Of a stretch of 64,000 nt of DNA, positions 1 through 64,000 are shown piece after piece. The position numbers were made by a program, and so were the translations under genes. The DNA is from Antedon mediterranea. Taxonomy: Eukaryota > Animalia > Echinodermata. The notes below the pieces were generated by a model. That model worked only from the letters and a program-made list of their open reading frames with translations. It did no database searches and had not been told where the DNA came from. Location: positions 2,790,001 through 2,854,000 of the forward strand of contig NC_092674.1 in assembly GCF_964355755.1 (NCBI RefSeq), given 5' to 3'. Position 1 is the stretch's first letter. The number at the start of each line of letters is the position of its first letter.

Positions 1-515
1 AGGGACACCTCTATTAGGAGATTAAAGGGACATCTCTATTACGAGATCAAAGGGATACCAAGATTAAATGGACACCTCTATTAGGAGATTAAATGGACAC
101 CTCTATTAGGAGATTAAAGGTACACCTCTATTATGAGATTAAAGGGACACCTCTATTAGGAGATTTAAAGGGACACCTTTATTAGGAAATCAAAGAGATA
201 CCAAGATTAAAGGGACACCTCTATTAGGAGATTAAAAGGACAACTCTATTAGGAGATTAAAGGGACACCTCTATTATGAGATTAAAGGGACACCTCTATT
301 AGGAGATTAAAGGGACACCTCTATTAGGAGATTAAAGGGACACCAAGATTAAAGGGACACCTCTATTAGGAGATTAAATGGACACCTCTATTATGAGATT
401 AAAAGGACACCGAGATTAAATTGACACAAAGTTTAAAGGGACATCTCTATTAGGAGATTAATGGGACACTGAGATTAAAGGGACACCAAGATTAAAGGGA
501 CACCAAGATTAAAGG
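1..515. repeat. About 23-bp minisatellite (AAAGGGACACCTCTATTAGGAGATT-like units) in a GCC2 intron
   Basis: Roughly 20 directly abutting degenerate copies, no unique spacers. Confidence 0.9.
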
Positions 516-593
516 GACACCAATTTTAAAGAGACACTTTTGATTTTGACACAAAGGTGTAATATGGGTTTTAATGTACAAACAATTCCTCAC

Positions 594-3500
594 CTTTATG
601 ATGATATTTTTAAGATATTCCATATTAGAAATCGCGTTTTCGCGTTGTTGATTACGTTCCAGACGTCTGATTTCTCCTTTCAACACTTTTGCTTGTTCGG
701 TCAAACGTAAAATTGTAGCTTCATTCTCGCTTGTAATCTAAAAGTGAAAAGTATGTCAAATTTGTTAGTGCATGTCAAATTGTTAGATGTAGCGTGACAG
801 GTTTTCATTCAGTCTGTTTGTCTGTCAAAGTTTATTTTGACAAACGGAGTGACTTTAAAGTAAATTATGCTAACTCCTATACAGGTAACATCATAATAAA
901 GTTTGTCAAAGTTTATTTTGATGAATAGAGTGACTTTATTTAGTAAGTAAGTTATGGCAACATATATATGTAACATTTATTTCATAAACACAACAGGCGC
1001 AGAAAATTAATTCTAAACCACCCAGTAATATACTGAAATTTGAATAATTTGAAACAATAAAGATGATCTGTGAGAATGAGAAAGTCGCCCCATACATTTG
1101 TATATGTAACATTTATTTCATACAAATCATACACAGCGAGCAACTCTGCAATTATAAGATGGATAAACTACTGGACCAAATCACATTGGAGGTATAGAGA
1201 ATCTATTAAGAGAAACAGAAACATGAGTTACAACCCTGGCACTAGGTCAGGATTGAACCCTGGCACTAGGTCAGGATTGAACCCTGGCACTAGGTCAGGA
1301 TTGAACCCTGGCACTTGGGTTTGGAAGGCAACCGTGTTACCCACCGAGCTACAGCTCCACTACAATAACATACAGCTCCATAATAAAACAAACTGTTTTT
1401 GCTGTCAAATACTATTGTGTATCTACTTTTTATTTAATTTTCTAAGTAACATATTGAATGTCAATTATATTTATATTCCCAACAGAATACAAACTATCTG
1501 AAAATCAAAGATACTGTTATCAAGTTCTTTTTCATATATTTTTTCGTTTCAGCACATTATTAAGGGATAGTCTTAAAAAGTCCATAAATTAAAAAAAAAT
1601 AAAGGATCTTCTTGAAAAATTTGAAACACATTGATAAACTTCCATACAAGTTTAAACTTAAGTATGTCATGTGTGAAAACAAAAAAAATGCGAGATTTAC
1701 TATCAAATGTATCATAATTTTGCAGACAGGATTGACAGTGATTTTCGACACTGACCTTTGAACCCTGTGAATGTTTGACTGCTATTTAATTCAAAGGAGG
1801 TTGCAATTCAAATTACCTTTCACAGCTAACGATTACGCCAATAAGATATTATACACCCCGGCAATAAAGATCTATATATTAATAGTTTTTGATGTGTCTT
1901 GTGGTTAAATCTTATTAAAATTCCATGGGCCCCATTACTACTTTTATGTAAAAAATCACAATTTTTTAATGAGTCTACTAAAGGTTTTGATAAGAACATG
2001 CACACAAATATTAAACAAAAAATACAATCATTATTATGGTACAAGGACTAACCCTCTAAACGCCCCTCCTCCCACCCCAAAAAAACTTCCAATCCTGAGG
2101 GGTCCCCTTGCTTAGACTATTGCTCAAACAGTAATTTAATGTTGTACAATAGCTAACAGGTCTGGTAGACTCTGGACTTTTAAATGAAAAACAATTTAAT
2201 GTAGAAAATCCTATGTGTACAACTCAATCCATGTATCAAACTCTTTGTTTTAAAGACATTTACATTTATGTATGCATATGTATGCCATGTGATTTCTGCC
2301 AATTCAATGTAAGCACCAGGAAACTAAATGTCATGTTTGCCTATGTTTTTGGTCACGACAATAAACAACTATTTATCTTATATACAGGTATCTAAAAGCA
2401 AATCACAGAAAGTCAAGAACGAATAAAAGATGATTAAAAAACAAAATATTGAGAAGTAAGAAATTTGGATGTCAATGCCTCAGCAAAGGAAAAAGCAAAA
2501 CCTCGTTGGAAGATGAAAAGCACGTAAAATATGCCACTATGTCTACATCAAAACTGATTACACATTTGGAGAAAGCTCCGAAATGAAACATGCTGTGAAT
2601 TCATATTACCATCAATAACCTCTTCTCAATCAAAAATCAAAGTGATGTCATACAGTGTTTAGAAACAAATCAAACTTGGTGGAATGTAATTATTGAGAAG
2701 TTCTCAGTACAAGCCCTACTTTCATATCTAGACGGACTGTATTACGCGTTATCTTATATCTTAAATATGTGGATGTTTTGTAATTACGCACAAAAATTAA
2801 CTTCAGAAGAATTTAGTATCAGGCTGGTTCTTTTAAATTTTTTGTTTTGAAGAATATTAATCCAAGTACAGATTTGAGCACCTTTAGTGGATATGTGTGC
2901 TATATAAATTATTATTATTATTACAATTCAATAGAGAGAAATGGCGAACCGACGTCTAAAATCCGAGTGGGTATAAAATCATAACAAACCGTTGAGGGCG
3001 ACACATTTCCTATGTTTATACACGTGAATCATGGCATCGTCTAACCAATGTTGTTGCTGTAACGCTCATAATTCTTGTTGTATTTGTGTATTTACACAAT
3101 AAAACAATGAAATATGTATAAAAGTCATCAATCATTCACAATCATATTCCTAAAAATATCTCATATCTGTAGGTCTACATTAGACTAGGCCTATATAGTA
3201 TTATAGTAGAATGGTGTTATCAAGTATTCATTACTGGCGGTAGACCCCCCTGCAGGAAGCATCACTAGCCACATAACAAAATGGCAGTTGTCAAGCTGAA
3301 ACTAATGCTAGGCCTACATCTACTAGAGATGCTCTATTTAGTCTTACTACCTAGCTAGGAGAGGCCTAGCAACACCCTAGCTAAATTAGTAGTAGTAGTA
3401 GTAGTACAGTATGCAATAACGAATTTCCAATATTATTATTATTATAATAACCGATAATCCGTGCTAGGCTCGAGGTACTACAGCATACAGGCCAACTATC

Positions 3501-6110
3501 TAGGGCCTAGAGCTGGGTACAGTATATAACAAAAACGCATCTTAATTCAATCCAAATTAAAATAAAATATGTTAAGATTTGCCCATATAACATTAAAATT
3601 GTTAAGGGTGTTGCAAAAAAAAAAGATACTGCTATTATGTGTGTTTTAAACGTTCTTTTCTACCTTCCTTTTTAACTCAACCCATCGGAATTTCCCATAC
3701 AAAAACATGTGGCGAAATGGTTTGTTTACAATCTATACCCACTCGGTGAAATTTGAGTGACGTCATAGCGGTTCGCCATTTCTCTCTATTATCAATTCAG
3801 TTCAATTAAAGATTCGTCCCTCCAATTTGAGACCAATTGCCTGTATAAAGGGATTCTGTTAATAGCAGGTAATAGAAATGTCTGCCTATAATACCACAAT
3901 ACAATTCAAAGTTACTTGTTGTATAAACTGTATTAATTTGGTACCTCATCAAGATCAATTTATTATGATGAGGCATAAAAGTGAAATATATCAAATGAGT
4001 AGAGAGGAACAGTTAACAAATACGGGTTTTTCACCTTATAATGTTGTTATTTCATTATATAATTATAGTCTATATCTTTTTTTCTTTTTTTTTAACCATA
4101 TTTAATGAGGGTGATCCATCCAGCAATTGCTGATCATTAGGGACCCTCATAGGTTCACAAGACAAACATATACACAAGATGCTCTACATAAACAAAGTCT
4201 TATTACAAGTCTTTGTAAAGGATATGCAAATCCCTATTTATGTATGTAGATCTACAGTAATCAAATAGAACATTCAAGAGAGTAACATTTAACAAGTAAG
4301 GTTTTGCATCTTATAATGTTGTTATAGCAAAATATATCTTGGTAAACTAATGGGTACACAACATCAATGTCTGCAATACCCTATTTATGTATGCAGATCT
4401 ACAGTAATCAAATAGGAAAGGTTAAGAGAGCAACATTTAACAAGTAAGGTTTTGCATCTTATAATGTTGTTATAGCAAAATATATCTTGGTAAACTAATG
4501 GGTACACAACATCAATGTCTGCAATACCCTATTTATGTATGCAGATCTACAGTAATCAAATAGGAAAGGTTAAGAGAGCAACATTTAACAAGTAAGGTTT
4601 TGCATCTTATAATGTTGTTATAGCAAAATATATCTTGGTAAACTAATGGGTACACAACATCAATGTCTGCAATACCCTATTTATGTATGCAGATCTACAG
4701 TAATCAAATAGGAAAGGTTAAGAGAGCAACATTTAACAAGTAAGGTTTTGCATCTTATAATGTTGTTATAGCAAAATATATCTTGGTAAACTAATGGGTA
4801 CACAACATCAATGTCTGCAATACCCTATTTATGTATGCAGATCTACAGTAATCAAATAGGAAAGGTTAAGAGAGCAACATTTAACAAGTAAGGTTTTGCA
4901 TCTTATAATGTTGTTATAGCAAAATATATCTTGGTAAACTAATGGGTACACAACATCAATGTCTGCAATACACTATTTATGTATGCAGATCTACAGTAAT
5001 CAAATATGACTAAGGCATTTGACATCTTAATGCGTGAGAAAGCTGTAAGATGTAATAACACACATGACAGGAATAGGAATGAATTATATATGATGAAGAA
5101 ATATGACTGTCTATAAATCAAGTACTGTCACATAGAAACATAGTGAGTGTATGTATTAGAAAAGTTATGTTTAGATGATTATACAAGTGATGATGATAAT
5201 GATGATGACGACTATAGTGATAGTGATGATGATGATGACGACGATTATATTGATGATGATGACGACGATTATATTGATGATGATGCTGATGACTATTATT
5301 ATGACAATACAAGATAATAAGATTATGATGATAATGATAAGAATTCATTTCATTTCATTTCACATTTATTCAATTAATGAAAACTTAAACAATGTAAACA
5401 ATATAAACAAATAAAGATTTCATTAATTAGGATCAGACTTAGAGGCCAAGGCCTGTCTCAGAAAGACCCAACAAAACATAACAAAATAAAAATTGATTAT
5501 GATAATGATAAGATAATTATGTGATTATGATAAGATAATGATATGATTATATGATAATAATATGATTATGATGTGATAATGATAAGATTATGATGACAAT
5601 GATAAGGTTGTGATGACAATGATAAGGTTGTGATGATAATGATAAGATTATGAGATGATGACAATGAAAACATTATGACAATGACAAGATTGTGATGACA
5701 AATAAAGATTATGATGATAATGATAAGATTTTGATGACAATGATAAAATTGTGATTGACAATGATAAGGTTATGATGATAATGATAAGATTACGTTGATA
5801 ATGATAAGATTATGATGATAATGATAAGATTATGATGACAATGATAAAATTGTGATTGACAATGATAAGGTTATGATGATAATGATAAGATTATGTTGAT
5901 AATGATAAGATTATGATGATAATGATAAGATTATGATGATAATGATAAGATTATGATGATAATGATAAGATTATGATGATAATGATAAGATTATGATGAT
6001 AATGATAAGAGTATAATGATAATGATAAAGTATGATGATAAGGTTAACCGTTATGATGATAAGATTATGATGACAATAATAAAAGTATGATGATAAGTTT
6101 AACTGTTATA

Positions 6111-6157
<47 letters not shown>

Positions 6158-9100
6158 AAGTTTATGATGACAATGATAAAGTATGATGATAAGGTTAACC
6201 GTTATGATGATGATGACAATGATAAGATTATGATGACAATAAGAAGATTGTAATGACAATAAGATTATAATAATTATAAGATTATGATAATAATGATACG
6301 ATTATGATGATAATGATAAGATTATTATACTGATTATATTATGATTACAAGGAATGATGGCAAAATGATAATAACCTGATATGATAATAAACATATTTTA
6401 CATTTAAAAAAAAATTCCTCCTTGACATGATCACATTATTTTGAGTCAGCTTGGCCAAATTCCCACGACACAAAATTTTAATACCTAATAATAATTAATT
6501 ACGACTTCCTCTTTTTTAAATCATTCATATTTCACTGGCGACGTAATTCATTCCTGTTCTGCTATTTTTGGAAATATTTTGGATTCAAATTATTTTATGT
6601 GATCAAACGATTTTAAAGGATAATTAAATGGAGGGTTATAAAAGGAGATTTAGAAAGAGAGTGGGAATTTTTAAAGGTTTACAAAGTATGTGAATTGACT
6701 TGCACATTAGTCATGTTCTAGACTCTCTTTGCTTCGCTGGATTGAGGGGGGCATTGTATTTTTCTACAAAAACAGTTTCTACTTGTTGTGTGTAACAAAA
6801 GAGGGCTTTACTGGAGAAACAAATCAAACAAACTAACCTCTGTAAAATGTTCTACACGTTTAAGAGTCGTGTTCAACTGTAGTTTTAGATTTTCTTCTTC
6901 CTCTGTTGAACTTTCACTTATGCTCAGACGATCTTCACTCTTCGTACTCAGTAGCTGAGCAAACGGCATCATGGGAACTGTTGGAGTCGTTGGGGTGTGA
7001 AGAATGGAAGCCTCATTGTCTGGATGTTCCATTCCCTAAACACACAATGTTATTTAGTAGTATGGTAATCATTAGCCGTCAAAAATATTATCTGCAAATG
7101 CCATAGCTGCCAACAATAGCCTTAAAAGATGATGATGCCCACTATTATTATTAATTATTTTTTTATGATCAGTGGCTGTGATGTACTAGTACACCGGGGT
7201 AACCCCTACTCGTCTCGAAGAATTTACTAGGTTCTTTAAAGTGCACATGAGCTAGATGTGTACACTAAACCTAGTCCTTATCCAGAACCATGGAGCGAGT
7301 GAGCCTCAAACCTTTTCTGATGTTATGGCTGTGTAATTACAGTTCCACTGTCTTAACCACTCGTCCAATCACTCGCTGGCACCCAGCATCAGTGGTCTAG
7401 TCAAAAGTTGTCAAGGCCTGCAGTATTCTTTACTATTTGTTTTTATCATATATGATGATGTGCCCCACTACTAGCACCAATCAGCCCAACTGGGGTCAGG
7501 GTCATTTTTCATCCTCTTACCTCTCCTTGTTCTCTTTCTTCTGGTCTTGGTGCCACCATTGTCACCATCTCTTGACTCTCTTTTACTGGTCTTGACATCT
7601 GCTGCTGCATCTGCTGTTGTTGCTCCTTCTGCATTCGATACATCTGGTTTTCTTGGCCTTCAATCTGGTCCTGTAAACACCTTAGTGTCCTACTATGCTC
7701 CTCTTGTATTCGCCGAATCTCATCCTATAGTTTTATAAGAAATTTACATCCATTGAGCAATAATAATACATAAATAGTATAAATAGTTTAATAAAATATC
7801 TAACAGTACAGTTAAAGTTTATGAACGCTAGGCTAATGATCTGGAGGTCATGGGATGAGTCCCATCTGAGAATTTACTTGCAAATTTTTTAAGTATTATA
7901 TTCCCAACATACTGTACTTAGTAGAAAGTACAAATTATGTTAGAGTGGGGCACACACCTGACCAATTTCTCAACTTCCTGATGCAAAGCTACTCTACAGT
8001 ATTTCAATTAAATTTCTACAATCATTATCATAACAGAATATAATCATAATTTGTCTATTCCATTCTATATTAAAAAAAATAATCAATCCTCCATAAACCT
8101 AAACAAATACTTTAAAAAAAAAAAAAACCTTATAATAATAATAATAATAGTTCATTCTTATATAGCGCATATAAGCAAGCTTTTAAGGCGCTGCGCATTA
8201 TTATCCCGGTCATTTTTTAGATCAAATAATAATAATAATTTTTCCAAGATAATTATTAATAAAAAATAATTTAAACTAGGTAAAGGCGTACCTTGAATGT
8301 TTGTGTAATAGACTCATTCTGACTACTCATCTCTTTAATTGTTTCTGTTTGTTCCTGCAATGTACACTGGCTTTCGATGTTTAATTTCTCAATTCTGTAA
8401 CAAAAAAATAATCAATCCTCCATAAACCTAAACCAATACTGTTTTTTTGGATCAAACACATGGAAACACTACTCCCATAATGCAGCTAGTAATCGGCTTT
8501 GTCTTGATCTAACCGGTACCCAAATGTAAGTAAAGTGTCTTGCCTAAGGATACAAGTAATGTGGCGAGAATTGGATTTGAACCACACACTTCGGAACACA
8601 CCCTTATGCCATTTGGGACTGAACCAGTTAGCATGACTATTTGTTGATTGTCGATTGTTTTGTTGCTGAGATATTTGTTAACCTCCAATACTATACAAAA
8701 CTAGATCTGTTAAAACAAACCTTTCTTTCCAGACTCTCTCCTTATATTGCATATCCGTTACCATGGTACTGTGTCGCTGTAGCAACCGGTCATGCTCCTC
8801 TTGTAAGGTATCCAGCTCCTCATTGGCTGATTTCAACTGATTGCTATGACGATAAAACAATTGATATAACCAAAATCATTTCTTATTTATACAGGTAAGT
8901 TAGATAGTTTTCTCTTAACTTAAACAGCTGATTCCTTGTTCATAGGCAAATTCCATAATACAGGATCTCATGTGATTCACATGTGATGCCTATATTACAG
9001 TTCCTAACTTAACCTAACCTTCCTCTGACTTAACTAAATTTGAAATGTTTATTGTTCTTACGTTGTTGCTGTAAGTTTTTGCTTAAGTTGTTGGATGATT

Positions 9101-12100
9101 TCTTCCATTCGTTGCTTATCTACCCGGTCTGCTTCCAGACTAGCGTGAGATGCTTCACGACTCTTCTGCTGTTTTAATACTGTATGCACTCTTGCCTGTT
9201 AAAAAAACCCAGAAAAATGAAGAACACTTTGAAGGAACAAGAAATACATACAGTACAAATGTAAAACGTATTCCAAAAACAAAAAATATTGTACGTTGTA
9301 TAAATATTATTTGACATTTATAAAATGCAGCTTGCATACCTTATATCCATCGTAATCTTCTTGAATAGCAATAACCTCTACTCTTGCTGATTCCAAGTCT
9401 TCTTCCAAGTTCGATATTTTGGTTTCAAGACGACTTATTGTTCTCACATTAGCATTGCTTGACGTTTTCAACTTTTAAAAGAAAAAGAAATGATCACTAA
9501 AAGCCTAAGCTCTACACTATCAAACTTTATGTGAAACAAAAAAGGTGATGTACCCATATATGGACACAATGACATCATATCACTACCATATTTGGGCATA
9601 TCACTACCATATTTGGGCATATCACTACCATATTTGGGCATATCACTACCATATTTGGGCATATCACTATACCGTATTTGGGCATATCACTACCATATTT
9701 GAGCATATCACACTTCTTTGTCAAACTAGTTTGAAATGTAGACAACAATATTATATTCACTCACTTTTAGTATAATTACTTATTTAATACACATTTTCAC
9801 TTTGTACTGATTTGACCTCACTGTGTATTAATTTGACCTCACCTGATCTTGATATTTGACTTTCTCAGCCATGATTGTTGCTAATTGAACTTTCAACTCT
9901 TCCTGACCTTGGGTCATTGCCTCCAGCTGTCCATGCATGGCTGCTTCACTACTACGTTGATCATTTTCCTAAAAAATGTATGTTAAATCTATGTGAATAT
10001 AAAAGTTTAAATTACACTACAAACCCACCAATTCAGAACCTGTCCTGTAACACGATTGTTCTGACATGAGATAAAATATTTAAATGTTTAATCGAATCAT
10101 ATCCTACCGTTTTCTTTGCTTCTGCTAAGTCTTTCTTTGTTTTAACCAGAATAGTTTTTAGTTTATTAGCTCTCTCATCCGCCTGAATACGTTGATTGTC
10201 TGTTGCATCTATCAACAAAGGTTTAATATGAAATAATGTTTTTTTGTTAGACTCTGTCTACACTATCAAACTAGTTTGGCAAAAAAAGTGTGACGTGCCT
10301 AAATATGATACTGTATGACATCATCTTGTCCATATATGGGCACATCACACTTTTTTTTGTCAAACTAGTTCGATAGTGTAGACAAAGCTTTAGAGAAGGG
10401 TGCCCAAACTAAAGTAATCTTTTCTTTCATCGGAAAGTTTTTTCAAATAAAGTTGCATAATTAATTAATGCTTAAAGAGATCAGTAAAGAGCATGTGCCA
10501 GTACACTTGCCCTGTTTAACATTTTCCGGCCGGGATCTTTAATAATTTTAATACATTTTTCTTTCCCTCGTCTGTTTTAACCTCTCGCTACGGCTCTGAG
10601 CACAGACAAACAGTAACCAACCTAGCTCTTTCTGCATGCTTTCAATTCTCTTCTCAAGACGTGCTAACTCTGTTGTCATATTGATCATCTTTGATTCCTT
10701 TTCCTGCATCGTCTCGTTCAGATTTTCAACTGTCCTTTCGTAATCTGCTATTTCTAGATCCATCATGCTGTTCTGACTTGCTTCCTATTAAACAAAAGAT
10801 AAAATATTGCCAGAAAATTAGGAAAAGAAATCAAGTAAATTACTATGAAGGACATAAACATACACAGATGCTCTATATAAACAAAGCTCTGTCTACACTA
10901 TCAAACTAGTTTGACAAAAAAGTGTGATGTGCCCAAATATGGAAGTGATGTGCCGAAATATGGTAGAAGATAATATGACATCATCATGTCTATATATAAG
11001 CATATCAGACCAGCACTGGGTGATCATTAACCGAGCATCTACAACTCCACTATTTATTTAAACAATGAAACCAAATGTACAAATTTAACATGTCAGTAAT
11101 AATGAGAAAAAATGAGATAAAGAAATACCAGAAAAAAAGAATAACACAAACACTATAGAATGTAAAGAGAAAAAGAGATGAAAATAAATATCCTAGAGAA
11201 AGAGGAGAGTGAAAACAATTCAATTTGTTGAGAAACCTCCAATGCTTTTGTTAGTTGTGTTGTTGTGTCTGTATGCCTCTCTTTCTGCTCTGCTAACGTT
11301 TTTTCCAAACTCTCGATTTTAGAATTCGCCTGCAGAAAAATGTAATTCACATACTTACATCAAATATTTCATTACAAACAATGCCTATCAATTTAAAAGG
11401 TCAACTTCCAGGTTGCCTTTTTTTAAATTTTCGTCTATTTCAAAACATTTGTCATCAGTTGATTAGGTCATTCATTACCTCAGAGAGTTCATTAGCCTTC
11501 TCATCCAGACGTCTGTGCTCATTATCCCTATCATGCTCCACAGTCATTTTCATACATTTCACTTCTGTTAGACTCTTCTCCAGAAATTTACATTCTTTGT
11601 CCGATTTGTCTAATTTAATTTTCAATTCCTCCTTTACCTCCTTTAATTTGGCAGACTCTTCTGTCAATGTCTTAAAAAACAATAACTAACATTTAAATCC
11701 AAAGGCAAATTACTGAAAATATGACAATGCTGTCACAGGTATCATCAGTGGCAAACAGCCAAAAAAAGTTAGCAGAGCTTTCGGGCAATACTAGCCCTTC
11801 ATTAGTGCATTTAAAAACATATATCAAGCAGAAGATTTCTGGTTTTAATCCTGGTTCGGACTTTTTTCTCATTCTCACAGATTTCCTCATTTTTATAGTT
11901 TCAAATTAAATAATATTTTTAATACATAAATAATTTTAGTATGTACCTTGAAGTCCTGCTGGTTTTCTTCTAATTGTTTTGTAAGGCTCTCGGTTTTGTC
12001 CTTTTCTGCGTCAATCAAGTCTTGTAACTTTTCATACTCTAGCTGTAAACTCTAATGAAAAACAATACGTGTCACCAACATCATTTAATCAATATTATAT

Positions 12101-15100
12101 TATATTATTTAATCTCTCAGATTTGTGCATCGAACCAACTAAACCATATCTTTATTTGTGCTTAGTACTAGCTTATCTGTCTACAGTAATTACTACATAC
12201 AAGCAAACTGATTTAACACAAGATTGTAGGCCTACCTAGATGATACTAGATGAAGGCCAATTTACACAAAAGAGCGGTAACAGTAAATGGAAAACCGTAT
12301 AGCTTTTCCCACGTAGAATCTGTGTCTATCCTCTGCATTGTGTGTAAATGGTCATAAGGAATAACATAGATCCAATATTATTATTTCCGTTACTGCTCAT
12401 GTGTAAATTTACGGTGTAGTGTTGTAATGTTAGTATGGGTTTGTTTTATAACATCATACCCTTACCTGGTAATTCTCAGCCTGCTGATGTCCACTAGATA
12501 GTTTGTCTTTCATTTTTTCTAGTGTGCTGTGATAAGCTGTCAACTCTTCTTGTAGCTTTTCATTCCTAATGTTTGACACTTTGATTTCTTCAGTTAATTT
12601 CAACACCTGATAATGAATTAAAAAAATATTTAAGCTTGGTTCCCACTAGCGACGCAACATACCGCCACCTACACATTGTAAGAAAATACCCTTCCATAAT
12701 ATGTGTTTGCCCCCACTTGCATGAAATCAAACCTGTGATATTTACAGAACCTTGCGTAGATACGTTACAAAAAAAAAACAAAAAACATTCAATAGTGTCA
12801 AAGGTCAAATGTCTTAACAAGTGACCATTCTAAGTTTTGAAGAAGATGGTCGCTTACCATCACGTGAAAACACAATGAAGATAGAATACGTTCTCAGCGT
12901 GCAAATGGTTGAGGTCTGGAAGAATTCAAAATCTAGCATTTCCTAATTTTGATAAATTATAAGCAAAAACCAGTTTTTTTTCACTCACCTCATTTTTTCT
13001 ACTTTCTGCTTCTTTCTTTCCTTTCATTGCTAAGCTTTTTAATTTCTTCTCTTTCTCTTGCATTTCTTTTAGTTGTTTCATAGCTGCCTCTGTAATATAA
13101 ATTCATTTAGGTGAAGTAACAACAAATTGTGCCATGAAGAAAAAAAAACCCAATGAATTCTCGGCAACCTACCAAGCTCACTCTTCAACTGATCTCCTCC
13201 TCCTTGGCTAGCTGATGCTGTTTGGTAGGCTTCCTCAACTTTTTCTTTTTCCTATAAAAGACATTCAAATGTAAGCCAATAAATGACTAACAATTTAGCA
13301 TAATGCAGGTGGAAAAGGCCCCAAGTTTAGCACTCCTAAAATCCTGCCCATGCTGGGTAGTTGGGGCTGGACTTTGAGGCATTGGGGCTGCTAATGCTTT
13401 GGGCCCCTTAAGCTCTAATAACAACTAATGATTTATGTGCACTATAACTAAAATGATTACTTCAAAATACAGTACAAATTCAAATGGTCCTTATAGAAAA
13501 GGTAGTAGAGAAAATGAATTATGTGTAGAAAATGCTGTACATCAGAAATGAGATTCAAAACAAAGTTTTTTGTATAGTTAGTATAGTCAATTAATACATA
13601 CAAAGATGTTCAGTAGAACATCAAGAATGAAAGCAAACAACATTGCCACACTTCCAAAAAAGTAAAGAACAAATGGAAGAATCTTAAATTCTCTCATGTC
13701 TGAATATACAAAAAAAAAACACATGCAATGTCTAGGAACATTGTAAATTTGTAAACAAACTACAAAAAATGAATGTTCATCCATGGATTTGGAATAGAGA
13801 TGAGATAAAATGAATTGTGCATGCAAGCATCATCCATGGATCTAAGAACACACTAATATGTGACAATAAATATTCCAATGACAAAAAGGAAAGTCTGCAA
13901 GGATTCATAAAATAGAAAATGATGGTGCTAAAGTCTTCCTACCTCTGACGCCAACTTTAACTCATTACCCAAAGTATTCAGTTTCATAGTCAGATCAACC
14001 TTCTCTTGTCCAAGACTCTGGTTGACTTCAGTTAGCTCCGTAATCTTGTCATTTGATTTTGACAAATTCTTCTGAATTTGTTCCATCTTAGATTGAACTT
14101 CTTGAAGATCCTTTCTGAGAATGTCGTTCTGACTTATTGTGTGATCTTGATCGGTAAGCGCTTCTTGCAGATCCTGATACAATTGGTCCTTCTCAATCTG
14201 CAATTTCTCAAGAGTGTCTGTAGCTTCCATTCTAGAAGATTCAATGTTGTGTTGTTTGGATAGCACAGCATTAAGTTTTTCTAAATCTTCTGTCGATTTG
14301 GCCTTAACTTCTTCAATAGACTTTTGCAGAGCTTCAATTTCTTGATTTGTTTGTTCTTGATTATCTTCCATTGCTTTCAACTTTGCAACAAAATCACTTT
14401 TATCAACTTTCAAAGACTCAACTTGTTCTTCAATATCCTGTTTTTCTTTAGTGATACCTTCAACTCTGTTTTTCCATTTGGTAATCTTACTTTGGGCTTC
14501 CTTCTTCAACCTCTCCAGATTAGATGCAAGTTTGTTCTTTTCACCGTCCAATATATTAACTTTCTTAACCAGTTCTTCTCGCTCCATCTTCACTTCTTCT
14601 GAAGAGCATCCAGTACCCTCTTCCTTTTTAACTGCCATGTCATAGTTACACTTGAGTCCATCTAAATCATATTGCAACTGCTCATTTGTTGATGTAGCAG
14701 ATTCAATTCTCAATTCCAGGTCCTGAATTTTAAAAAGCAGTGCTTCACGTTCATTGGTTAAGTCCTCCATTTTTTCTTTCAGTGCATTGTTGTCTGCTTC
14801 AAACTTACTAAGATCCAAACTTAACTGATGGTTTCTTGTCTGTTCTTGCGAAATAGATTCTTCCAAATTATTCTTTACATTACAAAGCTCTTTAGACATT
14901 TCTTTAAAATTTTCTTCAAAATTAGTATTTAATTCATTTAACTCTGTAACTTTATTATTTGCTATCAAAAGTTTGGAGTCGTTTGATTCTAAAGCTGATT
15001 TGAGTTGAATTATTTCTTCTTCAAGTTTTCCAACTTGGTCCTTTTCTTTCTGGAGTTTTTCAGATGTTGTTTGTAATTCTTGTTTGAGATCTTGAATTTC

Positions 15101-18100
15101 AGAAACTGATTTATCATTGTGTTGTTCTTCTAGTTTGTCTTTTTCAGTAAGAGATATCTGTAATTTTTTCTCTAGTACATGATTTTCCTCCTGGGTTTCC
15201 ACTAACTGTTTCTGTAAACTTTCCACCTCATTCTTAAATTCATCCGTTTGCGATTTTAGTTCCTTAATTTCTTCCTCAGTAGCAAAACCTTTTTGCATGC
15301 CATCCATATGAGCGTGCTTAATTATTTTTAACTGCTCAACAAGACGTTGCACTTGATCCTGACTCTTAGAAAGACTCCCAGTTAATTCTTCTTTTTCTTT
15401 TTGCAATGCATCCACAAGAGAAACCTTTTCATGCAATTTAGTATAGTTAGTATTCATACATTTTAACTCATCAACAAGTTTATCATATCCCACCTGTTTA
15501 TCTTCTGCATTCTTTACTTCTGTAGTTCTTCTGTCCAGTTCACTTTGTAGTTTTTCACAAATTTCTCTTTGACTTTGTAACTCAGTTGTCTTACTTTTAA
15601 GGTCATTTCTTAGCGTGGTGATTTCATTTTCAATTTTACTATCAGTAGTATCGTTGGATGCACAAACTTTTGTCAATTCTTTTTCTTCCAACATAATCTT
15701 TGACAGATTATCCTCAGCCTTTGTTATACTATTTAACGATTCTGTAAATGTCTTACTAACATCTAACAATCTGTTTTCTTTTTCTTGTAAATCTCTTTCC
15801 AATTGGTCAATATTTTGTCTTAATGCTGCAATCTCTTTATTCATTTCAGATTCTTTTTTCTTTTGTTCTTCTTTGAAATTTTCTAATTCTTGTTTTGATT
15901 CTGCCTTTTCTGACATCATGACATCAATCTGGCATTTCAATTTACTGTGTTCTTGAGATAATGTGTCATTATTTTGCTGCATGATGTCTAGTTGGTTTGC
16001 AAGTTCTTGTTTTTCATTGTCCATTGCTTCCAATTTTAGCTTCAGATCGGCGTCTTCACTACTTGTGGCATATTTTTCTGATCTTAACAAATCACAAACA
16101 TTTTGCAGTTCTTCACATTTTGTAACAAGCCTTTGGTTATCTTCCTTCGAAGATGTGAGTGAGCTTTCCAATCTATCTACTTTTTCTTCACAGTCAAGCC
16201 TTAATTTTTCTTCCTTTTTCCAATTTTCTTCAAATTCTGATAATTTTGAAGTAATCTTATCGACCCTATTTGAGAGATCCGTCTTTAACTTCAAAGTGTC
16301 TTCTAACTCTCTGTCCCGTTGATTTACTAAATTCTGCACTCTATCTCGTTCTTCCTTTATTGATTCTGCGCTTCCTTTGAGTTGTTGAACCTCTACAGAC
16401 ATGTCTACCAGCCTTTGTTCTAACTGCTTTTGTTCATCAACATTACTCTTAAGAGAATCTTGAAGAGTATTGCTCTCTTCCGTCACATCTTTTAACTGAA
16501 CATTAAGTCTTTCTAGTTCTTGCAACCCTGCTTTTAATCTCTGTGTAGCTGAATCAACTTCTGATTGAAGGTCAACTTTCTCTGTCTTTAATCCAGATAT
16601 GATGGTTTTTAGTTCTTCTGTGTTTGTAAATTCTGATGACTTCTGATGCTTTAATTCTTTCAAAGACAGCAAAGTTTGATCTCTTGCTTCTGTTAAAACC
16701 TTCACTTGCTCTTCGAGGTCCTAAAAAAAAACATTAAAAGAATTATTAAAACAACATAACTTGATTCATTTTAAATGAAATTATAAAAATATTATTCAAA
16801 AATTATGGCTTTTCATTTTCAACAGTTGTTCTCAAAATGTTTCTTGGTCATAGTATTATTGTTTGAAGGTTTGCATGGCGAAAACTCAAGTCTTTTTTTC
16901 TGCTACATACCGCAAACTGTATATTAACAATCAAAATATTCTAATCTACTATTCATTGATTTAGATAGTTTCTCAGGTTTCTGTAAAAGTACAATTTCCT
17001 TAAATTTTGTCTAGAATGATTTGAAAACAGCTTTTTAATCTTATTTTTACCTTGTTCTGCTTTGATGTCACTTGGTACTCATCCTGAAGACACTGGAATG
17101 TTGACGTCATCGTTTCTTGCTTCATTTCCATACATTCAAGCTTCTCAGACAATTCCTAGGTTTAAAAAAAAATTTACAAATCACAGAAACGGATCTGGCT
17201 AATTCCTTGATTTTCTCTCATTTAAAATAATCAATAATAATCAATAATAAATAAATAATAACAATAAATAATCTCTTGAACCTCCTGAACAATTTTAGGC
17301 CCATTCGTTAAATTTTAATTTTTTTAAATTGATGATATGCTATAATGAACTTCCTTCTGAGTATGCCAGTAAAATAAATTAGCAATGAATATATATATAT
17401 AATATAATATATTAAAACCTATAGTATCTGTATGATTAAAAAGTAAATTTCTAAAGCTCTGTTTACACTGTAAAACATTTTGTGACAAAAAAATGTGATG
17501 TGTCCAAATATGGAAGTGATATACACACATATGGTAGTAGACATTGTTTGATAGTGTAAACAGAGCTTTATACTGTACCTTAGTTTTCTTTAGTAGTGCA
17601 TTAGATTTGTCTTTTTCTTCTTTCAGATTCACTTCCACCTTGGATTTCTCTGCCACTGCTATATTTAAGGAATCCTCCATTGCCTATGAAGTGAACAATT
17701 TTAAATACTGTAGTGACTGAATGACAAATTAAGATATCACTCATTACTGACTGATGATAAGATACACATGTTGTCATTACATCAGTGCTGTTTACAGGCA
17801 TAGAGAAACTCTAAACCACCTGTAGATATTTAAATGAGGAGTTGCGGACACTTATATGTTATGGCGCATTGTTGCTGTCACAATCCATTGACCGATTGTG
17901 TCAAATAAATAAATGAAATGAATGAAAAAAAGCCGCCCACCCGAAATTTTAATTGGAATATTATGGATATGCGGACATTCAGGATCATCTAATTTGAGGC
18001 CTAGGCAGTGGAGTAGGAACAGATGTGAGTTACAATCCAGCTATGTAGCACTAGTATAATTGAACCTAGGCACTAGGTCAAGATTGAACCATGGACCTTG

Positions 18101-18979
18101 GCATTGGAAGGCAAGTACGCTAACCACCAAGCTACAGCTCCACATCTACTGTAGATGTTGCAATCATCATGTGGTTATTACCTGTTGCTTGTCTACAGCC
18201 TCTGCCTGCTGCTGCTGTACAGCATTGTAAACAACAACAAGCTCTGAGTGTGTTGTCTGCAACTCTTTCAACTCTGCTTGGAGTCCTGCCAAGGTCTCAT
18301 CTTCTGCACCTGTTCCCTTGTTCTTCTTTTCCAAATCTTCAACCTTCTTTGTTAATTCTAAAGGTTATAAATTTCATAATGTTATTTTATAAAATATTTG
18401 TTTTTAGCTTTCACACCAGTCTCATATTCCGCTTATATTCCCACTTTCCTGGACTTTCTGCATTCTCACTCGTAGGAATAATCAAGCACATTGATCGTAA
18501 TGTCGAGAAACTTAAAAGTTCTTTTCACTAATAATAAGTGGTGTATTAGAGAGCCAATAAATAAATAGCAGCAGATGCATTACATTAACACATTTTGACA
18601 AACATTACCTGAGCATTTAGCCTTCACTTTCTGCAACATCATTGCCTGCTTTTTAGCAAACTTTATCAGGTCTTCCTTTGAAAGAGTTTCAAGCTAAAAA
18701 ATAAATAATTGGTTTTAAAACCTTATAATGAATAAAGGTTTAAAGAGAAGAATATAACCTCTGCATAATAGAAGTTTTTACTAGTTGTTTTAAAGGGTGG
18801 ATTATTGGTTGAGTTCCCTTTTACCATAACTTTTTTTATGACATATTTGTACATATCCTTAGTTCTATGGAATAAATTGATTTTGATTGATTGATTTGAA
18901 TTTCGATAATAGACATGTTCACCTTGCCAGGTTTGCCAGGTGACGCTTTGGCAACCTCCTCTTCTCCTTTGCCTTCCAT
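594..18979 (-). CDS. GCC2: GRIP and coiled-coil domain-containing protein 2 (GCC185 golgin), 3'-partial; 22 coding exons, about 1812 aa in window
   Basis: Exons (minus strand; GT..AG, phases consistent): 18923-18979, 18609-18693, 18182-18357, 17579-17683, 17051-17155, 13943-16720, 13182-13251, 12989-13089, 12466-12606, 11947-12051, 11479-11670, 11237-11329, 10622-10784, 10108-10208, 9843-9968, 9340-9471, 9062-9195, 8721-8843, 8292-8394, 7521-7724, 6838-7035, 594-737. Motifs LETLSKEDLIKFAKKQ, MDLEIADYER, KLKTILVKTKKDLAE, YKARVHTVLKQQK and EIRRLERNQQRENAISNMEYLKNIIIK (start of GRIP) match GCC2 as I recall it. The single very large coiled-coil exon also fits. The last exon(s) lie before position 1. 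Confidence 0.93.
1180..1362 (-). mobile_element. tRNA-derived SINE (tRNA-Gly-like head) with an internal 24-bp tandem expansion
   Basis: The minus strand reads TAGCTCGGTGG (A box), GCCTTCCAA (TCC anticodon-like) and GGTTCAATCC (B box). A related copy lies at about 18005-18142. Confidence 0.6.
2930..3790. mobile_element. Non-autonomous DNA transposon (MITE) with terminal inverted repeats
   Basis: AATAGAGAGAAATGGCGAACCG at 2930 is the reverse complement of CGGTTCGCCATTTCTCTCTATT ending at 3790. There is a further subterminal match CCGAGTGGGTATA / TATACCCACTCGG. Confidence 0.7.
4232..5007. repeat. 148-bp tandem repeat, about 5 near-identical copies
   Basis: TTTAACAAGTAAGGTTTTGCATC recurs at 4288, 4436, 4584, 4732 and 4880. 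Confidence 0.92.
5175..6345. repeat. (GAT)n-derived microsatellite and 21-bp GATAAGATTATGATGATAAT-type repeat tract
   Basis: Directly visible; pure (GAT)n run at about 6110-6156. Confidence 0.9.
7165..7376 (-). mobile_element. Deu/Nin-core-like SINE, partial
   Basis: Reverse-complement match to the element at 26254-26562 (ACACCGGGGTAACCCCTACTC, GTTCTTTAAAGTGCAC, GTCCTTATCC). Confidence 0.75.
9508..9745. mobile_element. Short MITE family (TIR AGCTCTGTCTACACTATCAAACT) with internal 21-bp ATCACTACCATATTTGGGCAT tandem repeats
   Basis: Related copies at about 10250-10392, 10885-11005, 17455-17570, 23615-23770, 26580-26715, 32140-32187 and 35228-35340. Ends look PIF/Harbinger-like (inference). 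Confidence 0.7.
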
Positions 18980-21227
18980 ATTGATACTCTACAGTAGAAG
19001 AAGCAATGAAAAATAATTTACAAAATAATTTACAAAATAATAGTGGACATATTAGGTATATTCGACTGGTCTTTATTGAGATATATATACTCCTTGCTAG
19101 TTTCTGTACTATATTCTCTTTTGCGATCAGTTTGAGGAGCTCTACGCCTATTAAACAATACTCTCTTGTAAAGAAATTTTAAAAAGTTAAAATATTATCT
19201 TAAACATTCAATAATATATTATCAGCAATGTTAATTTTAAAAACTGCTAGAATTATGAACGGAAACCAAGTATACTATTGAGAAGATCATGAATATTCAC
19301 CACAATAAATTTGACATTAATGATTTTTGACAATCTACTTTTTTTAATGCACTGGATATTAGTTAATAGTACCACAACATGTAAATGATAAGCTGCAGTA
19401 ATGATGATTAATGATTGTTCTATTTATCATAATTAAATTGTATATTCTATGCCTAGTGGTGGGGAACACAACTCACAGCCATTCCAAATAAATTTAAAAA
19501 GAACCAATTATTGTTAAAATTAAAAATGTACAATTTATTGTAAATAAAAGAAAGTTTTAGTAGCCCCAGGCCAGCATGGTCTTATAGCTGGTAGCCTTCA
19601 TATTACGGTTGTTACGCCATTGCCAAAACAGAGATAGAGCAGAGTAAAAGACCCTAGGCATTCATAGTGGTCCAATTGACAATTCGTAAAGACTTGAATT
19701 GAGTATCTGTGTTGATCGGCGAATCTTACTAGGCTAGGTAGGGCCTATACTTTACGGGCTAACTAAACTAAGGCCTAGCTTGCTAGGCGGATTACTGTCG
19801 AATTATTACAACTTTCTATGGGCCAAAATAGCATTATACAAATATTCAACCATTTAAATTATTCACTATTTGCTAAATATGTATTTACCAGATGTCAATC
19901 CATATAAAAACAAACGTTATAAATAACGCAAATCAAAGCACAAGCACCGATTATGTGGCAATTTCAAGCTGCAAAAATCGGGGAAAGAAAAATAATAATA
20001 AAGGGGGCGCTATACATCTTAAATATTCAGAGAGTCAATTGTCGTATTCGAGTTCTGTATGCCTGAGTAGTTTTTCCGTTGAGTAGTTTTTCCGTTGAGC
20101 AGATACTTCTTTAACCAGGGAAGAGTTAAACTCTTCCCTGCTTTAACGGAGAATTTTGAGCGTTGAGATTGTTCTTAACGAAAAAGCTTTCGTTGTCAAC
20201 ATTTTTTATTCGAATGACTTTCTGTTGAGCACAAATTTACAATTCGAATACAAAAAGTACTCAAAACGAATCTTTACAACGAAAGTTCTCAATCGAATTC
20301 GACAATTGATTGACGTGATTAAATTGAAAAATACAATCAATTTCAAAACAATACAGACAGACTTTTCGGAAAGTTAAAAAAATTAATATAGTATATTATA
20401 GCAACATTGAATATAGAAAAAAAAACATCATTGTATAATATGCCTGAAGGTGTAGGCTATATATAGATACTCCCATTCACAACATGTCAGAAATATATAG
20501 GCCTATAATCCGTACGAGGGAACACAAATTAGCGCGTGTTCCTCTTTCACGCATTGTTTTATACCGGACTTTTATCAGCAAAAGGGAGATTCCCTTCAAT
20601 ACGGCGTATTATAGTGCTGGTGGCCTTTTGAATCTTAATTAAACAGTAGGGTTTTGTAATAACAGTAATATGTGAAAGAGAATAGGCCTAGAAAAGAAAA
20701 TTCTACCCACGCATTTTGACAAAGCTGCTAATTGATTTACCACCAGTTTTTCAGCTAGAGCTACTACTAGAATAACTGTTATTAAGCCTACTGCAGATTC
20801 TGAATTAATTAAGCATGATAATGAAATTATTTTTATACTCATAACTTTCGAATTGATTGAACAGAGTTTAGACAGCCCCCGCAATTTTTGTATGATCATG
20901 AAAATGTTCTAGACCGTTATGAAACTTAATCATGTATTCCCGTCTTTTGTCACCAGCAACACGAATGTTTGTGGAGAGCAAATTCTTTCACTATAAAGGG
21001 GGAAGTCCCCTTAAAGTTTGGACGTGAGGAAATATTGAAGTTGTGCAATGTATTGATCCATCCATGAAGAAATGCTTCTTCTGCAACATTAAACGATCAG
21101 TATATAGATCTGTATGGTGTTTACTCATTTTGATGAAGTTAAGCCTGGTTCTCAGAGGACGCAAAGCAAGGGGCTTAAACGCAACGCCAGAAACGAGTTG
21201 ACCAATGACAAGCGAATAATCCATCGC

Positions 21228-21620
21228 AAAGCTTGGTTCCCACTAGAACGTAACGCAAGGACGTAAACGCAACGCAAGCGTTTTAACCAATCACAAGCGA
21301 AGTTATAGACAGTTAGCAATCACAAGCGAATAGCCATCGCTTGTGATTTGTCAATTCACTTGCGTTGCGTTACGTCCTTGTGTTGCGTCGAGTGGGAAAC
21401 CAAGCTTTAAGAGCGTGGTTCCCACTAGAACGCAACGTATAACGACGTATTGACGCAAAGTAATTGCGTAATCACAAGTGGGAACCGACGACGCAACAAT
21501 GCTGCAAAAATCACAGGTTTGATTTCACGCAGGCGGGGGAAAACACAATTATTGGAAGGGCATTTGCTAACGTTGCGTAGATTGTGTTATTGCGTTGCTA
21601 GAGTGGGAACCACGCTTTTA
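21228..21620. mobile_element. Two adjacent MITEs of the AGCTTGGTTCCCACTAG..CGCAACG family
   Basis: Inverted ends AAGCTTGGTTCCCACTAG / GAGTGGGAAACCAAGCTT and AGCGTGGTTCCCACT / AGTGGGAACCACGCT. Relatives at about 12632, 25890-26025, 59455-59510, 61345-61547 and 63915-64000. Confidence 0.7.
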
Positions 21621-21623
21621 GAC

Positions 21624-22965
21624 TAGTCCAGATAGTCATATTTCCACTCTAATAAGATGCTGTAGGCATTTCGTGTTAAAAGCGAATAAACATGTGTTTT
21701 AGGGTAATTTTGGGGTGCTGAATTCAAATTTGCTGTTTACCCAGCTCAATTTTTAGATCTTCACCTTTAAAATGTGAAAAACAAAATGGCCGCCATTTCA
21801 GACTTATTTTGGCTTATAACTTGACTTTTAAGTGACGTAGCAAGTTAAAAGAAGATTCCAACTATATTGTTATTAAAGTTGCAAATATTCTATTTCAGCC
21901 GTACTTGCAAAGAAACAAGGATATGAATTATGAATGAATTCGAAACATCCATCTTTTGTTCAGTCCAAAATTAACAAGACATCTGATTAATAATAATTAA
22001 TAGTAATTCACTTACAGTAGGTGGTCTATAAGTAAAACCAACCGTTAAGGAGATAATATACAGGGCTTCAAAATGGTAAATGGTGGCCATTTTTAATTTA
22101 TGCTAATGAACCCACTTCACGATGTCCGATTTTGGTAAACTTTGGATATGATGTTAATTTGGACCATATCAACCAGACAAAACAAAAACAAATTATGTTG
22201 CAATTTGTTCTAGGTTCAACCATACTTTTACTGGACTATAGGTAGAAACCATTTTTAACTTGCTATGTTAATTAAAAGTCAAGTTATAAGCCAAAATACG
22301 TTTAAAATGATGGCGGCCATCTTGGATTTCAACATGGCGGCTGAAATAGAATATTTACAACTTTAATAACAATATATTTGGAATCCTCAGTATCACAAAC
22401 ATAGGTACTGTATAGACATCATTTCTAACCTACTATGTTACTTATTATGTTAAGTTATAAGCCAAAATACGTTTTAAATGGCGACCATCTTGACTTCCAA
22501 TATGGAGGCTGAAATAGAATATTTACAACTTTAATAACAATATATTTGGAATCCTCAGTATCACAAACATAGGTATAGAAACTATTTTTAACTTGCTATG
22601 TTAATTAAAAGTCAAGTTATAAGCCAAAATACGTTTAAAATGGCGGCCATCTTGGATTTCAACATGGCGGCTGAAATAGAATATTTTCAACTTTAATAAC
22701 AATATAGTTGGAATCTTCACTATCACAAACATAGGTATAGACACCATTTTTAACTTGCTACGTCACTTAAAAGTCAAGTTATAAGCCAAAATAAGTCTGA
22801 AATGGCGGCCATTTTGTTTTTCACATTTTAAGGGTGAAGATCTAAAAATTGAGCCGGGTAAACAGCAAATTTGAATTCAGCACCCCAAAATTACCCTAAA
22901 ACACATGCTTATTCCCTTTTAACACGAAATGCCTACAGCATTTCATTTTTGTCAAATCTGGACTA
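21624..22965. mobile_element. Non-autonomous DNA transposon, Academ-like (TAG...CTA termini)
   Basis: Ends TAGTCCAGAT / ATCTGGACTA. About 195-bp near-perfect subterminal inverted repeats (21657-21850 versus 22746-22941). Internal tandem units carry AAAATGGCGGCCAT. No clear TSD; the superfamily is inferred from the termini. Confidence 0.7.
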
Positions 22966-24834
22966 GTAGTCTATTTACTCTTAACTCATTCGCTCCAAAA
23001 GGTGCCCCTAAATAGGAGTTAACTTTAGATACTAAAGTTCCTATTACATTATATTTAGCAGACAGCACCAATTATACTAGATTGTAGGCCTACTACAGAA
23101 AAAAACAACATAAGCGGAAACAAATGGTGAAAATCAATGGTTCTGTTAAAAGGTGCTAAGTAGGCCTAGCTTTTTTATATGACACTGTTCTCTACATTTT
23201 GTATGATATTTTTTACTATTGCCATGTTTTAACCTTATGTAATTTTGTATTTGTTGCTTTTCTATTTTTACCCCTTGGTGTCGTGCTGTTATAACGGTAT
23301 TTTACCCATTTTATCAAATTGTTTAAATGTTTTTATATACGTGACAAGCAAGATAATTTTCGAGCCAGAGTGCTTGACGAATAAAATAATTGAATTGAAT
23401 ATTTTTATGGTGGAAGTTTATCTGTTGACGTACAGTATACCTTCGGACGTTGTCTTTTCAAGGATAGGAAGGGCAACAGGTAATATCTGCGTCATACGAA
23501 ACAGTAAAGTTGATAGCATTCGGAAGCTAATGGATTTCCTTTTTATGTCAACAAACTCTATCTCTAAAACACGTTTTCAAAATATTACAGGCATATAATA
23601 TACACAAACATTTAAGCCTTGTTTACACTATCAAATTGTTTGCGACAACAATTGTGATATGCACTTATGGACATGATGATGTCATACCACTACCATATTT
23701 AAACATATCACTACCATATTTAAACATATCACTACCATTTAAACATATCACTACCATATTTGGGCACAACACACGAGTATCAGTTTCGTGCTAGCTTCTC
23801 ATTGTTTCAGTAATTCCAAGTAATTTATTTAATTTGTAAATTTTAATAACACGTTCTAATAATATGTAAATGTGAAACCTTAATATCTACAGCAGTGCAT
23901 TGACCCGCCGCCAAGTACATTAATTATGTTATTTATCACATTATTAATGGCATATTGATAAGTTATATGTTTATTCATTAATTTTGTTTTCCAGGAAAAC
24001 TGTTATTGTATATGATATAATGACCATAATAATTATACTCGGGTGTAAAATTCCGATCGTCAATTGGGATTTTAAAAATAAGAGCACCAGGAAGAGGGGC
24101 ACATCTCCCCGGCTACCAGTCAGAGGCGGTTCCGGGAGAGCTAGGGCGTGACCCTTCCCCATCCACACTCTTAACAGCTAAAATGAAATTATAAACTAAT
24201 TTTTAAAGCCTATTGTATTAATCCTCATATTGCTCATTTTGTTTAATTCTGTATATTTTGTATAATGTATTTAACTACTCAGTTTGCAATTCAGTTTATA
24301 CTGCTATGAATTGTTTTATGTATATACTTTTTGATGAATAAAAGATGAGTATGAGTTTTTCCCAATCAATTGTGTATTTTTTCATATAGGAATCATACCG
24401 CATATGGTAGGTTAAGTTTCATCAATGTTGATAGAAACACTGGCCCAATATTTGTACATAACATTGTTTTAAATTTGTATTTTGTATGTAGACGACCCAA
24501 GGGAGGGAAGAACAACTATGTGTGGATCTGGGTCCTCGTGTTTAAATAAAACCTTGAATTGGGGTAACCCGACGTACATAAGCATTAAGCACACGTGTAA
24601 TAAACAACTCAATCTTCGGTACTGTATCTGTAGCATATAGAACCGTGGCGTATCTATTAGCTATATGAAGTAGTGGACGAGGAGATGAACACATTAAAAC
24701 AATCATGAATCATTGTTAATTATGTGCTGTCTTCATAATGTATTCTCCTGGCTTGCTGAATACCTCAACTTAAAAGCACTCGGTCTTAATATTCTGTTAC
24801 TTGTTTATAAAATTAATCAAAAAATCAACCCACA

Positions 24835-25420
24835 AACCAGCCGATCAATCAATTAACCAATCAATCAATATATTAACCAATCAATCAATTAACCAATATA
24901 TTGCTCAATACATTAACCAATCTATCAATTACTAAATCAATCAATTAAACAATTGATCGAATATATTGTCCTGAATAAAAATAGGTTTCCCCAAAATTAA
25001 TTTAAATATGAGATAGCATCACCACGAACAAATTAAGAACCATTCAACTGCTAACAAAAATAATAACTTTATTTTCAATAGTACCATTGAAGTATATTGA
25101 TCAAAACATCTACATGTTGTACCGCAAATTTTATATCAACATAAAAAAAATTCATTTATAAAAACTATACTGAGACATTCATTCATTACAATTCTGTGGC
25201 TGCAGCTACAGTTATACTGCAGCTATACAGTTATACAGTTATACTGCAGCTATACATTTATACTACAGTTATACTGCAGCTATATAGTTATACTGCAGCT
25301 ATACATTTATACTACAGTTATACTGCAGCTATATAGTTATACTACAGTTATACTGCAGCTATACATGCTACTTACAGATATATGTAGCTATACAGTCATA
25401 CTACAGTTATACTGTAATAC
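24835..25420. repeat. Degenerate (AATC)n tract (24835-24960) and ATACTGCAGCTATACAGTT minisatellite (25195-25420)
   Basis: Directly visible tandem units downstream of the IL1R-like gene. Confidence 0.8.
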
Positions 25421-26253
25421 AAGCAACCTATTCAAATACTGTATAATTTATACATCTGCTATTAATTATATTTTTGTTCCTCTTTTCATTTCAGTACAAA
25501 TATTTGTTTAATTTATAACCATATTGCATTATTACCAACATGTAAAATATATTTATGTACGAATCAAAACAAAATATATACATATAAAACTTCTGAATAT
25601 GGCATTAAATCTGCATAAACAGTGAAGACTATTAATAGAAAATTAACAAAATATTGCAAAGGACTATGCATTCAAATGGCTCTAAAACTGAAACTGGAAT
25701 AATGTGTCATCATTGATACTACAGTACTACTTGGAAAAACGTTTAAAAAAAACCTTTAAAAAAAACCTTATTTACATTAAAATCTGTTTATAACCGTATA
25801 GGTACTTTATGGAAGTTTAGAACAATTGATCACAAATTGATAGATACTCTTTATACTTCTTTTTCTTTTGAAATGAAACAAAATGTTTGGTTTCAACTAG
25901 AGACGCAACACATTGATTTGACCAATCACAGGCGATAGATTATTCAAACTGTTGCTTGTGATTATTCGAATCACTTGAATTGCGTCTACTTGCTTCTGTT
26001 GCGTCTCTAACGAGAACCACGCGTAAACAAGAATTACAGTTTATCTACTTAAACTGTGTTACTACTTAGTCACTGTAAATAGTTTTGTTTGTATCGTAGG
26101 TGGATTTTTAATCCATTTCCTTTTCTATTTATTCTTCCTTCTTCCTATTAGTTTACTGCATTCAATATTGCAAATTATACAGTACTACAGAGATATGATT
26201 ATATGATATGACAGATACAACTACCACTAAAACCTCGTCTATAGCAAAGAGTG

Positions 26254-26562
26254 AGTGAGTGGCCGAGCGGTTAAGACAGTGGAACCGTAATCACGTAGCC
26301 ATAACATCGGCAGGGGTTTGAGGCTCACTCACTCCATGGTTCTGGTGGTAGAACGAGTCTTCTCGGATAAGGACTATAAACCGTAGGTCCAGTGTACACA
26401 ACTTGCTCGTGTGCACTTTAAAGAACCTAGTACATCTTTCGAGATGAGTAGGGGGTTACCCCGGTGTAGTAGTACATCACAGCCACTGATCACCAACTGG
26501 GCCCTCTGGGAGATCAGTCTTTGACTGAAGAGGTCACCCAGTATAAAGATAAAAAAAACAAA
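26254..26562 (+). mobile_element. Full-length tRNA-headed SINE with Deu/Nin-like core
   Basis: A box TGGCCGAGCGG, B-box-like GGTTTGAGGC, core CGGATAAGGACTATAAACCGTAGGTCC..TAAAGAACC..GAGTAGGGGGTTACCCCGGTG, A-rich tail, flanked by the direct repeat CAAAGAGTG. Confidence 0.85.
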
Positions 26563-26994
26563 CAAAGAGTGTTACAACTCCCTGTCTATACTATCAAACT
26601 TTATAATGACAAAAAAATGTGATGTGCCCATGTATGAGCATGATTGTGTTATATCACTACCATATTTGGGCATGTCACTACCAAATTAGGGCAAACTAGT
26701 TTGATAGTGTACAGATTATTACATGACCTATTGTTACTAATAAAGATGTCAAGAGAGTAATTGTTAAAAACAAACAACACTTAACGGCTAAAAGGTAATT
26801 AGTTTTAAACAATAAAGAATTATAATACAATAGGTAGGAGTTAATCATGTTTTCCTATGTCGAAATCCTACCTCAGTACAGGATTCTCTCATGGTATTTA
26901 ACTATGACACTACACAACTTTCATATGACAGAGCACGAGTTAAGTTCTAATAGTGTAGTCCGCTAATACCACTGTATGTTGTTATCATGGGAGG

Positions 26995-27139
26995 TTATAT
27001 CACCCCGATAAGGAATTATATCACCCCGATAGAGAATTATATCACCCTGATGGGGAGTTATCACCCCGATAGGTAATTATATAACCCCGATAGGGAATTA
27101 TATCACCCCAATAGGGAATTATATCACCCCAATAGGGAA
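26995..27139. repeat. 21-bp minisatellite (TTATATCACCCCRATAGGGAA x7) overlapping the stop codon of the IL1R-like gene
   Basis: Units start at 26995, 27016, 27037, 27058, 27077, 27098 and 27119. The last unit encodes FPIGVI* on the minus strand. Confidence 0.9.
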
Positions 27140-30100
27140 TTTCTGTTGGAATAACTCCTCACTTTGACAGGAATTTTCTTCCGAGAATGAGTAACTGCTT
27201 GCACTCTCCTTGGACACGGATCTCATAGGGCAGAGATATGTTTGAGAGTTGGTTGAAGTTGATCTATCAATGTATTTACTATTCTTATGATAGTCATGAG
27301 GACGAGCGTGTCGAGGAGTACGTCTGGTAGGCATTCTCACTTCTAGTTTCTTCCAGAAGGTTTTATTAGTGCCACTGGGTGACCACTTCAAGACCTCTCC
27401 AGCTTTCATAAGATGCTGGAGGGCTTCCTGTCTGTTCAGACTATCTGGTGAAATTGGTCTGAACATGACTGGGATGATGTTCTTCTTCAGCCTGTGTTTT
27501 TCTAAAGCTTTATTGAATTCTATTGAGCAATATTGCCGTTTAATGTAATCTGGAGACAGCACTAAAATACAACATCTGCTACAGTTCACTGCATTCACCG
27601 AAACTGTACAATGATCTGAAAATAAAGTTCATTCAAGTGCTATAATAATTGTATGTGGGAATCCATGGTACATATTACGTCAAAGGTCAAATGTTCCTGA
27701 GATCGTTACTTCCTGTATGATCTAAAACAATTAAGAAATACTTTACCTTCTCCAGGCAGAAAATTGATCTCATCAATACACACATTGTACGACAATTCTT
27801 CCACAAGAAACGGACGCAAGGTACAAATGACAAAATCCCGGTCTTCTTCGGAGTTACTATATGAAATAAACGCATCAAATTTGCTGCTTTCTACAAAATA
27901 TAAAAACGTTTAGCATAAATGTATTGGTCAGTCCAGCTTGATGATCCCAATAAGTTAGAATTTTAGATTATAAAACCTACGCATTAATAATATTAGCCTT
28001 GACGAATAAATAGTGTTTTCCGAAATCTTGGACATTTTCGGTTTGATTTTATAGCTTTTTTGATTTGTATCTCCATAGAATTGATACCAATATATCATGA
28101 TACCTCTGATACCAACAACATTGACATTTTCCATGAGTAATGTGCTTTTAGTTTTATTTTATAAAACAATATATATTTTAAACTACTCTAGACCTAGCCA
28201 AAATCCAATTCACCTAATAAGCTAGTTACAATTTATACCATACACTCACTCACCATCAGAAGAACATTTTTCTAATTTTCTCCTCTTAATGAACAGGTGT
28301 ATATCTGTTTTGAAAATCATGTAAATTAACGTGAACACAAACAAGATTACTAAGGTTGAACCCAAAGCAAGAGCAACCACTGTGCTCCCTTCATTTATAA
28401 CTTGTGGCAAAGGCTCCGTTTTATCTTCTGAAATAAAACAAGACGACTTATCAATAAATAAAAAGGTTTTGGCTGCTTCAGTTTAGTACAGTCCATCAAT
28501 TATTAGATTAGATAGCCTATTATCAATAATTTGTACAAAGGTCAAATTTCAAGAATTTCTTTGACAAGAAATTCAAAACACACTAAACCCTCCAATTTAT
28601 TAAAGATGTATTGTCCCCCAAAACATGAAAAATGAAGAATTATTAAATCAGGCTTTGAATAGGTTATTTAGTAGTTTTAATAGAGTAAATAGTCAAACAA
28701 ATCTTATATAATGACAAAATAAATGGTTAAATTCAACTTTAAATTACAGTTTCTTCAGATAAATTTTTTTTTCTCGATCCAATTTTAGGTCAAAGTGGAT
28801 TATGTGACATTAAAATGGCATATTCAACCAAAACAAAAATTGATTGAGACACTGACCAATGATCTTGGTTAAGTTGAGAACATGAACTAGACTTTCTTCT
28901 CTTATCAACTGTACATAGTACTGCCCAAATGCATCATTGGTTATGTTGTATATGTGGAGTGATGTTCTAATGTCGGTTTTATCTCTGAAAAAACACATTA
29001 TATAAATAATAGATAATAATCTGGTTTCAAAACAAATTCATCTACTGTAGATATATTTATTTTATTTTTACTTATTTATTCAACTTCTCACTGAGATGTA
29101 CAGTACATCCAAAGACACAGACATAACACACATCTAGTGAAGGATGGGACCAACAGGTGGTAAACACCTCTAAAACAGTCCAGCCCCAATTGCACAATGA
29201 GCCCAGTTATGATCAGTGGATGTGTGTGTGTGTATTAGTACACCGGGGTAACATCCTACTTGTTTCAAAAGATGTACCATGTTCTTTAAAGTGCACACGA
29301 GCTAGATGTGTACACTGCACCTTTATAGTCCTTATCCTAGAAGACTCGTTCTACCCCAGAACCATGGAGTGATTGAGCCTCAAACCCTTGCCAAAAAAAT
29401 GCACCCCTCTTTATACACAATGATGGATGCACCCCTGCTGCAACTAAAGTACTACAAAAAGTTTCAACTTAAAGTTTTAATACCATCAATCAAACTACAG
29501 TGCTAGTAATGTAATCAGTCTAAACATACCCTTCTGGGCACTCTTCTTTCTTTACAACAAAAGTGGTAAAATTGGTAAATGGAACAGTAATATCTTCATA
29601 ACCAAAAGTATAGTATTGTACCACTGGCGAGTCGAGACTATACCAAATGATGGTAGGGCAAAGTTCACTACGGCCAATGTAAAAGTGACATTCAAATGTG
29701 ACGTTGTCCCCAATTCTTGCAGATTTGTCAAGGCAGTCTTTTTCTTGCAACAATTCGATAGTTCTTGTTTGTTTTGCTGTTAATAAAGTTTAAATAAAAA
29801 TAATATAAAATCATTTTTAGTGAAATGTTTTCATAATCTGAAGAGTACTTGCCACAAGTTAATCAGCGTGGTGCAAATTAGTATTTTATTAAGGTTTCTG
29901 GATCATTTTCTTGTTGTGATTGGGATAGATGGTTGGTAAAATTAAATTGTAACAAGCACTTTTGAAATTTGTGAAACAGAATAATAGTGAATCGATTATA
30001 AATCCCTTTTACTCTTACACTGCCAAGCTAAAAAACACATTTCATATCATAAACTTTTACGCTGTTACGGCCACTAAATACGCATTTTAGCGCCCCCGGT

Positions 30101-33045
30101 ATCACCCGGGTTACACAATTCCGGATCAACTCTGCAAATTTTTACTAGCATTGTAAAAATGGTATTTTGACTCACGTTTCACCCAAAGTTTTTGTGTAAA
30201 TTCCAATGTTTTGGTATCATTGCTAATAACACATTTGTAAGTACCCTCCATTCTCTCAGCAACTTCGCTAATACGTACTTCCTGATTGTCCTGCGCAAGT
30301 TGAATATTGCCTAATATAATGTCTATGGAATTGTTCCAATTGGGAAACTTCTGGCCCTCGAAATACCAAGTGATGTTGTCATAGTTACCAGCACAGCAAA
30401 GAATAGATACCAAATTTTCCTCTGTTTTAACTTCAAGGTTCGATGGGTCTGGATCAGTGAACTGCAAATCGGTTCCTTCATGAAATATAAATTCATTATT
30501 TTGAATTAAATTATTATTATGTAGTATTCATCACGCTAAAAATATTAGGGGCACACTGCCCCTTTGCTCTCATATAGTACATTTCATATAGGTCTACAGC
30601 CCCATTGGTGGTCGGAGGAGGTTTGAGAGGGTGGGGTGCAGCAGCCACTACGAGACATGAGGCTACCTGTTTTACTGAAAAATACTATGGACCAAGATGA
30701 CAGGAAAAAGGCCACGCCAGAGAGGGCACAATATTTGTAATAGTTTCCAGCAAAAGGTAAACCGTTTCTGACAGGGTTTGGGATAACATTATAGATGGCT
30801 AGTTTTCATTGATTCAAATGTAGGATCCCTTTAGCAATGGGCTTAGCATCCAGTATAGCTAAAATTGTGCGATAAATCATGACACAGGACGGGCCAGGGA
30901 ATAAAACTACTAATTTCACCCCGTCATTTCCCACGCTTGTGCTACCATCCAAATCCTTGGAAATATACCCCATAAATGGTGCACCTCCCCATATATTCCC
31001 ACACTTGTGCTACCAGATGCACAAAAATAATACCTCCTAAATGCTGCACCTCCCTGTAAGGAAATATTTAAGAGTGATCCCCACGAGATCTTTGTTTGTT
31101 TGTTTCTTTTATCTTTATACTGGATGACCTCTTCAGTCAAAGACTGATCTCCCAGAGGGCCCAGTTGGTGATCAGTGGCTGTGATGTACTAATACACCGG
31201 GGTAACCCCCTACTCGTCTCGAAAGATGTACTAGGTTCTTTAAAGTGCACACGAGCAAGTTGTGTACACTGGACCTACGGTTTATAGTCCTTATCCGAGA
31301 AGACTCGTTCTACCACCAGAACCAACCCATGGAGTGAGTGAGCCTCGAACCCCTGCCGATGTTATGGGTACGTGATTACGGTTCCACTGTCTTAACCGCT
31401 CGGCCACTCACCCACCGTCTACAGTTACAAATTATAGCTCTTCATCATTTTTATTTTCAAGGATAAAAAATATTTCTTAACATGTATTATTTAAAAAACT
31501 GATACTATTCTACTGTTCTGGTTTTTACACTGGGTTTAATATTTCCTTTTCTTAGTTAATAAAATAATAATTTCAAGGTGAAACGCTTTCTTTTCTAAAA
31601 AAAGACTTGTTTCTCGTTGAGTCATAAAACAGATGTAATCTCAAGTATGTTTTTACCAATATTATAGCAAGATTTCCCATGACGGGTCTCACTCAAATTC
31701 ATTTCTATTTGTGCTTATTAAAATTTCATTTGCTAAATACTGTATGCATTCAAATAAACACCCTGCTTTCAATAAACACCTCACCCAAATAAAATAACCC
31801 CTCCCCCACCCATAGAATATAATTTTGAATAAATGCGCCCCACATGCATATATTCACAATATTGTATTACAACACATTTCTATATGTACAGTAGTAGAAT
31901 TCATTGATTGACATGATCTACAATTTACCAATCATTTTGATACAATTTTTACTGTATTTTATCACTTCTCGATATTAACTGTATGTTGTATTTGTTCAAT
32001 TCAATCTATGTGGCATTTGGATAAAGGCCTAGCCTCATTTTAAATACTGTATCAATTATGTAAATATTGTATATATTTTTCATCATAAAGCAATATAAAA
32101 AATAAGAACATGGGGTGTGGTTTTGCTGTAATTCATCAAAGTCACACATTTTTTTGTCACAAAGTTTGATAGTGTAAACAGAGCTTTGTGTATCTGCTTT
32201 TTCATCGTCATTGTTTTCAATTCTCATTTTTTCTATGGGGTAGTATGTATTTGATTATAATATGTTACCATACTACACCCTTATTAGAATAAATATGATA
32301 GTACATCTTTTTTCAATGTGCATTTATCATTATTTGTATACCATTGTATTATTTGAAAATAATCATTTGAAAAAAGTTGAATAAATTGGGTTATCCCTCA
32401 CTAAAGAGATGCATGCCTATAGGCGTGTACTTAAATCAAACATCTGATATAACAACAAGGATTACAATATATTAATAACAAACTGAATTCTTAAGTACAA
32501 AACTGATCCTTAAAGTGCATTATAAAACAAACAATGACAAGTAAATGAATTATGAAGATTGCGTTAGGAGACATATTGTAATTAGAATACTTGTAAGCGA
32601 CTGTATTTATACGCGATCAGATAGATGAGAATTATTGATAACATAAATAACGATTACGAACAGGATGTTGATCACTAAAACCTTTATCTTAAATTATTCT
32701 AGTAGTAAATTATACAATAACTTAATTATTAATAATATTAACGATCTCAGAAGTTGTAAAACATCTTCGTCTAGCAGATTAGAAAAAAGATAAAATGGCA
32801 TTTTTCATCGGTTTTGTACAGAAATTCTAATTCTTCTGTAAGCTAGAAAATCTAGAATTGCAAACAGAGATTTTAAAATTTTTTAAACATTGGTTACATA
32901 AGAGGATAAACACAAAGGCAGTCAAAATTTTAAAATCAATTTTGAAAAAAAAAAACTCACCAATGATTGGATAATCATCACAGTCGTACGATGACGAGAA
33001 TGCTGGGATGGCAAAACACAAAACTAAAAGAACTGTTGGCAACAT
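27119..33045 (-). CDS. IL-1 receptor-like Ig-TIR receptor (signal peptide, 2 Ig domains, TM, TIR), about 524 aa
   Basis: Exons: 32961-33045 (signal peptide MLPTVLLVLCFAIPAFS), 30176-30475 (Ig1: ILCC..ITWY..EGTYKC), 29530-29776 and 28857-28984 (Ig2 split by a phase-2 intron), 28254-28427 (TM VVALALGSTLVILFVFTLIYMIF followed by KTDIHLF), 27747-27890 (TIR box1 FDAFISYS, BB-loop FLPGE), 27119-27615 (ILVLSPDY, YCSIEF, FWKKL; TAA). Joined length is 1575 nt, in frame. A probable 5' UTR exon has its donor at about 36432. Confidence 0.9.
29185..29395 (-). mobile_element. Deu/Nin-core-like SINE, partial and diverged
   Basis: Reverse-complement match to 26254-26562. Confidence 0.75.
31092..31412 (-). 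mobile_element. Full-length Deu/Nin-core-like SINE
   Basis: Near-identical reverse complement of 26254-26562, which is why two near-identical 63-aa ORFs appear in the ORF track. Confidence 0.85.
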
Positions 33046-33726
33046 TTTTTTAATCCTGAAAATGAAAAAATAATAATATTAATACAGTAAATTCAAACTA
33101 CATTTATTGAGCTTGGTTAAATTAATTTGCAACAATTATATTTATCAATTGACTTATAAATGAATGAACTTGAAAGTGGTTTGAAGAGTAACCACACTTT
33201 GAGGAAGTACGTACTTGTAGTTAAATTTAATATCAAATTTATTCTTTGTTTTTAATAAAATTTCTTTGAAATGTCTAGGTAAGTTATTAATTATATGAAC
33301 ATAGTCTAATCACGGAGGTAAAAAATAAATCTCCATGCTCCAATATAATTTTTTTTTCTATTGTAAATATGTACTGTAGCTACAGTATTTAATGTTAGGT
33401 TTTGCTTGAAGGATATAGCTTTTCTACAGGCATAAATTGATCAAAAGTAATAAAATATTGGATTGAAATGTAAACAATTAAAAGTGGAATACCTCTGAAA
33501 GTGTTTAAAAAAAAAATACATACCGATTTAAAATTCTTTAATGAAAATAACTTCTGCTGTCATCAGTGAATGGACTGTGAATGAAACTAAGCACTTATCT
33601 AACTTGTTTAATTACAGTACATGCAGTATCAAACGACCAATCACAATAGAATCATATAAAGGGGAGGAGCTAAAAGAGAGAACTTTTTTAGTTTACAAAA
33701 TATTTACAAAAATAGTGATTTTTGCA

Positions 33727-34031
33727 TTAAACATGTATTGTACCCCTGAAAAAAAAAATTATTTTTGTTGAATATGCCATTTTAATGTCAACTAATATTA
33801 GTTAATCCAAAAATTGGATTGAAAAAAAAAAGTATTTACCTAAAAAACTTAAAGCAAAAAATAGCTGCCAGTCAATAGGTTTTTGGTTGAATTTAACCAT
33901 TTATTTTGTCATTTTTTTCTACGGAAGTGATTAACTTTAAATATTAAAACTACAAAATAATATATTCAAAGTCTGATTTTATTAATCTTTATTTTCATTC
34001 ATGTTTTTTTGTAGGAACAATACATCTTTAA
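33727..34031. mobile_element. TTAA-flanked MITE (Kolobok-like)
   Basis: Ends TTAAACATGTATTGTACCCC ... GGAACAATACATCTTTAA. Related sequence at about 28600-28800 and 37585-37842. Confidence 0.5.
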
Positions 34032-34051
34032 AAGAAGAATTTTGAACATTT

Positions 34052-36155
34052 CGTCGTCGGCATCACAAAGTGACACTAACCTAAAAATCTGGAATTTTTG
34101 AAAAATTTTTTTCTTCCATATTTTGATTATGTATATCAAACTCTATGTTTTCACAAAATCTAAACATTCAAATATCATTAATTAACTAATTACATTAATT
34201 AGACAATATCAAAAAACACCCTCATATGGAATTTGCGTTTTTACGAAGTGACACTATTTATTAAATACCCGTATGTGCTGCTTGCGAGTGCCACACTGGT
34301 AATGAATTTTGCGTGTTTGTTTACTGTTTTGGCCTAGCCTACAGCCTAGCTAGGAGGATCTGGACGCACACGCCACAACATTGCATTTTATCAAGAAAGA
34401 CGGTAAGTTAATTAGTTTATTTAAAGAATTTTAGTCCGCTCATGTATCCCGAATGTCGAGGCATATTATATATTTATTTTATAATTAATATAAAACAGTA
34501 ATTTGACACACTTTAGCCTAGGCCTAGCTAGGCATATAGTAGGTAGGCCTAGACCTATTACTGTGACGTTTAGGCATAGCTAGCTTGCCCAGAGTAGACT
34601 CTTTAGCTAGGCTAAACTACTCTGCTTGATTTTTAACAATAAGAAATCACTGTTATTTTTAAAATGTGTTTTTTTTTTCAGAACAGTTTCAAGAAAATAA
34701 GATAAGGGGGAACAACCGAAATTCGATCAACAAGCAATCTATCTACATCAATTTAAGGCAGAATGTATCAAGTTCAAGGTTTAAAAATGGGGGAGGTGTA
34801 TGTAGGCAGCCTGTAGCAAGTGTTTATATTATATGAGCATTTTAGATGATGTTTACATCACAGAACAATGGATTGAATAAATTAAAAAGCATACTGGTAA
34901 TAGAAAAAAAATAATGTAACGACATTGATTAAGTATTTAATGATTTATAACAATAGAGAATAATTTTTGATATAAATTAATACTGGCTGAAGTACCAATT
35001 GTATTACTGAATTATTAATCGTTCAATGTTGAAAAAATAAATAATATTTGATAATAATTAATATGGAAACAAAATATGAATATGTACATTATGCTTACTG
35101 TACATTCCAGATAGGCCTATTTATATGTCTATGTAATTTGATGTTTTTATTAAAAGTGTTAAAGTAGGTCAAACTATGTTTTTAGATTTATTTGATGTGG
35201 TTGTTTTATTTATAAATAACCTAACCCTTTCTACACTATCAAACTAGTTTGACAAAAAAAGTTTGATGTGCCCAAATATGGAGTGATATTGCCATTGTGT
35301 CCATATAAGCACATCAAATTAATGTTGGTCACATTAAGTTTGATTTTATTTATTTCAACAATATTTTACTAGGGTGGTCCTTCCAGTCGAAGGTGATCAT
35401 TAGATAGAGAGAACCTCACAAAAATGCAATTTAAAAAGACAATAACATACAACAATTAAAAATTAAATAAAAATAAATAGAATTTATGAAAACTAACAAA
35501 CTAAAATAATGGAAAAATTAATAGAATCAAAAGGGAAATCAATGAAAACAATACATTACATGGCCATCTCAAAGGAGATGGCCATGTAATAAATAAGAAA
35601 GAGATGGTTCTTGAGCAAAAATTTGATGGAAATGGAAGATGAAGCAAGTCGGATAGTGCAGGCAGGGCTTAAAGGTGACATACATGTTTGTAATGTATAT
35701 ATAATAGTGTTCACTTATCAAGGACCATACATAATTGTTATGATGTAAGATCATTGCATTGGAAAGCTATGAATTACACAGTAGTGTCACTTCCAACGCA
35801 CTAGAAATACGTGGTGAAATCGAATTTGCGGTTTCACGAAGTGACACTATTAAACTGCGTTAGTGTCACTTCGTAAGCGTAAACTACGTAGGGAAATGAA
35901 TTTTTCGGTTTCACCAAGTGACACTAAAGTTTAACTTTAATTTACTTGGTAATTAATTAATATGATTAAAATTAAATTAAAGTAATGGGTAGCTGGATTG
36001 TCTAACTTTGTATGTATGTAAATTAAAAATCTTTGTGACATTTTTTTGAGGACGAAATCGTGTGTTTTGTGAAGCTCGTTTCTTCAATCGCGTTTTTCTC
36101 GAAACGCTGTTTTTATCAATTACGCGGTTAGTGTCACTTCGTGGTGTCGACGACG
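34052..36155. mobile_element. Non-autonomous DNA transposon, Sola-like, about 2.1 kb
   Basis: TIRs CGTCGTCGGCATCACAAAGTGACACTAACC / GGTTAGTGTCACTTCGTGGTGTCGACGACG, 4-bp TSD ATTT on both sides, and a repeated subterminal AAGTGACACTA motif. Confidence 0.72.
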
Positions 36156-38803
36156 ATTTGTTTAACAGGAAAATCAGATAAACCATCAGATATTCAATTC
36201 AATGCAACATTATATCAATTATTACTCGACAAAAAAATATCAATAAAAATATTAAGCTGTGTTAATAGAAAATAAATAACAAATGACATACACGGTGACC
36301 GGATCCGTTCTTTCTGAGCCAGTAAGGTACGTTGTCTGATCGCCAACCAAACTGGCTTCAACCAGCCTTTCCATATAGTTTAGCTAGGCCTAGACTAGAT
36401 TTAGTACGCTTTGAATGAAAGACAAAACTTACCATTTTATGACCGGCATTATCCAATTATACAACTATCATTTCCATATGTTAAGAAAGATATACGGCGC
36501 CGTTTTATTTCATTATTTTGTACATGGACATTGAAAAAAGTTTAATAATCTTTGGTGCCGGTGGTTGTTACGGTGGATTATCCCTTCCGCAATAATGTAG
36601 AGGTCGCGCTTCAAATACTTTCCGCTCACAGACACCAGAGACACGGTGATGCTTTTGTCAAGCTAGCCAAAACAATAAGTCAGCCATAACCCAGCCCACT
36701 TTTATTTTTTCCAGCCAACAATGAAACGCCGTTTGTTTATTTTTTACATTTTCAGTGTTAATTATAGCTTTTATGGTATTATGAATTAAATATTTTGTGA
36801 GAAAACGGCGGATTGTTCCTGAGAGTCACTTGGTGGGATTATACTGGACCACTGGTCCCGTTTACTCAGCCCTCTCATCTTTAAAATTGGAGTGGAACTC
36901 GATTACGATTTTAAAATATAGTGAAATTTGATACTGTATTTGTGAGAAAATGGCGGATTGTTCCCGGGAGTCACTTGGTGGGATAATACTATAGGGTACA
37001 TCCTTAGTCGTCCAGTGTAAGTTAGAGTAGGACCACTGGTCCTGTTTACTCAACCCTCATCTTTAAAATTTGAGTGTAGCTCAATTACGATCACGTGAAA
37101 TACTTTTCCATTTTGTCCAACGTGAGTTTAGTAAGGCCTATTCACATTCAATTTATTCTTTACTTCAAATAATATCCATATAGAGAGAGTTGGCCATTAT
37201 ATAGGCCTACATAGGCCTAACATAAATAAATGTATTCTGAGAGGTATCAGAATAGGCTATATATAAAATAAATGATTTTACACCATCAGGCCAATGGGTA
37301 CAATATTTTGATTCAAGTTAGTTAGTTATCGCCATGGTTTTCGCATTATCAGCTCATTTCACACGGTTCAATTCGATTCTCAAGCATTACATAAAACCAA
37401 TTTATGAGTTTTTTAAGCATTTATCTAGTCTATATGCATTTTAACAATCCATAATATCACAAAGCAGCGAATGAAAACACGGAATTGGTGCATTGCGATC
37501 TGTAGGCCTGAGAGACACGATCACAATGTTTAAACAGTGAAAGATATGTTCTCCAAGAAGATATTCCAAAATGTTTTTTGTTTGTGTATTCAATATGCCA
37601 TTTTAATGTCAGATAATAGTCAAACTTCAAAAATTGGATCGGAAAAAAGGTAACTGTAATTTCAAAGCAAAACACAGTAAAATTGTCAGAAAATGTGTTT
37701 TTTGTTAAACTTATGTGAAATCGTTATTTTGGTCTATTTTTTCTACGAAAGTGAACATTTATTAAAACTGCAAGATGGCCTATTCAAATCATGATTAATT
37801 AATTTTTCATGTTTTTAAGGGAAACTTTAATCATCTTTAAATAAAACAAGATTAATATTAAAAAAGATGAACAAAAACAAATTTAAAATCATGTAATTTT
37901 ATTCCATAATTAAAAGCCCATACAAAGAATATCTACAACGTTTCCATCTAAATAAACTAATCAGACACCTTTTCTCGCTTTTAATCGCATTATAGAAATA
38001 ATTGTAAGTATAGGAACGTTGAAATATAAACGTTTAACAGACAAATCCACTACCAATTTTATTTAAATTAAAGTAGGCCTAAACTTAATCAAAATAAGCA
38101 AAACAAAACACGGCATGCGGATTAGTGTTGTGGTTATATTCTTAATTAATTTTCTAACAAATCTGTTATTTTTTCAGTCAATCTAGATAATTTAGAAAAA
38201 TTTACATTATACAGTACGATTTAAGGAAGTGTTTGGAAAAGCGGTAAAAATACAGGTTAAACATATTCATAGGCCCGGCATATTGTAATACATTATAATA
38301 AGAGATGATTTTAAGGCCAAGATGATTACCTAACATCTGATTAAATTAACAGAATAAATACAAATTGAAACCATGGCAAGTAGTAAGAAAGTACCCTATA
38401 CATTCATTCATCTTTTATTTCGGAAAAAAAAAATTAATTCTCCATAGCTCAAGAACAAAGAAAACAAAATATATATATAGGCCTATATAAATATAAATAT
38501 ATATAAAAAAAACACCTACGCCACATAGTCACGTGGTTAAAACAATAGCTTCATCCATCTATCACGTAGATTGGATGAAAGAAGAGCAAATTCATGAATA
38601 CATTTTGTGAAAATATAATATTGTCTGACCTCCCCAACCTGCACAACATGCCATACACCGGCTTACGTTGTAGTTCGTAGAACGAGCAGATGTGGTTTTC
38701 AACTAAAATGGTGCTGGCTCTGCATGACCTAGGTTTATTAAGTATATAGTATATAATATAGTAAAAATAACAGAGACATGCATAGAAAGTCTAAGAATGT
38801 GCA

Positions 38804-41800
38804 TTAAATATCAGTGAAATTAGGCCATTCTCCTACTAGACTCTCCATTTGTAGTTGCTCTTCAAAATCATCCTCTAATTTTTGCAACTGTTGTTTGAAT
38901 TCATTTTCTTTACCAAGCTTTGTTTTCTGAAAAATAACAATTCGGTCTAAATTTATATTTAGGCCTATATTTCAGATTCATTTTATATCGTCATAATGTT
39001 AAACAACTTAATACAAAACATATGAAATTCATTTTCCCAGAGACATTTAAAATTACACCAACAAACTAACAAATAATTTTTAAGTTTAAAATATACAAAA
39101 TACAAATATGCCTGTTTAAAAATTAAATTATATTTTTGATAATGCAAGTTATCATTATCATTACAAATAGTTTATGATTAAACAATAGGCTACTAAACTA
39201 ACCTGATTTGTTTCCAGTTCTTTTCCTGTTGCCTCTTTCTCCTTCAGTAACTGGATATCATTTAATATCCTTAAAAGTCTTTTGGACTCTTTTTGATATT
39301 CCAATGCATTTATTTGCCTTACAACTTGCTTTCCACTTTGTGTCCTTCTGAAATAGGTCGGTGATTTCCATTCATCAGGTATGGATGTGGCAGAAGGTGG
39401 GGAAAGATGTGATGTTGTCCTTGGTTTCACATAATATGCCACTGGTCCTGACCAGCTAAATCCAATGTAAAAAACAACTTCTTCCCGACTTTTAATTGTC
39501 GTTATCATAGTACTTGAAGAGGGAATAGTTATGGGTATGGATTCATATGTATACTGGTGTTTATAATTAATGGTATTGTTACCTGATAAGATGCCACTAG
39601 CCATAAATAGATTCTCTTTGACATAGCCACTCTGCCAGACTTGATCTGCCTGCTTTTCCAATTTACTTTGATTTGACGATATTTTGCTGTGGTGAACCAA
39701 TGCTTTCATACCTTTTCCATTTCCAAGGAAAAAGTGAACGCATGGCCGACTTCTCAAATGACCTCGATAAGGTCTGTGATGTGACAAATGTCCATCTTCT
39801 TGTTTATCCCGTTTCTGGGATGCATTCCAACGTTCCTTAATTTCCTTTAGAGACTTTTTCATCAAGCTGTTGTCATACTCCTGTGCCGGCTGACCTCGTG
39901 GCCAAAGCAACATGAGAAGAAATAATGGTGGATATAAGCTAAATCTCTGTTCGTCACAGTCACGTCTATCAAGTTCCTTAGCAAGATCGATCATTTCTCT
40001 GGTAGACGGCAAATCATACCGATATTTACCCTTTACGTTTACTGTCGACAGAGCTAAGTTTGTGAGCATAATGATTTTTAAGTCAAAGGCAGAGTAAGGC
40101 TTGTTTTCCAACAGCAACTTCCGAATTTCAAGCAGATTTTCAACTTTTTCTTCTTTAACTAACTCAAACACGTTTCTGATACTGACGCCACCAAGCTTGC
40201 GTGCTTTTAGGCGACGCACTTCATCTGCTGTTTCCGCTGATACAGACAATTTATTGTCGTCAAAAGAACCAAAATGTATTTCCCACGAAACAAAACATTT
40301 AGGAAGTCTAGACTTTATATCTTCAAATTCAGATTGACAAAAGTGTGTGAAGTTTGACCACTCTTTTTGAATTGTAATGTAGTTGATCAGTTTATCAATA
40401 GCCTCGTGTACATTTCTCATCAAACCTTTCATTTTCTTGTGATGTTCAGCCCACTTATCTAACACATCCGGTTTGTAGTGTTTGTCAACCAAGTATCTTT
40501 GTAGAATGCTTCGACCATTAGGAGATTGTTTGAATACATCAAGGCAAGCAAGAACATCTAACATATTAAATGTAATATTGAGCTCACCAGAGAAACTTGA
40601 CATATTTGTTTTATCATCAATTTCTTGTGATTTATGGAAACTGTCTATGCCATTAAAAGCCAATGTCAGCAACCTGCAACTATCATCTATGCTCAGTCCC
40701 TCATGTTTTAATACGTATTTACGATAAAATGATCGAATCAGTTCCTGCTTGTAAATTTGTCCTTTTGTGTCCCAATCAAAACAGTTGTTTTTTCTCATAT
40801 CAATAGCCTTATCTATAAACTCTAGGGCTTTAGTATGATCTTCCATTACCAGGTTGTAGTATCTTGCGATTTGTTGAGCAATCATTGGCTCTTTGAGAGT
40901 ATTAAATCCCTGAATAAGTACCTCACATGCTTTTTCTTTGCCGACATCTTTTATTGCCAATATAAGTGCCGAAAACAATTGTTTTGTAGAAGGACTCGGT
41001 CCTGTCTGATTCCTCTTGATAAGAAGATCTTGTGTTCGTGCAGCAAGATACTCTCGGCTATATGCAACAGCTGACAATAACTCGGACTCTAAATAAGTTG
41101 TCACTAATGAGCTCAGAGATTGCAAATTGGAGTGTTTTATGATAGCATCGGCTACTATTGGGTGAACTATTTTTAATCCTTGTACACTTCCTATGTCATA
41201 TGTCAACTGTACTCATCAGAACACGACAGCCTTCTGGCATAGTGTGTTCCCATGAACATCTTCGTTTCTTTTTTGCAGAAAAAGCAAACCCAATTAATTC
41301 GTCACAGCAAGAGACAGGAATTGCAGAATCTGGTTCAAATTTGCCGAATAACGAACAGAATTTTACCAATTCAAGTTCACGGGGACGGTGTTCTTCGAGA
41401 TCATCAATAATCCTTCCGACTGTACTTTGCACATAGTCAGATTTAAAATCTTCTTTCATTACCATAAAAGCAAGAAGGCGATCCGGCTTAAAATCTTCAT
41501 CACTTAGCATTTTGGTTTCAAGCTGATCATGCTTTGTCTGAAACCATTGTTTCTCTCTCTTATTCAATGATTGCCCTAACAATAAAGCATTGCAATCCTG
41601 AAGTAACGATTTGTCTTCTTTAATATCTCTTTGCGACATATATCTTCTACAACTGAGAATAACAAACGTACACCCTACAATGTGTCTTGTACTGTACTCT
41701 AATGAAATAACCATAGCTGTCAAGTCATTGTAAGGAAGGTTGTCACTAGCAATAACAAGAGGCAAACGTTCTTTTTGCAAATTGCAATCGCGTTCACCAT

Positions 41801-44800
41801 AGTTACACATTTCTAATATTTGATCTTTTGTCTGCTCAGTAATTTTGTTTAGAAGGACACATCTGTACTTCTTTCGAAACTCCCATAAGACATGTTTTAC
41901 AATCGTGCTTCCGCCAGCACCAGGTAGGTGAAACAGATGAAACCAACGAAATATTGCTTGGTTAAGCACTTTTTTCTGATGTGTTTGGTTAATCATGTTA
42001 TCAATTGCGTCTACTATTCTATTCTTGCCATCACGTTCACACACATGGTCATAGCCCATATCAGTGAACTTAAAATTCCAAAAGGAGAGTTTTTCTCCTC
42101 TGTAAAACTCTAACTCTGTATCTTTGCAGAAAGTATAGAAGTCTGGATTCTCTTCATTCATATCTGTGTTGTCACATTCATTATATGCAACAACAATAAA
42201 GTCCGTCCATTTCGAATCTTTCCATAATTGACATCCTTTGCCATTAACTGTTGGAAGAATGTAACTTGATTTTACATTTACACCTTGCATTTGTAAAATT
42301 ATATCATTCAAGCTTTTCAATGGAAGAACAGCTACTCTATCTTGTATTTCCTCAGGATTGCAGCATTTTTCGACGAGCTTACACCATTCCTTATAAACTC
42401 GGGAACTTTCGCAAATAAAAACCATATTTCTAATCCCAAAGTTTGTGTAAAACTTACGATATGCTTCACTCAGTACTTCAATGTTGTTAGGCAGCAAGAT
42501 AAAAATAACAAGACCTGTATCCTGTTGAATAACACTAATATTAGAAAAGAATTCAATAGCCTTATCCATATATTGGCTGCGTTCCTTAATCCACGTCATT
42601 CTGTCCATGGCATCGTCATCTTCCGTTCCTGTACGCCCGTTACAAAAGATCCATGCTGGAACTTCTCCGTAATTGATGTGAGATGGTGAAGTTACTGTGG
42701 CTAAATCATTTATGTCATAAAGATTTACCTTCTGTTTCAATCTCATTACCTTACATATGCCATTTTTATTTGAATTTTCATCAAAATCAAAGACAGCCTT
42801 CCATTTTACTTTACTAATAAACTCAAAAGTTTCATCAATGTTTTCAATGTCTGTACCAGGTACATTAACTACCAAGATTGCATTATAAACCAAATCAAAT
42901 GTTTTTTTCGATTGTGAGTCTCCAAAAAGCAATTCCCGAACCTTGTATTCGACTTCAGAAGCACATGATACATCGTGATCTGCCTTGGAACGTTTCTTCT
43001 TCCTTTTCTTGCTTGATTTACTTGCTTTACATTTTGGAATATTTTCCACTGCACCAATACTAGGCTGCAGGTCTTGTTTCGTTGATTTAATTAATGTATC
43101 AGTTTTAACAGAATCTGATGATGTAAGGTTTGCAGCTGACTTCTCAAGAATGTTTATCTGTTTGCTTCCTTTATCCTCATTTATCAGTCATATGGCCGAG
43201 CGGTTAAGGCAGGGGCGCCGTTTATCGTACCTAAAGAGCCAACAACAACATCGGCAAGGGTTCGAGGCCGACTCGCTCCTAGTTCTGGTGGTGGAACAAG
43301 TCTTCTCGGATAAGGACTATAAACCGTAGGTCCAGTGTACACAGTTATAACCTGTGTGTACTTTAAAGAACCCAGTTCATTATTCGAAAAAGAGTAGGGG
43401 GTTACCCCGGTGAACTGGTTCACACAATAGCGTCTGTATCAGGGGGATTACCACCTATCTGATAGGACAGTGATTAATTCACTATTGGTAATCCTTGGCC
43501 ACAGTGCCTAAAGACATAAAATAAAATAAAAAATTACACTTTGGAATGTGTATATCCATGCTCTTCTTCACTTGTTTAGGGTTTGTTTTAATATTTTCTA
43601 CTACTTTAGTTTTCTTTAATCCCGTTAAAGGTTCCAGTTTTTCTGAATCAGTTCTATATGTGAGTGTGACAGAATCGTCGGAACTTGTTATCCGTGTGTC
43701 TGAACTCTCCTTAACACATTTAGAACTTACTCCTGTAATTCCAATATCATCCACTCCTTCCTGTTCGATATTTTGAAACGTATGTGAAGATGAGGAAACT
43801 TCAGTTACACCAGGTTCAGGTTGCATTTCTCCGTCATTGAATCCCGTTCTTTCAGATTTCATTGATTTCGTTGCAGCAGTTGCTGAATTGATTTCAGCAT
43901 GTGTATTCACTTCTATAGGCTTTTTAATTTTTGCTGTTGGAGATTTTACATTTGTGTGAAAATCATACAAAATGACATCTGATTCTGAACTTTTCTCTAA
44001 ATATTTAGGCTTTACTTCAAAAGAAGCTGCGTCTAAAAATGTACTGCTTTCTCTGATTTCAGTATCAATGGACATTTTCTGCATATGCAAAACCAGCATA
44101 AGTGGACCAACTGGAAGATTGAAATCTTCTATAAAGTGCTCTTCTCGATATTGCAAAAATTTGAAACCATTCATATCCAAATGTGTAAATTTGTCTGCAT
44201 GTATAGGAGATAACCCTGCTCGTAATAATAATTTAGACACTGTTGTTGCACGACAGTCATCAGTTATAGGTTCCCAATTATCCTTTTGTCCTTCCAACAC
44301 CTCTTTTCTTTTCTTTTCTAGACTGTATTGAATCATGCGCAAGTCAGTCTTCTTAATTTCAAACTCTTTGAATATCTTGTCATGCTTATCTATAAGCAGA
44401 TTCTTTCCAATAAATTCCTGCTCATAAACCTGATTTGCAAGTTCTTTCAAACGAAGGTCCACTGAAAGCCATTCCCTCACCTCATTCCTATCCCACTCAG
44501 TTATTATCTTCTGGCTTTGGCCTTTAAACAAAAATAAAAGTTCACATACTATCTAAAAGTAATTGTTTAATGTTATATATAATGCCAGACTGAGGATACT
44601 ATACTTACCAACTTCTTTTAGTTTTGATAAAACTGCTGAGTACATGTTCTCGTCAATACGCGATGACAAAGTTTTGCAGAAGTGTTCAACTTCACTTTTT
44701 TCGACAAAGATCCTGGCTAGCTCTTGAATGAATTTTCCATTTTTGTGATTTTCCATCAGATTTTCTAAGGCATACGTATCATGAACTGCCACAATAATCT

Positions 44801-45374
44801 CTAACGATCCGGATGCTATACTTCGTAAGGCGAGACCCTTTCTTCGCATCAGAGCTTCAAGTTCAGACAGCTTCTCTAAAAATTCCTGATTAGTTTCTTC
44901 CCTGCATTTACCATCCAAGTTGTCTTCATAATATAAACCAAGGAGTAAAATCGCTCTCTGGACCGATTTCTGTTTACTCTCTCCTTGAACACTTTCATGG
45001 TTACCACGTTGTTCCTGTGTGTTTTCCTCGCTTCTTTTATGGATGTTGACTGTAATATCTATTTGTAACAAAATGAATATGGACACAATACAAAATAAGA
45101 GGTGCCATTTCGTTATATAGATTTGGTATGAAAATAAAACAAATTTAATTAATAATATATAATTTAATAGTTTATAACCCCAAATAAAAGCCAGTAGAAA
45201 TGCAATATGATTGGTCCTACATCTACTGTAAAAAATAATGTTACCAAAACAATTGTTCAAAACAATGTTGTTGTGTCCATCACATTGTATCTTTTCTTCT
45301 GATATGGTAAATTGTTTACCATCCTTAGTAACCACACGTTCTTCAGGTGAACTGCTGATATCTTGATCTGACAT
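38804..45374 (-). pseudogene. SAMD9-like STAND NTPase, copy B, disrupted (SINE insertion plus frameshift)
   Basis: Same 4-exon layout as copy A: 45245-45374, 44609-45058, 39203-44521, 38804-38926. Exon 3 is interrupted by an antisense SINE (about 43187-43533) that supplies a stop at 43482. A 2-bp loss at about 41200 shifts the frame (VDI* versus VNINELG in copy A). All SAMD9 motifs are otherwise retained (KWKAVFDFD, WIFCNGR, HLPGAGGST, FYIGFSWSGPVAY). Confidence 0.82.
43187..43533 (+). mobile_element. Deu/Nin-core-like SINE variant inserted in the coding exon of SAMD9-like copy B
   Basis: TGGCCGAGCGGTTAAG head, GGTTCGAGGCC B box, shared core, TAAAATAAAATAAAAAA tail. It is absent from copy A exon 3. 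A 3'-end fragment of the same family lies at about 53940-54010. Confidence 0.85.
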
Positions 45375-45414
45375 GGTGTTCACACTGATCTAGGCGTAAA
45401 CACACTAGGACCTA

Positions 45415-46386
45415 TAGTCAGGTGGCTTAACAACAAACAAGGCCAACAGCCATTAAGTCGCGTGCTACAATGCATAGTGATACCGGACCGACAGACAGAC
45501 CGACGGACAGACCGACAGACAGACAGACAGACCGACCGACCGACATAGTGAACTATACTGACCGAAATTACTGAACATGTTTAAAAATGTTGAAATGTTT
45601 AAAAACATTTATATTTTTTTAATTTACTTTTGACGTGCTCGTATAACGTAATTTCGAGTTGAAAAGTAAGTCAAGAAAACAGAAATCGGGCAAAAAAAAT
45701 GCGCAATAACATTTAACGCGCAGTGCGCGCGCAAAAATATGCGCACTCATGACAATTTTGTAAATGCTTAAAATTGCCTGAAACGTACTCTTATTTCATC
45801 GAAAATAAATTTTGAAAATTTTAAGCGCGCATACGCATGCGTTACATGCGCTACGCACGTAATTGTAATTGCCCTGAAATTTATGAGTACCAAATTTTAT
45901 TTAATTGTGATTCATGGTTGTGAAGATATGATTACAAACGTGATTTCGTTAAATCGTGCGTAGACCGCGTAATTTTTTATTGCGCACCGTGAAAACATAA
46001 CCACATTGATTCCTGGCCATAAGGAATATACTGTGAAAAATTGACCTAGCTAGATTAAACTGATATCAAGATAAGGTCAGAAAGCGATAAAACGCATAGT
46101 GATACCGGACCGACAGACAGACCGACAGACAGACAGACAGACAGACAGACCGACCAACCGACCGACATAGTGAACTATAGAGTCGCTTCCACGCGACTAA
46201 AAATAAGGAAATCGTTACACGGTGGACAAAAGCGCCAAATTGCATTTTGGCCGCCATCTTGGAAAATCGGAAGCTGCTCGGGTGGCTCCTAGGCAAAAAT
46301 CAATTAGTACGTCTGAAAGAAGCCTCATGCAAAATTTGGTGCTTTTGTCCAACGTGTAACGTTTTAGTCGCTAAGCCACCTGACTA
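45415..46386. mobile_element. Academ-like MITE containing a nested Helentron/HINE-like element (about 45436-46204, minus strand)
   Basis: Outer TIR TAGTCAGGTGGCTTA / TAAGCCACCTGACTA with 3-bp TSD CTA. The inner element reads TTTTTAGTCGCGTG..GCGACTCTA, has (GTCY)n microsatellites and ends CACGCGACTTA plus a GC hairpin plus TTGTT. A short relative lies at 62582-62687. Confidence 0.72.
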
Positions 46387-47379
46387 CTAGTAGTAAACTA
46401 TCATCCAAAATATCCTAAAATTAACCATGTCAACACTGGGTTGGAGAAAGGCTGCAATATTGGACTATATGGATGTGTAATCACAATCAGACAGACTTCT
46501 TCATAATCAGTACTTAATGGTTAGAAACAGGACAACTTCGCCTATAAACCCAGTAGCCTACCGTTATAATTACTCATTCCTGAAAACTACTTCATCATTC
46601 AACATTTTATGTTATGGACCCAGCATATGCTATAACGGGCCTCTGGTTTGTTTGGAGTAAATTAACACGTATAGGATGATATAAAATAAATAAATGAAAT
46701 CTTTAGCAATTTAATAGGTTCAACCTACCGAATTCAGTTCTATAACCATGCCAGTATCATACCTATAGGTAAAGTTAGGGTAATCGTTTCGCCTATATAC
46801 CTCAGTACCCACTGCAAAACATGTATTATAATAATATAATAATATGGTCTATTATTGTTATTGCGCTCCGACCAAGTATCGATTGTCTACACCTATGATA
46901 CGTGTTACATTTGAAATTCCAATTTCTATTATCATCAGTGTACGGTACTAACAAAGTCGGTTGATCAATAATTATTATACAGTCAAAATGTCAATATGAC
47001 CTAAGCAGTAAATAATACAAGCAAAACAGAAAGAGTTTTTATTATTGAGTGGTGCCGGAGCTTTTTCTTTAAACAATTCAATTCATAATACAAAAATCAA
47101 TGTGTTAATATGTAAACAAATGAACAAATCTCTTTTAAAAAGTGTATGTAAACAGATGATGAAAACAAATATAATGTTAATATAATACTATGTATAGTGT
47201 ATTGAAATTAAAATGAAAAATATATGTAAAGAGAACATATGTATGGAAATAAAAGTAGAATGAACCCACATAAGATTAAAAAAAACCAAATTCAATTCAT
47301 GTTGTCCAGATATACAAATGTAAATGGAAGTTTACTCTCATTTTGAGAATAACAACAGTATAAAAAGTAGTAGATCTAT

Positions 47380-47759
47380 GTATCTTGAAAATAGTCTTTT
47401 TTCCAAACCAATAATTAGTAAAAACTAACCTTGACAAATAATAACGATCTATCATCAAACAGACTGACCTCTAGAGGGCCTATTCTGTTTAATGACAGGG
47501 TCATACACGTGACTGAGTTGGTGGGTGCCCTCGTCTCTGTTGATGATTTGGTTTCCTCGTCTGCGGATCCAGATGACCCTGTCATTAAACAGAATAGGCC
47601 CTCTAGAGGTCAGTCTGTTTGATGATAGATCGTCATTATTTCTGAAGAAGCTGTCCGATCAGGACAGCGAAACTGTCAAGGTTAGTTTTTACTAATTATA
47701 TTGGTTTGGAAAAAAGAATATTTTCAAGATACTACAAACCAGATGAACATTTTCAATCA
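47380..47759 (+). mobile_element. Penelope-like element 3' fragment with 5' inverted copy
   Basis: Flanked by the 12-bp direct repeat TAGTAGATCTAT (47368-47379, 47760-47771). Segment 47380-47503 is the inverted copy of 47572-47731. Contains a hammerhead core. Confidence 0.65.
47636..47684 (+). ncRNA. Minimal type-I hammerhead ribozyme motif (Penelope-type)
   Basis: CUGAAGA (47642-47648), stem II GCUGUCC/GGACAGC with GAUCA loop, GAAAC, then UGUC as the cleavage triplet context. Stems I and III are very short. Confidence 0.6.
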
Positions 47760-48760
47760 TAGTAGATCTATACATTCAATCGAATTGAATTTAAGAATTT
47801 CACTATGAATTGTTTAAAAAGGCATCAATATTATTTTAAGACAATGAATGTTAATAATTTTTAAAATAAATGTAAATATACATGCTTTTCTTTGAACAAG
47901 TTTTAAATTTGCATAAATGACAATACATGAGACTAATTTTTGGTATTACTGTATTACATATTTTTGTAAAACTTTTCAAAGAATAAAAAAAACTGTTGTC
48001 ACTCGCCACTGGAAGCGCAGCCTTTTTTAAAAATGGAAAACCCGTAGCTAGAAGCTTTGTAGGCCTACTGTGACAGCATGAATTGTTTTTCTTCTCAAAT
48101 TCATGTGTCCCGTCAACATTCAATTACCGGCGCGGTGCTGTTTTTTTTTAAAAAAAAAGGTCACCGCTCGAAAAGTTAACTTTGCAACAAAAGTATAGAT
48201 ATACACACTATCATTTATTAAAATAATTACTGTTTGATTGATTCCAAGTATAGGCCTATATCGAGGCATTTCTAAAAATTGTTAATGCTAATAAAACAGA
48301 TAATTAAAAAAATATTATTTTTTAATTATATATATTAATTATAATAATTACTGTAGGTCTAAAAATAATAATAATATTAAATAATAATGGAAATTTGAGT
48401 GGTTAGCCTCCATTAATTGCAAAAGTAATTCTCATAGAACATTTTTTGAATGAAATAGTTAAGGGCTAATATCAAAACTAACGGATACATTTAAACAAAT
48501 TAATCAGCCGTGCAACGATACCCATCACCTAGTAGACTATCAAAATAACCAAAGAAAATAATCATCACGATGCCTGTATTAAATTAAATTACACAAAATT
48601 ACTGTATGATAAATTAAATTAAATTACCAGTGAAAAGATTATCTACTTCTAGGCCTACTATTAAAAAAACATAGGCCTGTATTCTGATATTTTAAGTGTT
48701 CAAAGAAAAATTCAGTAAAGCAGTTTTACTGCCTATGTCATCAGGAAAAGAGCTTAGAGT

Positions 48761-51700
48761 CTAGATCTCTTCCATATCTATCTGCTTTTTGAAATCATCT
48801 TCTAATTTTTTCATTTGCTGTTTGAAATCATGTTCTCTTCTCAGCTTTGCTTCCTGAAAATGAGAAAAAGATATCAAAATAGTTTTTCCAATTAGGGCCT
48901 ATGTTCTAAATGAAGAGGCCAAATCTTTGTAAAGAAATGCTACTTATTTGCTACCGTATTCAAAATGAAATCTAGAAGCATGTTGGTAACTGGAAACTAA
49001 TAACGATACAGTTATAAATCACATAAAGATGCTCATTAATAACAAACCTGATTTTGTTCCAGTTTTTTTCCTTGTCTAACCTTCATCTTAAGTGCTTCAA
49101 TTTCAATTACTTTCTTGTTAAGATCCTTGCGTTTCTTATGATATTCATCTACACTTATTTGGTGTACAACTTGCTTCTCTGTTCTTGAAAAAGCAGAGGG
49201 TCTCCATTCATCATGAGTCTGTCTGTATGTCATAGGCTCTGGTAAATGTGATGCTGCCTTTGGTTTTACGTAATATGCCACTGGTCCTCCCCAGCTAAAG
49301 CCAATGTAAAACACAACTTCTTCCCGACTTGCAAATGTTATGTTACTTGATGAAGCAAGTGGAAATTGAATGGATTCATCCATATAATCGTGTTTAAATA
49401 TTATGTTGTTAGTTTCTGATAAGGTACCTTCAACCTTTAACAAATTCTCTTTGACGTAAGCACTATGCCAGACTTGATCCTTTTCCAATCTAATTTGGGA
49501 TGATGATATTTTGGTTTGGTGTACCAGTGCTCTAAGACCCTTTCCATTTCCAAGGAAAAAGTGAACCAATGGCCTTTTACGAATTCGCTGACTTTTCAAA
49601 TGAGGTCCGTAAACTAGATGTCCATCTTCTTGTTTATCCTGTCTCAGTAACAAATTCCAGCGTCGTCGGGTTTCAAGTAGAGATTTCTTCATCAGACTGT
49701 TATCATATTCGTCTGCAGGTTGACCTCGTGGCCAAAGCAGCATAAGCAGATATACTGGTGCAAATAAAGTAAAGCTTCCTTCTTGTCGGTCACATTGATA
49801 AAATTCCTTAGCAAGGTCTATCATTTCTGTGACAGACGGTAAACTGTACTGACTTTTCTTCACATTCGTTATTGTTGATAACGCTAAGTTGGTCTGTATT
49901 ATTATTTTCAAATCGAATGCAGAGTAAGGGTTATTTTCTAACAGTAACTTTCTAATCTCTAACAATTTCTCTGTTTCCATCTCGAACAGCTTTCTGCCAC
50001 TGGTGCCAATAAGCTTTCGCGCTTTTAAACGACGTAGGTCATTTGCTGTTTCTACTGATACCTTGATTTCCTTATCAAGATCAATACAACCAAAATGTGT
50101 GTCCCATGAGCATAAGTAAGAAGCAATTAGCCTTTGTAGCTTGAAAGATTCATCAAGTTTTGTAAAGTTAGACCACTCCTTTTGGTATGTTAAATGATTG
50201 TTCATTGTATCAATAGCCTTGTGAACATTTCTCATCAAACCTTTCATTTTCATATGATGTTCAGCCCATTTGGCTAACACATCTGGTTTATAATCCTTGT
50301 CAACCAAGTAACGCTGTAAAATATTACGACCAGCAGGAGTTTGTTTAAATACATCAAGGCAGGCAAGAACATCTAACATCTTGAATGTAATATCAACTTC
50401 GCCAGAAAAAGTTGACATGCTTTTGTTATCATCAATTTCTTGAGATTTATGAAAAGTATCTATGCCATTAAAAGCTAGTTGCAAAAGTTTACAACTATCA
50501 TCTATGCCAAGTAACTCATTTTTTACAACATATTTGTTATAGAACGCTTTTATCAGTTCGTTTTTATAGATCTGTCCCTTTGTATCCAAAAGAAAAGAGT
50601 TGTTCCCTCTCATGCCAATAGCTATCTCTATATACTCTAACGCTTTGGAGTGATCTTCTATTATCATACTGTAGTACCTTGCAACTTGTTGAGCAATCAT
50701 GGGATCTTGTAGGATATGGAATCCTTCAATAAGCACATAACATGCATATTCCTTGTCAACATCTTTTATTGCCAATATAAGAGCAGAAAAGGGTTGCTTT
50801 ACAAAGGAAAGAAACCCTGTTTGATTTCTCTTTATAAGGAGATCATGTGTTTGTGCAGCAAGATATTTTCGACTATATGATTTTGCAGTGAGTAATTTGG
50901 ACTTCAAAAAATGTGTCACTAAGGAACTCAGAGATACTGAGTTTGCATCTACACGCAGGATAAAATCAGCTACAATTGGATGAACAATCTTTAATCCTTG
51001 TACAGCTCCCAGCTCATTTATGTTAACTGTACTCATCAGAAGAGAACAGCCGTCTGATATATTGTGTTCCCATGGACATTCTCGTCCTTTCTTTACAGAA
51101 AAGGCAAACCCAATGAACTCATCACAGCATGGGATCGGAATAGCGGAATCACGTTCAAACTTGCTGAATAATGAACAAAATCTGACTAATTCAAATTCTT
51201 GTGGATGCTGTTCTTTAAGATCATCAAGAACTCTGCCGACTGTATGCTCTACGTACTCAGATTGAAAGTCTTCCTTCATCACCATAAAAGCAAGAAGACG
51301 ATCCGGCTTAAAATCTTTGTCATCATCACTTTTCATTCTTCTTTCAAGCTGATCATGCTTTGCCTGAAACCATTTTTTTTCTTTGTCACTCAGTGAGTGC
51401 TCTAAAAAGAATGCTTTCTCTTTGTTACCATATTTATCTTCTTTGATATCACCTTTTGACATATATCTTTTACAATTCAAAATTATACACGTACGTCCTG
51501 GAATGTGTTTGGTACTGTATTCTAATGAAACAACCATGGCTGTCAAATCATCATAGAAAATATTATCGCTAACAATAACAAGAGGTAAACAAACTCTTTT
51601 ACCATTGTAATCTCGTTCTCCATAGTTCCACATGTCTAATATTTGTGCTTCGGTCTGATCAGTAATCTTATTTAAAAGAATACATCTGTATCTTTGCCGA

Positions 51701-54700
51701 AACTCCCATAGAATATGCTTGACAACAGTACTTCCACCAGCTCCAGGTTGGTGAAACAAGTGAAACCAATGAAAAACTGCTTGGCCAAGTGTTTTGACCG
51801 GCTGAGTTGGTTGTTTAATTTCGTTCTCAATTGCCTCTACCATGCTATATTTGACATCTCGTTGGCATACATGATCGAATTTGAAATTCCAAAATGAGAG
51901 TTTTTCCCCTCTATAAAAATTCAACTCGGTATCTTTACAGAATGTTTCGAAGTCCGGATGTTCTTTGTTCATATCTGTGTTGTCACATTCGTTGTATGCA
52001 ATCACCGATAAATCAACCCATTTAGATTTGTCTTTTTCCAACAGGTTACATCTTTTCCCATTAACTGTTGGCAACATGTAATCCGATTTCAAATTTACAC
52101 CTTGCATTCGTAAGATTATGTCATTGAAAATGTGGAATGGAACAACGACTAATCTTTCTTCTAGCTTTTCTTGATGACAGTACCGTCTCACTTGTTTACA
52201 CCATTGATCGAAAACCTGTCTCTGTTCACATATAAAGATGATACGATGGATGCCAAAGTCGGTATAGAACTTACGGAATGCTTCACTCAATACTTCAATG
52301 TTGTTAGGCAACAAGATAAAAATTACAAGACCTGAATCCTGTCGAATAATACAAGTATTTGAAAAGAATTCAACAGCCTTATCCATAGCTTGACTGCGTT
52401 TCTCGATCCAGGACATTCTGTCCATTTGTGAAACATCAATATCTGATCGCCCATTACAAAATACCCATGTTGGAACTTCTGCATAATTTATTTCAGATGG
52501 TGAAGTTACCTTGGCTATGTCTGTTATGCCGTAAAGATTTACCTCCTGTTTTGATCTCATTGACTTGCAGATGCCACTTTTGTTCGAATTAGCATCAAAA
52601 TCAAAGACAGCCTTCCATTTTACTTTTGATATAAACTCAAAAGTTTTATCGACATTTGGAATTTTCGTACCAGGTACATCAATTACAAGGATCGCATCAT
52701 AAACTATATCAAATGTAGTTTTTAATTGTGAGTCTTCAAGCAGCAATTCCCGAATTTTGTGTTCAGCTTCAGAATAATCTGATATATCCGTTGTTGTGAC
52801 ACGTTTCTTCTTCTTTTTCTTGCTCGATTTATTTTCTTTAAACACATGTTTGTCACGTGTGTCGTATTCTTGTTTATTGCTCTGTATACTTTTTGGGACT
52901 TTCGCTATTGCACCAATACCAGTTTGCAGCTCTTTTCTATCAGTTCCAAGTTGTGTTGATTTGATTGTTTTGTCAGTTGCAACTGAATACAAAAGGGAAT
53001 TCCCTGTTTTACCACCTAATCCTGATTGAGATTCTCTCTCTTCTCCATCACCTCTATTATCACAGCCTTCAGATTGCGAGTCAATGTTTGAAGCAGAATT
53101 ATCGGCAAAGGTCGGGCGTGTGCCCAGACTTTCCTTGAAACATTTAGACTTCAACTCTGTATTTTCAATCTTCTGCTCTTCTTTTTGCTGAGTGTTTATT
53201 TCAATGTTGTTAATACTTTCTTCTGAAGTAGCATCTTCTTTTTTAATTCCTGCTGTTGGAGATTTGACGTTTGTAGAACTGTCAGAAATGGCTATATCTG
53301 TATTTGGACTTGGACCAAACTCCTCCACATCTTTCTCATTTTGAATGTTAGACTTACTGACAGCGCCATGTAATACTTTACTGCTTTCTCTAATTTCTGC
53401 ATCACTGGACAATGTCTGGGGAACTTGTGATATGTTCTGCATATGTAAAACCAACAATAGTGGTCCACTTGTCAGATTAAAATCTTCCACAAAGTGCTCT
53501 TCTCGATATTTCAAAAACTTAACACCAGTCATATCCATGTTTGCAAATTTTTCTGCGTGAATCGGAGGTAATCCTGCCTGAAATAATAATTCAGATACTC
53601 TTGTTGCACTACAGTCATTAGTTACAGTTTTCCAACTATCCTCTTTTCCTTCCGGTAAATCTTTCCTTTTCTCTTCTAGACTGTATTGAATCATGCGCAA
53701 GTCGGTCTTTTTAAGTTTAAACTCCTTGAATATCTTGTCGTGCTTATCTATAAGCAGATTCTGTCCAATATATTCCTGCTCATAAACCTGATTTGCGATT
53801 TCTTCTTTCAGACAAAGTTCCATTGAGAGCCATTCTCTCACTCGGTTCCTATCCCACTCGGATATTAACTGATGGCTTTGACCTTAAATGATAAAGTGTT
53901 AAAATGATATCTAAATTGAACACAACTATATGATGGCCATTGATTAATTTACCATTAGTAATTCTTGGCCACATGTGCCTAAATACATTTTTAAAAAATA
54001 AATAAATAAATTGAACCCAACAAATGTAAATGTATCTTTATTATATTACTGCATGAACAGCTGATAAGTTGAGTTACATGCACTTATAATACTGAACAGG
54101 AAATATAAGATAATTAATTGTCTACCCATGAAATGGCGTTGTGAACTCAATATATGAATTGAACCAAATGATCCAATTAAACGATTAAATGATTCAGTAA
54201 ATTTAAAAACAGTCATATGTACTTAAATTACCATAGAAAGCAGCATTCCTGATGAATACTTACCAACTGGTTTTAGTTTTGATAAAACTGCTGTGTACAT
54301 GTTCTCGTCAATGTTCGATGACCAACTTCTGCAAAAGCGTTCAACTTTGCTTTCTGTGGCGAAGATTTTCGCAAGCTCTAGAATAACTTTTCCACTTCTG
54401 TGATTTTCCATCAGTTTTTCTAAGGCATACGTGTCATGAACTGCCACAGTGATCTCCAACGATCCTGATCTTATACTTTGTAAATCGAGGCCCATTTTTC
54501 GCATCATAGCGTTAAGTTCAGAGATCTTCTCTAAAAGTACTTGCCTAGATTCTTCATCGCATTGACCGTCCAAATTCTCTGAGTAAAACCAAATAGTACG
54601 TAGTAACTCTTTCTCGACCGTTTTTGGTTTATGTTGCTCTTGGTTGTGTTCAGGGTTACGTTGTTTGTCCTTATTTTCAAGTTGTTTGTTTTTGTTGTTG

Positions 54701-55214
54701 ATGTTGATTGTAATATCTATTTAAATCAAAATTAAAACGGCTAAAACATAAATAAAACTGAAAACAGGCGGTGTCTCTTTTTTTATATAAAGCATTTACG
54801 TAAGCAGCAACCTGATTATTTACGACCGATGTTGCCGATGAGTGAAAGAGATTAGGTCACAAAAGTCACTGAGATGCCCACAGCATATTCAAAGTAAAGT
54901 AGAATAAGCCTTTCACTAATGTTATATATGTTTAATTTTTTTTAACCAAATGTTTTAAATATTTTTATATCGTAGGCCTACTATGAAATACACTGAAAAA
55001 AAATTCCTATTTACGAAATAAAGTGAAATGGAAATGTAAATTGTATTGATCTAACGTAAAAGGTAGCATTCTTACTACAATTGTTACAATTTTTAAAAAC
55101 ATTGTTGTTGTTTCCTTCAAGACATATCTCTAGTGGTGAAATCGTCACTTTATTACCAACTTTAGTATAATGAACCACAGGTTCGGGTGGACTGCTGCCA
55201 TCTTGATCTGACAT
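48761..55214 (-). CDS. SAMD9: SAMD9/SAMD9L-family STAND NTPase, copy A, intact, about 1839 aa, atypical architecture (RHIM-like, TRADD-N-like, 2xSAM, linker, SIR2-like, P-loop, TPR, OB, eIF2A-like tail)
   Basis: Exons 55076-55214, 54264-54716, 49048-53882, 48761-48853 join in frame (5520 nt). SAMD9-specific motifs: KWKAVFDFD, PTWVFCNGR, NECDNT, FYRGEKLSFWNF, HLFHQPGAGGST (Lys-less Walker A as in SAMD9), ILWEFRQRYRC, AFMVMKEDF, IVHPIVA, QQVARYY, DTKGQIYK, LLWP, HFFLGNGKG, FYIGFSWGGPVAY. The family call is secure; one-to-one orthology is not claimed. Confidence 0.92.
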
Positions 55215-55811
55215 GGTGTTCTACTCCAAGATCAGGCTAAATCCTAAAGAGAAAAATGATGAATGTGAAAAAAAGTTGATGCTATCCATGTTTTAGTTAC
55301 GCCTTAGATATAAAATTCAAGTCAATGAAATGTACTAAAATAGAAATGTGTTATGATACAATATAGTGCGTATGCATGGCGTTTATTATTTTTTCCAAAC
55401 GATGGTCTATGGGGGAGTTTATTCGAGGGGCGTTTATTGAATACGGTAGGCCAACAATAATGACACATCAATACCAAAGATTGTACAGCGGCGCTATACA
55501 ATCTTTTTCAATACAATTAAGCGACTAGTAACTATAAGATATCAATACGCCAATATGTTTTTTCTGTAAATTGATATAGGCCTTACGCACTTAAAAAAAT
55601 ACATTACATTTAAATACCAATATTCCATACCAAATTGAGTCATCATATAACAAACAACAACATAACAAACCAAATAGGCCTATATCAGTGGTAATCATGG
55701 TAAAAGTTCACTTGTTCCGTCAGAAACCACTGCACAAAATGTCGTATTCTCATTATATGACATAACAACCTTTGTGCTGCAGCAGACCGATCGATTTATC
55801 TGATGAGACTT

Positions 55812-55826
55812 GAAATCGGAAATTCC
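55812..55826. promoter_or_regulatory. Candidate NF-kB/IRF-like site in the SAMD9-like copy A promoter region
   Basis: GAAATCGGAAATTCC lies just upstream of a probable non-coding first exon (donor at about 55630). Motif match only. Confidence 0.3.
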
Positions 55827-55893
55827 AAAGTTCTATTGTTATAATAATACAGCACCAAAAATGTTGTAGCGCCACCAAGTTAGTTAGTTATTG

Positions 55894-56728
55894 CAAAGAA
55901 TATATCACAAGAATGAGTAATCCGCGATTTTCCCTGTAACAGTAATATTGTCCATGTGGTAGGGCGCCGTCATAAGTGTGGATGTATCTGGGATGTATAC
56001 AACTTTTTGTGAAGGTTTTACTATATCAAAGGCTGGACCACCGGAGTATTTTCCGATGATAAAAATGTTATCAACTACATGCCAACATCATGTTAAATAC
56101 TATTTAGATATTTATTTGTTCGTTTTATGCAATTTATTTAGTAAAAACTGCCGTATAAACAGTTTGCTTTATCAACCGGGCGCTACGATAGCGTGACCGG
56201 GCGTGTTGGTGTTTACGCGTTTTCACGAAGGATAGTTTAATAACATTCCTATATTTAACTTGTTTCTGGTAAAACAAATAAATGTTAATGACATTTAACA
56301 TTTTCTCCTTTTAATAACATGTGTTTTATACTAATTTATATCATAAAAACAATACTTAATTTACCGGGCGTAGAGTAGTACACGGCAATGGTAAAGAATA
56401 GGCCGTGCTGAGTAATATTCGTTGATTTTTGGTGTTGCTGTGTTAGGCCTTTTTTGTGAACTAACTTAGCATGTTAGTAAATAATTGTCTGTAAAAGTGA
56501 ATAAACACTAGTTTGTTAATAAATATGTATTATAAAATAGTTTACAATTGCAAAAACTACCATCATAATTCTATTTAATGTGACATGTATCATGTCTATT
56601 AAATCAAGTCTTATTTAGTATGTATACATCCGCCCTTATAAGGGCGGGCATCACTCACTGGAGCTCTCTGTTACAAATTTCTCATGCAAAAATCGCGGAA
56701 TACTCATTCTTGTGATATATATTCTTTG
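55894..56728. mobile_element. Non-autonomous P-element-like transposon
   Basis: About 38-bp TIRs CAAAGAATATATCACAAGAATGAGTAATCCGCGATTTT and 7-bp TSD GTTATTG (55887-55893, 56729-56735). Confidence 0.75.
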
Positions 56729-58669
56729 GTTATTGTCATTATTATTATATACTAGTATTACGAATTAATAGACGCTTACTATATAACTTTACAATAAAAT
56801 GTAATGACAAATGATCTTCTTGTTTTTTGTCATTAAATTTTATTGTAAAGTTATACTAGTAATTATTGTACTTATATCATATTTGTTTTAATTTCCTGAA
56901 CATTGTTCGGTTTTGTTAAACTTGAACGACATTATGATCAATAACATTGTTATTCGTTCCTTCATTTACTTTCAAAGGCCTGAAGCCAACCATAGATTCT
57001 TTCCTTCATTAGGTCTAACAGTACGGTATAACATATTTTGCAATCACAATGTCAATAACCAAATCTGGTTTTTTTTTACAACATTTTTTTTCAAAAGCAA
57101 TGATGAAGCAAACCAAATGTCGTGTGAAATAGTGACGCTAAATCAAAAAGAGTCGTTTTTTTTTTTAATATTGAAGAGTCGTTTTTTAACTTTTCATATT
57201 TTTATAAACCAAAAGTTTTGCAAATGTACATGATTTTTTTAGATTGTACCTACGCTGAATTTTTAACGTTTTACCTTTTACACAATCAGAATGTTTAACT
57301 TTTTAACTTTTGTACAATTAGAATGTTGAGATAGAAATTTGTATTTTTAGAACACTTATTAACATTTATTATAGCATATTTTTTGTATTTTTCTAAATTT
57401 GTTAAATCTCGGTTTTATTGTATCGTTCAAGTTGACAGGGGCTGGTCAAGCACATCACAAGATGACAGTTTTATTACTTTTGCTTTTCCGCTACTCCCCT
57501 GTTATACTTATATGGGTTTTTTATATGTAGAAAGATTGAAAATAATAAAAATAAAATATCTCACAAAAATGTAAATTTGTTGCTTCAAAAACAGAACATT
57601 ACAAGGTTGATGGTAAGTAGTATTGTCGTATTTTCACTAAAAGTATCATATAAATCTATTCAATACGATTTACAGCATTTCATAGTTCTATGAGGGATAT
57701 GTATTTTTACATATCTTGTTTATTTTTTTAATAATACTAATTTTCAATTTGTGATTTTATATTTATTGTAATTTCCTTTTTGTATTGCTGAACAGTTGGA
57801 ATTGTTTGAAATGCCCATATGTTATGAGAGGTCATGTTTTTTGTTCATAAATAGGAAAGAGTGAATATAGTTTGATGCACGTGCCACGTGCATAGACATC
57901 CTCAGATTGTTATAATCCATAGAATTATTGACTTTAAAGATGCAACTCTCTTAGTCCATCGTCTCTCTATATCTTTCTTGCAATTGTAATGTAAGGCTAT
58001 ATATTATTTATTAATGAAAAAAATGCCATGTTTTACTAATCAACAACATGGAAGATGACATCTAGAAAAGGACATACAATATTTGTAATAAGAAAATAAT
58101 TTGATATATTTGATGATCGGAGTTTCATTTAAGAAAAGCAAAGATATTATGGAGCGGCTACTCCTAAATATACACTATAGGCCTATGGGCCTAGGCTACT
58201 TATAAGTACCCTGTATGTAGTTTAAAATTATAAATGTTAAGTGATCTTGCGCCCATAGCCTGCCACATTTCGATAGTCAATATTGATATTGACCGGACGT
58301 GGTTCCACAATAACTGTATATGAAAATATAGAGTGGATAGAACATAAATGCATTCAAAATTTACCTTAAACTATTTTTGAAGAATTGAATCGGTGGATGT
58401 GTAATCGTTGTATGATTGTTGGTTTAAAAATGTTCGATAAAGTGCGTTTGAGTACCGGTATAGAATAAAATGCTTGCGTTTCTTCGATGTGCGTGCGTAA
58501 CGAAGTGACGTGTGTAAATACTATATATGTATATATCGTATATTTCAATTCAATCAAAGATTCTTGTGTTATAAGTTCTTTGATTCAATGTATTTGTCCA
58601 CACCAAAAATACATGAATAATTATATAAAAATATAAATTCAACTTTACAAATTGGCATATAGCCTAATT

Positions 58670-58978
58670 TATATAACACCTATATAAATTCCTGTCATTT
58701 GATTGGACGAATGTGGGTCACATGGCGTGCAATAGTACGCACTATTCAACGATCGTTAAATAGTACTTTTTGAAAAATTTTTGTTTGTTATTTAGATGTT
58801 ATATAAAACAAATAATGAATGTTTTGTATTCGTGTAATGGTACAAATAATGGCACTTGGTGAATGATGAAAGGTTATATCAACTCGGCTTTGCCTCGTTG
58901 ATATAACCTTTCATCATTCACCTCGTGCCATTATTTGTACCATTGCACTCATAAACATTCATTATTTGTATAATAATT
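58670..58978. mobile_element. Hairpin-ended non-autonomous element (possibly Crypton-associated)
   Basis: About 165-bp imperfect palindrome 58808-58969 centred on AACTCGGCTTTGCCTCGTT, preceded by a GATTGG..GGTCACATG block. Confidence 0.5.
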
Positions 58979-61222
58979 ATCAAGTCAAGTCATCAATATT
59001 ATTAAATGACAATGAATGTCAATGATTTTAAAATATATCTGAATTGTTCTAGTTTTTCGACTGCCTCATTGTGCATAAATGATATATTCACTTTTAGTAT
59101 CCTTTTGAGTAGGCCTAGAATAAAGTCTATAAAAATAAGTGGTTACTTTTTCTGTTTTTAAGTTTTGCTTAAAGGTCGAACAATAAGTGGAATAATAAGT
59201 GATTATTAAAAACAGTAATATTGTAAACTGTATAACAAATAAAGACCATTTCCGGAGTTTCCTAGAAAGGATTAAATGAAAGGTTGTTGAACTTGAACGA
59301 TATCATGATCAAACAATGCTATTTGTTCCTTTATTTCACACTTATAAATGCCTACTAAGCCAACCTATAGAAATAATGTTATCATTGGTTAGCTGGGCCA
59401 TGACGGATTTTCTTTCCTCCATCCATAGTTAAGCCTATATTCACATTGTCATTCTTGGTTGTCTTTGTACGCAACGCAACGACGTAGGCGCAACGCACGT
59501 GAGTTGACCGTTTTAGACTATCTTTTGTTGCAAATGCTATTCATATTTTTAATTCACGATTTAAGAGAAGTTTGTAATTCCGATGCCTTCACTATTCATA
59601 CCTGTACAGTATATTATAAATATTTTTGTGTAATTTGTTTTTAAGTATTTTAAATATGTTATGGTCTTTTTATATTTTTATTCTTGCCAAGGAAGACAAT
59701 TTTCATAATGTAATTTTACTTATTCTATGACAAATAAAATTGTATCTATCTATCTATTCCAGTGATCCATCGCGTCGTAACGTAGCAGACCAAATGTCGT
59801 GTGAAATAGAAACAAAAAGTGACGCTTCATCAACATTTATTTCAAAAAATGTAAATTTGAGGCATATTATAACAACATTAATATACCTATAAATCTATTT
59901 TACAAGAATGTGGTAACGTTTTGAAATAATAAATTTATTCTGCACTTTCACGTTGTTTGAAAACAATGCGAATTGTTTATTTGCTTCAAGTGTTCTGCTT
60001 TGTAATTCACCAAATAATACTACAATTAAAAACTCTGGAGGAACTGTTTAAAACGGGGCTACATAAAATTTCAGAACTGATAAGTTCAAAGGGATTTGAC
60101 ACGACACCGGTTAATTCGAAGAACCGCGGAAGTAGCGGCTCAAGTCGTTGAATAATGTATACTATTATGTGTGTATGTGAATGCTGTTGTCATTACGGGT
60201 TGTTGTTGTGAATACATTACAAGGTTGACGGTAAGTCGTACAGTCGTATTTTCACTAAAAGTATCATATCAATCTATTCAATATTCAGACGATTTACAGT
60301 ATTTGATAGTTCTATGAGGGATATGTATTTTTACATCTCAATAGTCCTCCTATTGTTCATATACTGTGTGTAAAGTTTAATGTGTTTACCGGTTCTTGGT
60401 TGTATACAGATTCGTGTTATCCACTTTAGCAATATGGGATTGGCTTCCGCTGTTCACAGTTCATAACTGGGGTTGACATTGTACAATAGACGGGATATAA
60501 GAAGTTAGGCCTATCTACTAAGGGTAAGATATCTATTATACAATATTGAATTTAATATAATATATAACAACGGCGTCTGTACCAGTAAGTGGGGATGCAA
60601 CTGAACGGCTTGGAACTAATTACTATCTCCATAATAATTGATCTATTACTGTAGTATTTATAATGTAGTAATATTTAACCACTTTTGATTTCAAATCATC
60701 AGAATCAAAATCGTAAATCATGATCATTCAGCCTCACGTTGAAGGAAAGTTGTAAGCGGCATAATAAATCTTACATCAATTTAAAAAAAAAAACACTTTC
60801 TAATTTATAAAGCTAATGTCAGACTGCAGATTGGAAAAAAGGGTCCTATAAAATACTCATAATAATATACTCATAAATAAATAAAAGTAGAAAACATTTA
60901 ATGAGGGTGATGTGTGGTTGGTGTTTTTTTAAAAGAAAATGGAAACCTTCCTTTATCACCTCTAGTCCTCGATAATACATTAATTGCTGTTGTAAATTGT
61001 TGGTGACATTAACGTGTGCATTATGTATACGAATTCATGATTAATTAACAATATGCTCAACGAATTCACGTCATAATTAGATGACTTAAAGTGGACACCA
61101 TGATAGATGACATTTACGTACTTGCGTGGGCCTATATTAAAAGCATGTACATGACACCGAAACATAATGCTTACATTCACAATTATGTTTCTTTATATTT
61201 ATTAGAATCAAACTAAGATAAA

Positions 61223-63032
61223 ATGACGGCACATCGTCATAGCAACTATGTTGAAGTACTGTTTGTGTTGCTAGTTGTCTTAGTAGTAACAGTTGTTGCA
61301 GATGACGTTTGTGATAGGACAACACCAATAGGTAACTTACTAAATCTTGTTTCCCACTAGGACGCAACGCAAGGACGTTAGCGCAACGCAAGTGATTTTA
61401 CCAGTGAAGAGTGACATATTTGTTTAAACTCTTCCCTGATTTGACTAATCATGACGCAATGGATTATTTGAACTGCGCTTATGATTAGTCAACTCGCTTG
61501 CGTTGCGCTTACGTGGTGCGTTACGTCCTAGTGAGAACCTAGCTTTACTGGGATATAGCATTGATGTGACTATTGATAGTGGAAAAAATAGGATTTCCGT
61601 CGATGGGGTGGACAATGAACGAGTAGCCCTAAGTGATGGTGCCGGGACGTAATTGACCGGTGACGGGTATTGATAAGTGGCAAAAATCAACCTGACAATG
61701 AAATGGCGTCGAGTGACAAAAATGACAATAACATTCGAATTCAACAAATTGCATTATTTAATAAAATTAACCAATTTGACGACGGCGCTGATATCATGAC
61801 GATGGCTACAGCAGAACCGTACACTTATGTGTAGGTCTCACGTAATGCGACATGACGTCATTCCACACTCATAGATACAGGGCACCATGACCCCTTTCCC
61901 AGTCAGTCTTCGCTGTTGATGACGGACGGAGACAAATGAATGCAATGACGAAGAAAAATACCGTTAAGGCCAATTTACACAGACGAGCGGCAACGGTAAT
62001 AAAATATATAATCTATGTTATTCCTTATGACCATTTACACACAACGCTTAGGATAGATACATCATTATTCTACGTGGGACAAGCTACGCGGTTCCGCTTA
62101 CCGTTACCGGTCGCCTGTATAAATTGGCCTTTAGTGAAATAATACTGATTCTTATTTCTCAAGGTAACAAGTTATCATTCTACGCAACACAGAAGAGTAC
62201 ATATGTTGAAATAAGAAAGTACTTCTACATTAAATGTTGTGCACAGTGGTATGATACCATTGAATGGTACAAGGATGTGATCAGTCCATCAACCCGTATC
62301 GGTCAAAGGTCAATACCTAGTGGCTGCAATCATTGTGGTGTCCAGCACGCCTTTACGTTCAAAGAGAATGGACAAGTGTTGAAAGTGAGAGAAAGTGTTA
62401 AAGACTACCATACGGGAACTTATATTTGTGTTATAAGAAATGGGACGGTTAATGAGACTTTCAAACAAGATGTAACAGTACAACGTAAGTCATCAGAATT
62501 GGTATTTTTTTTATTCTATTCAAAAGGTTAACCCATATTTAAAATGCATTTTCATTTATGCAGAGAATATATAAATAAATAAACAAGGTCATATACATGG
62601 CTGCAGTCGCGTGCTCAAGTTAGTGTTTACCACCGACCAACCGACCGACATGAGCTGTTGTAGAGTCGCATTGCACGCGACTAAAAACAATATTGAACAG
62701 AAAAATGTAGACGTGGCGCGTGTAAATGTTCATTTAGTTCATCCTTCCTATCTTTAATTTAATCAATGTGCTTTCGTCCATTTAGCTATAAATAATTTAC
62801 AATCATCTACAAACCTGACACTCGCTAACGACGAATGTGAACTGAACGTGTATGCGAATATTGGTGACAACACAACAATTTGCTGCACGTTCTCACAGTT
62901 GACGCTGGATTTTGACATACGATGGGAAAGAACGATAAATGGTACAGAATTCATCCATCTAATCAAATCCGAAGGAACTAAAAAGGAGTTTGAATATACG
63001 ACATTTGTTGCGTATACAACTTACTTTAAATC
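61223..63032 (+). CDS. Second IL-1R-like Ig receptor paralogue, 3'-partial
   Basis: Exons: 61223-61331 (MTAHRHSNYVEVLFVLLVVLVVTVVADDVCD, signal peptide), 62164-62484 (Ig1: IKCCAQWYDTIEWY..TGTYICVIRN), 62786-63032 (first half of Ig2: ANIGDNTTICC..IRW). Phases match the 27-33 kb gene and the third exon has the same 247-nt length. TM and TIR are not seen within the window. Confidence 0.82.
62582..62687 (-). mobile_element. Short Helentron/HINE-like element
   Basis: Same termini (CACGCGACTAAAAA, AGTCGCGTG, AACAAGG) and (GACC)n core as the element at 45436-46204. Confidence 0.6.
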
Positions 63033-64000
63033 GTAAGTATTGTATAAAATATTAATATTATGTTTAAAAATACAGTAACCTCATGAAAGCGTGTACAGTA
63101 GGCCTATTACACTGACAACCAATTTTAAGCAATTGCTAATCATGTTCTCTTCACATAGGCCTACACCGTGCATAAACCACGCCTTTTAGTTTCACGCGTA
63201 TAGATTTGTGATTGTTATATTATTACCAAGCAGTTGTCAATAAAATGAACGCAGTGGTAATATGATGTACTGAATTTCAATTTGAATATGGGGTTCTTTT
63301 TGTGTAATGCCACCTGAATGCGATATAATATCCGTTATAGTGGCACAAAAATGATTTAATGACCTTCCCGACGAAATTAAAATGGCACCTTCAAAAAAAA
63401 AATTTTCTTTTAAACTTAAACAAATTCTACTCGATAAATAACTTATAATAATAAATGAACATATATATTCTGGTTTTTCTGTGCTTTCATAGTATTTTAT
63501 TATTATTAACTTGTCGTTGTCTTGTTTTGTTTCTGTTTGTTCAAACTTCAATATGATTACAACTTCTTAACTGGTTACCCGTCACAAGTTTTTTTTTGTT
63601 TTGTTATTCTTTCTGGGTTTTTTGCCTCTTAATTATTTATATTTAAATTGTTATTTTGTTTACTTTGAAAGATAAGAAATAAATGTTATGATGATGATGA
63701 TGATTGTTTGTAGGCTAGTAGTGACGTATTCATTGTGTCTACAGGTCTGCCTCCTATTGTCTTAAATAAATTATACAGTATAACCATGGAGTTATAAATT
63801 CCATGGTATAATAAAAAATAAGGGATGCAGTTAAATACAGGTGTTGTAACTTCCTTAGGAAGGAAGTAGGTAATGCATAGAGGAATATAATAATACCTCC
63901 ATGGGTGATACTCAGATTCCCACTTAGAGAACCAACGTAAGTGATTTGACCAATCACAAGTGATGGATCATTCGAATTGTCGCTTATGATTGGTCGATTC

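Follow-up and report, generated by a model that had tools for sequence, protein, structure and literature searches.

A nuclease-less SAMD9-family gene of the crinoid Antedon mediterranea with a TRADD-N-like domain and an eIF2A-like tail: a candidate adaptor-signalling sensor

The crinoid Antedon mediterranea encodes a four-exon SAMD9-family gene, here called copy A, whose product retains the SAMD9 core, lacks the AlbA_2 nuclease, carries two SAM domains and ends in a tail that resembles the C domain of eIF2A. It forms one clade with an AlbA-less starfish protein. We favour, with slightly better than even confidence, the reading that this protein is a nucleic-acid sensor of the cytosol whose output comes not from cutting RNA but from partners recruited by a probable TRADD-N domain and by its two SAMs.

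Copy A lies on the minus strand of the window, the 64,000-nucleotide stretch of contig NC_092674.1 that was analysed; positions below are those of the window, and gene features are on this strand. Its exons (55214-55076, 54716-54264, 53882-49048 and 48853-48761) are separated by introns of 359, 381 and 194 nt, all GT-AG. Joined, they give 5,520 nt, or 1,839 aa, in an open frame with one terminal stop, as the original prediction of an intact four-exon reading frame of about 1839 aa had it, and the ATG is preceded by an in-frame stop 9 nt upstream. The best-matching NCBI model, XP_071949915.1 (P0001, 1,719 aa), is identical to residues 121-1839; exon 1 is missing from it, as is half of exon 2. 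We include exon 1 (55076..55214, aa 1-46), which holds the start codon and most of an Asn-rich RHIM-like motif, because it is homologous to the Anneissia ortholog P0002 (45% over aa 1-360 of copy A) and to exon 1 of the tandem paralog, copy B (53%). Exon 2 (54264..54716, aa 47-197) contains the end of the motif, a polar spacer and the TRADD-N-like domain, and exon 4 (48761..48853, aa 1810-1839) the second helix of a C-terminal hairpin and the stop codon.

The proposed check of the splice model by RNA was answered in part. A contig from run X5, which is RNA by guess, comes from a second study and is tied to the species by its label only, has exon 3 spliced to exon 4. Its source sequence shows 207 differences from copy A over 1,644 nt; we take this RNA-like contig to come from a divergent allele or paralog. 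Among the X5 contig matches listed there was none for the exon 1-2 joint or the exon 2-3 joint of copy A.

Copy B (38820..45374, minus strand) has the same four-exon layout with a core 66% identical to that of copy A. Copy B itself is no longer intact: a repeat has inserted into it and its frame is shifted. The frameshift (41195..41199, minus strand) lies where the STAND region ends; contigs from X1, X2 and X4 match it without difference, in three of three DNA-like runs from one sample. The insertion in the linker (43193..43426, no strand assigned) is a dispersed repeat with very high contig depth, further copies of which lie in the window at 26260-26481, 29227-29392 and 31180-31406. We rejected the insertion as an intron: it offers a single good acceptor, after which each of the three frames runs into stops.

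The identity of the core is clear. Exon-3 residues 395-1539 match human SAMD9 over about 1,150 aa from the SIR2-like domain onward (E 5.7e-88), which bears out the assignment to SAMD9, and the family order of SIR2-like, STAND, TPR and OB is present. The SIR2-like domain (52114..52761) shares its variant motifs with human SAMD9. In the STAND P-loop region (50839..52014), the Walker A sequence HQPGAGGST (51753-51727) has Gly for Lys and an upstream His, as across the whole family, of which this combination is a hallmark (PMC5445408). The TPR and helical region (49582..50799), placed by alignment to human SAMD9, and the OB-fold domain (49261..49581) have approximate limits. Pfam searches of exon 3 and of P0001 gave no match. 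Across the SAMs and core domains, dN/dS between copies A and B ranges over 0.23-0.40.

The nuclease is missing. Where AlbA_2 belongs there is, as had been predicted, a low-complexity linker of 225 aa (52762..53436) with 3% aromatic residues, ending in a conserved lysine-rich patch. An AlbA_2 profile built from five relatives scored below 0 bits on copy A, compared with 60-124 bits on five of five left-out relatives, and found no match in the Anneissia ortholog or the Acanthaster relative. Copy A, with no AlbA_2 before SIR2, is thus outside the SAMD9 tRNase subgroup (vertebrate type, Avs9-like).

Exon 3 opens with two SAM-like domains (53437..53865; aa 204-266 and about 287-346). Pfam reported no SAM match in copy A. 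A custom profile from seven family SAMs recovered both domains (E 2e-9 and 1.5e-5), in agreement with the two N-terminal SAMs originally called, as did BLAST to the Saccoglossus SAMs; the same profile gave two matches each in copy B and Anneissia.

The domain in front of them (54606-54268, aa 84-196) is likely, to judge from sequence comparisons, a TRADD-N domain. Its Pfam TRADD-N match is sub-threshold (E 0.019, 15.2 bits against a 23.7-bit cut-off), its atlas score for TRADD-N is 0.77, and two of nine Anneissia relatives of exon 2 have weak Pfam TRADD-like_N matches. A profile built from crinoid sequences aligns with that part of the starfish protein P0027 in which Kaur et al. annotate TRADD-N (E 0.0015, profile probability 17%). 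A Gly-Ser turn (aa 131-132; G58-S59 in the alignment) is nearly invariant in 10 rows, within a hairpin predicted at 50-64; a small residue followed by Ser or Cys in the beta2-beta3 turn is given as a feature of the TRADD-N superfamily by Kaur et al. 2021 (PMC8195603). The 13 matches to exon 2 comprised the gene itself, nine Anneissia proteins and three bacterial-type repeat proteins (P0015, P0017 and P0018), which were dropped as noise. By weak Pfam matches, the shared domain adjoins DED (three proteins), TIR, Roc or propeller domains, the same contexts that Kaur et al. list for TRADD-N. The earlier TRADD-N-like call is thus probable, being consistent with these sub-threshold profile matches and with the turn. 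A search of PDB sequences with the crinoid profile returned no TRADD. Fold comparison was neutral: a prediction from 10 sequences gave a helix-hairpin-helix with only two strands as against the RRM-like four-stranded TRADD-N fold, and neither Foldseek nor VIA-align matched a TRADD chain to that model (best Z 6.0, to unrelated helical pairs).

The Asn-rich motif (aa 22-53) is kept in three crinoid genes, copies A and B and the Anneissia ortholog; the starfish relative lacks it. The RHIM core tetrad is (I/V)-Q-(I/V/L/C)-G. At this position copy A reads ICLEG, copy B IQCDG and Anneissia VSVEG; because an acidic residue directly precedes the glycine, the four-residue core is not matched. Pfam RHIM gave no match, and a PDB search with the N-terminal alignment returned no RHIM chain. 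A structure prediction of four Anneissia motif copies together scored 0.02 and favoured neither outcome. The motif originally called RHIM-like thus departs from the strict RHIM core, and its polymerisation is a conjecture.

The C-terminal tail extends 106 aa beyond the OB end motif; vertebrate SAMD9s with SAM and AlbA end 6-7 aa after that motif (3/3). Exon 3 encodes the first helix and turn of its hairpin (49048..49158). The tail matches the eIF2A C-terminus (chain residues 544-600, E 0.0025), more strongly so from relatives (E 1.1e-5 with an Anneissia-dominated profile, 3.1e-4 with Saccoglossus), and eIF2A was the top or top non-SAMD9 PDB match for all three separate species queries. This confirms the predicted eIF2A-like helical module behind the OB fold. 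A lysine aligned with the IRES-binding K567 is kept in A, B, Anneissia and Saccoglossus, the numbering assuming an 18-residue tag in PDB 8dys. The tail is a predicted two-helix hairpin (pLDDT about 90, Anneissia model), for which Caprin-2 HR1 is the top fold match (Z 8.8) with unrelated hairpins close behind at 7-7.9. An OB-plus-tail model (pTM 0.34) had no Foldseek match at E 0.001, and an atlas search with the tail found unnamed clusters alone (scores 0.75-0.77). It is the least constrained folded part of the protein (A/B identity 46%, dN/dS 0.76) and is weakly recognisable in starfish, where 9 of 1,000 shuffles reach the same score. The same hairpin occurs alongside AlbA_2, clearly in Saccoglossus XP_006825605.2 and moderately so in chiton XP_064610772.1. 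The tail was therefore not gained with the rewiring and does not replace the nuclease, and the idea of a joint rebuilding of the two ends in this lineage is not supported.

How old is this architecture? The Anneissia ortholog has the same layout as copy A, and the four AlbA-less echinoderm cores, including Acanthaster XP_022110147.1, form one branch (SH-aLRT 96) in a quick 14-row tree with a midpoint root and no bootstrap. According to Figure 4 source data 1 of Kaur et al. 2021 (PMC8195603), sea urchin and starfish have SAMD9-like proteins with TRADD-N, SAM, STAND and TPR, in some cases with a coiled coil (Acanthaster XP_022110147.1, XP_022081709.1 and XP_022107080.1; Strongylocentrotus XP_003727489.1 and XP_011668610.1). 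The search for the same domain order in other echinoderms, suggested with the original prediction, thus succeeded in Anneissia and, by those data, in Acanthaster and Strongylocentrotus. Mekhedov et al. 2017 describe the loss of AlbA and N-termini of adaptor type, and they put forward an apoptosome-like model; their table gives XP_003727489.1 as SAM then SIR2 with no AlbA. The view that the architecture was undescribed must be given up accordingly. In the parts of both papers used here, the echinoderm layouts are listed without discussion or test. The papers listed by our literature searches included no description of an eIF2A-like tail or Asn-rich motif in SAMD9 and no functional study of an echinoderm SAMD9-family member. 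What this analysis adds is what the tail resembles and how far back it goes, together with an N-terminal motif confined to crinoids.

What might such a protein do? Human SAMD9 binds dsDNA without AlbA and drives interferon signalling through MAVS (PMC12015307), and its SIR2-to-OB core is a compact unit with no SAM or AlbA density. By analogy, the closed SIR2-STAND-TPR-OB core of copy A would bind double-stranded nucleic acid and oligomerise. Clustering could then expose TRADD-N, as TRADD and the work of Kaur et al. suggest, and the exposed domain might recruit a TRAF/MATH-type or death-fold partner, leading to an immune or death response. The basic hairpin may be an older accessory module that aids RNA or 40S binding, and the Asn-rich motif might add amyloid-like clustering in crinoids only, the weakest step of the scheme. 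Copy A, which belongs to an old echinoderm clade, is likely an adaptor-signalling nucleic-acid sensor. The original reading of a nuclease-less signalling sensor thus survives in its SAMD9 core, AlbA_2 loss, SAMs, probable TRADD-N and tail, stripped of its claims of novelty and of jointly rebuilt ends, while RHIM-like polymerisation and a watch over the translation machinery are conjectural. A bolder scenario, which we think unlikely though not far-fetched, has the hairpin of an ancestral invertebrate SAMD9 docking on 40S or viral IRES RNA: vertebrates would have lost the hairpin and kept the tRNase, echinoderms would have lost the tRNase, kept the hairpin and come to report attacks on translation through TRADD-N, and crinoids would have added an amyloid motif one residue off RHIM.

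Could the protein instead be a partner of another effector? It is quite unlikely, in our judgement, that copy A is a helper or regulator that teams up with a second effector, be it a SAMD9 with a nuclease or some other protein, in the manner of sensor-helper receptor pairs, its SAMs and core hetero-oligomerising and TRADD-N acting as an internal switch. Copy A retains SIR2 and OB, the domains by which human SAMD9L forms dimers, the gene is tandemly duplicated, and Kaur et al. propose that TRADD-N keeps flanking domains inactive. However, shallow searches in three echinoderm species gave no AlbA-bearing SAMD9 copy among their matches. In its strong form, the original reading would make the protein a ribosome guard: its eIF2A-like tail, acting as an integrated decoy or docking site, would signal when a virus attacks translation, and an amyloid RHIM-like polymer would carry the output. 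The eIF2A likeness, the K567-aligned lysine and the conservation of the motif in three crinoid genes agree with this, but a tail that coexists with intact AlbA_2, a hairpin shape shared with Caprin-2 HR1 and unrelated hairpins, and the mismatch to the RHIM core make it decidedly unlikely.

Very improbable is direct execution by NAD+ depletion through the SIR2-like domain. Bacterial Avs5 is a SIR2-STAND protein without AlbA_2 that is structurally similar to SAMD9 (PMC12680541), yet the motif around CNG and the P-loop read identically in AlbA-less and AlbA-bearing members, so that nothing suggests reactivation of SIR2, and the human SIR2-like domain has no reported enzyme activity. Finally, exons 1-2 might be a separate small TRADD-N gene joined to exon 3 by faulty prediction; stand-alone genes of this kind are common in Anneissia, and the exon 2-3 joint of copy A is missing from the X5 matches listed. 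Against this, an X5 contig unites exons 2 and 3 of copy B, the fusion is present in the NCBI models of two crinoids and one starfish, and the intron phases of copy A match, which leaves an artefact hardly credible.

For both human disease and virology, it matters what triggers SAMD9 and SAMD9L and whether their interferon-inducing arm can run without the tRNase. A clade that naturally lacks the nuclease, common to crinoids and starfish, lends itself to tests of the SAMD9 signalling arm. If the tail binds ribosomes or IRES RNA, it would be the first physical link between a SAMD9-family sensor and the translation machinery; if it binds neither, the gene simply lengthens the existing catalogue of echinoderm TRADD-N immune proteins. 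A 60-residue fragment makes this question easy to test.

Among known systems, human SAMD9 and SAMD9L (PDB 9zjr, 37ht and others) share with the crinoid protein SAM, SIR2-like, lysine-less P-loop, TPR/helical and OB parts in the same order. Unlike them, the crinoid protein has no AlbA_2 tRNase, has a TRADD-N-like domain and motif in front and carries its long tail behind the OB end. The Asn-rich motif resembles RHIM amyloid motifs (Kajava et al. 2014, PMC4262963) in being short, beta-prone and rich in Asn and Gly, in lying within a disordered region and in occupying an adaptor-domain position; it differs in the acidic residue before glycine and in having no Pfam match.

The tail has counterparts in the eIF2A C domain, the PYM1 C-terminus and the Caprin HR1 hairpin, through its eIF2A sequence match, its predicted hairpin and its top fold match. 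The eIF2A C domain binds a viral IRES (PMC6208778), and the related C-terminal end of PYM binds 40S in human cells, whereas the same module of fly PYM does not bind ribosomes (PMC4072592); the likeness to PYM is taken from papers, our own alignment covering eIF2A. In contrast to eIF2A and PYM1, the crinoid tail is a 55-residue module without a WD40 propeller or Y14-Mago binding part. Saccoglossus XP_006825605.2 and chiton XP_064610772.1 have the core and the C-terminal hairpin, and Saccoglossus also two SAMs, but they keep AlbA_2 and show no Pfam TRADD-N match. The echinoderm proteins in the Kaur et al. source data come closest, with TRADD-N, then SAM, no AlbA listed, STAND and TPRs, and a C-terminal coiled coil in several. 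Before TRADD-N these data list ubiquitin-like, Death or nothing, where the crinoid protein has the Asn-rich motif, and the crinoid protein is further set apart by its two SAMs and its clearer eIF2A-like tail.

Copy A is a real, well-read gene, one of two tandem SAMD9-family genes that both lie on the minus strand of the window. Its four exons (55214-55076, 54716-54264, 53882-49048 and 48853-48761, minus strand) are separated by GT-AG introns and translate, when joined, to 1,839 aa with a single stop, in agreement with the original prediction of an intact four-exon ORF. The top database match is the Antedon mediterranea NCBI model XP_071949915.1, which is 100% identical, corresponds to residues 121-1839 and omits exon 1. 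Exon 1 is supported because the alignment with the Anneissia japonica ortholog P0002 (1,732 aa) begins at residue 1, at 45% over aa 1-360 and 58% over the core. We compared sequencing contigs from four runs with the window; three behave as one sample's DNA, and X5, from a different study, is RNA by guess. One X5 contig (2,152 nt) omits copy A intron 3 exactly, within one base. Against copy A it shows 207 differences in 1,644 nt of exon-3 sequence and just 6 in ~500 nt covering exon 4 with the 3' flank; it is a divergent allele or paralog rather than copy A itself. A second X5 contig omits intron 2 of copy B. Neither an exon 1-2 nor an exon 2-3 joint of copy A is among the contig matches listed for the four runs. 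Half-depth contigs with dense differences occur at 51136-52567 in the three DNA-like runs; with a spliced, 87%-identical X5 contig (region 49047-52567), they indicate either that the second allele is very divergent or that another paralog exists. Downstream of copy A lies an inverted-repeat element of ~350 bp (47380-47732), and contigs without its middle exist.

Copy B (38820-45374, minus strand) has the layout of copy A, with a core 66% identical, and pairs with copy A against Anneissia in a quick tree (support 97). This shared layout supports that of copy A, as had been argued, but copy B is itself disrupted: its frame shifts near 41,197, and its linker contains a dispersed repeat. The frameshifted sequence is present in DNA contigs of all three DNA-like runs. 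Because dN/dS between the copies is 0.23-0.40 across SAMs and core, the data suggest that copy B was coding until recently; in this individual it is probably a recently formed pseudogene. At 39668-43171 it is covered by one difference-free contig at about half the depth of neighboring single-copy bins, which would fit a copy B carried, or matched, by just one haplotype, although depth is not copy number. Just downstream are Ig-domain and TIR-domain exons of an IL-1 receptor-like gene (27122-30527, minus strand). The window also holds a possible further Ig-like exon (62758-63033, plus strand) and a long multi-exon coiled-coil gene, golgin-like by look (about 6800-18400, minus strand), with a 930-codon exon at 13928-16720.

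The SAMD9 core and the loss of its nuclease are both borne out. Exon 3 aligns with human SAMD9 from the SIR2-like domain onward (E 5.7e-88), and its P-loop is the lysine-less form typical of the family. A profile made from five AlbA_2 regions scored below 0 bits on copy A, versus 60-124 bits for five of five left-out relatives. Across 15 proteins it matched 10 at at least 87 bits, five of these being training sequences or their twin; the five that it missed are copy A, Anneissia, Acanthaster and two fish proteins, both short and starting in the STAND region. A low-complexity linker stands in place of AlbA_2, as predicted, with 225 aa in copy A, 114 aa in Anneissia and 2-3% aromatic residues. 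The two linkers are alignable only over their last 20 residues, a lysine-rich patch before the SIR2-like domain (52790-52830, aa 549-560, minus strand; copy B about 42990-43015). This patch is the sole linker part conserved in copy A, copy B and Anneissia and is absent from the starfish relative; a nuclear signal and a substitute nucleic-acid patch are possible roles.

At the N-terminus, a family-built profile finds the two proposed SAM-like domains in each of copy A, copy B and Anneissia. The proposed TRADD-N-like domain in exon 2 gives a weak Pfam TRADD-like_N match under the cut-off (E 0.019). Searching with exon 2 returned 13 matches: copy A itself, nine Anneissia proteins and three repeat proteins, which were dropped. 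By weak Pfam matches, the domain adjoins DED, TIR, Roc or propeller domains, and expanded TRADD-N families in such contexts are described in sections of Kaur et al. 2021 (PMC8195603). The same sections give a Gly-Ser turn as a TRADD-N hallmark, and this turn is nearly invariant in the aligned exon-2 domains. The exon-2 profile also aligns with the corresponding part of the Acanthaster relative P0027 (E 0.0015, probability 17%). The predicted model covers a helix-hairpin-helix part only, and fold searches with it gave no TRADD match. TRADD-N is thus likely rather than proven. In Anneissia the exon-2 domain recurs in an expanded set of small proteins (P0016-P0026), joined there to DED, TIR, Roc or propeller domains; these are candidate partners. 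The three crinoid genes (copy A, copy B and Anneissia) share the Asn-rich motif (aa 22-53), which was found in no other protein compared here. It had been called RHIM-like, and it does have the Gly-x-x-Asn-x-hydrophobic half of a RHIM, but an acidic residue interrupts the core tetrad, and Pfam returned no RHIM match.

The eIF2A-like tail is upheld. In copy A it matches the C-terminal 57 residues of human eIF2A (E 0.0025), a stretch that is also matched by a profile dominated by Anneissia (E 1.1e-5) and by the Saccoglossus tail (E 3.1e-4). A confident model predicts a two-helix hairpin whose closest fold match, Caprin-2 HR1, barely exceeds unrelated hairpins (Z 8.8). A crinoid tail profile scores Saccoglossus at 24 bits and a chiton at 10 bits, each beating 1,000 of 1,000 shuffles; four other proteins match weakly, at scores reached by 3, 9, 24 and 25 of 1,000 shuffles. 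Since the Saccoglossus and chiton proteins both keep AlbA_2, the tail was not gained with nuclease loss, contrary to the view that both ends were rebuilt together. Three vertebrate proteins stop 6-7 aa past the OB motif, the tail of two lancelet proteins is of another kind, and in a carp-type group a CARD occupies that position. The simplest reading of these sequences is that the tail would be an old invertebrate module lost by vertebrates. What follows the OB fold differs among proteins P0004, P0005 and P0012-P0014: the end is zinc-ribbon-like in lancelets and a CARD or CARD-like in cyprinid fish.

How much of this is new? The main layout is already catalogued for the echinoderm SAMD9 type (Kaur 2021), so the architecture is not undescribed, although the sections available of that main text never name SAMD9. 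Mekhedov 2017 (PMC5445408) reports AlbA_2 loss in some members, lists death-fold N-termini and predicts apoptosome-like signaling; its table includes a sea urchin member in which SAM is followed by SIR2. Further sources are PMC12680541, PMC13245274, bioRxiv 2025.05.22.655611, PMC12698002 and, on RHIM amyloid motifs, Kajava et al. 2014 (PMC4262963). In a quick tree the AlbA-less echinoderm cores, four in all, group on a single branch (SH-aLRT 96), so the exchange of nuclease for N-terminus is likely older than the crinoid-starfish split. Our search of mainly open-access literature listed no description of an eIF2A-like tail or Asn-rich motif in SAMD9. Neither the crinoid motif nor the identity and ancestry of the tail seems to have been reported before, and both are cheap to test.

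How might the protein act? A false fusion of exons 1-2 to exon 3 is very improbable, since an X5 contig links exon 2 to exon 3 in copy B. A ribosome guard with amyloid output is unlikely. The lysine aligned to eIF2A K567, which is required for HCV IRES binding (PMC6208778), is present in copy A, copy B, Anneissia and Saccoglossus and missing from the chiton; such a hairpin need not bind ribosomes, since the same module in fly PYM does not (PMC4072592), and the RHIM core is broken. That copy A serves as a helper for another effector is rather unlikely, and a SIR2-like domain acting as an enzyme effector is quite improbable. We lean modestly toward ligand-driven clustering, which would gather the SAMs and TRADD-N and so recruit TRAF-type or death-fold partners. 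Studies of human SAMD9 describe a compact SIR2-to-OB unit (bioRxiv 2026.02.01.703102), which copy A retains, and dsDNA binding without AlbA, oligomerization and interferon induction via MAVS (PMC12015307).

Follow-up and report, generated by a model that had tools for sequence, protein, structure and literature searches.

Two tandem SAMD9-like genes and their C-terminal extensions

The window analysed here, a stretch of 64,000 nucleotides from the crinoid Antedon mediterranea, carries two tandem SAMD9-like genes on its minus strand, hereafter copy A and copy B. Copy A corresponds to the RefSeq protein XP_071949915.1 of the same species, and the splice in the RefSeq model is identical to ours. 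The N-terminal part of its big exon (52701..53883, minus strand) encodes SAM-like repeats and a low-complexity linker, the repeats being recognised by eye as a pattern that gave no SAM domain match in Pfam or PDB. It is followed by the SAMD9 core (49273..52700, minus strand), which comprises the SIR2-like, STAND NTPase and TPR regions and an OB fold ending in GPVAY. The core (ORF residues 395-1539, SIR2-like through OB fold) matched the human SAMD9 chains at E 6e-88, and a glycine-type Walker A motif, HQPGAGGST, could be read in crinoid SAMD9-like sequence.

Upstream of the big exon lie an exon encoding a weakly TRADD-like N-terminal domain (54259..54714, minus strand; Pfam E 0.019, below the cut-off) and a probable first coding exon with an N-rich motif (55080..55214, minus strand), which bears a weak likeness to the Anneissia N-terminus and is missing from the RefSeq model. 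A probable first exon with such a motif was also noted in copy B (45250-45374, minus strand). We take the N-rich motif of both first exons to resemble a RHIM, a reading for which Pfam gave no match. Together with the weak TRADD-N, a RHIM-like first exon may provide the AlbA-less clade (see below) with its signalling end.

Past GPVAY, copy A continues through a poorly conserved linker (49150..49272, minus strand; 41% identity to copy B) into the first half of a helical module, a basic helix and a G-x-x-L-E-x-N-Q loop that close the big exon (49048..49149, minus strand). A phase-0 GT-AG intron of 194 nt (48854..49047, minus strand) separates this half from the last coding exon, which runs to the stop and encodes a second helix with a lysine in register with K567 of human eIF2A (48761..48853, minus strand), the numbering taking the 603-aa 8dys chain to carry a tag of 18 residues. 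Copy B is built in the same way on the same strand, with the first half of the module at 39203..39301, a phase-0 GT-AG intron of 276 nt at 38927..39202 and the last coding exon at 38804..38926. Both peptides quoted in the earlier note occur on the minus strand of the window, and its statements that both copies run about 100 residues past the OB fold and that a phase-0 intron follows NQ in each of them were borne out. The tails beyond GPVAY measure 105 aa in copy A and 117 aa in copy B; in human SAMD9 the match reaches residue 1431-1432, with the chain itself ending at 1434. The remainder of copy B (39302..45374, minus strand) is likewise SAMD9-like; its reading frame shifts near 41197, and a high-copy repeat lies at ~43188-43480. 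The same frameshift was seen in three sets of contigs from one sample, and in this individual copy B is probably a pseudogene.

Homology of the tail to the eIF2A C domain

When 177,635 PDB sequences were searched with a profile built from three crinoid tails, human eIF2A came out at E=3e-9, with the runner-up at 0.75. The match spans chain residues 549-600 and takes in the last ~52 residues of the crinoid tail. Used by itself, the copy A module's first half had human eIF2A as its sole PDB match (E 0.058), and a profile of eight non-crinoid SAMD9-like C-termini likewise led to human eIF2A (E=1.4e-4). In the reverse direction, a profile built from nine Pfam-confirmed eIF2A tails, with eIF2A sequences only, scored copy A at 41.3, copy B at 28.8 and Anneissia at 39.4 bits. 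None of 1000 shuffles of each sequence matched these scores, reversed tails stayed below 6 bits, and the 930-aa coiled coil of the window itself (exon at 13928-16720, minus strand) received -0.6 bits. The eIF2A tails had been collected by a motif-built pattern; the shuffle test was therefore redone without the eight pattern columns, upon which 1, 0 and 0 of 10,000 shuffles attained the score (copy A, copy B and Anneissia, respectively). The motif columns of alignment A2 are circular, since the pattern used for the metagenome scan was derived from the motif itself, and a further comparison of the crinoid tail with the eIF2A C-terminal module, giving 98.2%, is partly circular as well.

At 33-50% identity to eIF2A, the crinoid tails keep the G-x-x-L-E-x-N-Q loop and the lysine at NQ+3, both of which are also kept in coral and hemichordates, and the K567-equivalent lysine is present in 10 of 11 spliced tails. 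Neither the crinoid nor the eIF2A profile found a sequence match to caprin at E<=10. None of the 37 pattern matches that the eIF2A-tail alignment gave in viral contigs was confirmed as a relative.

A generic K/E-rich coiled coil could in principle have come to resemble the eIF2A tail by convergence. This would agree with the AlphaFold models of the crinoid tail (three sequences), which show a single long helix and no hairpin, with the lack of any matching Pfam family, and with the ESM Atlas search, which returned unnamed clusters alone (scores 0.77-0.79). On the other hand, the shuffle, reversal and coiled-coil controls, the single clear PDB match and the shared intron position (see below) all argue against convergence, which we regard as extremely unlikely and already largely refuted by the PDB match and the profile controls. 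The claim that the tail is an eIF2A-like C-terminal module thus withstood the comparison, the profile match being significant and going beyond a generic coiled coil. Overall, these comparisons support homology between the crinoid tail and the C domain of eIF2A.

Use of the last exon

In run X1, one contig of 2152 nt has position 48852 joined to 49047, and the piece left out is exactly 194 nt long with CT..AC ends. No joint of this kind was found in DNA run X3. That X1 represents RNA is a guess, and the exact skipping of the intron matches what processed RNA yields. With X1 so understood, the contig is spliced into the last exon, which argues against the possibility, raised in the earlier note, that this exon is not used in transcripts. 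The contig differs from copy A in 3 of 293 letters over the last exon and UTR (about 99% alike) and in 76 of ~850 letters over the TPR/OB part of the big exon (about 91% alike), and therefore comes from a divergent allele or a close paralogue. Among the changes listed, two in helix 1 are silent and many in the TPR/OB part are replacements. Set against copy A over 49047-49900, the contig has the look of a mosaic allele or paralogue.

In a second contig (716 nt), a related last exon is joined to upstream sequence of its own; a DNA contig connects a similar last exon to an OB-fold end. These two contigs likely represent a third paralogue, which would bring the tail-bearing paralogues in A. mediterranea to at least three. 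For copy B, an X1 contig ends at 38930, as expected of a spliced piece, and a spliced X1 contig from its 5' part joins 44345-44520 to 44608-44904 despite the frameshift and the repeat.

Distribution and age of the tail

A search with the OB fold plus half of the module against 1.84 billion representatives gave 86 matches, 85 of them anchored; tail-bearing proteins are over-represented among these, because the query itself contained the tail. Past the OB fold, 59 of the 85 proteins extend by at least 60 residues, 8 by 30-59 and 18 by fewer than 30. With the eIF2A-only profile, 14 of the 85 tails reached at least 20 bits and 19 scored above the best reversed tail (10.2), while 40 of the 59 long tails lay at or below the reversed control. 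Species names were looked up for 20 of the 85. Strong tails belong to Ptychodera flava (two proteins), Glandiceps, Saccoglossus and a cluster containing the coral Pocillopora verrucosa, weak ones (8-9 bits) to the molluscs Mytilus, Pecten, Liolophura and Saccostrea, and starfish tails, which came from a word-indexed search, range from 1.8 to 8.7 bits. The starfish and mollusc tails are of similar length and show a similar helical charge pattern, although their eIF2A motif has faded. Branchiostoma (two proteins) and Erpetoichthys have tails of 7-8 residues, and human SAMD9 likewise stops at the OB fold. A tail confined to crinoids, as suggested by word-indexed searches (3, 3 and 8 proteins), was overturned by the search of 1.84 billion representatives.

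In three 90% clusters, including that of the coral, spliced and read-through members diverge immediately after NQ, the read-through form continuing with V. This divergence point implies an intron common to coral and crinoid relatives. A midpoint-rooted tree of 54 protein cores, from a sample rich in tail-bearing proteins, places tails on its coral, mollusc and hemichordate branches, with short ends dispersed over the tree. One early gain followed by several losses would fit this pattern. Its presence in coral and acorn worms and absence from the chordates examined make the tail a likely old part of the sensor. A recent graft at the level of crinoids or a single lineage does not agree with a module that hemichordates and coral have in common, intron included.

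The AlbA tRNase domain is distributed differently. The crinoid copies gave no Pfam or PDB match to AlbA, and the crinoids scored -4 (copy A) and 0 bits with a SAMD9-type AlbA profile, versus 161-183 bits for Saccoglossus, Glandiceps and Pocillopora; the tail and the AlbA domain are found together in the coral and two hemichordate proteins. Crinoids, starfish, Ptychodera protein P0012 and further proteins form an AlbA-less clade (support 1.0; -5 to 1 bits). Its members are P0001-P0007, P0012, P0016-P0020, P0030, P0034 and P0039, and their N-termini vary, with ubiquitin-like, kinase and SAM domains among them.

Scattered absence of the tail (18 of the 85 matches), fading of its motif in many proteins and the broken state of copy B would all be in keeping with a decaying relic of little function. 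We consider such decay very unlikely. The low dN/dS of the last exon between copies A and B (0.19, 30 codons) stands against introns that align poorly with each other; the core gives about 0.2 and helix 1 gives 0.93, on thin data in which copy B is the broken partner. The splice has also been retained and used, and the motif persists across distant phyla. Helix 1 of copy B is devoid of net positive charge.

Intron sharing and origin of the module

Among the metagenome matches listed (118 loci), the module reaches at least 15 bits in 45, and the 73 below this score were taken as chance. A GT directly follows NQ, and the frame is left there, in 9 of these 45 module loci (among the matches listed); the next exon was found in 7 of the 9 and an eIF2A propeller within the locus in 3. 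Other intron-bearing loci, without the NQ intron, accounted for 5 of the 15 read. The comparison with eIF2A genes proposed in the earlier note thus came out in its favour, in that some of them do carry a phase-0 intron after NQ. Seven of the nine eIF2A-type loci with the NQ intron have a second phase-0 intron ~22 codons before it; none of the crinoid copies shows that second intron.

The exon shuffling suggested at the same time fared less well. Helix 1 lies inside the big exon, no intron marks the start of the module and the upstream eIF2A intron is missing; since only the internal NQ intron is shared with the donor type, strict exon shuffling does not fit. What would fit the sequences is capture, at the DNA level, of an eIF2A gene's 3' end, accompanied by the loss of one intron; a parallel gain of the NQ intron, at a CAG site, is another possibility.

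The module is not confined to eIF2A and SAMD9-like proteins. It was also found in ankyrin-PDZ-U-box proteins, where a single ORF encodes it between the ankyrin part and the PDZ and U-box domains (L023:292-2364 and L024:126-2183, minus), and behind a Tpt1 domain. The eIF2A 3' end of locus L011 (2375-2765) shares 90.6% DNA identity over 395 nt with a Tpt1/KptA ORF (L080:504-898), and across parts of Tpt1/KptA and another ORF (L080, L067 and L021) the shared stretches measure 395, 375 and 180 nt at 91-93%. We read these stretches as recent copies of the eIF2A tail on other genes, misassembly being possible. The eIF2A tail is a mobile module, put on unrelated genes more than once.

Predicted fold and possible roles of the tail

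AlphaFold models of eIF2A tails show a helix-loop-helix. The best fold match of this hairpin was the N-lobe of Caprin-2 HR1 (PDB 8k9c; rmsd 0.7, TM 0.84, E 0.17, Z 8.5), with a Z value in the range common among helical pairs, and Foldseek returned no match to the hairpin model at E<=0.001. Caprin-2 HR1 is reported to serve dimerisation, with a basic cluster just downstream involved in lipid binding (PMC11480233).

These observations bear on the possibility that the eIF2A-derived tail is now a purely structural helix pair, acting in self-association or autoinhibition, e.g. over the OB/SIR2 interface. The Caprin-2 HR1 N-lobe sits in a dimer interface, similarly long and similarly charged helical tails persist in starfish and molluscs after the motif has faded, and the SAMD9 OB fold is described as a swinging, regulatory part that contacts the NBD and SIR2 (PMC13600222). 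A structural role of this kind nevertheless leaves the retention of the G-x-x-L-E-x-N-Q loop and the NQ+3 lysine in crinoids, coral and hemichordates unexplained, and human SAMD9 is reported to be autoinhibited without any such tail (PMC13600222). We regard it as unlikely, though still the strongest of the rival explanations.

The reading that we favour, at close to an even chance, is that of an ancient captured tail that would dock the SAMD9-like STAND sensor on structured RNA or the 40S subunit and would be coupled to the OB fold. The C domain of eIF2A has been reported to bind HCV IRES RNA in vitro with a requirement for K567 (PMC6208778), and the eIF2A-like C-terminus of human PYM to associate with 40S; the same source reports no ribosome binding for Drosophila PYM (PMC4072592). 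According to another report (10.1101/2022.11.18.517125), isolated eIF2A 533-585 is not inhibitory for translation, fusion of residues 529-556 to the propeller restores inhibition, and attempts to assign 40S binding to one end of eIF2A or the other gave no clear answer. A role of eIF2A on HCV and Sindbis RNA is disputed (PMC7139343). As for the receptor, the OB fold is reported to be required for SAMD9 oligomerisation and dispensable for DNA binding (PMC12015307), and the signals activating SAMD9 are described as unknown, the C-terminal end of the STAND protein being its sensor (PMC13245274).

In such a scheme the tail would have been taken, likely early in animal evolution, from the 3' end of the eIF2A gene, and its basic helical hairpin would likely anchor the sensor to 40S subunits or structured RNA. 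The tail may keep the tRNase close to the translation machinery wherever AlbA is present. For the crinoid clade, which lacks AlbA, it could serve as an input at the regulatory C-terminus, tugging the OB fold that governs opening and oligomerisation, with the output passing through the N-terminal adaptor-like domains. The tail was likely lost in chordate SAMD9 and in several further lineages.

A copy of the eIF2A/PYM surface at this position might alternatively be an integrated decoy, engaged by a pathogen protein or a viral IRES-like RNA and thereby switching the STAND protein on. Its placement at the C-terminal sensor end of STAND (PMC13245274), the in vitro binding of a viral IRES by the eIF2A C domain (PMC6208778), and the occurrence of at least three tail-bearing paralogues in this species, in a family whose N-terminal domains vary, are compatible with a decoy. 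We nonetheless hold a decoy to be distinctly unlikely. A single old module with a single intron, extending from coral to crinoids, is unlike the integrated domains of plant NLRs, which are patchy and recent, and the two listed helix 1 changes of the X1 contig are silent against many replacements in TPR/OB. To our knowledge, no pathogen factor attacks the C-terminal surface of eIF2A or PYM.

Returning to docking, a bolder extension, which we offer tentatively as rather unlikely, would see the ancestral animal SAMD9 as a ribosome- or IRES-docked sentinel, whose eIF2A RNA-binding tail was gained before the coral-bilaterian split, sensed viral take-over of the 40S subunit and aimed the tRNase; the tail would then have been kept in the tRNase-less clade of crinoids, starfish and hemichordates and lost by chordates. 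If true, this extension would tell what class of ligand a STAND family without a known activator responds to.

Relation to known systems

The SAMD9 architecture was reportedly set out by Mekhedov in 2017 as AlbA-SIR2-STAND-TPR-OB. The AlbA_2 tRNase is described as core to the family and lost in some members, and the architecture as closing at the OB fold, in a paper where a term search finds no mention of eIF2A, PYM or a coiled coil (PMC5445408). Terms for an eIF2A-like tail are likewise absent from the main text of PMC12680541, and no description of such a tail on SAMD9 was found in the openly accessible literature searched, which included 10.1101/2025.05.22.655611. Compared with human SAMD9/SAMD9L (PDB 9zjr, 37id), the crinoid copies have the SIR2-like, STAND, TPR and OB core in common (E 6e-88), add 105-117 C-terminal residues with the eIF2A-C module and its intron, and show a weak TRADD-N-like N-terminus and no detected AlbA tRNase.

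With the C domain of eIF2A (human 502-585; helical part 533-585) the crinoid tail shares the 52-residue match, the loop motif, the K567 equivalent and, for some eIF2A genes, the phase-0 intron after NQ. Unlike eIF2A, it comes without propeller or M domain, has ~12 extra residues beyond helix 2, lacks the upstream intron and sits on an immune STAND protein. PYM1 provides a precedent for an eIF2A-like C-terminal module on another protein, tied to 40S in human cells, whereas the likeness of the Caprin-2 HR1 N-lobe (PDB 8k9c) is one of fold to the eIF2A hairpin model, with no sequence match. Plant NLRs with integrated domains likewise have a piece of a host protein at the sensor end of a STAND receptor; in contrast to these, the SAMD9-like tail is old and stable, and no pathogen ligand of it is known.

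The tail extends the published architecture of the SAMD9 family beyond the OB fold. SAMD9/9L shut off translation both during antiviral defence and in marrow-failure disease of humans; an old C-terminal domain derived from a translation factor would link the family anatomically to the ribosome or structured RNA. As a piece of 50-70 residues with a one-residue control, the tail is directly assayable.

Genomic neighbourhood

Elsewhere in the window, a TIR-domain exon (27119-27628, minus strand; E 3e-8) suggests an immune-gene neighbourhood, and a weak Ig-domain exon lies at 62052-62531 on the plus strand. High-copy repeats with GACA microsatellites occupy 45400-46350, 47100-47750 and 55900-56500, between and beside the two SAMD9-like genes.

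Follow-up and report, generated by a model that had tools for sequence, protein, structure and literature searches.

A SAMD9-like gene of the crinoid Antedon mediterranea lacks the AlbA_2 nuclease domain and encodes a predicted TRADD-N domain

SAMD9/9L proteins, which include SAMD9, an antiviral protein in humans, carry in their canonical form an AlbA_2/Schlafen-like nuclease ahead of a SIR2-like domain, with cleavage of tRNA-Phe and arrest of translation as hallmarks. A 64-kb stretch of Antedon mediterranea DNA (hereafter the window) contains two tandem genes of this family on the minus strand, copy A and copy B, and a preliminary description had placed a disordered linker in copy A where the nuclease would be expected. 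The locus thus raises the question of whether AlbA_2 is truly absent, what the linker represents and how such a protein might signal. Exon 3 of copy A matched human SAMD9 cryo-EM chains over residues 395-1539 (phmmer, E 5.7e-88), and XP_071949915.1, an A. mediterranea SAMD9-like protein, is 100% identical to this exon over residues 370-1560. Splice-site analysis resolved copy A into four exons with an open frame of 1839 aa; the public model XP_071949915.1 has 1719 aa, its start falling within exon 2, inside TRADD-N. The features of copy A are as follows.

55076-55214, minus strand: exon 1, predicted (ATG at 55214, phase-1 donor), with an Asn/Gly-rich beta-type motif
54264-54716, minus strand: exon 2, with TRADD-N at about 54621-54265 and its Gly-Ser turn (fold match, weak Pfam match)
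53882-49048, minus strand: exon 3 (splice-site analysis)
53437-53882, minus strand: two SAM-like domains at the start of exon 3 (own SAM profile)
52774-53436, minus strand: disordered linker, 221 aa (composition, AlphaFold2, profile comparison)
52801-52821, minus strand: basic run of six Lys and one Arg (sequence; kept in copy B and Anneissia)
52090-52773, minus strand: SIR2-like domain and delta element (phmmer to human SAMD9, AlphaFold2)
50941-52089, minus strand: STAND NTPase, NOD (phmmer to human SAMD9, motif residues)
49255-50940, minus strand: TPR region and OB fold (human SAMD9 alignment; bounds set by motifs)
48761-49254, minus strand: C-terminal helical tail (splice-site analysis)
49047-48854, minus strand: last intron (splice-site analysis)
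48853-48761, minus strand: exon 4 with the stop (splice-site analysis)

Exons 1 and 2 had been missed in the preliminary description, and the TRADD-N exon lies beyond the coordinates it covered. Exon 1 is 73% identical in DNA to exon 1 of copy B, and the N-terminus that it encodes resembles that of Anneissia P0003. Run X5 (RNA by our guess) has contigs that connect the TRADD-N exon with the SAM exon; these come from related copies, 82-90% alike. The X5 contig that bridges the last intron is ~87% alike and therefore derives from a related copy as well. Among the run contigs listed we saw neither an exon 1-2 junction nor a transcript of copy A itself, the X5 contigs being those of related copies. 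Neither SAM-like domain matched Pfam SAM; both were found with our own profile, and the first folds in the AlphaFold2 model (pLDDT 62-84), the second reaching only 42-51. The C-terminal helical tail (49254-48761) had no Pfam match. With a profile of our own it was detected in 41 of the 182 fetched proteins, including AlbA-bearing members from hemichordates and corals, and hence is not tied to AlbA loss.

The remainder of exon 3 follows the SAMD9 order of SIR2-like domain, NOD, TPR and OB. The NOD has a SAMD9-type Walker A (an upstream His and Gly-Gly-Ser-Thr), the sensor-1 Arg and the WHD His, and the equivalents of H737, G742-G743, D799, R837, H985 and R685 are all kept, with roles taken from the human SAMD9 work (PMC13600222). 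Walker B reads Asp-Asn, like that of molluscan members.

Is the nuclease truly missing? The Pfam family PF04326 proved too weak to decide this, matching one of the nine AlbA-bearing relatives scanned, and that one under its cut-off. Since it misses most true cases, we used in its place a profile made from SAMD9 relatives and covering their AlbA regions, which scored 191-341 bits on 55 of 67 relatives; a vertebrate-only profile still recovered invertebrate domains (molluscan, cnidarian) at 94-210 bits. Run over the six frames of the 64-kb window, the SAMD9-AlbA profile gave no positive score, which rules out a hidden AlbA exon within the window, and profile-profile comparison of the copy A linker with AlbA returned a probability of 0.1%, against 100% for the positive control. 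The interval between the second SAM-like domain and the SIR2-like domain holds no folded domain in the AlphaFold2 model, where it is coil. The absence of AlbA_2 claimed in the preliminary description is thus borne out. Judged from its sequence, copy A would have no SAMD9-type tRNase, and with no nuclease before the SIR2-like domain we do not class it as a tRNase-type SAMD9/9L.

At the other end of the protein, exon 2 encodes a putative TRADD-N domain. Its match to Pfam TRADD-like_N falls under the cut-off (E 0.019); three sea-star relatives echo this match. The exon 2 model, built from 7 sequences, has a pLDDT of 70 and a pTM of 0.64, and its first strand may be wrong. A Foldseek search of this model against the PDB returned nothing at E <= 0.001, with 1f3v at E 0.88. 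When Foldseek's top 997 chains were realigned, human TRADD-N (1f3v_A) was the top match (Z 8.1, rmsd 3.2, 109 aligned; next unrelated fold, Z 6.1), a Z at the edge of what the alignment tool calls common and from a realignment that re-examines Foldseek's own list. The domain has the RRM-like alpha/beta fold with a Gly-Ser turn between strands 2 and 3, the turn that holds the TRAF2-contact serine of TRADD (Kaur et al., PMC8195603), and the turn is kept in six of seven aligned domains. The vertebrate TRADD N-terminal domain (PDB 1F3V, with TRAF2) shares this fold and turn, but is only 12% identical, and the copy A domain is fused to a STAND sensor rather than to a Death domain. TRADD-N was not found in four of the 11 AlbA-less proteins (P0004, P0007, P0008, P0012), some of which may be incomplete models. 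A search for other longer proteins with the exon-2 domain gave only P0002, which counts for little, and a TRADD-like Atlas match (0.77) at the Anneissia N-terminus is a lead. TRADD-N is likely to be the output module of copy A.

A different output is conceivable just upstream. Both Antedon copies, Anneissia P0003 and Patiria P0006 show an alternating hydrophobic/Gly/Asn pattern ahead of TRADD-N, and P0007, a protein without TRADD-N, has it twice; RHIMs, moreover, occupy adaptor positions in invertebrate immune proteins, those of STAND type included (PMC4262963). It is therefore possible that this is an amyloid-signalling motif. The fuller reading, in which a RHIM-like signal on the activated oligomer seeds a partner fibril, with TRADD-N and SAM secondary, we consider unlikely. 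Pfam RHIM did not match the N-terminal motif, although the statistical power of short motifs is low (PMC4262963), and when the three crinoid motifs were made into a profile, it missed those of sea stars (best -2.2 bits). The pattern, built from these same sequences, had 12 matches across 304,349 residues where shuffled sequences gave 9.3, and the structure model spends part of the Asn/Gly stretch on a TRADD-N strand. A four-copy complex prediction of the Anneissia motif scored 0.02 and has no bearing either way. With tests negative or empty, the amyloid-type motif stays a lead. The motif region (55214-54700, minus strand) has a dN/dS of 0.96 (0.47-2.22, few codons) between copies A and B, and both it and TRADD-N lie above SAM or the core in this measure.

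The history of the family bears on how the nuclease was lost. We built a tree of the SIR2-NOD core from 34 sequences (33 of the 182 fetched, chosen for taxon spread, plus copy B; 588 columns); taxa came from two word-based searches, and sea urchins, brittle stars and sea cucumbers are not represented. All 11 AlbA-less sequences form one clade (IQ-TREE SH-aLRT/UFBoot 98.7/99; FastTree 0.988) of three crinoid and six sea-star proteins, P0004 from the hemichordate Ptychodera, and P0012, apart from the AlbA-bearing hemichordate clade. It is in this 11-member split (98.7/99) that the copy A core groups with sea-star proteins tabulated in PMC8195603. The single clade indicates that AlbA loss is old, and should the P0004 model be correct, AlbA was lost before echinoderms and hemichordates parted.

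The SIR2 surface changed along with the clade. Human SAMD9 R522 is a SIR2-dimer residue required for activation; it and the other human SIR2/SIR2 contacts (Q514, R515, R553, Q565) are not kept in copy A, and these positions also vary among AlbA-bearing members. The R522 position is Asp or Glu in all 10 AlbA-less proteins counted and in one of 169 AlbA-bearing ones, a count that leaves aside P0049 (1149 aa, no AlbA, no SIR2 start, a probable fragment) and the duplicates P0001 and P0182. The acidic residue is a single inherited change, not ten. The R593 position is Lys or Arg in nine of the 11 AlbA-less proteins, and from these residues we infer a candidate salt-bridged SIR2 dimer surface in the clade.

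These data speak to a second alternative, that copy A is a sensor-only or decoy paralog, co-oligomerising with or regulating an AlbA-bearing SAMD9 encoded elsewhere. Hemichordates have both types (Ptychodera P0004 without AlbA, P0070 with it), and the Antedon runs contain more related copies. Against this, a hemichordate AlbA region used as query brought up no echinoderm protein by name within the best 120 of 497 matches, which hemichordates top and of which many entries are unnamed, and the acidic position 522 suggests a self-specific SIR2 pairing. We regard a decoy role as quite unlikely; the search suggests that echinoderms may lack a nuclease-type SAMD9.

What, then, is the linker? The preliminary description had seen a stretch of about 215 residues rich in Ser, Thr, Glu, Lys and Gly and devoid of a hydrophobic core, and this portrait holds: over 53436-52774 (minus strand) these five residues make up 50%, and hydrophobic residues 19%, half the 38% of the core. 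In an AlphaFold2 model of exon 3 residues 1-700 (10 sequences), residues 152-369 are coil with block pLDDT of 29-40, and the SIR2-like domain reaches 65-90 in the same model. The basic run noted at the linker's end, and likened there to an NLS, is also present, nine residues ahead of the first SIR2 helix and at the matching place in all three crinoid sequences (copy A, copy B, Anneissia), while at least six Lys/Arg in eight residues occur in two of 147 AlbA-bearing linkers.

The idea that the linker replaces AlbA_2 is not supported. In AlbA-bearing relatives this position already holds a linker of similar composition (median 80 aa, n=147; hydrophobic fraction 0.20-0.23), and in human SAMD9 a disordered segment separates SAM from the tRNase (PMC13600222), so the linker has little of the look of a substitute. 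In AlbA-less proteins with SAM it spans 113-267 aa, in a comparison where the AlbA-bearing P0097 sat in the wrong group. Most simply, AlbA would have been deleted up to the first SIR2 helix and the spacer lengthened. The linker is likely an ordinary spacer.

Between copies A and B the linker is 43% identical (180 aligned residues), where folded domains keep 63-72%; to Anneissia the figures are 27% and 48-68%. Linker dN/dS between the copies is 0.57 (bootstrap 0.35-0.81), an average over one pair of which one member is a pseudogene and the alignment uncertain, compared with 0.22-0.37 for SAM, SIR2, NOD, TPR and OB; TRADD-N, at 0.62 (0.37-1.16), is close to the linker value. The linker is therefore fast-evolving, as had been proposed, insofar as its identity lies far below that of the folded domains, but with dN/dS below 1 it is under relaxed constraint.

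The preliminary description had further suggested that the linker could serve as protease bait, and one may imagine a pathogen protease cutting it to release or activate the N-terminal module. Immune sensors of this tripwire kind, NLRP1 and CARD8, have a long disordered region on their N-terminal side. Copy A is like them in this respect, its long linker being disordered and accessible and more variable than any other part of the protein, and contigs of related copies match both flanks yet join across it (52716 to 53424 in X5, 52784 to 53394 in X2). Unlike NLRP1/CARD8, copy A has no FIIND (no Pfam family matches exon 3 at E <= 1), shows no sign of positive selection in the average over one pair of copies and has no shared protease motifs: seven protease-site patterns, a set that may not include the proteases relevant to Antedon, were neither in excess over shuffles in the linker nor common to the three crinoid linkers. 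In human SAMD9, loss of the first ~150 residues, comprising SAM and the similar disordered segment, has a minor effect (PMC13600222). Cleavage in the linker would also part the adaptor from the oligomerising core. Given a dN/dS below 1 and no excess or sharing of protease motifs, the bait idea is unsupported, and we hold it very unlikely. Least probable of all is that the SIR2-like domain serves as effector through NADase activity, the way bacterial Avs5 does, so that no nuclease is needed: copy A keeps Asn-Gly where PaAvs5-1 has Asn-Gly in place of His-Gly, but this and the Phe-Asp-Phe-Asp pattern also occur in AlbA-bearing members, the Avs5 catalytic motifs GAGxS and TTNxD, as given in the accessible text of PMC12931631, are not seen in the aligned blocks, and the human SAMD9 SIR2-like domain has no NAD-binding lid (PMC13600222).

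Part of the linker's contrast with copy B stems from changes in copy B itself. The features of copy B are as follows.

39203-45374, minus strand: copy B exons 1-3 (45374-45245, 45058-44609, 44521-39203), with the last exon from 38926; layout as copy A
43187-43535, plus strand: tRNA-type SINE, antisense in the copy B linker, with a head of what we take to be A/B-box-like sequence and an A-rich tail
41203-41208, minus strand: 2-bp deletion relative to copy A, a frame shift inside NOD (copy comparison)

The copy B linker (~257 aa) had been described as strongly different from that of copy A, and at 43% identity it is; ~350 bp of the DNA difference, however, are the SINE, an element the preliminary description had passed over, whose insertion accounts for part of the contrast and brings in-frame stops into the linker. 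The SINE family appears to be high-copy and of tRNA type: relatives 78-80% alike at 26251-26566, 29201-29392, 31095-31415 and 7163-7377 make five copies in the window, and contig depth is very high in all four runs; tRNA and Rfam calls on the element gave nothing. An assembly error behind the frame shift was rejected, as contigs from three runs of one sample (one individual) are identical to the window in this region. With X at its two breaks copy B has no further stop, and it is thus likely a young pseudogene.

Further family copies exist outside the window, as indicated by contigs from the same sample that are 80-90% alike on folded domains at 50764-53100 and 53444-54587. One related-copy contig has a 1-base gap at 52561, and a contig of run X2 joins 52755 to 55178, that is, exon-1-like sequence to the SIR2 start with undetermined letters in the middle; it may come from a paralog whose N-terminus is arranged differently. 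Other features surround the pair. About 6 kb from copy B, a multi-exon IL-1-receptor-like gene occupies 27119-33078 (minus strand): it has Ig-like exons, its segment 28246-28482 is membrane-spanning, and 27119-27628 encodes a TIR domain (Pfam TIR_2, E 2.7e-08). On the opposite flank, an Ig exon at 62052-62531 (plus strand) hints at another gene of this type. A 930-aa coiled-coil exon at 13928-16720 (minus strand) is golgin-like by appearance, and a MITE-like inverted repeat of ~350 bp sits between copies A and B (47380-47732).

How does copy A compare with what is in print? Human SAMD9/SAMD9L (PDB 9zjr, 37id and others; PMC13600222) shares with it SAM, a disordered segment, the SIR2-like domain and delta, NOD with the His/Gly-Gly Walker A, TPR and OB. 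Copy A differs in having no AlbA_2, an extra TRADD-N, a second SAM, a longer linker and the C-terminal helical tail, with Asp at the R522 position and Asn at D800. AlbA_2 loss in some SAMD9 members was reported by Mekhedov et al. 2017 (PMC5445408), whose table gives sea urchin XP_003727489.1 as SAM and SIR2 with no AlbA row and one fish protein as SAM, PYRIN and SIR2. These members resemble copy A in their AlbA loss; TRADD-N has no occurrence in the accessible supplements of that paper. The layout of copy A, with TRADD-N ahead of SAM, is that of the echinoderm TRADD-N-SAM-STAND proteins of Kaur et al. 2021 (PMC8195603). Supplementary file 4 of that study has at least 10 echinoderm rows of TRADDN-DEDD2+SAM+STAND, P0009 and P0011 among them, and XP_022081709.1, XP_022110147.1 and XP_003727489.1 are examples in its Figure 4 source data 1. 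Like copy A, these proteins have TRADD-N, SAM, a long spacer and a SAMD9-type core with no AlbA listed, and P0009 and P0011 fall in the same clade; the crinoid copies differ in their pair of SAM-like domains and in lacking ubiquitin-like and Death domains. For such proteins the accessible parts of the study give architectures only. The word 'echinoderm' is absent from the accessible text of Legrand et al. 2025 (PMC12680541), and a literature search in which subscription journals are little covered found no paper devoted to echinoderm or invertebrate AlbA-less or TRADD-N SAMD9. AlbA loss in some members and the TRADD-N, SAM and STAND layout are thus already in print, and as the architecture is tabulated, what we add is the single origin, the clade-specific change of the SIR2 surface and a corrected gene model.

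With the nuclease missing and TRADD-N up front, copy A likely signals via recruited partner proteins, and we think it probable that it is an intracellular immune sensor acting by partner recruitment and not by tRNA cutting. By analogy with human SAMD9, resting copy A would be ATP-bound and closed, and a trigger would cause opening and self-association via SIR2 and OB contacts. The clustered TRADD-N domains, if they behave as in vertebrate TRADD, might then bind a TRAF-type MATH domain and set off an NF-kB or death signal. In this picture the linker would act as a passive tether, free to drift in length and sequence with its basic patch kept. A bolder version, in which echinoderms have no tRNase-type SAMD9, AlbA_2 was lost once, the SIR2 surface was rewired acid-base and an amyloid motif signals together with TRADD-N, seems to us improbable as a whole; if true, SAMD9 would have changed from a self-contained nuclease to an NLR-like, amyloid-seeding receptor.

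The partner-recruitment reading would make the SAMD9 switch a modular platform, its SIR2-NOD-TPR-OB core under purifying selection without a nuclease and kept in this form since the crinoid-sea star divergence. Such natural nuclease-free versions could help to split sensing from killing in SAMD9 biology, and they provide a candidate family of intracellular receptors for echinoderm immunity.

What the first reader, a model, noticed from the sequence alone, without database searches (positions are those of the whole stretch)
54264..54610. TRADD-N-like domain on its own phase-1/phase-1 exon fused to SAMD9
Seen: RKMGLDLQSIRSGSLEITVAVHDTYALEKLMENHRSGKVILELAKIF in copy A, and RRKGLALRSIASGSLEIIVAVHDTYALENLMENHKNGKFIQELARIF in copy B (44609-44950). 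The segment is conserved between copies and sits on a symmetric, shufflable exon. Known: the G-S-L-x-I-x-V...L-E-x-L...S-G-x-L pattern characterises TRADD-like N-terminal domains expanded in invertebrate immune proteins, and vertebrate TRADD-N binds the TRAF2 MATH domain. Inference: NTPase oligomerisation could recruit TRAFs and converge with signalling from the neighbouring TIR receptors.
Basis: partly seen in the sequence, partly recalled or inferred. Interest (0 to 1): 0.7.

Follow-up and report, generated by a model that had tools for sequence, protein, structure and literature searches.

The report
TRADD-N exon heading feather-star SAMD9-like gene
One exon adds a known immune adaptor domain (TRADD-N-like) to the front of a feather-star relative of the antiviral protein SAMD9 that lacks SAMD9's tRNA-cutting part, so this protein likely signals to a partner instead of cutting tRNA; the same domain layout is already catalogued in starfish and sea urchin.

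Summary
Real, and largely known. Copy A from mid-exon onward is identical to NCBI XP_071949915.1, Antedon mediterranea SAMD9-like. Contigs of a probable RNA run splice this exon to the SAM exon in copy B and paralogues. Pfam TRADD-like_N is sub-threshold (15 bits), but 19 of 69 homologues pass it, their profile scores A/B at 37/41 bits (shuffles 6.6 at most), and the GS turn is kept. Fold searches were inconclusive. Kaur et al. 2021 already list TRADDN-DEDD2+SAM+STAND in starfish and urchin, and state that MATH is not a universal partner, so TRAF recruitment is unsupported; nothing links the gene to the neighbouring Ig-TIR gene. Added here: the AlbA tRNase is absent; a phase-1 donor appears conserved at the domain end (23 of 29 homologues); SAMD9-attached TRADD-Ns are not one clade; a short G-N-N-N motif precedes the domain; copy B is disrupted. 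The scan noted the same layout before in a sea urchin (e1-7881579).

The parts
54264..54716 (-). Copy A exon 2, 453 nt, phase 1/1: whole TRADD-like N-terminal domain (probable first strand at the exon start, loop, extra helix, core with GS turn, last helix at the exon end)
   Evidence: Splice sites; translation; Pfam PF20694 E 0.02, 15.1 bits, below cut-off 23.7; profile of Pfam-positive homologues 36.8 bits; model
55076..55214 (-). Copy A probable exon 1 (ATG; donor uncertain among phase-1 sites 55088, 55079, 55076), ending in a short beta-type G-N-N-N motif
   Evidence: X5 paralogue contigs reach 55084-55085, which disfavours the early donor at 55157; Anneissia orthologue has the same segment
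49048..53882 (-). Copy A exon 3: two SAM-like domains, low-complexity linker (no AlbA/tRNase), SIR2-like, STAND NOD with H-x-x-G-x-G-G-S Walker A, TPRs, OB
   Evidence: Human SAMD9 structures E 5.7e-88 from residue 395 on; AlbA profile negative with leave-one-out controls; SAM assignment from likeness to relatives that hit Pfam SAM, no direct Pfam hit
48761..48853 (-). Copy A last coding exon (short coiled-coil-like tail)
   Evidence: NCBI model P0004 mapped by tblastn
44609..45058 (-). Copy B exon 2, 450 nt, phase 1/1, same domain
   Evidence: 40.8 bits on the homologue profile; spliced contig identical over 44608-44904 in X5
45245..45374 (-). Copy B probable exon 1 with the same motif
39203..44521 (-). 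Copy B exon 3, SAMD9-like core, interrupted by a dispersed-repeat insertion with a stop (about 43190-43484) and a frameshift near 41197: probable pseudogene or truncated product
   Evidence: a DNA contig 38671-42099 with no difference spans the frameshift in X1 and X2 (these runs may be the assembly's own source)
38837..38929 (-). Copy B last coding exon
   Evidence: tblastn

Best explanation
A phase-1/phase-1 exon encodes a divergent TRADD-like N-terminal domain at the front of a feather-star SAMD9-like STAND protein that lacks the tRNase domain, and the domain likely works as a protein-binding adaptor or switch that the activated sensor would cluster to engage a partner, probably not a TRAF. 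Shown here: exon structure, splicing to the SAM exon (copy B and paralogues), family membership by profile, loss of AlbA, retention of the nucleotide-binding residues. Taken from human SAMD9: an ATP-bound closed state that opens and self-associates, bringing the flexibly tethered N-terminal parts together. Inferred: in echinoderms the N-terminal slot holds a recruitment module (Death domains in urchin, ubiquitin-like in starfish and brittle star, a short beta motif in crinoids) followed by TRADD-N and SAM, so the output is assembly of a signalling or cell-death complex rather than tRNA cleavage, with the GS turn as the contact surface. The module is mobile within each echinoderm class, most simply by shuffling of this symmetric exon.
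For: Homology: 70 representatives at E<=0.001; 19 of the 69 scanned pass the Pfam TRADD-like_N cut-off; a profile of those 19 gives A 36.8, B 40.8, Anneissia 53.2 bits against at most 6.6 for 200 shuffles and under 1 for reversed sequences; a crinoid-side profile built without starfish rows recovers 17 of the 19 at E<0.01 scaled to 1.8e9. ESM Atlas top clusters 0.93, TRADD-like N. GS or GC at the turn in 65 of 72 rows, GS in both copies, the hallmark named in PMC8195603. Hit P0020 matches letter for letter a row of that paper's TRADD-N alignment (compared by eye). [quoted passage not shown] AlbA absent from P0004-P0007 and both B parts while each left-out AlbA carrier is found at E 5.6e-30 or better. 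Walker A H..G.GG[ST], a basic Sensor-1 region and the WHD His are kept, as defined in PMC13600222. Mobility: partners of the domain include Death, DED, ubiquitin-like, NACHT-LRR, Roc, ankyrin, TIR, B-box, RING-NHL; SAMD9-attached copies are rejected as one clade, p-AU 1.5e-6; 23 of 29 homologues that end just after the domain read G[KEMRN] there, as a read-through of a G|GT donor would, against 13% background.
Against: Direct Pfam score is below threshold in A and absent in B; the window-only profile does not reach the starfish domains. The two AlphaFold models disagree on the strands and neither shows a clean four-stranded sheet (pTM 0.62 and 0.57). The copies lack the family's usual W and Y after the turn. 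NCBI's model of copy A starts mid-domain, and no RNA contig identical to copy A across these exons was seen. No partner is identified and no function has been tested for any invertebrate member; the switch model is the proposal of PMC8195603, not a result. The tree test used 32 of 72 rows picked after a first tree, on a short domain. The read-through test is indirect: the genes behind those proteins were not seen.
Confidence: 0.6

Rival explanations
1. One reading: oligomerised SAMD9-like protein uses TRADD-N to recruit TRAF MATH domains and feeds the same NF-kB-type pathway as the neighbouring TIR receptor.
For: Vertebrate TRADD-N binds the TRAF2 trimer (PMC7593343 passages); the Ser that contacts TRAF2 is kept as GS; clustering by a STAND protein would suit a trimeric partner; an Ig-TM-TIR gene lies about 6 kb beyond copy B.
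Against: PMC8195603: MATH is not a universal partner and is not co-expanded; the TRADD clade is vertebrate-only. In that paper's alignment human TRADD has aromatic residues on strand 1 and a longer H-R-S-D-P turn, whereas the crinoid's probable strand 1 has no aromatic residue and a short GS turn (comparison by eye; that these TRADD residues are contacts is partly recalled). Animal gene neighbourhood is weak evidence of a shared pathway.
Confidence: 0.15
2. The domain is an internal clamp: it packs on the SAM or SIR2-like part of its own chain to help hold the protein off, and the output comes from another part (SAM polymer or the exon-1 motif).
For: PMC8195603 proposes contact with both flanking domains; the domain sits directly before SAM in all echinoderm SAMD9-like carriers seen.
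Against: A roughly 225-aa low-complexity linker separates the head from the core; the same domain is moved onto unrelated partners, which fits a portable adaptor better than a tailored clamp.
Confidence: 0.15
3. The domain is degenerating in this lineage or is a passenger, and copy A is made as the truncated form that NCBI predicts.
For: dN/dS A vs B 0.66 in the domain against about 0.31 in SAM and TPR/OB; NCBI start mid-domain; copy B disrupted; models form the sheet poorly.
Against: 49% identity and full length kept in Anneissia; open frame and both splice sites kept in both copies; spliced in several paralogue contigs; faster change is reported for expanded TRADD-N families; the dN/dS rests on 120 codons and one probably broken copy.
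Confidence: 0.1

Closest known systems
[quoted passage not shown] 2021, PMC8195603, Figure 4-source data 1; e.g. Acanthaster XP_022110147.1, XP_022081709.1; Strongylocentrotus XP_003727489.1, XP_011668610.1)
   Same: Domain order TRADD-N, SAM, SAMD9-type STAND core; 29% identity over the core to XP_022110147.1; no AlbA in that protein either.
   Different: Crinoid subfamily of the domain with an extra helix and loop before the core; no Death or ubiquitin-like domain in front, only a short beta motif; two SAM-like units; the crinoid domain is nearer to crinoid TRADD-Ns on other proteins than to the starfish SAMD9 ones.
Human SAMD9/SAMD9L
   Same: SIR2-like, NOD with non-canonical Walker A, TPR, OB core (E 5.7e-88); SAM domain upstream.
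   Different: No AlbA/Schlafen tRNase, the human effector; TRADD-N-like head instead.
Vertebrate TRADD N-terminal domain (PDB 1F3V with TRAF2)
   Same: Same superfamily according to PMC8195603; conserved Ser at the beta2-beta3 turn.
   Different: Different clade; no direct sequence or fold match obtained here; TRAF binding known only for the vertebrate clade.
RHIM and fungal NLR amyloid signalling motifs (PMC4262963)
   Same: Short G/N-rich beta-type motif in the slot where relatives carry Death domains, N-terminal to a STAND module.
   Different: Spacing is hydrophobic-x-hydrophobic-x-G-x-x-N, one residue off the RHIM core (core spacing recalled); no Pfam RHIM match at E<=10; assembly untested.

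Membership tests
TRADD-N superfamily, DEDD2/TRADD-like group (Pfam PF20694) | Pfam PF20694 score at or above 23.7 bits | tested here: not met
   A 15.1 bits (E 0.02), B no hit. The two published starfish/brittle-star-type carriers P0035 and P0072 also score only 16.2 and 15.3, so the model under-calls this group.
TRADD-N superfamily, DEDD2/TRADD-like group (Pfam PF20694) | Significant profile homology to recognised members | tested here: met
   19 of 69 hits pass the cut-off; their profile scores A 36.8 and B 40.8 bits, shuffles 6.6 at most; the hits were pre-selected by a profile containing A and B, but a crinoid-only profile recovers 17 of 19.
TRADD-N superfamily, DEDD2/TRADD-like group (Pfam PF20694) | uS (GS/GC) motif at the beta2-beta3 turn | tested here: met
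   GS in A, B and Anneissia (which reads C-G-S); GS 58 and GC 7 of 72 rows; definition.
TRADD-N superfamily, DEDD2/TRADD-like group (Pfam PF20694) | RRM-like alpha/beta plait with four-stranded antiparallel sheet | tested here: inconclusive
   Model 1 forms the beta2-beta3 hairpin but lacks the first 30 residues; model 2 forms strands 2-5 and 131-134 but hardly the hairpin. Fold searches were dominated by the helical hairpin.
Vertebrate TRADD clade (TRAF-binding) | Binds the TRAF MATH domain | not testable with these tools
SAMD9 family | SIR2-like + STAND NOD + TPR + OB core | tested here: met
   phmmer to SAMD9 structures, residues 395-1539, E 5.7e-88.
SAMD9 family | Non-canonical Walker A (GGT/S) with upstream His; Sensor-1 Arg; WHD His | tested here: met
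   HQPGAGGS, LNCKR, IVHP aligned and to human; Walker B reads S-D-N instead of D-D.
SAMD9 family | AlbA_2/Schlafen tRNase domain (core in vertebrates; lost in some members per PMC5445408) | tested here: not met
   Profile from four carriers: no positive domain score in P0004-P0007 or copy B; leave-one-out controls E 5.6e-30 to 1.8e-53.
RHIM / amyloid signalling motif (exon 1) | RHIM core pattern or Pfam RHIM match | tested here: not met
   No RHIM hit at E<=10 for either exon-1 peptide; core-spacing pattern found 0 times upstream of the domain in 70 homologues.
RHIM / amyloid signalling motif (exon 1) | Self-assembly into cross-beta filaments | not testable with these tools

The most novel reading that the evidence does not exclude
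Echinoderms rewired the SAMD9 sensor from a tRNA-cutting enzyme into a signalosome: a portable phase-1/1 TRADD-N exon, traded among immune genes separately in each class, took the place of the tRNase, and in crinoids (and one starfish protein) a non-RHIM amyloid-type G-x-x-N motif in front of it nucleates a filament that recruits the downstream death or transcription machinery, as fungal NLRs do.
Probability: 0.2. Interest if true: 0.65.

Novelty: new member of a known kind. Interest (0 to 1): 0.3.

Why it matters
It extends a catalogued echinoderm architecture to crinoids (and, through P0072, brittle stars), so the fusion is seen in four classes. It offers a natural effector swap on the SAMD9 scaffold: the same sensor core without the tRNase, which makes it testable whether SAMD9 activation is a generic clustering switch, and what an invertebrate TRADD-N binds. 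The exon-phase evidence offers intron-mediated shuffling as a route for the domain's great architectural variety; the main text of PMC8195603 proposes retrotransposition and contains neither 'exon' nor 'intron'.

Tried and rejected
No whole genome is held, so paralogue number and exon phases at other loci could not be read; extra contigs at 80% likeness in X1 and X5 only show that further paralogues exist. No RNA holder was listed for the stretch; X5 came as a same-species addition and its kind is a guess. Fold searches: Foldseek gave no match at E<=0.001 for either model; VIA-align gave best Z 5.2-5.8, all on the helical hairpin, and no TRADD chain among the 50 rows shown; this shows neither likeness nor difference. 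Sequence searches of the PDB with A2 and A3 did not list TRADD at E<=10; the top hits were designed helical repeats, rejected as chance. Word-based search with A2 among 64-210 aa proteins: 0 of 1672 candidates. Second Atlas call on Anneissia residues 1-190 scored only 0.77, lead level. Pfam DUF3793 and DnaI_N on copy B and DUF4215 on exon 1 are below cut-off and rejected. Hit P0017 (bacterial Ig repeats) was dropped as a false positive before alignments and counts. The 'core1' row of the dN/dS table was read out of frame and is discarded. The early exon-1 donor (55157/45320) was dropped in favour of a later one. No linear TRAF-type motif in exon 1 or 2; the single PxExxY in the core is of chance grade. 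The motif count (2 upstream hits in 4354 positions against 1 in 33055) used a pattern drawn from those same proteins, so it is descriptive only. The first 72-row tree is a quick tree; the careful search did not finish. Complex prediction (planned: four copies of the exon-1 motif) was not available: no verdict. Paper searches: 'TRADD-N'+'SAMD9' gave one paper, on Avs5 (listing only); searches listed nothing on echinoderm SAMD9 or on TRADD-N exon phases (listings only; the library lacks most subscription papers).

Full report
Locus. The window holds two tandem minus-strand genes, A (about 55.2-48.8 kb) and B (45.4-38.8 kb), 74% alike in DNA over the core. Copy A from the middle of the exon in question onward is identical to NCBI XP_071949915.1, 'sterile alpha motif domain-containing protein 9-like' of the feather star Antedon mediterranea. 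An Ig-TM-TIR gene lies at about 27-33 kb (TIR_2 E 2.7e-8, Ig_3 E 9.9e-8) and an Ig-domain gene starts at about 61 kb on the other strand, with no TIR seen inside the window.

Observation. The quoted peptides are there. In run X5 (contigs; RNA is the tool's guess) two contigs remove exactly the 381-nt intron and a third bridges it, whereas the DNA run X1 shows no such exact joint. They are 80-90% like A, and one is identical to B over 44608-44904, so splicing is shown for B and paralogues, and for A only through NCBI's model. NCBI's protein starts mid-domain; the Anneissia japonica orthologue XP_033110345.1 carries the whole domain (49% identity) and the upstream segment, so I take NCBI's start as probably truncated. 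A and B are 63% identical over the 120-aa core of the domain, no more than elsewhere; dN/dS is 0.66 there against about 0.31 in SAM and TPR/OB. Copy B has a repeat insertion with a stop in its large exon and a frameshift near 41197.

What the domain is. Pfam TRADD-like_N scores only 15 bits on A and nothing on B. A four-sequence profile found 70 representatives at E<=0.001 among 1.84 billion. Of the 69 scanned (all but the window's own protein), 19 pass the Pfam cut-off and 2 fall just short; one is a false positive. A profile of the 19 scores A 36.8, B 40.8 and Anneissia 53.2 bits, against at most 6.6 for 200 shuffles; a profile of crinoid-side rows alone recovers 17 of the 19 at E<0.01, but reaches the starfish SAMD9 domains only weakly (20-29 bits), and the A+B profile does not reach them. 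ESM Atlas ranks TRADD-like N clusters first at 0.93. The GS/GC turn is in 65 of 72 rows. The crinoid subfamily has an extra helix before the core, and the probable first strand lies at the very start of the exon, so the exon matches the whole domain (inference). Structure prediction did not settle the fold: the models have mean pLDDT 71 and 81, pTM 0.62 and 0.57, and disagree on the strands; the fold searches are told under Tried and rejected.

What it is fused to. The large exon matches human SAMD9 structures from residue 395 (E 5.7e-88) and keeps the His/GGS Walker A, the Sensor-1 Arg region and the WHD His (roles from PMC13600222, passages). The AlbA tRNase is absent: a profile from four relatives that have it finds each left-out member at E 5.6e-30 or better and nothing in A, B, Anneissia, Acanthaster or P0007; the corresponding stretch is a low-complexity linker with 19% hydrophobic residues. 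Loss of AlbA in some members and Death-type heads in invertebrates were already noted (PMC5445408, parts 1-2 of 4 and a supplement search).

Prior art. Kaur et al. 2021 (PMC8195603; abstract, sections 8 and 10-13 read, passages, supplement searches of 12 of 13 files, file 4 cut when stored) list 10 rows with TRADDN-DEDD2+SAM+STAND in Acanthaster and Strongylocentrotus, 8 named 'sterile alpha motif'. Two of my hits are those accessions. Their main text does not contain 'SAM', 'exon', 'intron' or 'RHIM' as words, so the link to SAMD9 is tabulated, not discussed. A brittle-star protein, XP_072035535.1, has ubiquitin-like+TRADD-N+SAMD9 core. PMC12680541 (passages) has no occurrence of 'TRADD' or 'echinoderm'.

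Mobility. The domain sits beside Death, DED, ubiquitin-like, NACHT-LRR, Roc, ankyrin, TIR, B-box and RING-NHL domains; only 2 of the 69 hits carry the SAMD9 core. In trees the crinoid SAMD9 domains join other crinoid-type TRADD-Ns and the starfish ones join a separate group that includes a starfish NACHT-LRR protein; holding the six SAMD9-attached domains together is rejected at p-AU 1.5e-6 (32 of 72 rows, chosen after the first tree; direction of transfer unknown). Among 70 homologues, 29 end within 60 residues of the last conserved Tyr, and 23 of these read G[KEMRN] 9-18 residues after it, as the window's own exon does when its donor is read through; background is 13%, and 13 of the 41 longer ones also do. 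I read this as a phase-1 donor conserved at the domain's end across lineages; it is indirect, and says nothing of the 5' phase. That 1/1 exons are the usual shuffled class is recalled knowledge.

Mechanism. Human SAMD9 is ATP-bound and closed, opens into asymmetric dimers, and is proposed to bring its tethered tRNase domains together. With the tRNase gone, the same clustering would act on the motif-TRADD-N-SAM head. I put 0.6 on an adaptor or switch with a non-TRAF partner, 0.15 on TRAF recruitment, 0.15 on a purely internal clamp and 0.1 on a degenerate passenger. Against TRAF: PMC8195603 states that MATH is not a universal partner, and TRAF binding is established only for vertebrate TRADD (PMC7593343 and PMC7215387, passages). 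No call links these genes to the TIR gene beyond proximity.

Exon-1 motif. A, B, Anneissia and starfish XP_022107081.1 share hydrophobic-x-hydrophobic-[DE]-G-x-x-N-x-V just before the domain, where urchin members carry Death domains. RHIMs occupy such slots in amphioxus (PMC4262963, passages), but this motif fails the RHIM tests and could be an extra hairpin of the domain. It is the boldest open lead and is untested.

Verdict. Interest 0.3.

Noticed in passing
window 55076-55135 and 45245-45295 (-): Short G-N-N-N beta-type motif at the end of exon 1, shared with Anneissia and one starfish SAMD9-like protein; amyloid-like by eye, not RHIM by pattern or Pfam.
   Followed up: partly
window 43190-43484 and about 41197: Copy B has a dispersed repeat (other copies at 26260-26481, 31180-31406, 29227-29392, 7177-7273) inside its large exon and a frameshift, yet a spliced contig identical to its exon 2 exists; if translated it would give a head-only protein (motif, TRADD-N, SAM pair) that could act as a decoy.
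   Followed up: partly
window 54490-54716 (-): NCBI's model XP_071949915.1 begins mid-domain and probably misses exon 1 and the 5' half of exon 2; a second possible acceptor at 54578 is not conserved in B.
   Followed up: partly
window 27119-33078 (-): IL-1-receptor-like gene: signal-peptide exon, Ig exons, transmembrane exon, two TIR exons.
   Followed up: partly
window 61217-64000 (+): Second gene with a signal-peptide-like exon and Ig-like exons, running off the window; no TIR seen inside it.
   Followed up: no
window 13928-17683 (-): Long coiled-coil protein exon (930 aa), only sub-threshold coiled-coil Pfam hits.
   Followed up: no
window 1-537, 4225-5009, 22238-22823: Tandem repeat arrays (about 148-nt unit at 4.2-5.0 kb) and several palindromic dispersed repeats (47380-47732, 58802-58975).
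   Followed up: no
P0015, P0027, P0031, P0038, P0063, P0022, P0024: A crinoid expansion of the same TRADD-like domain on unrelated partners (B-box, TIR, Roc/DED, ubiquitin-like), annotated as uncharacterised and missed by Pfam at E<=1e-4.
   Followed up: partly
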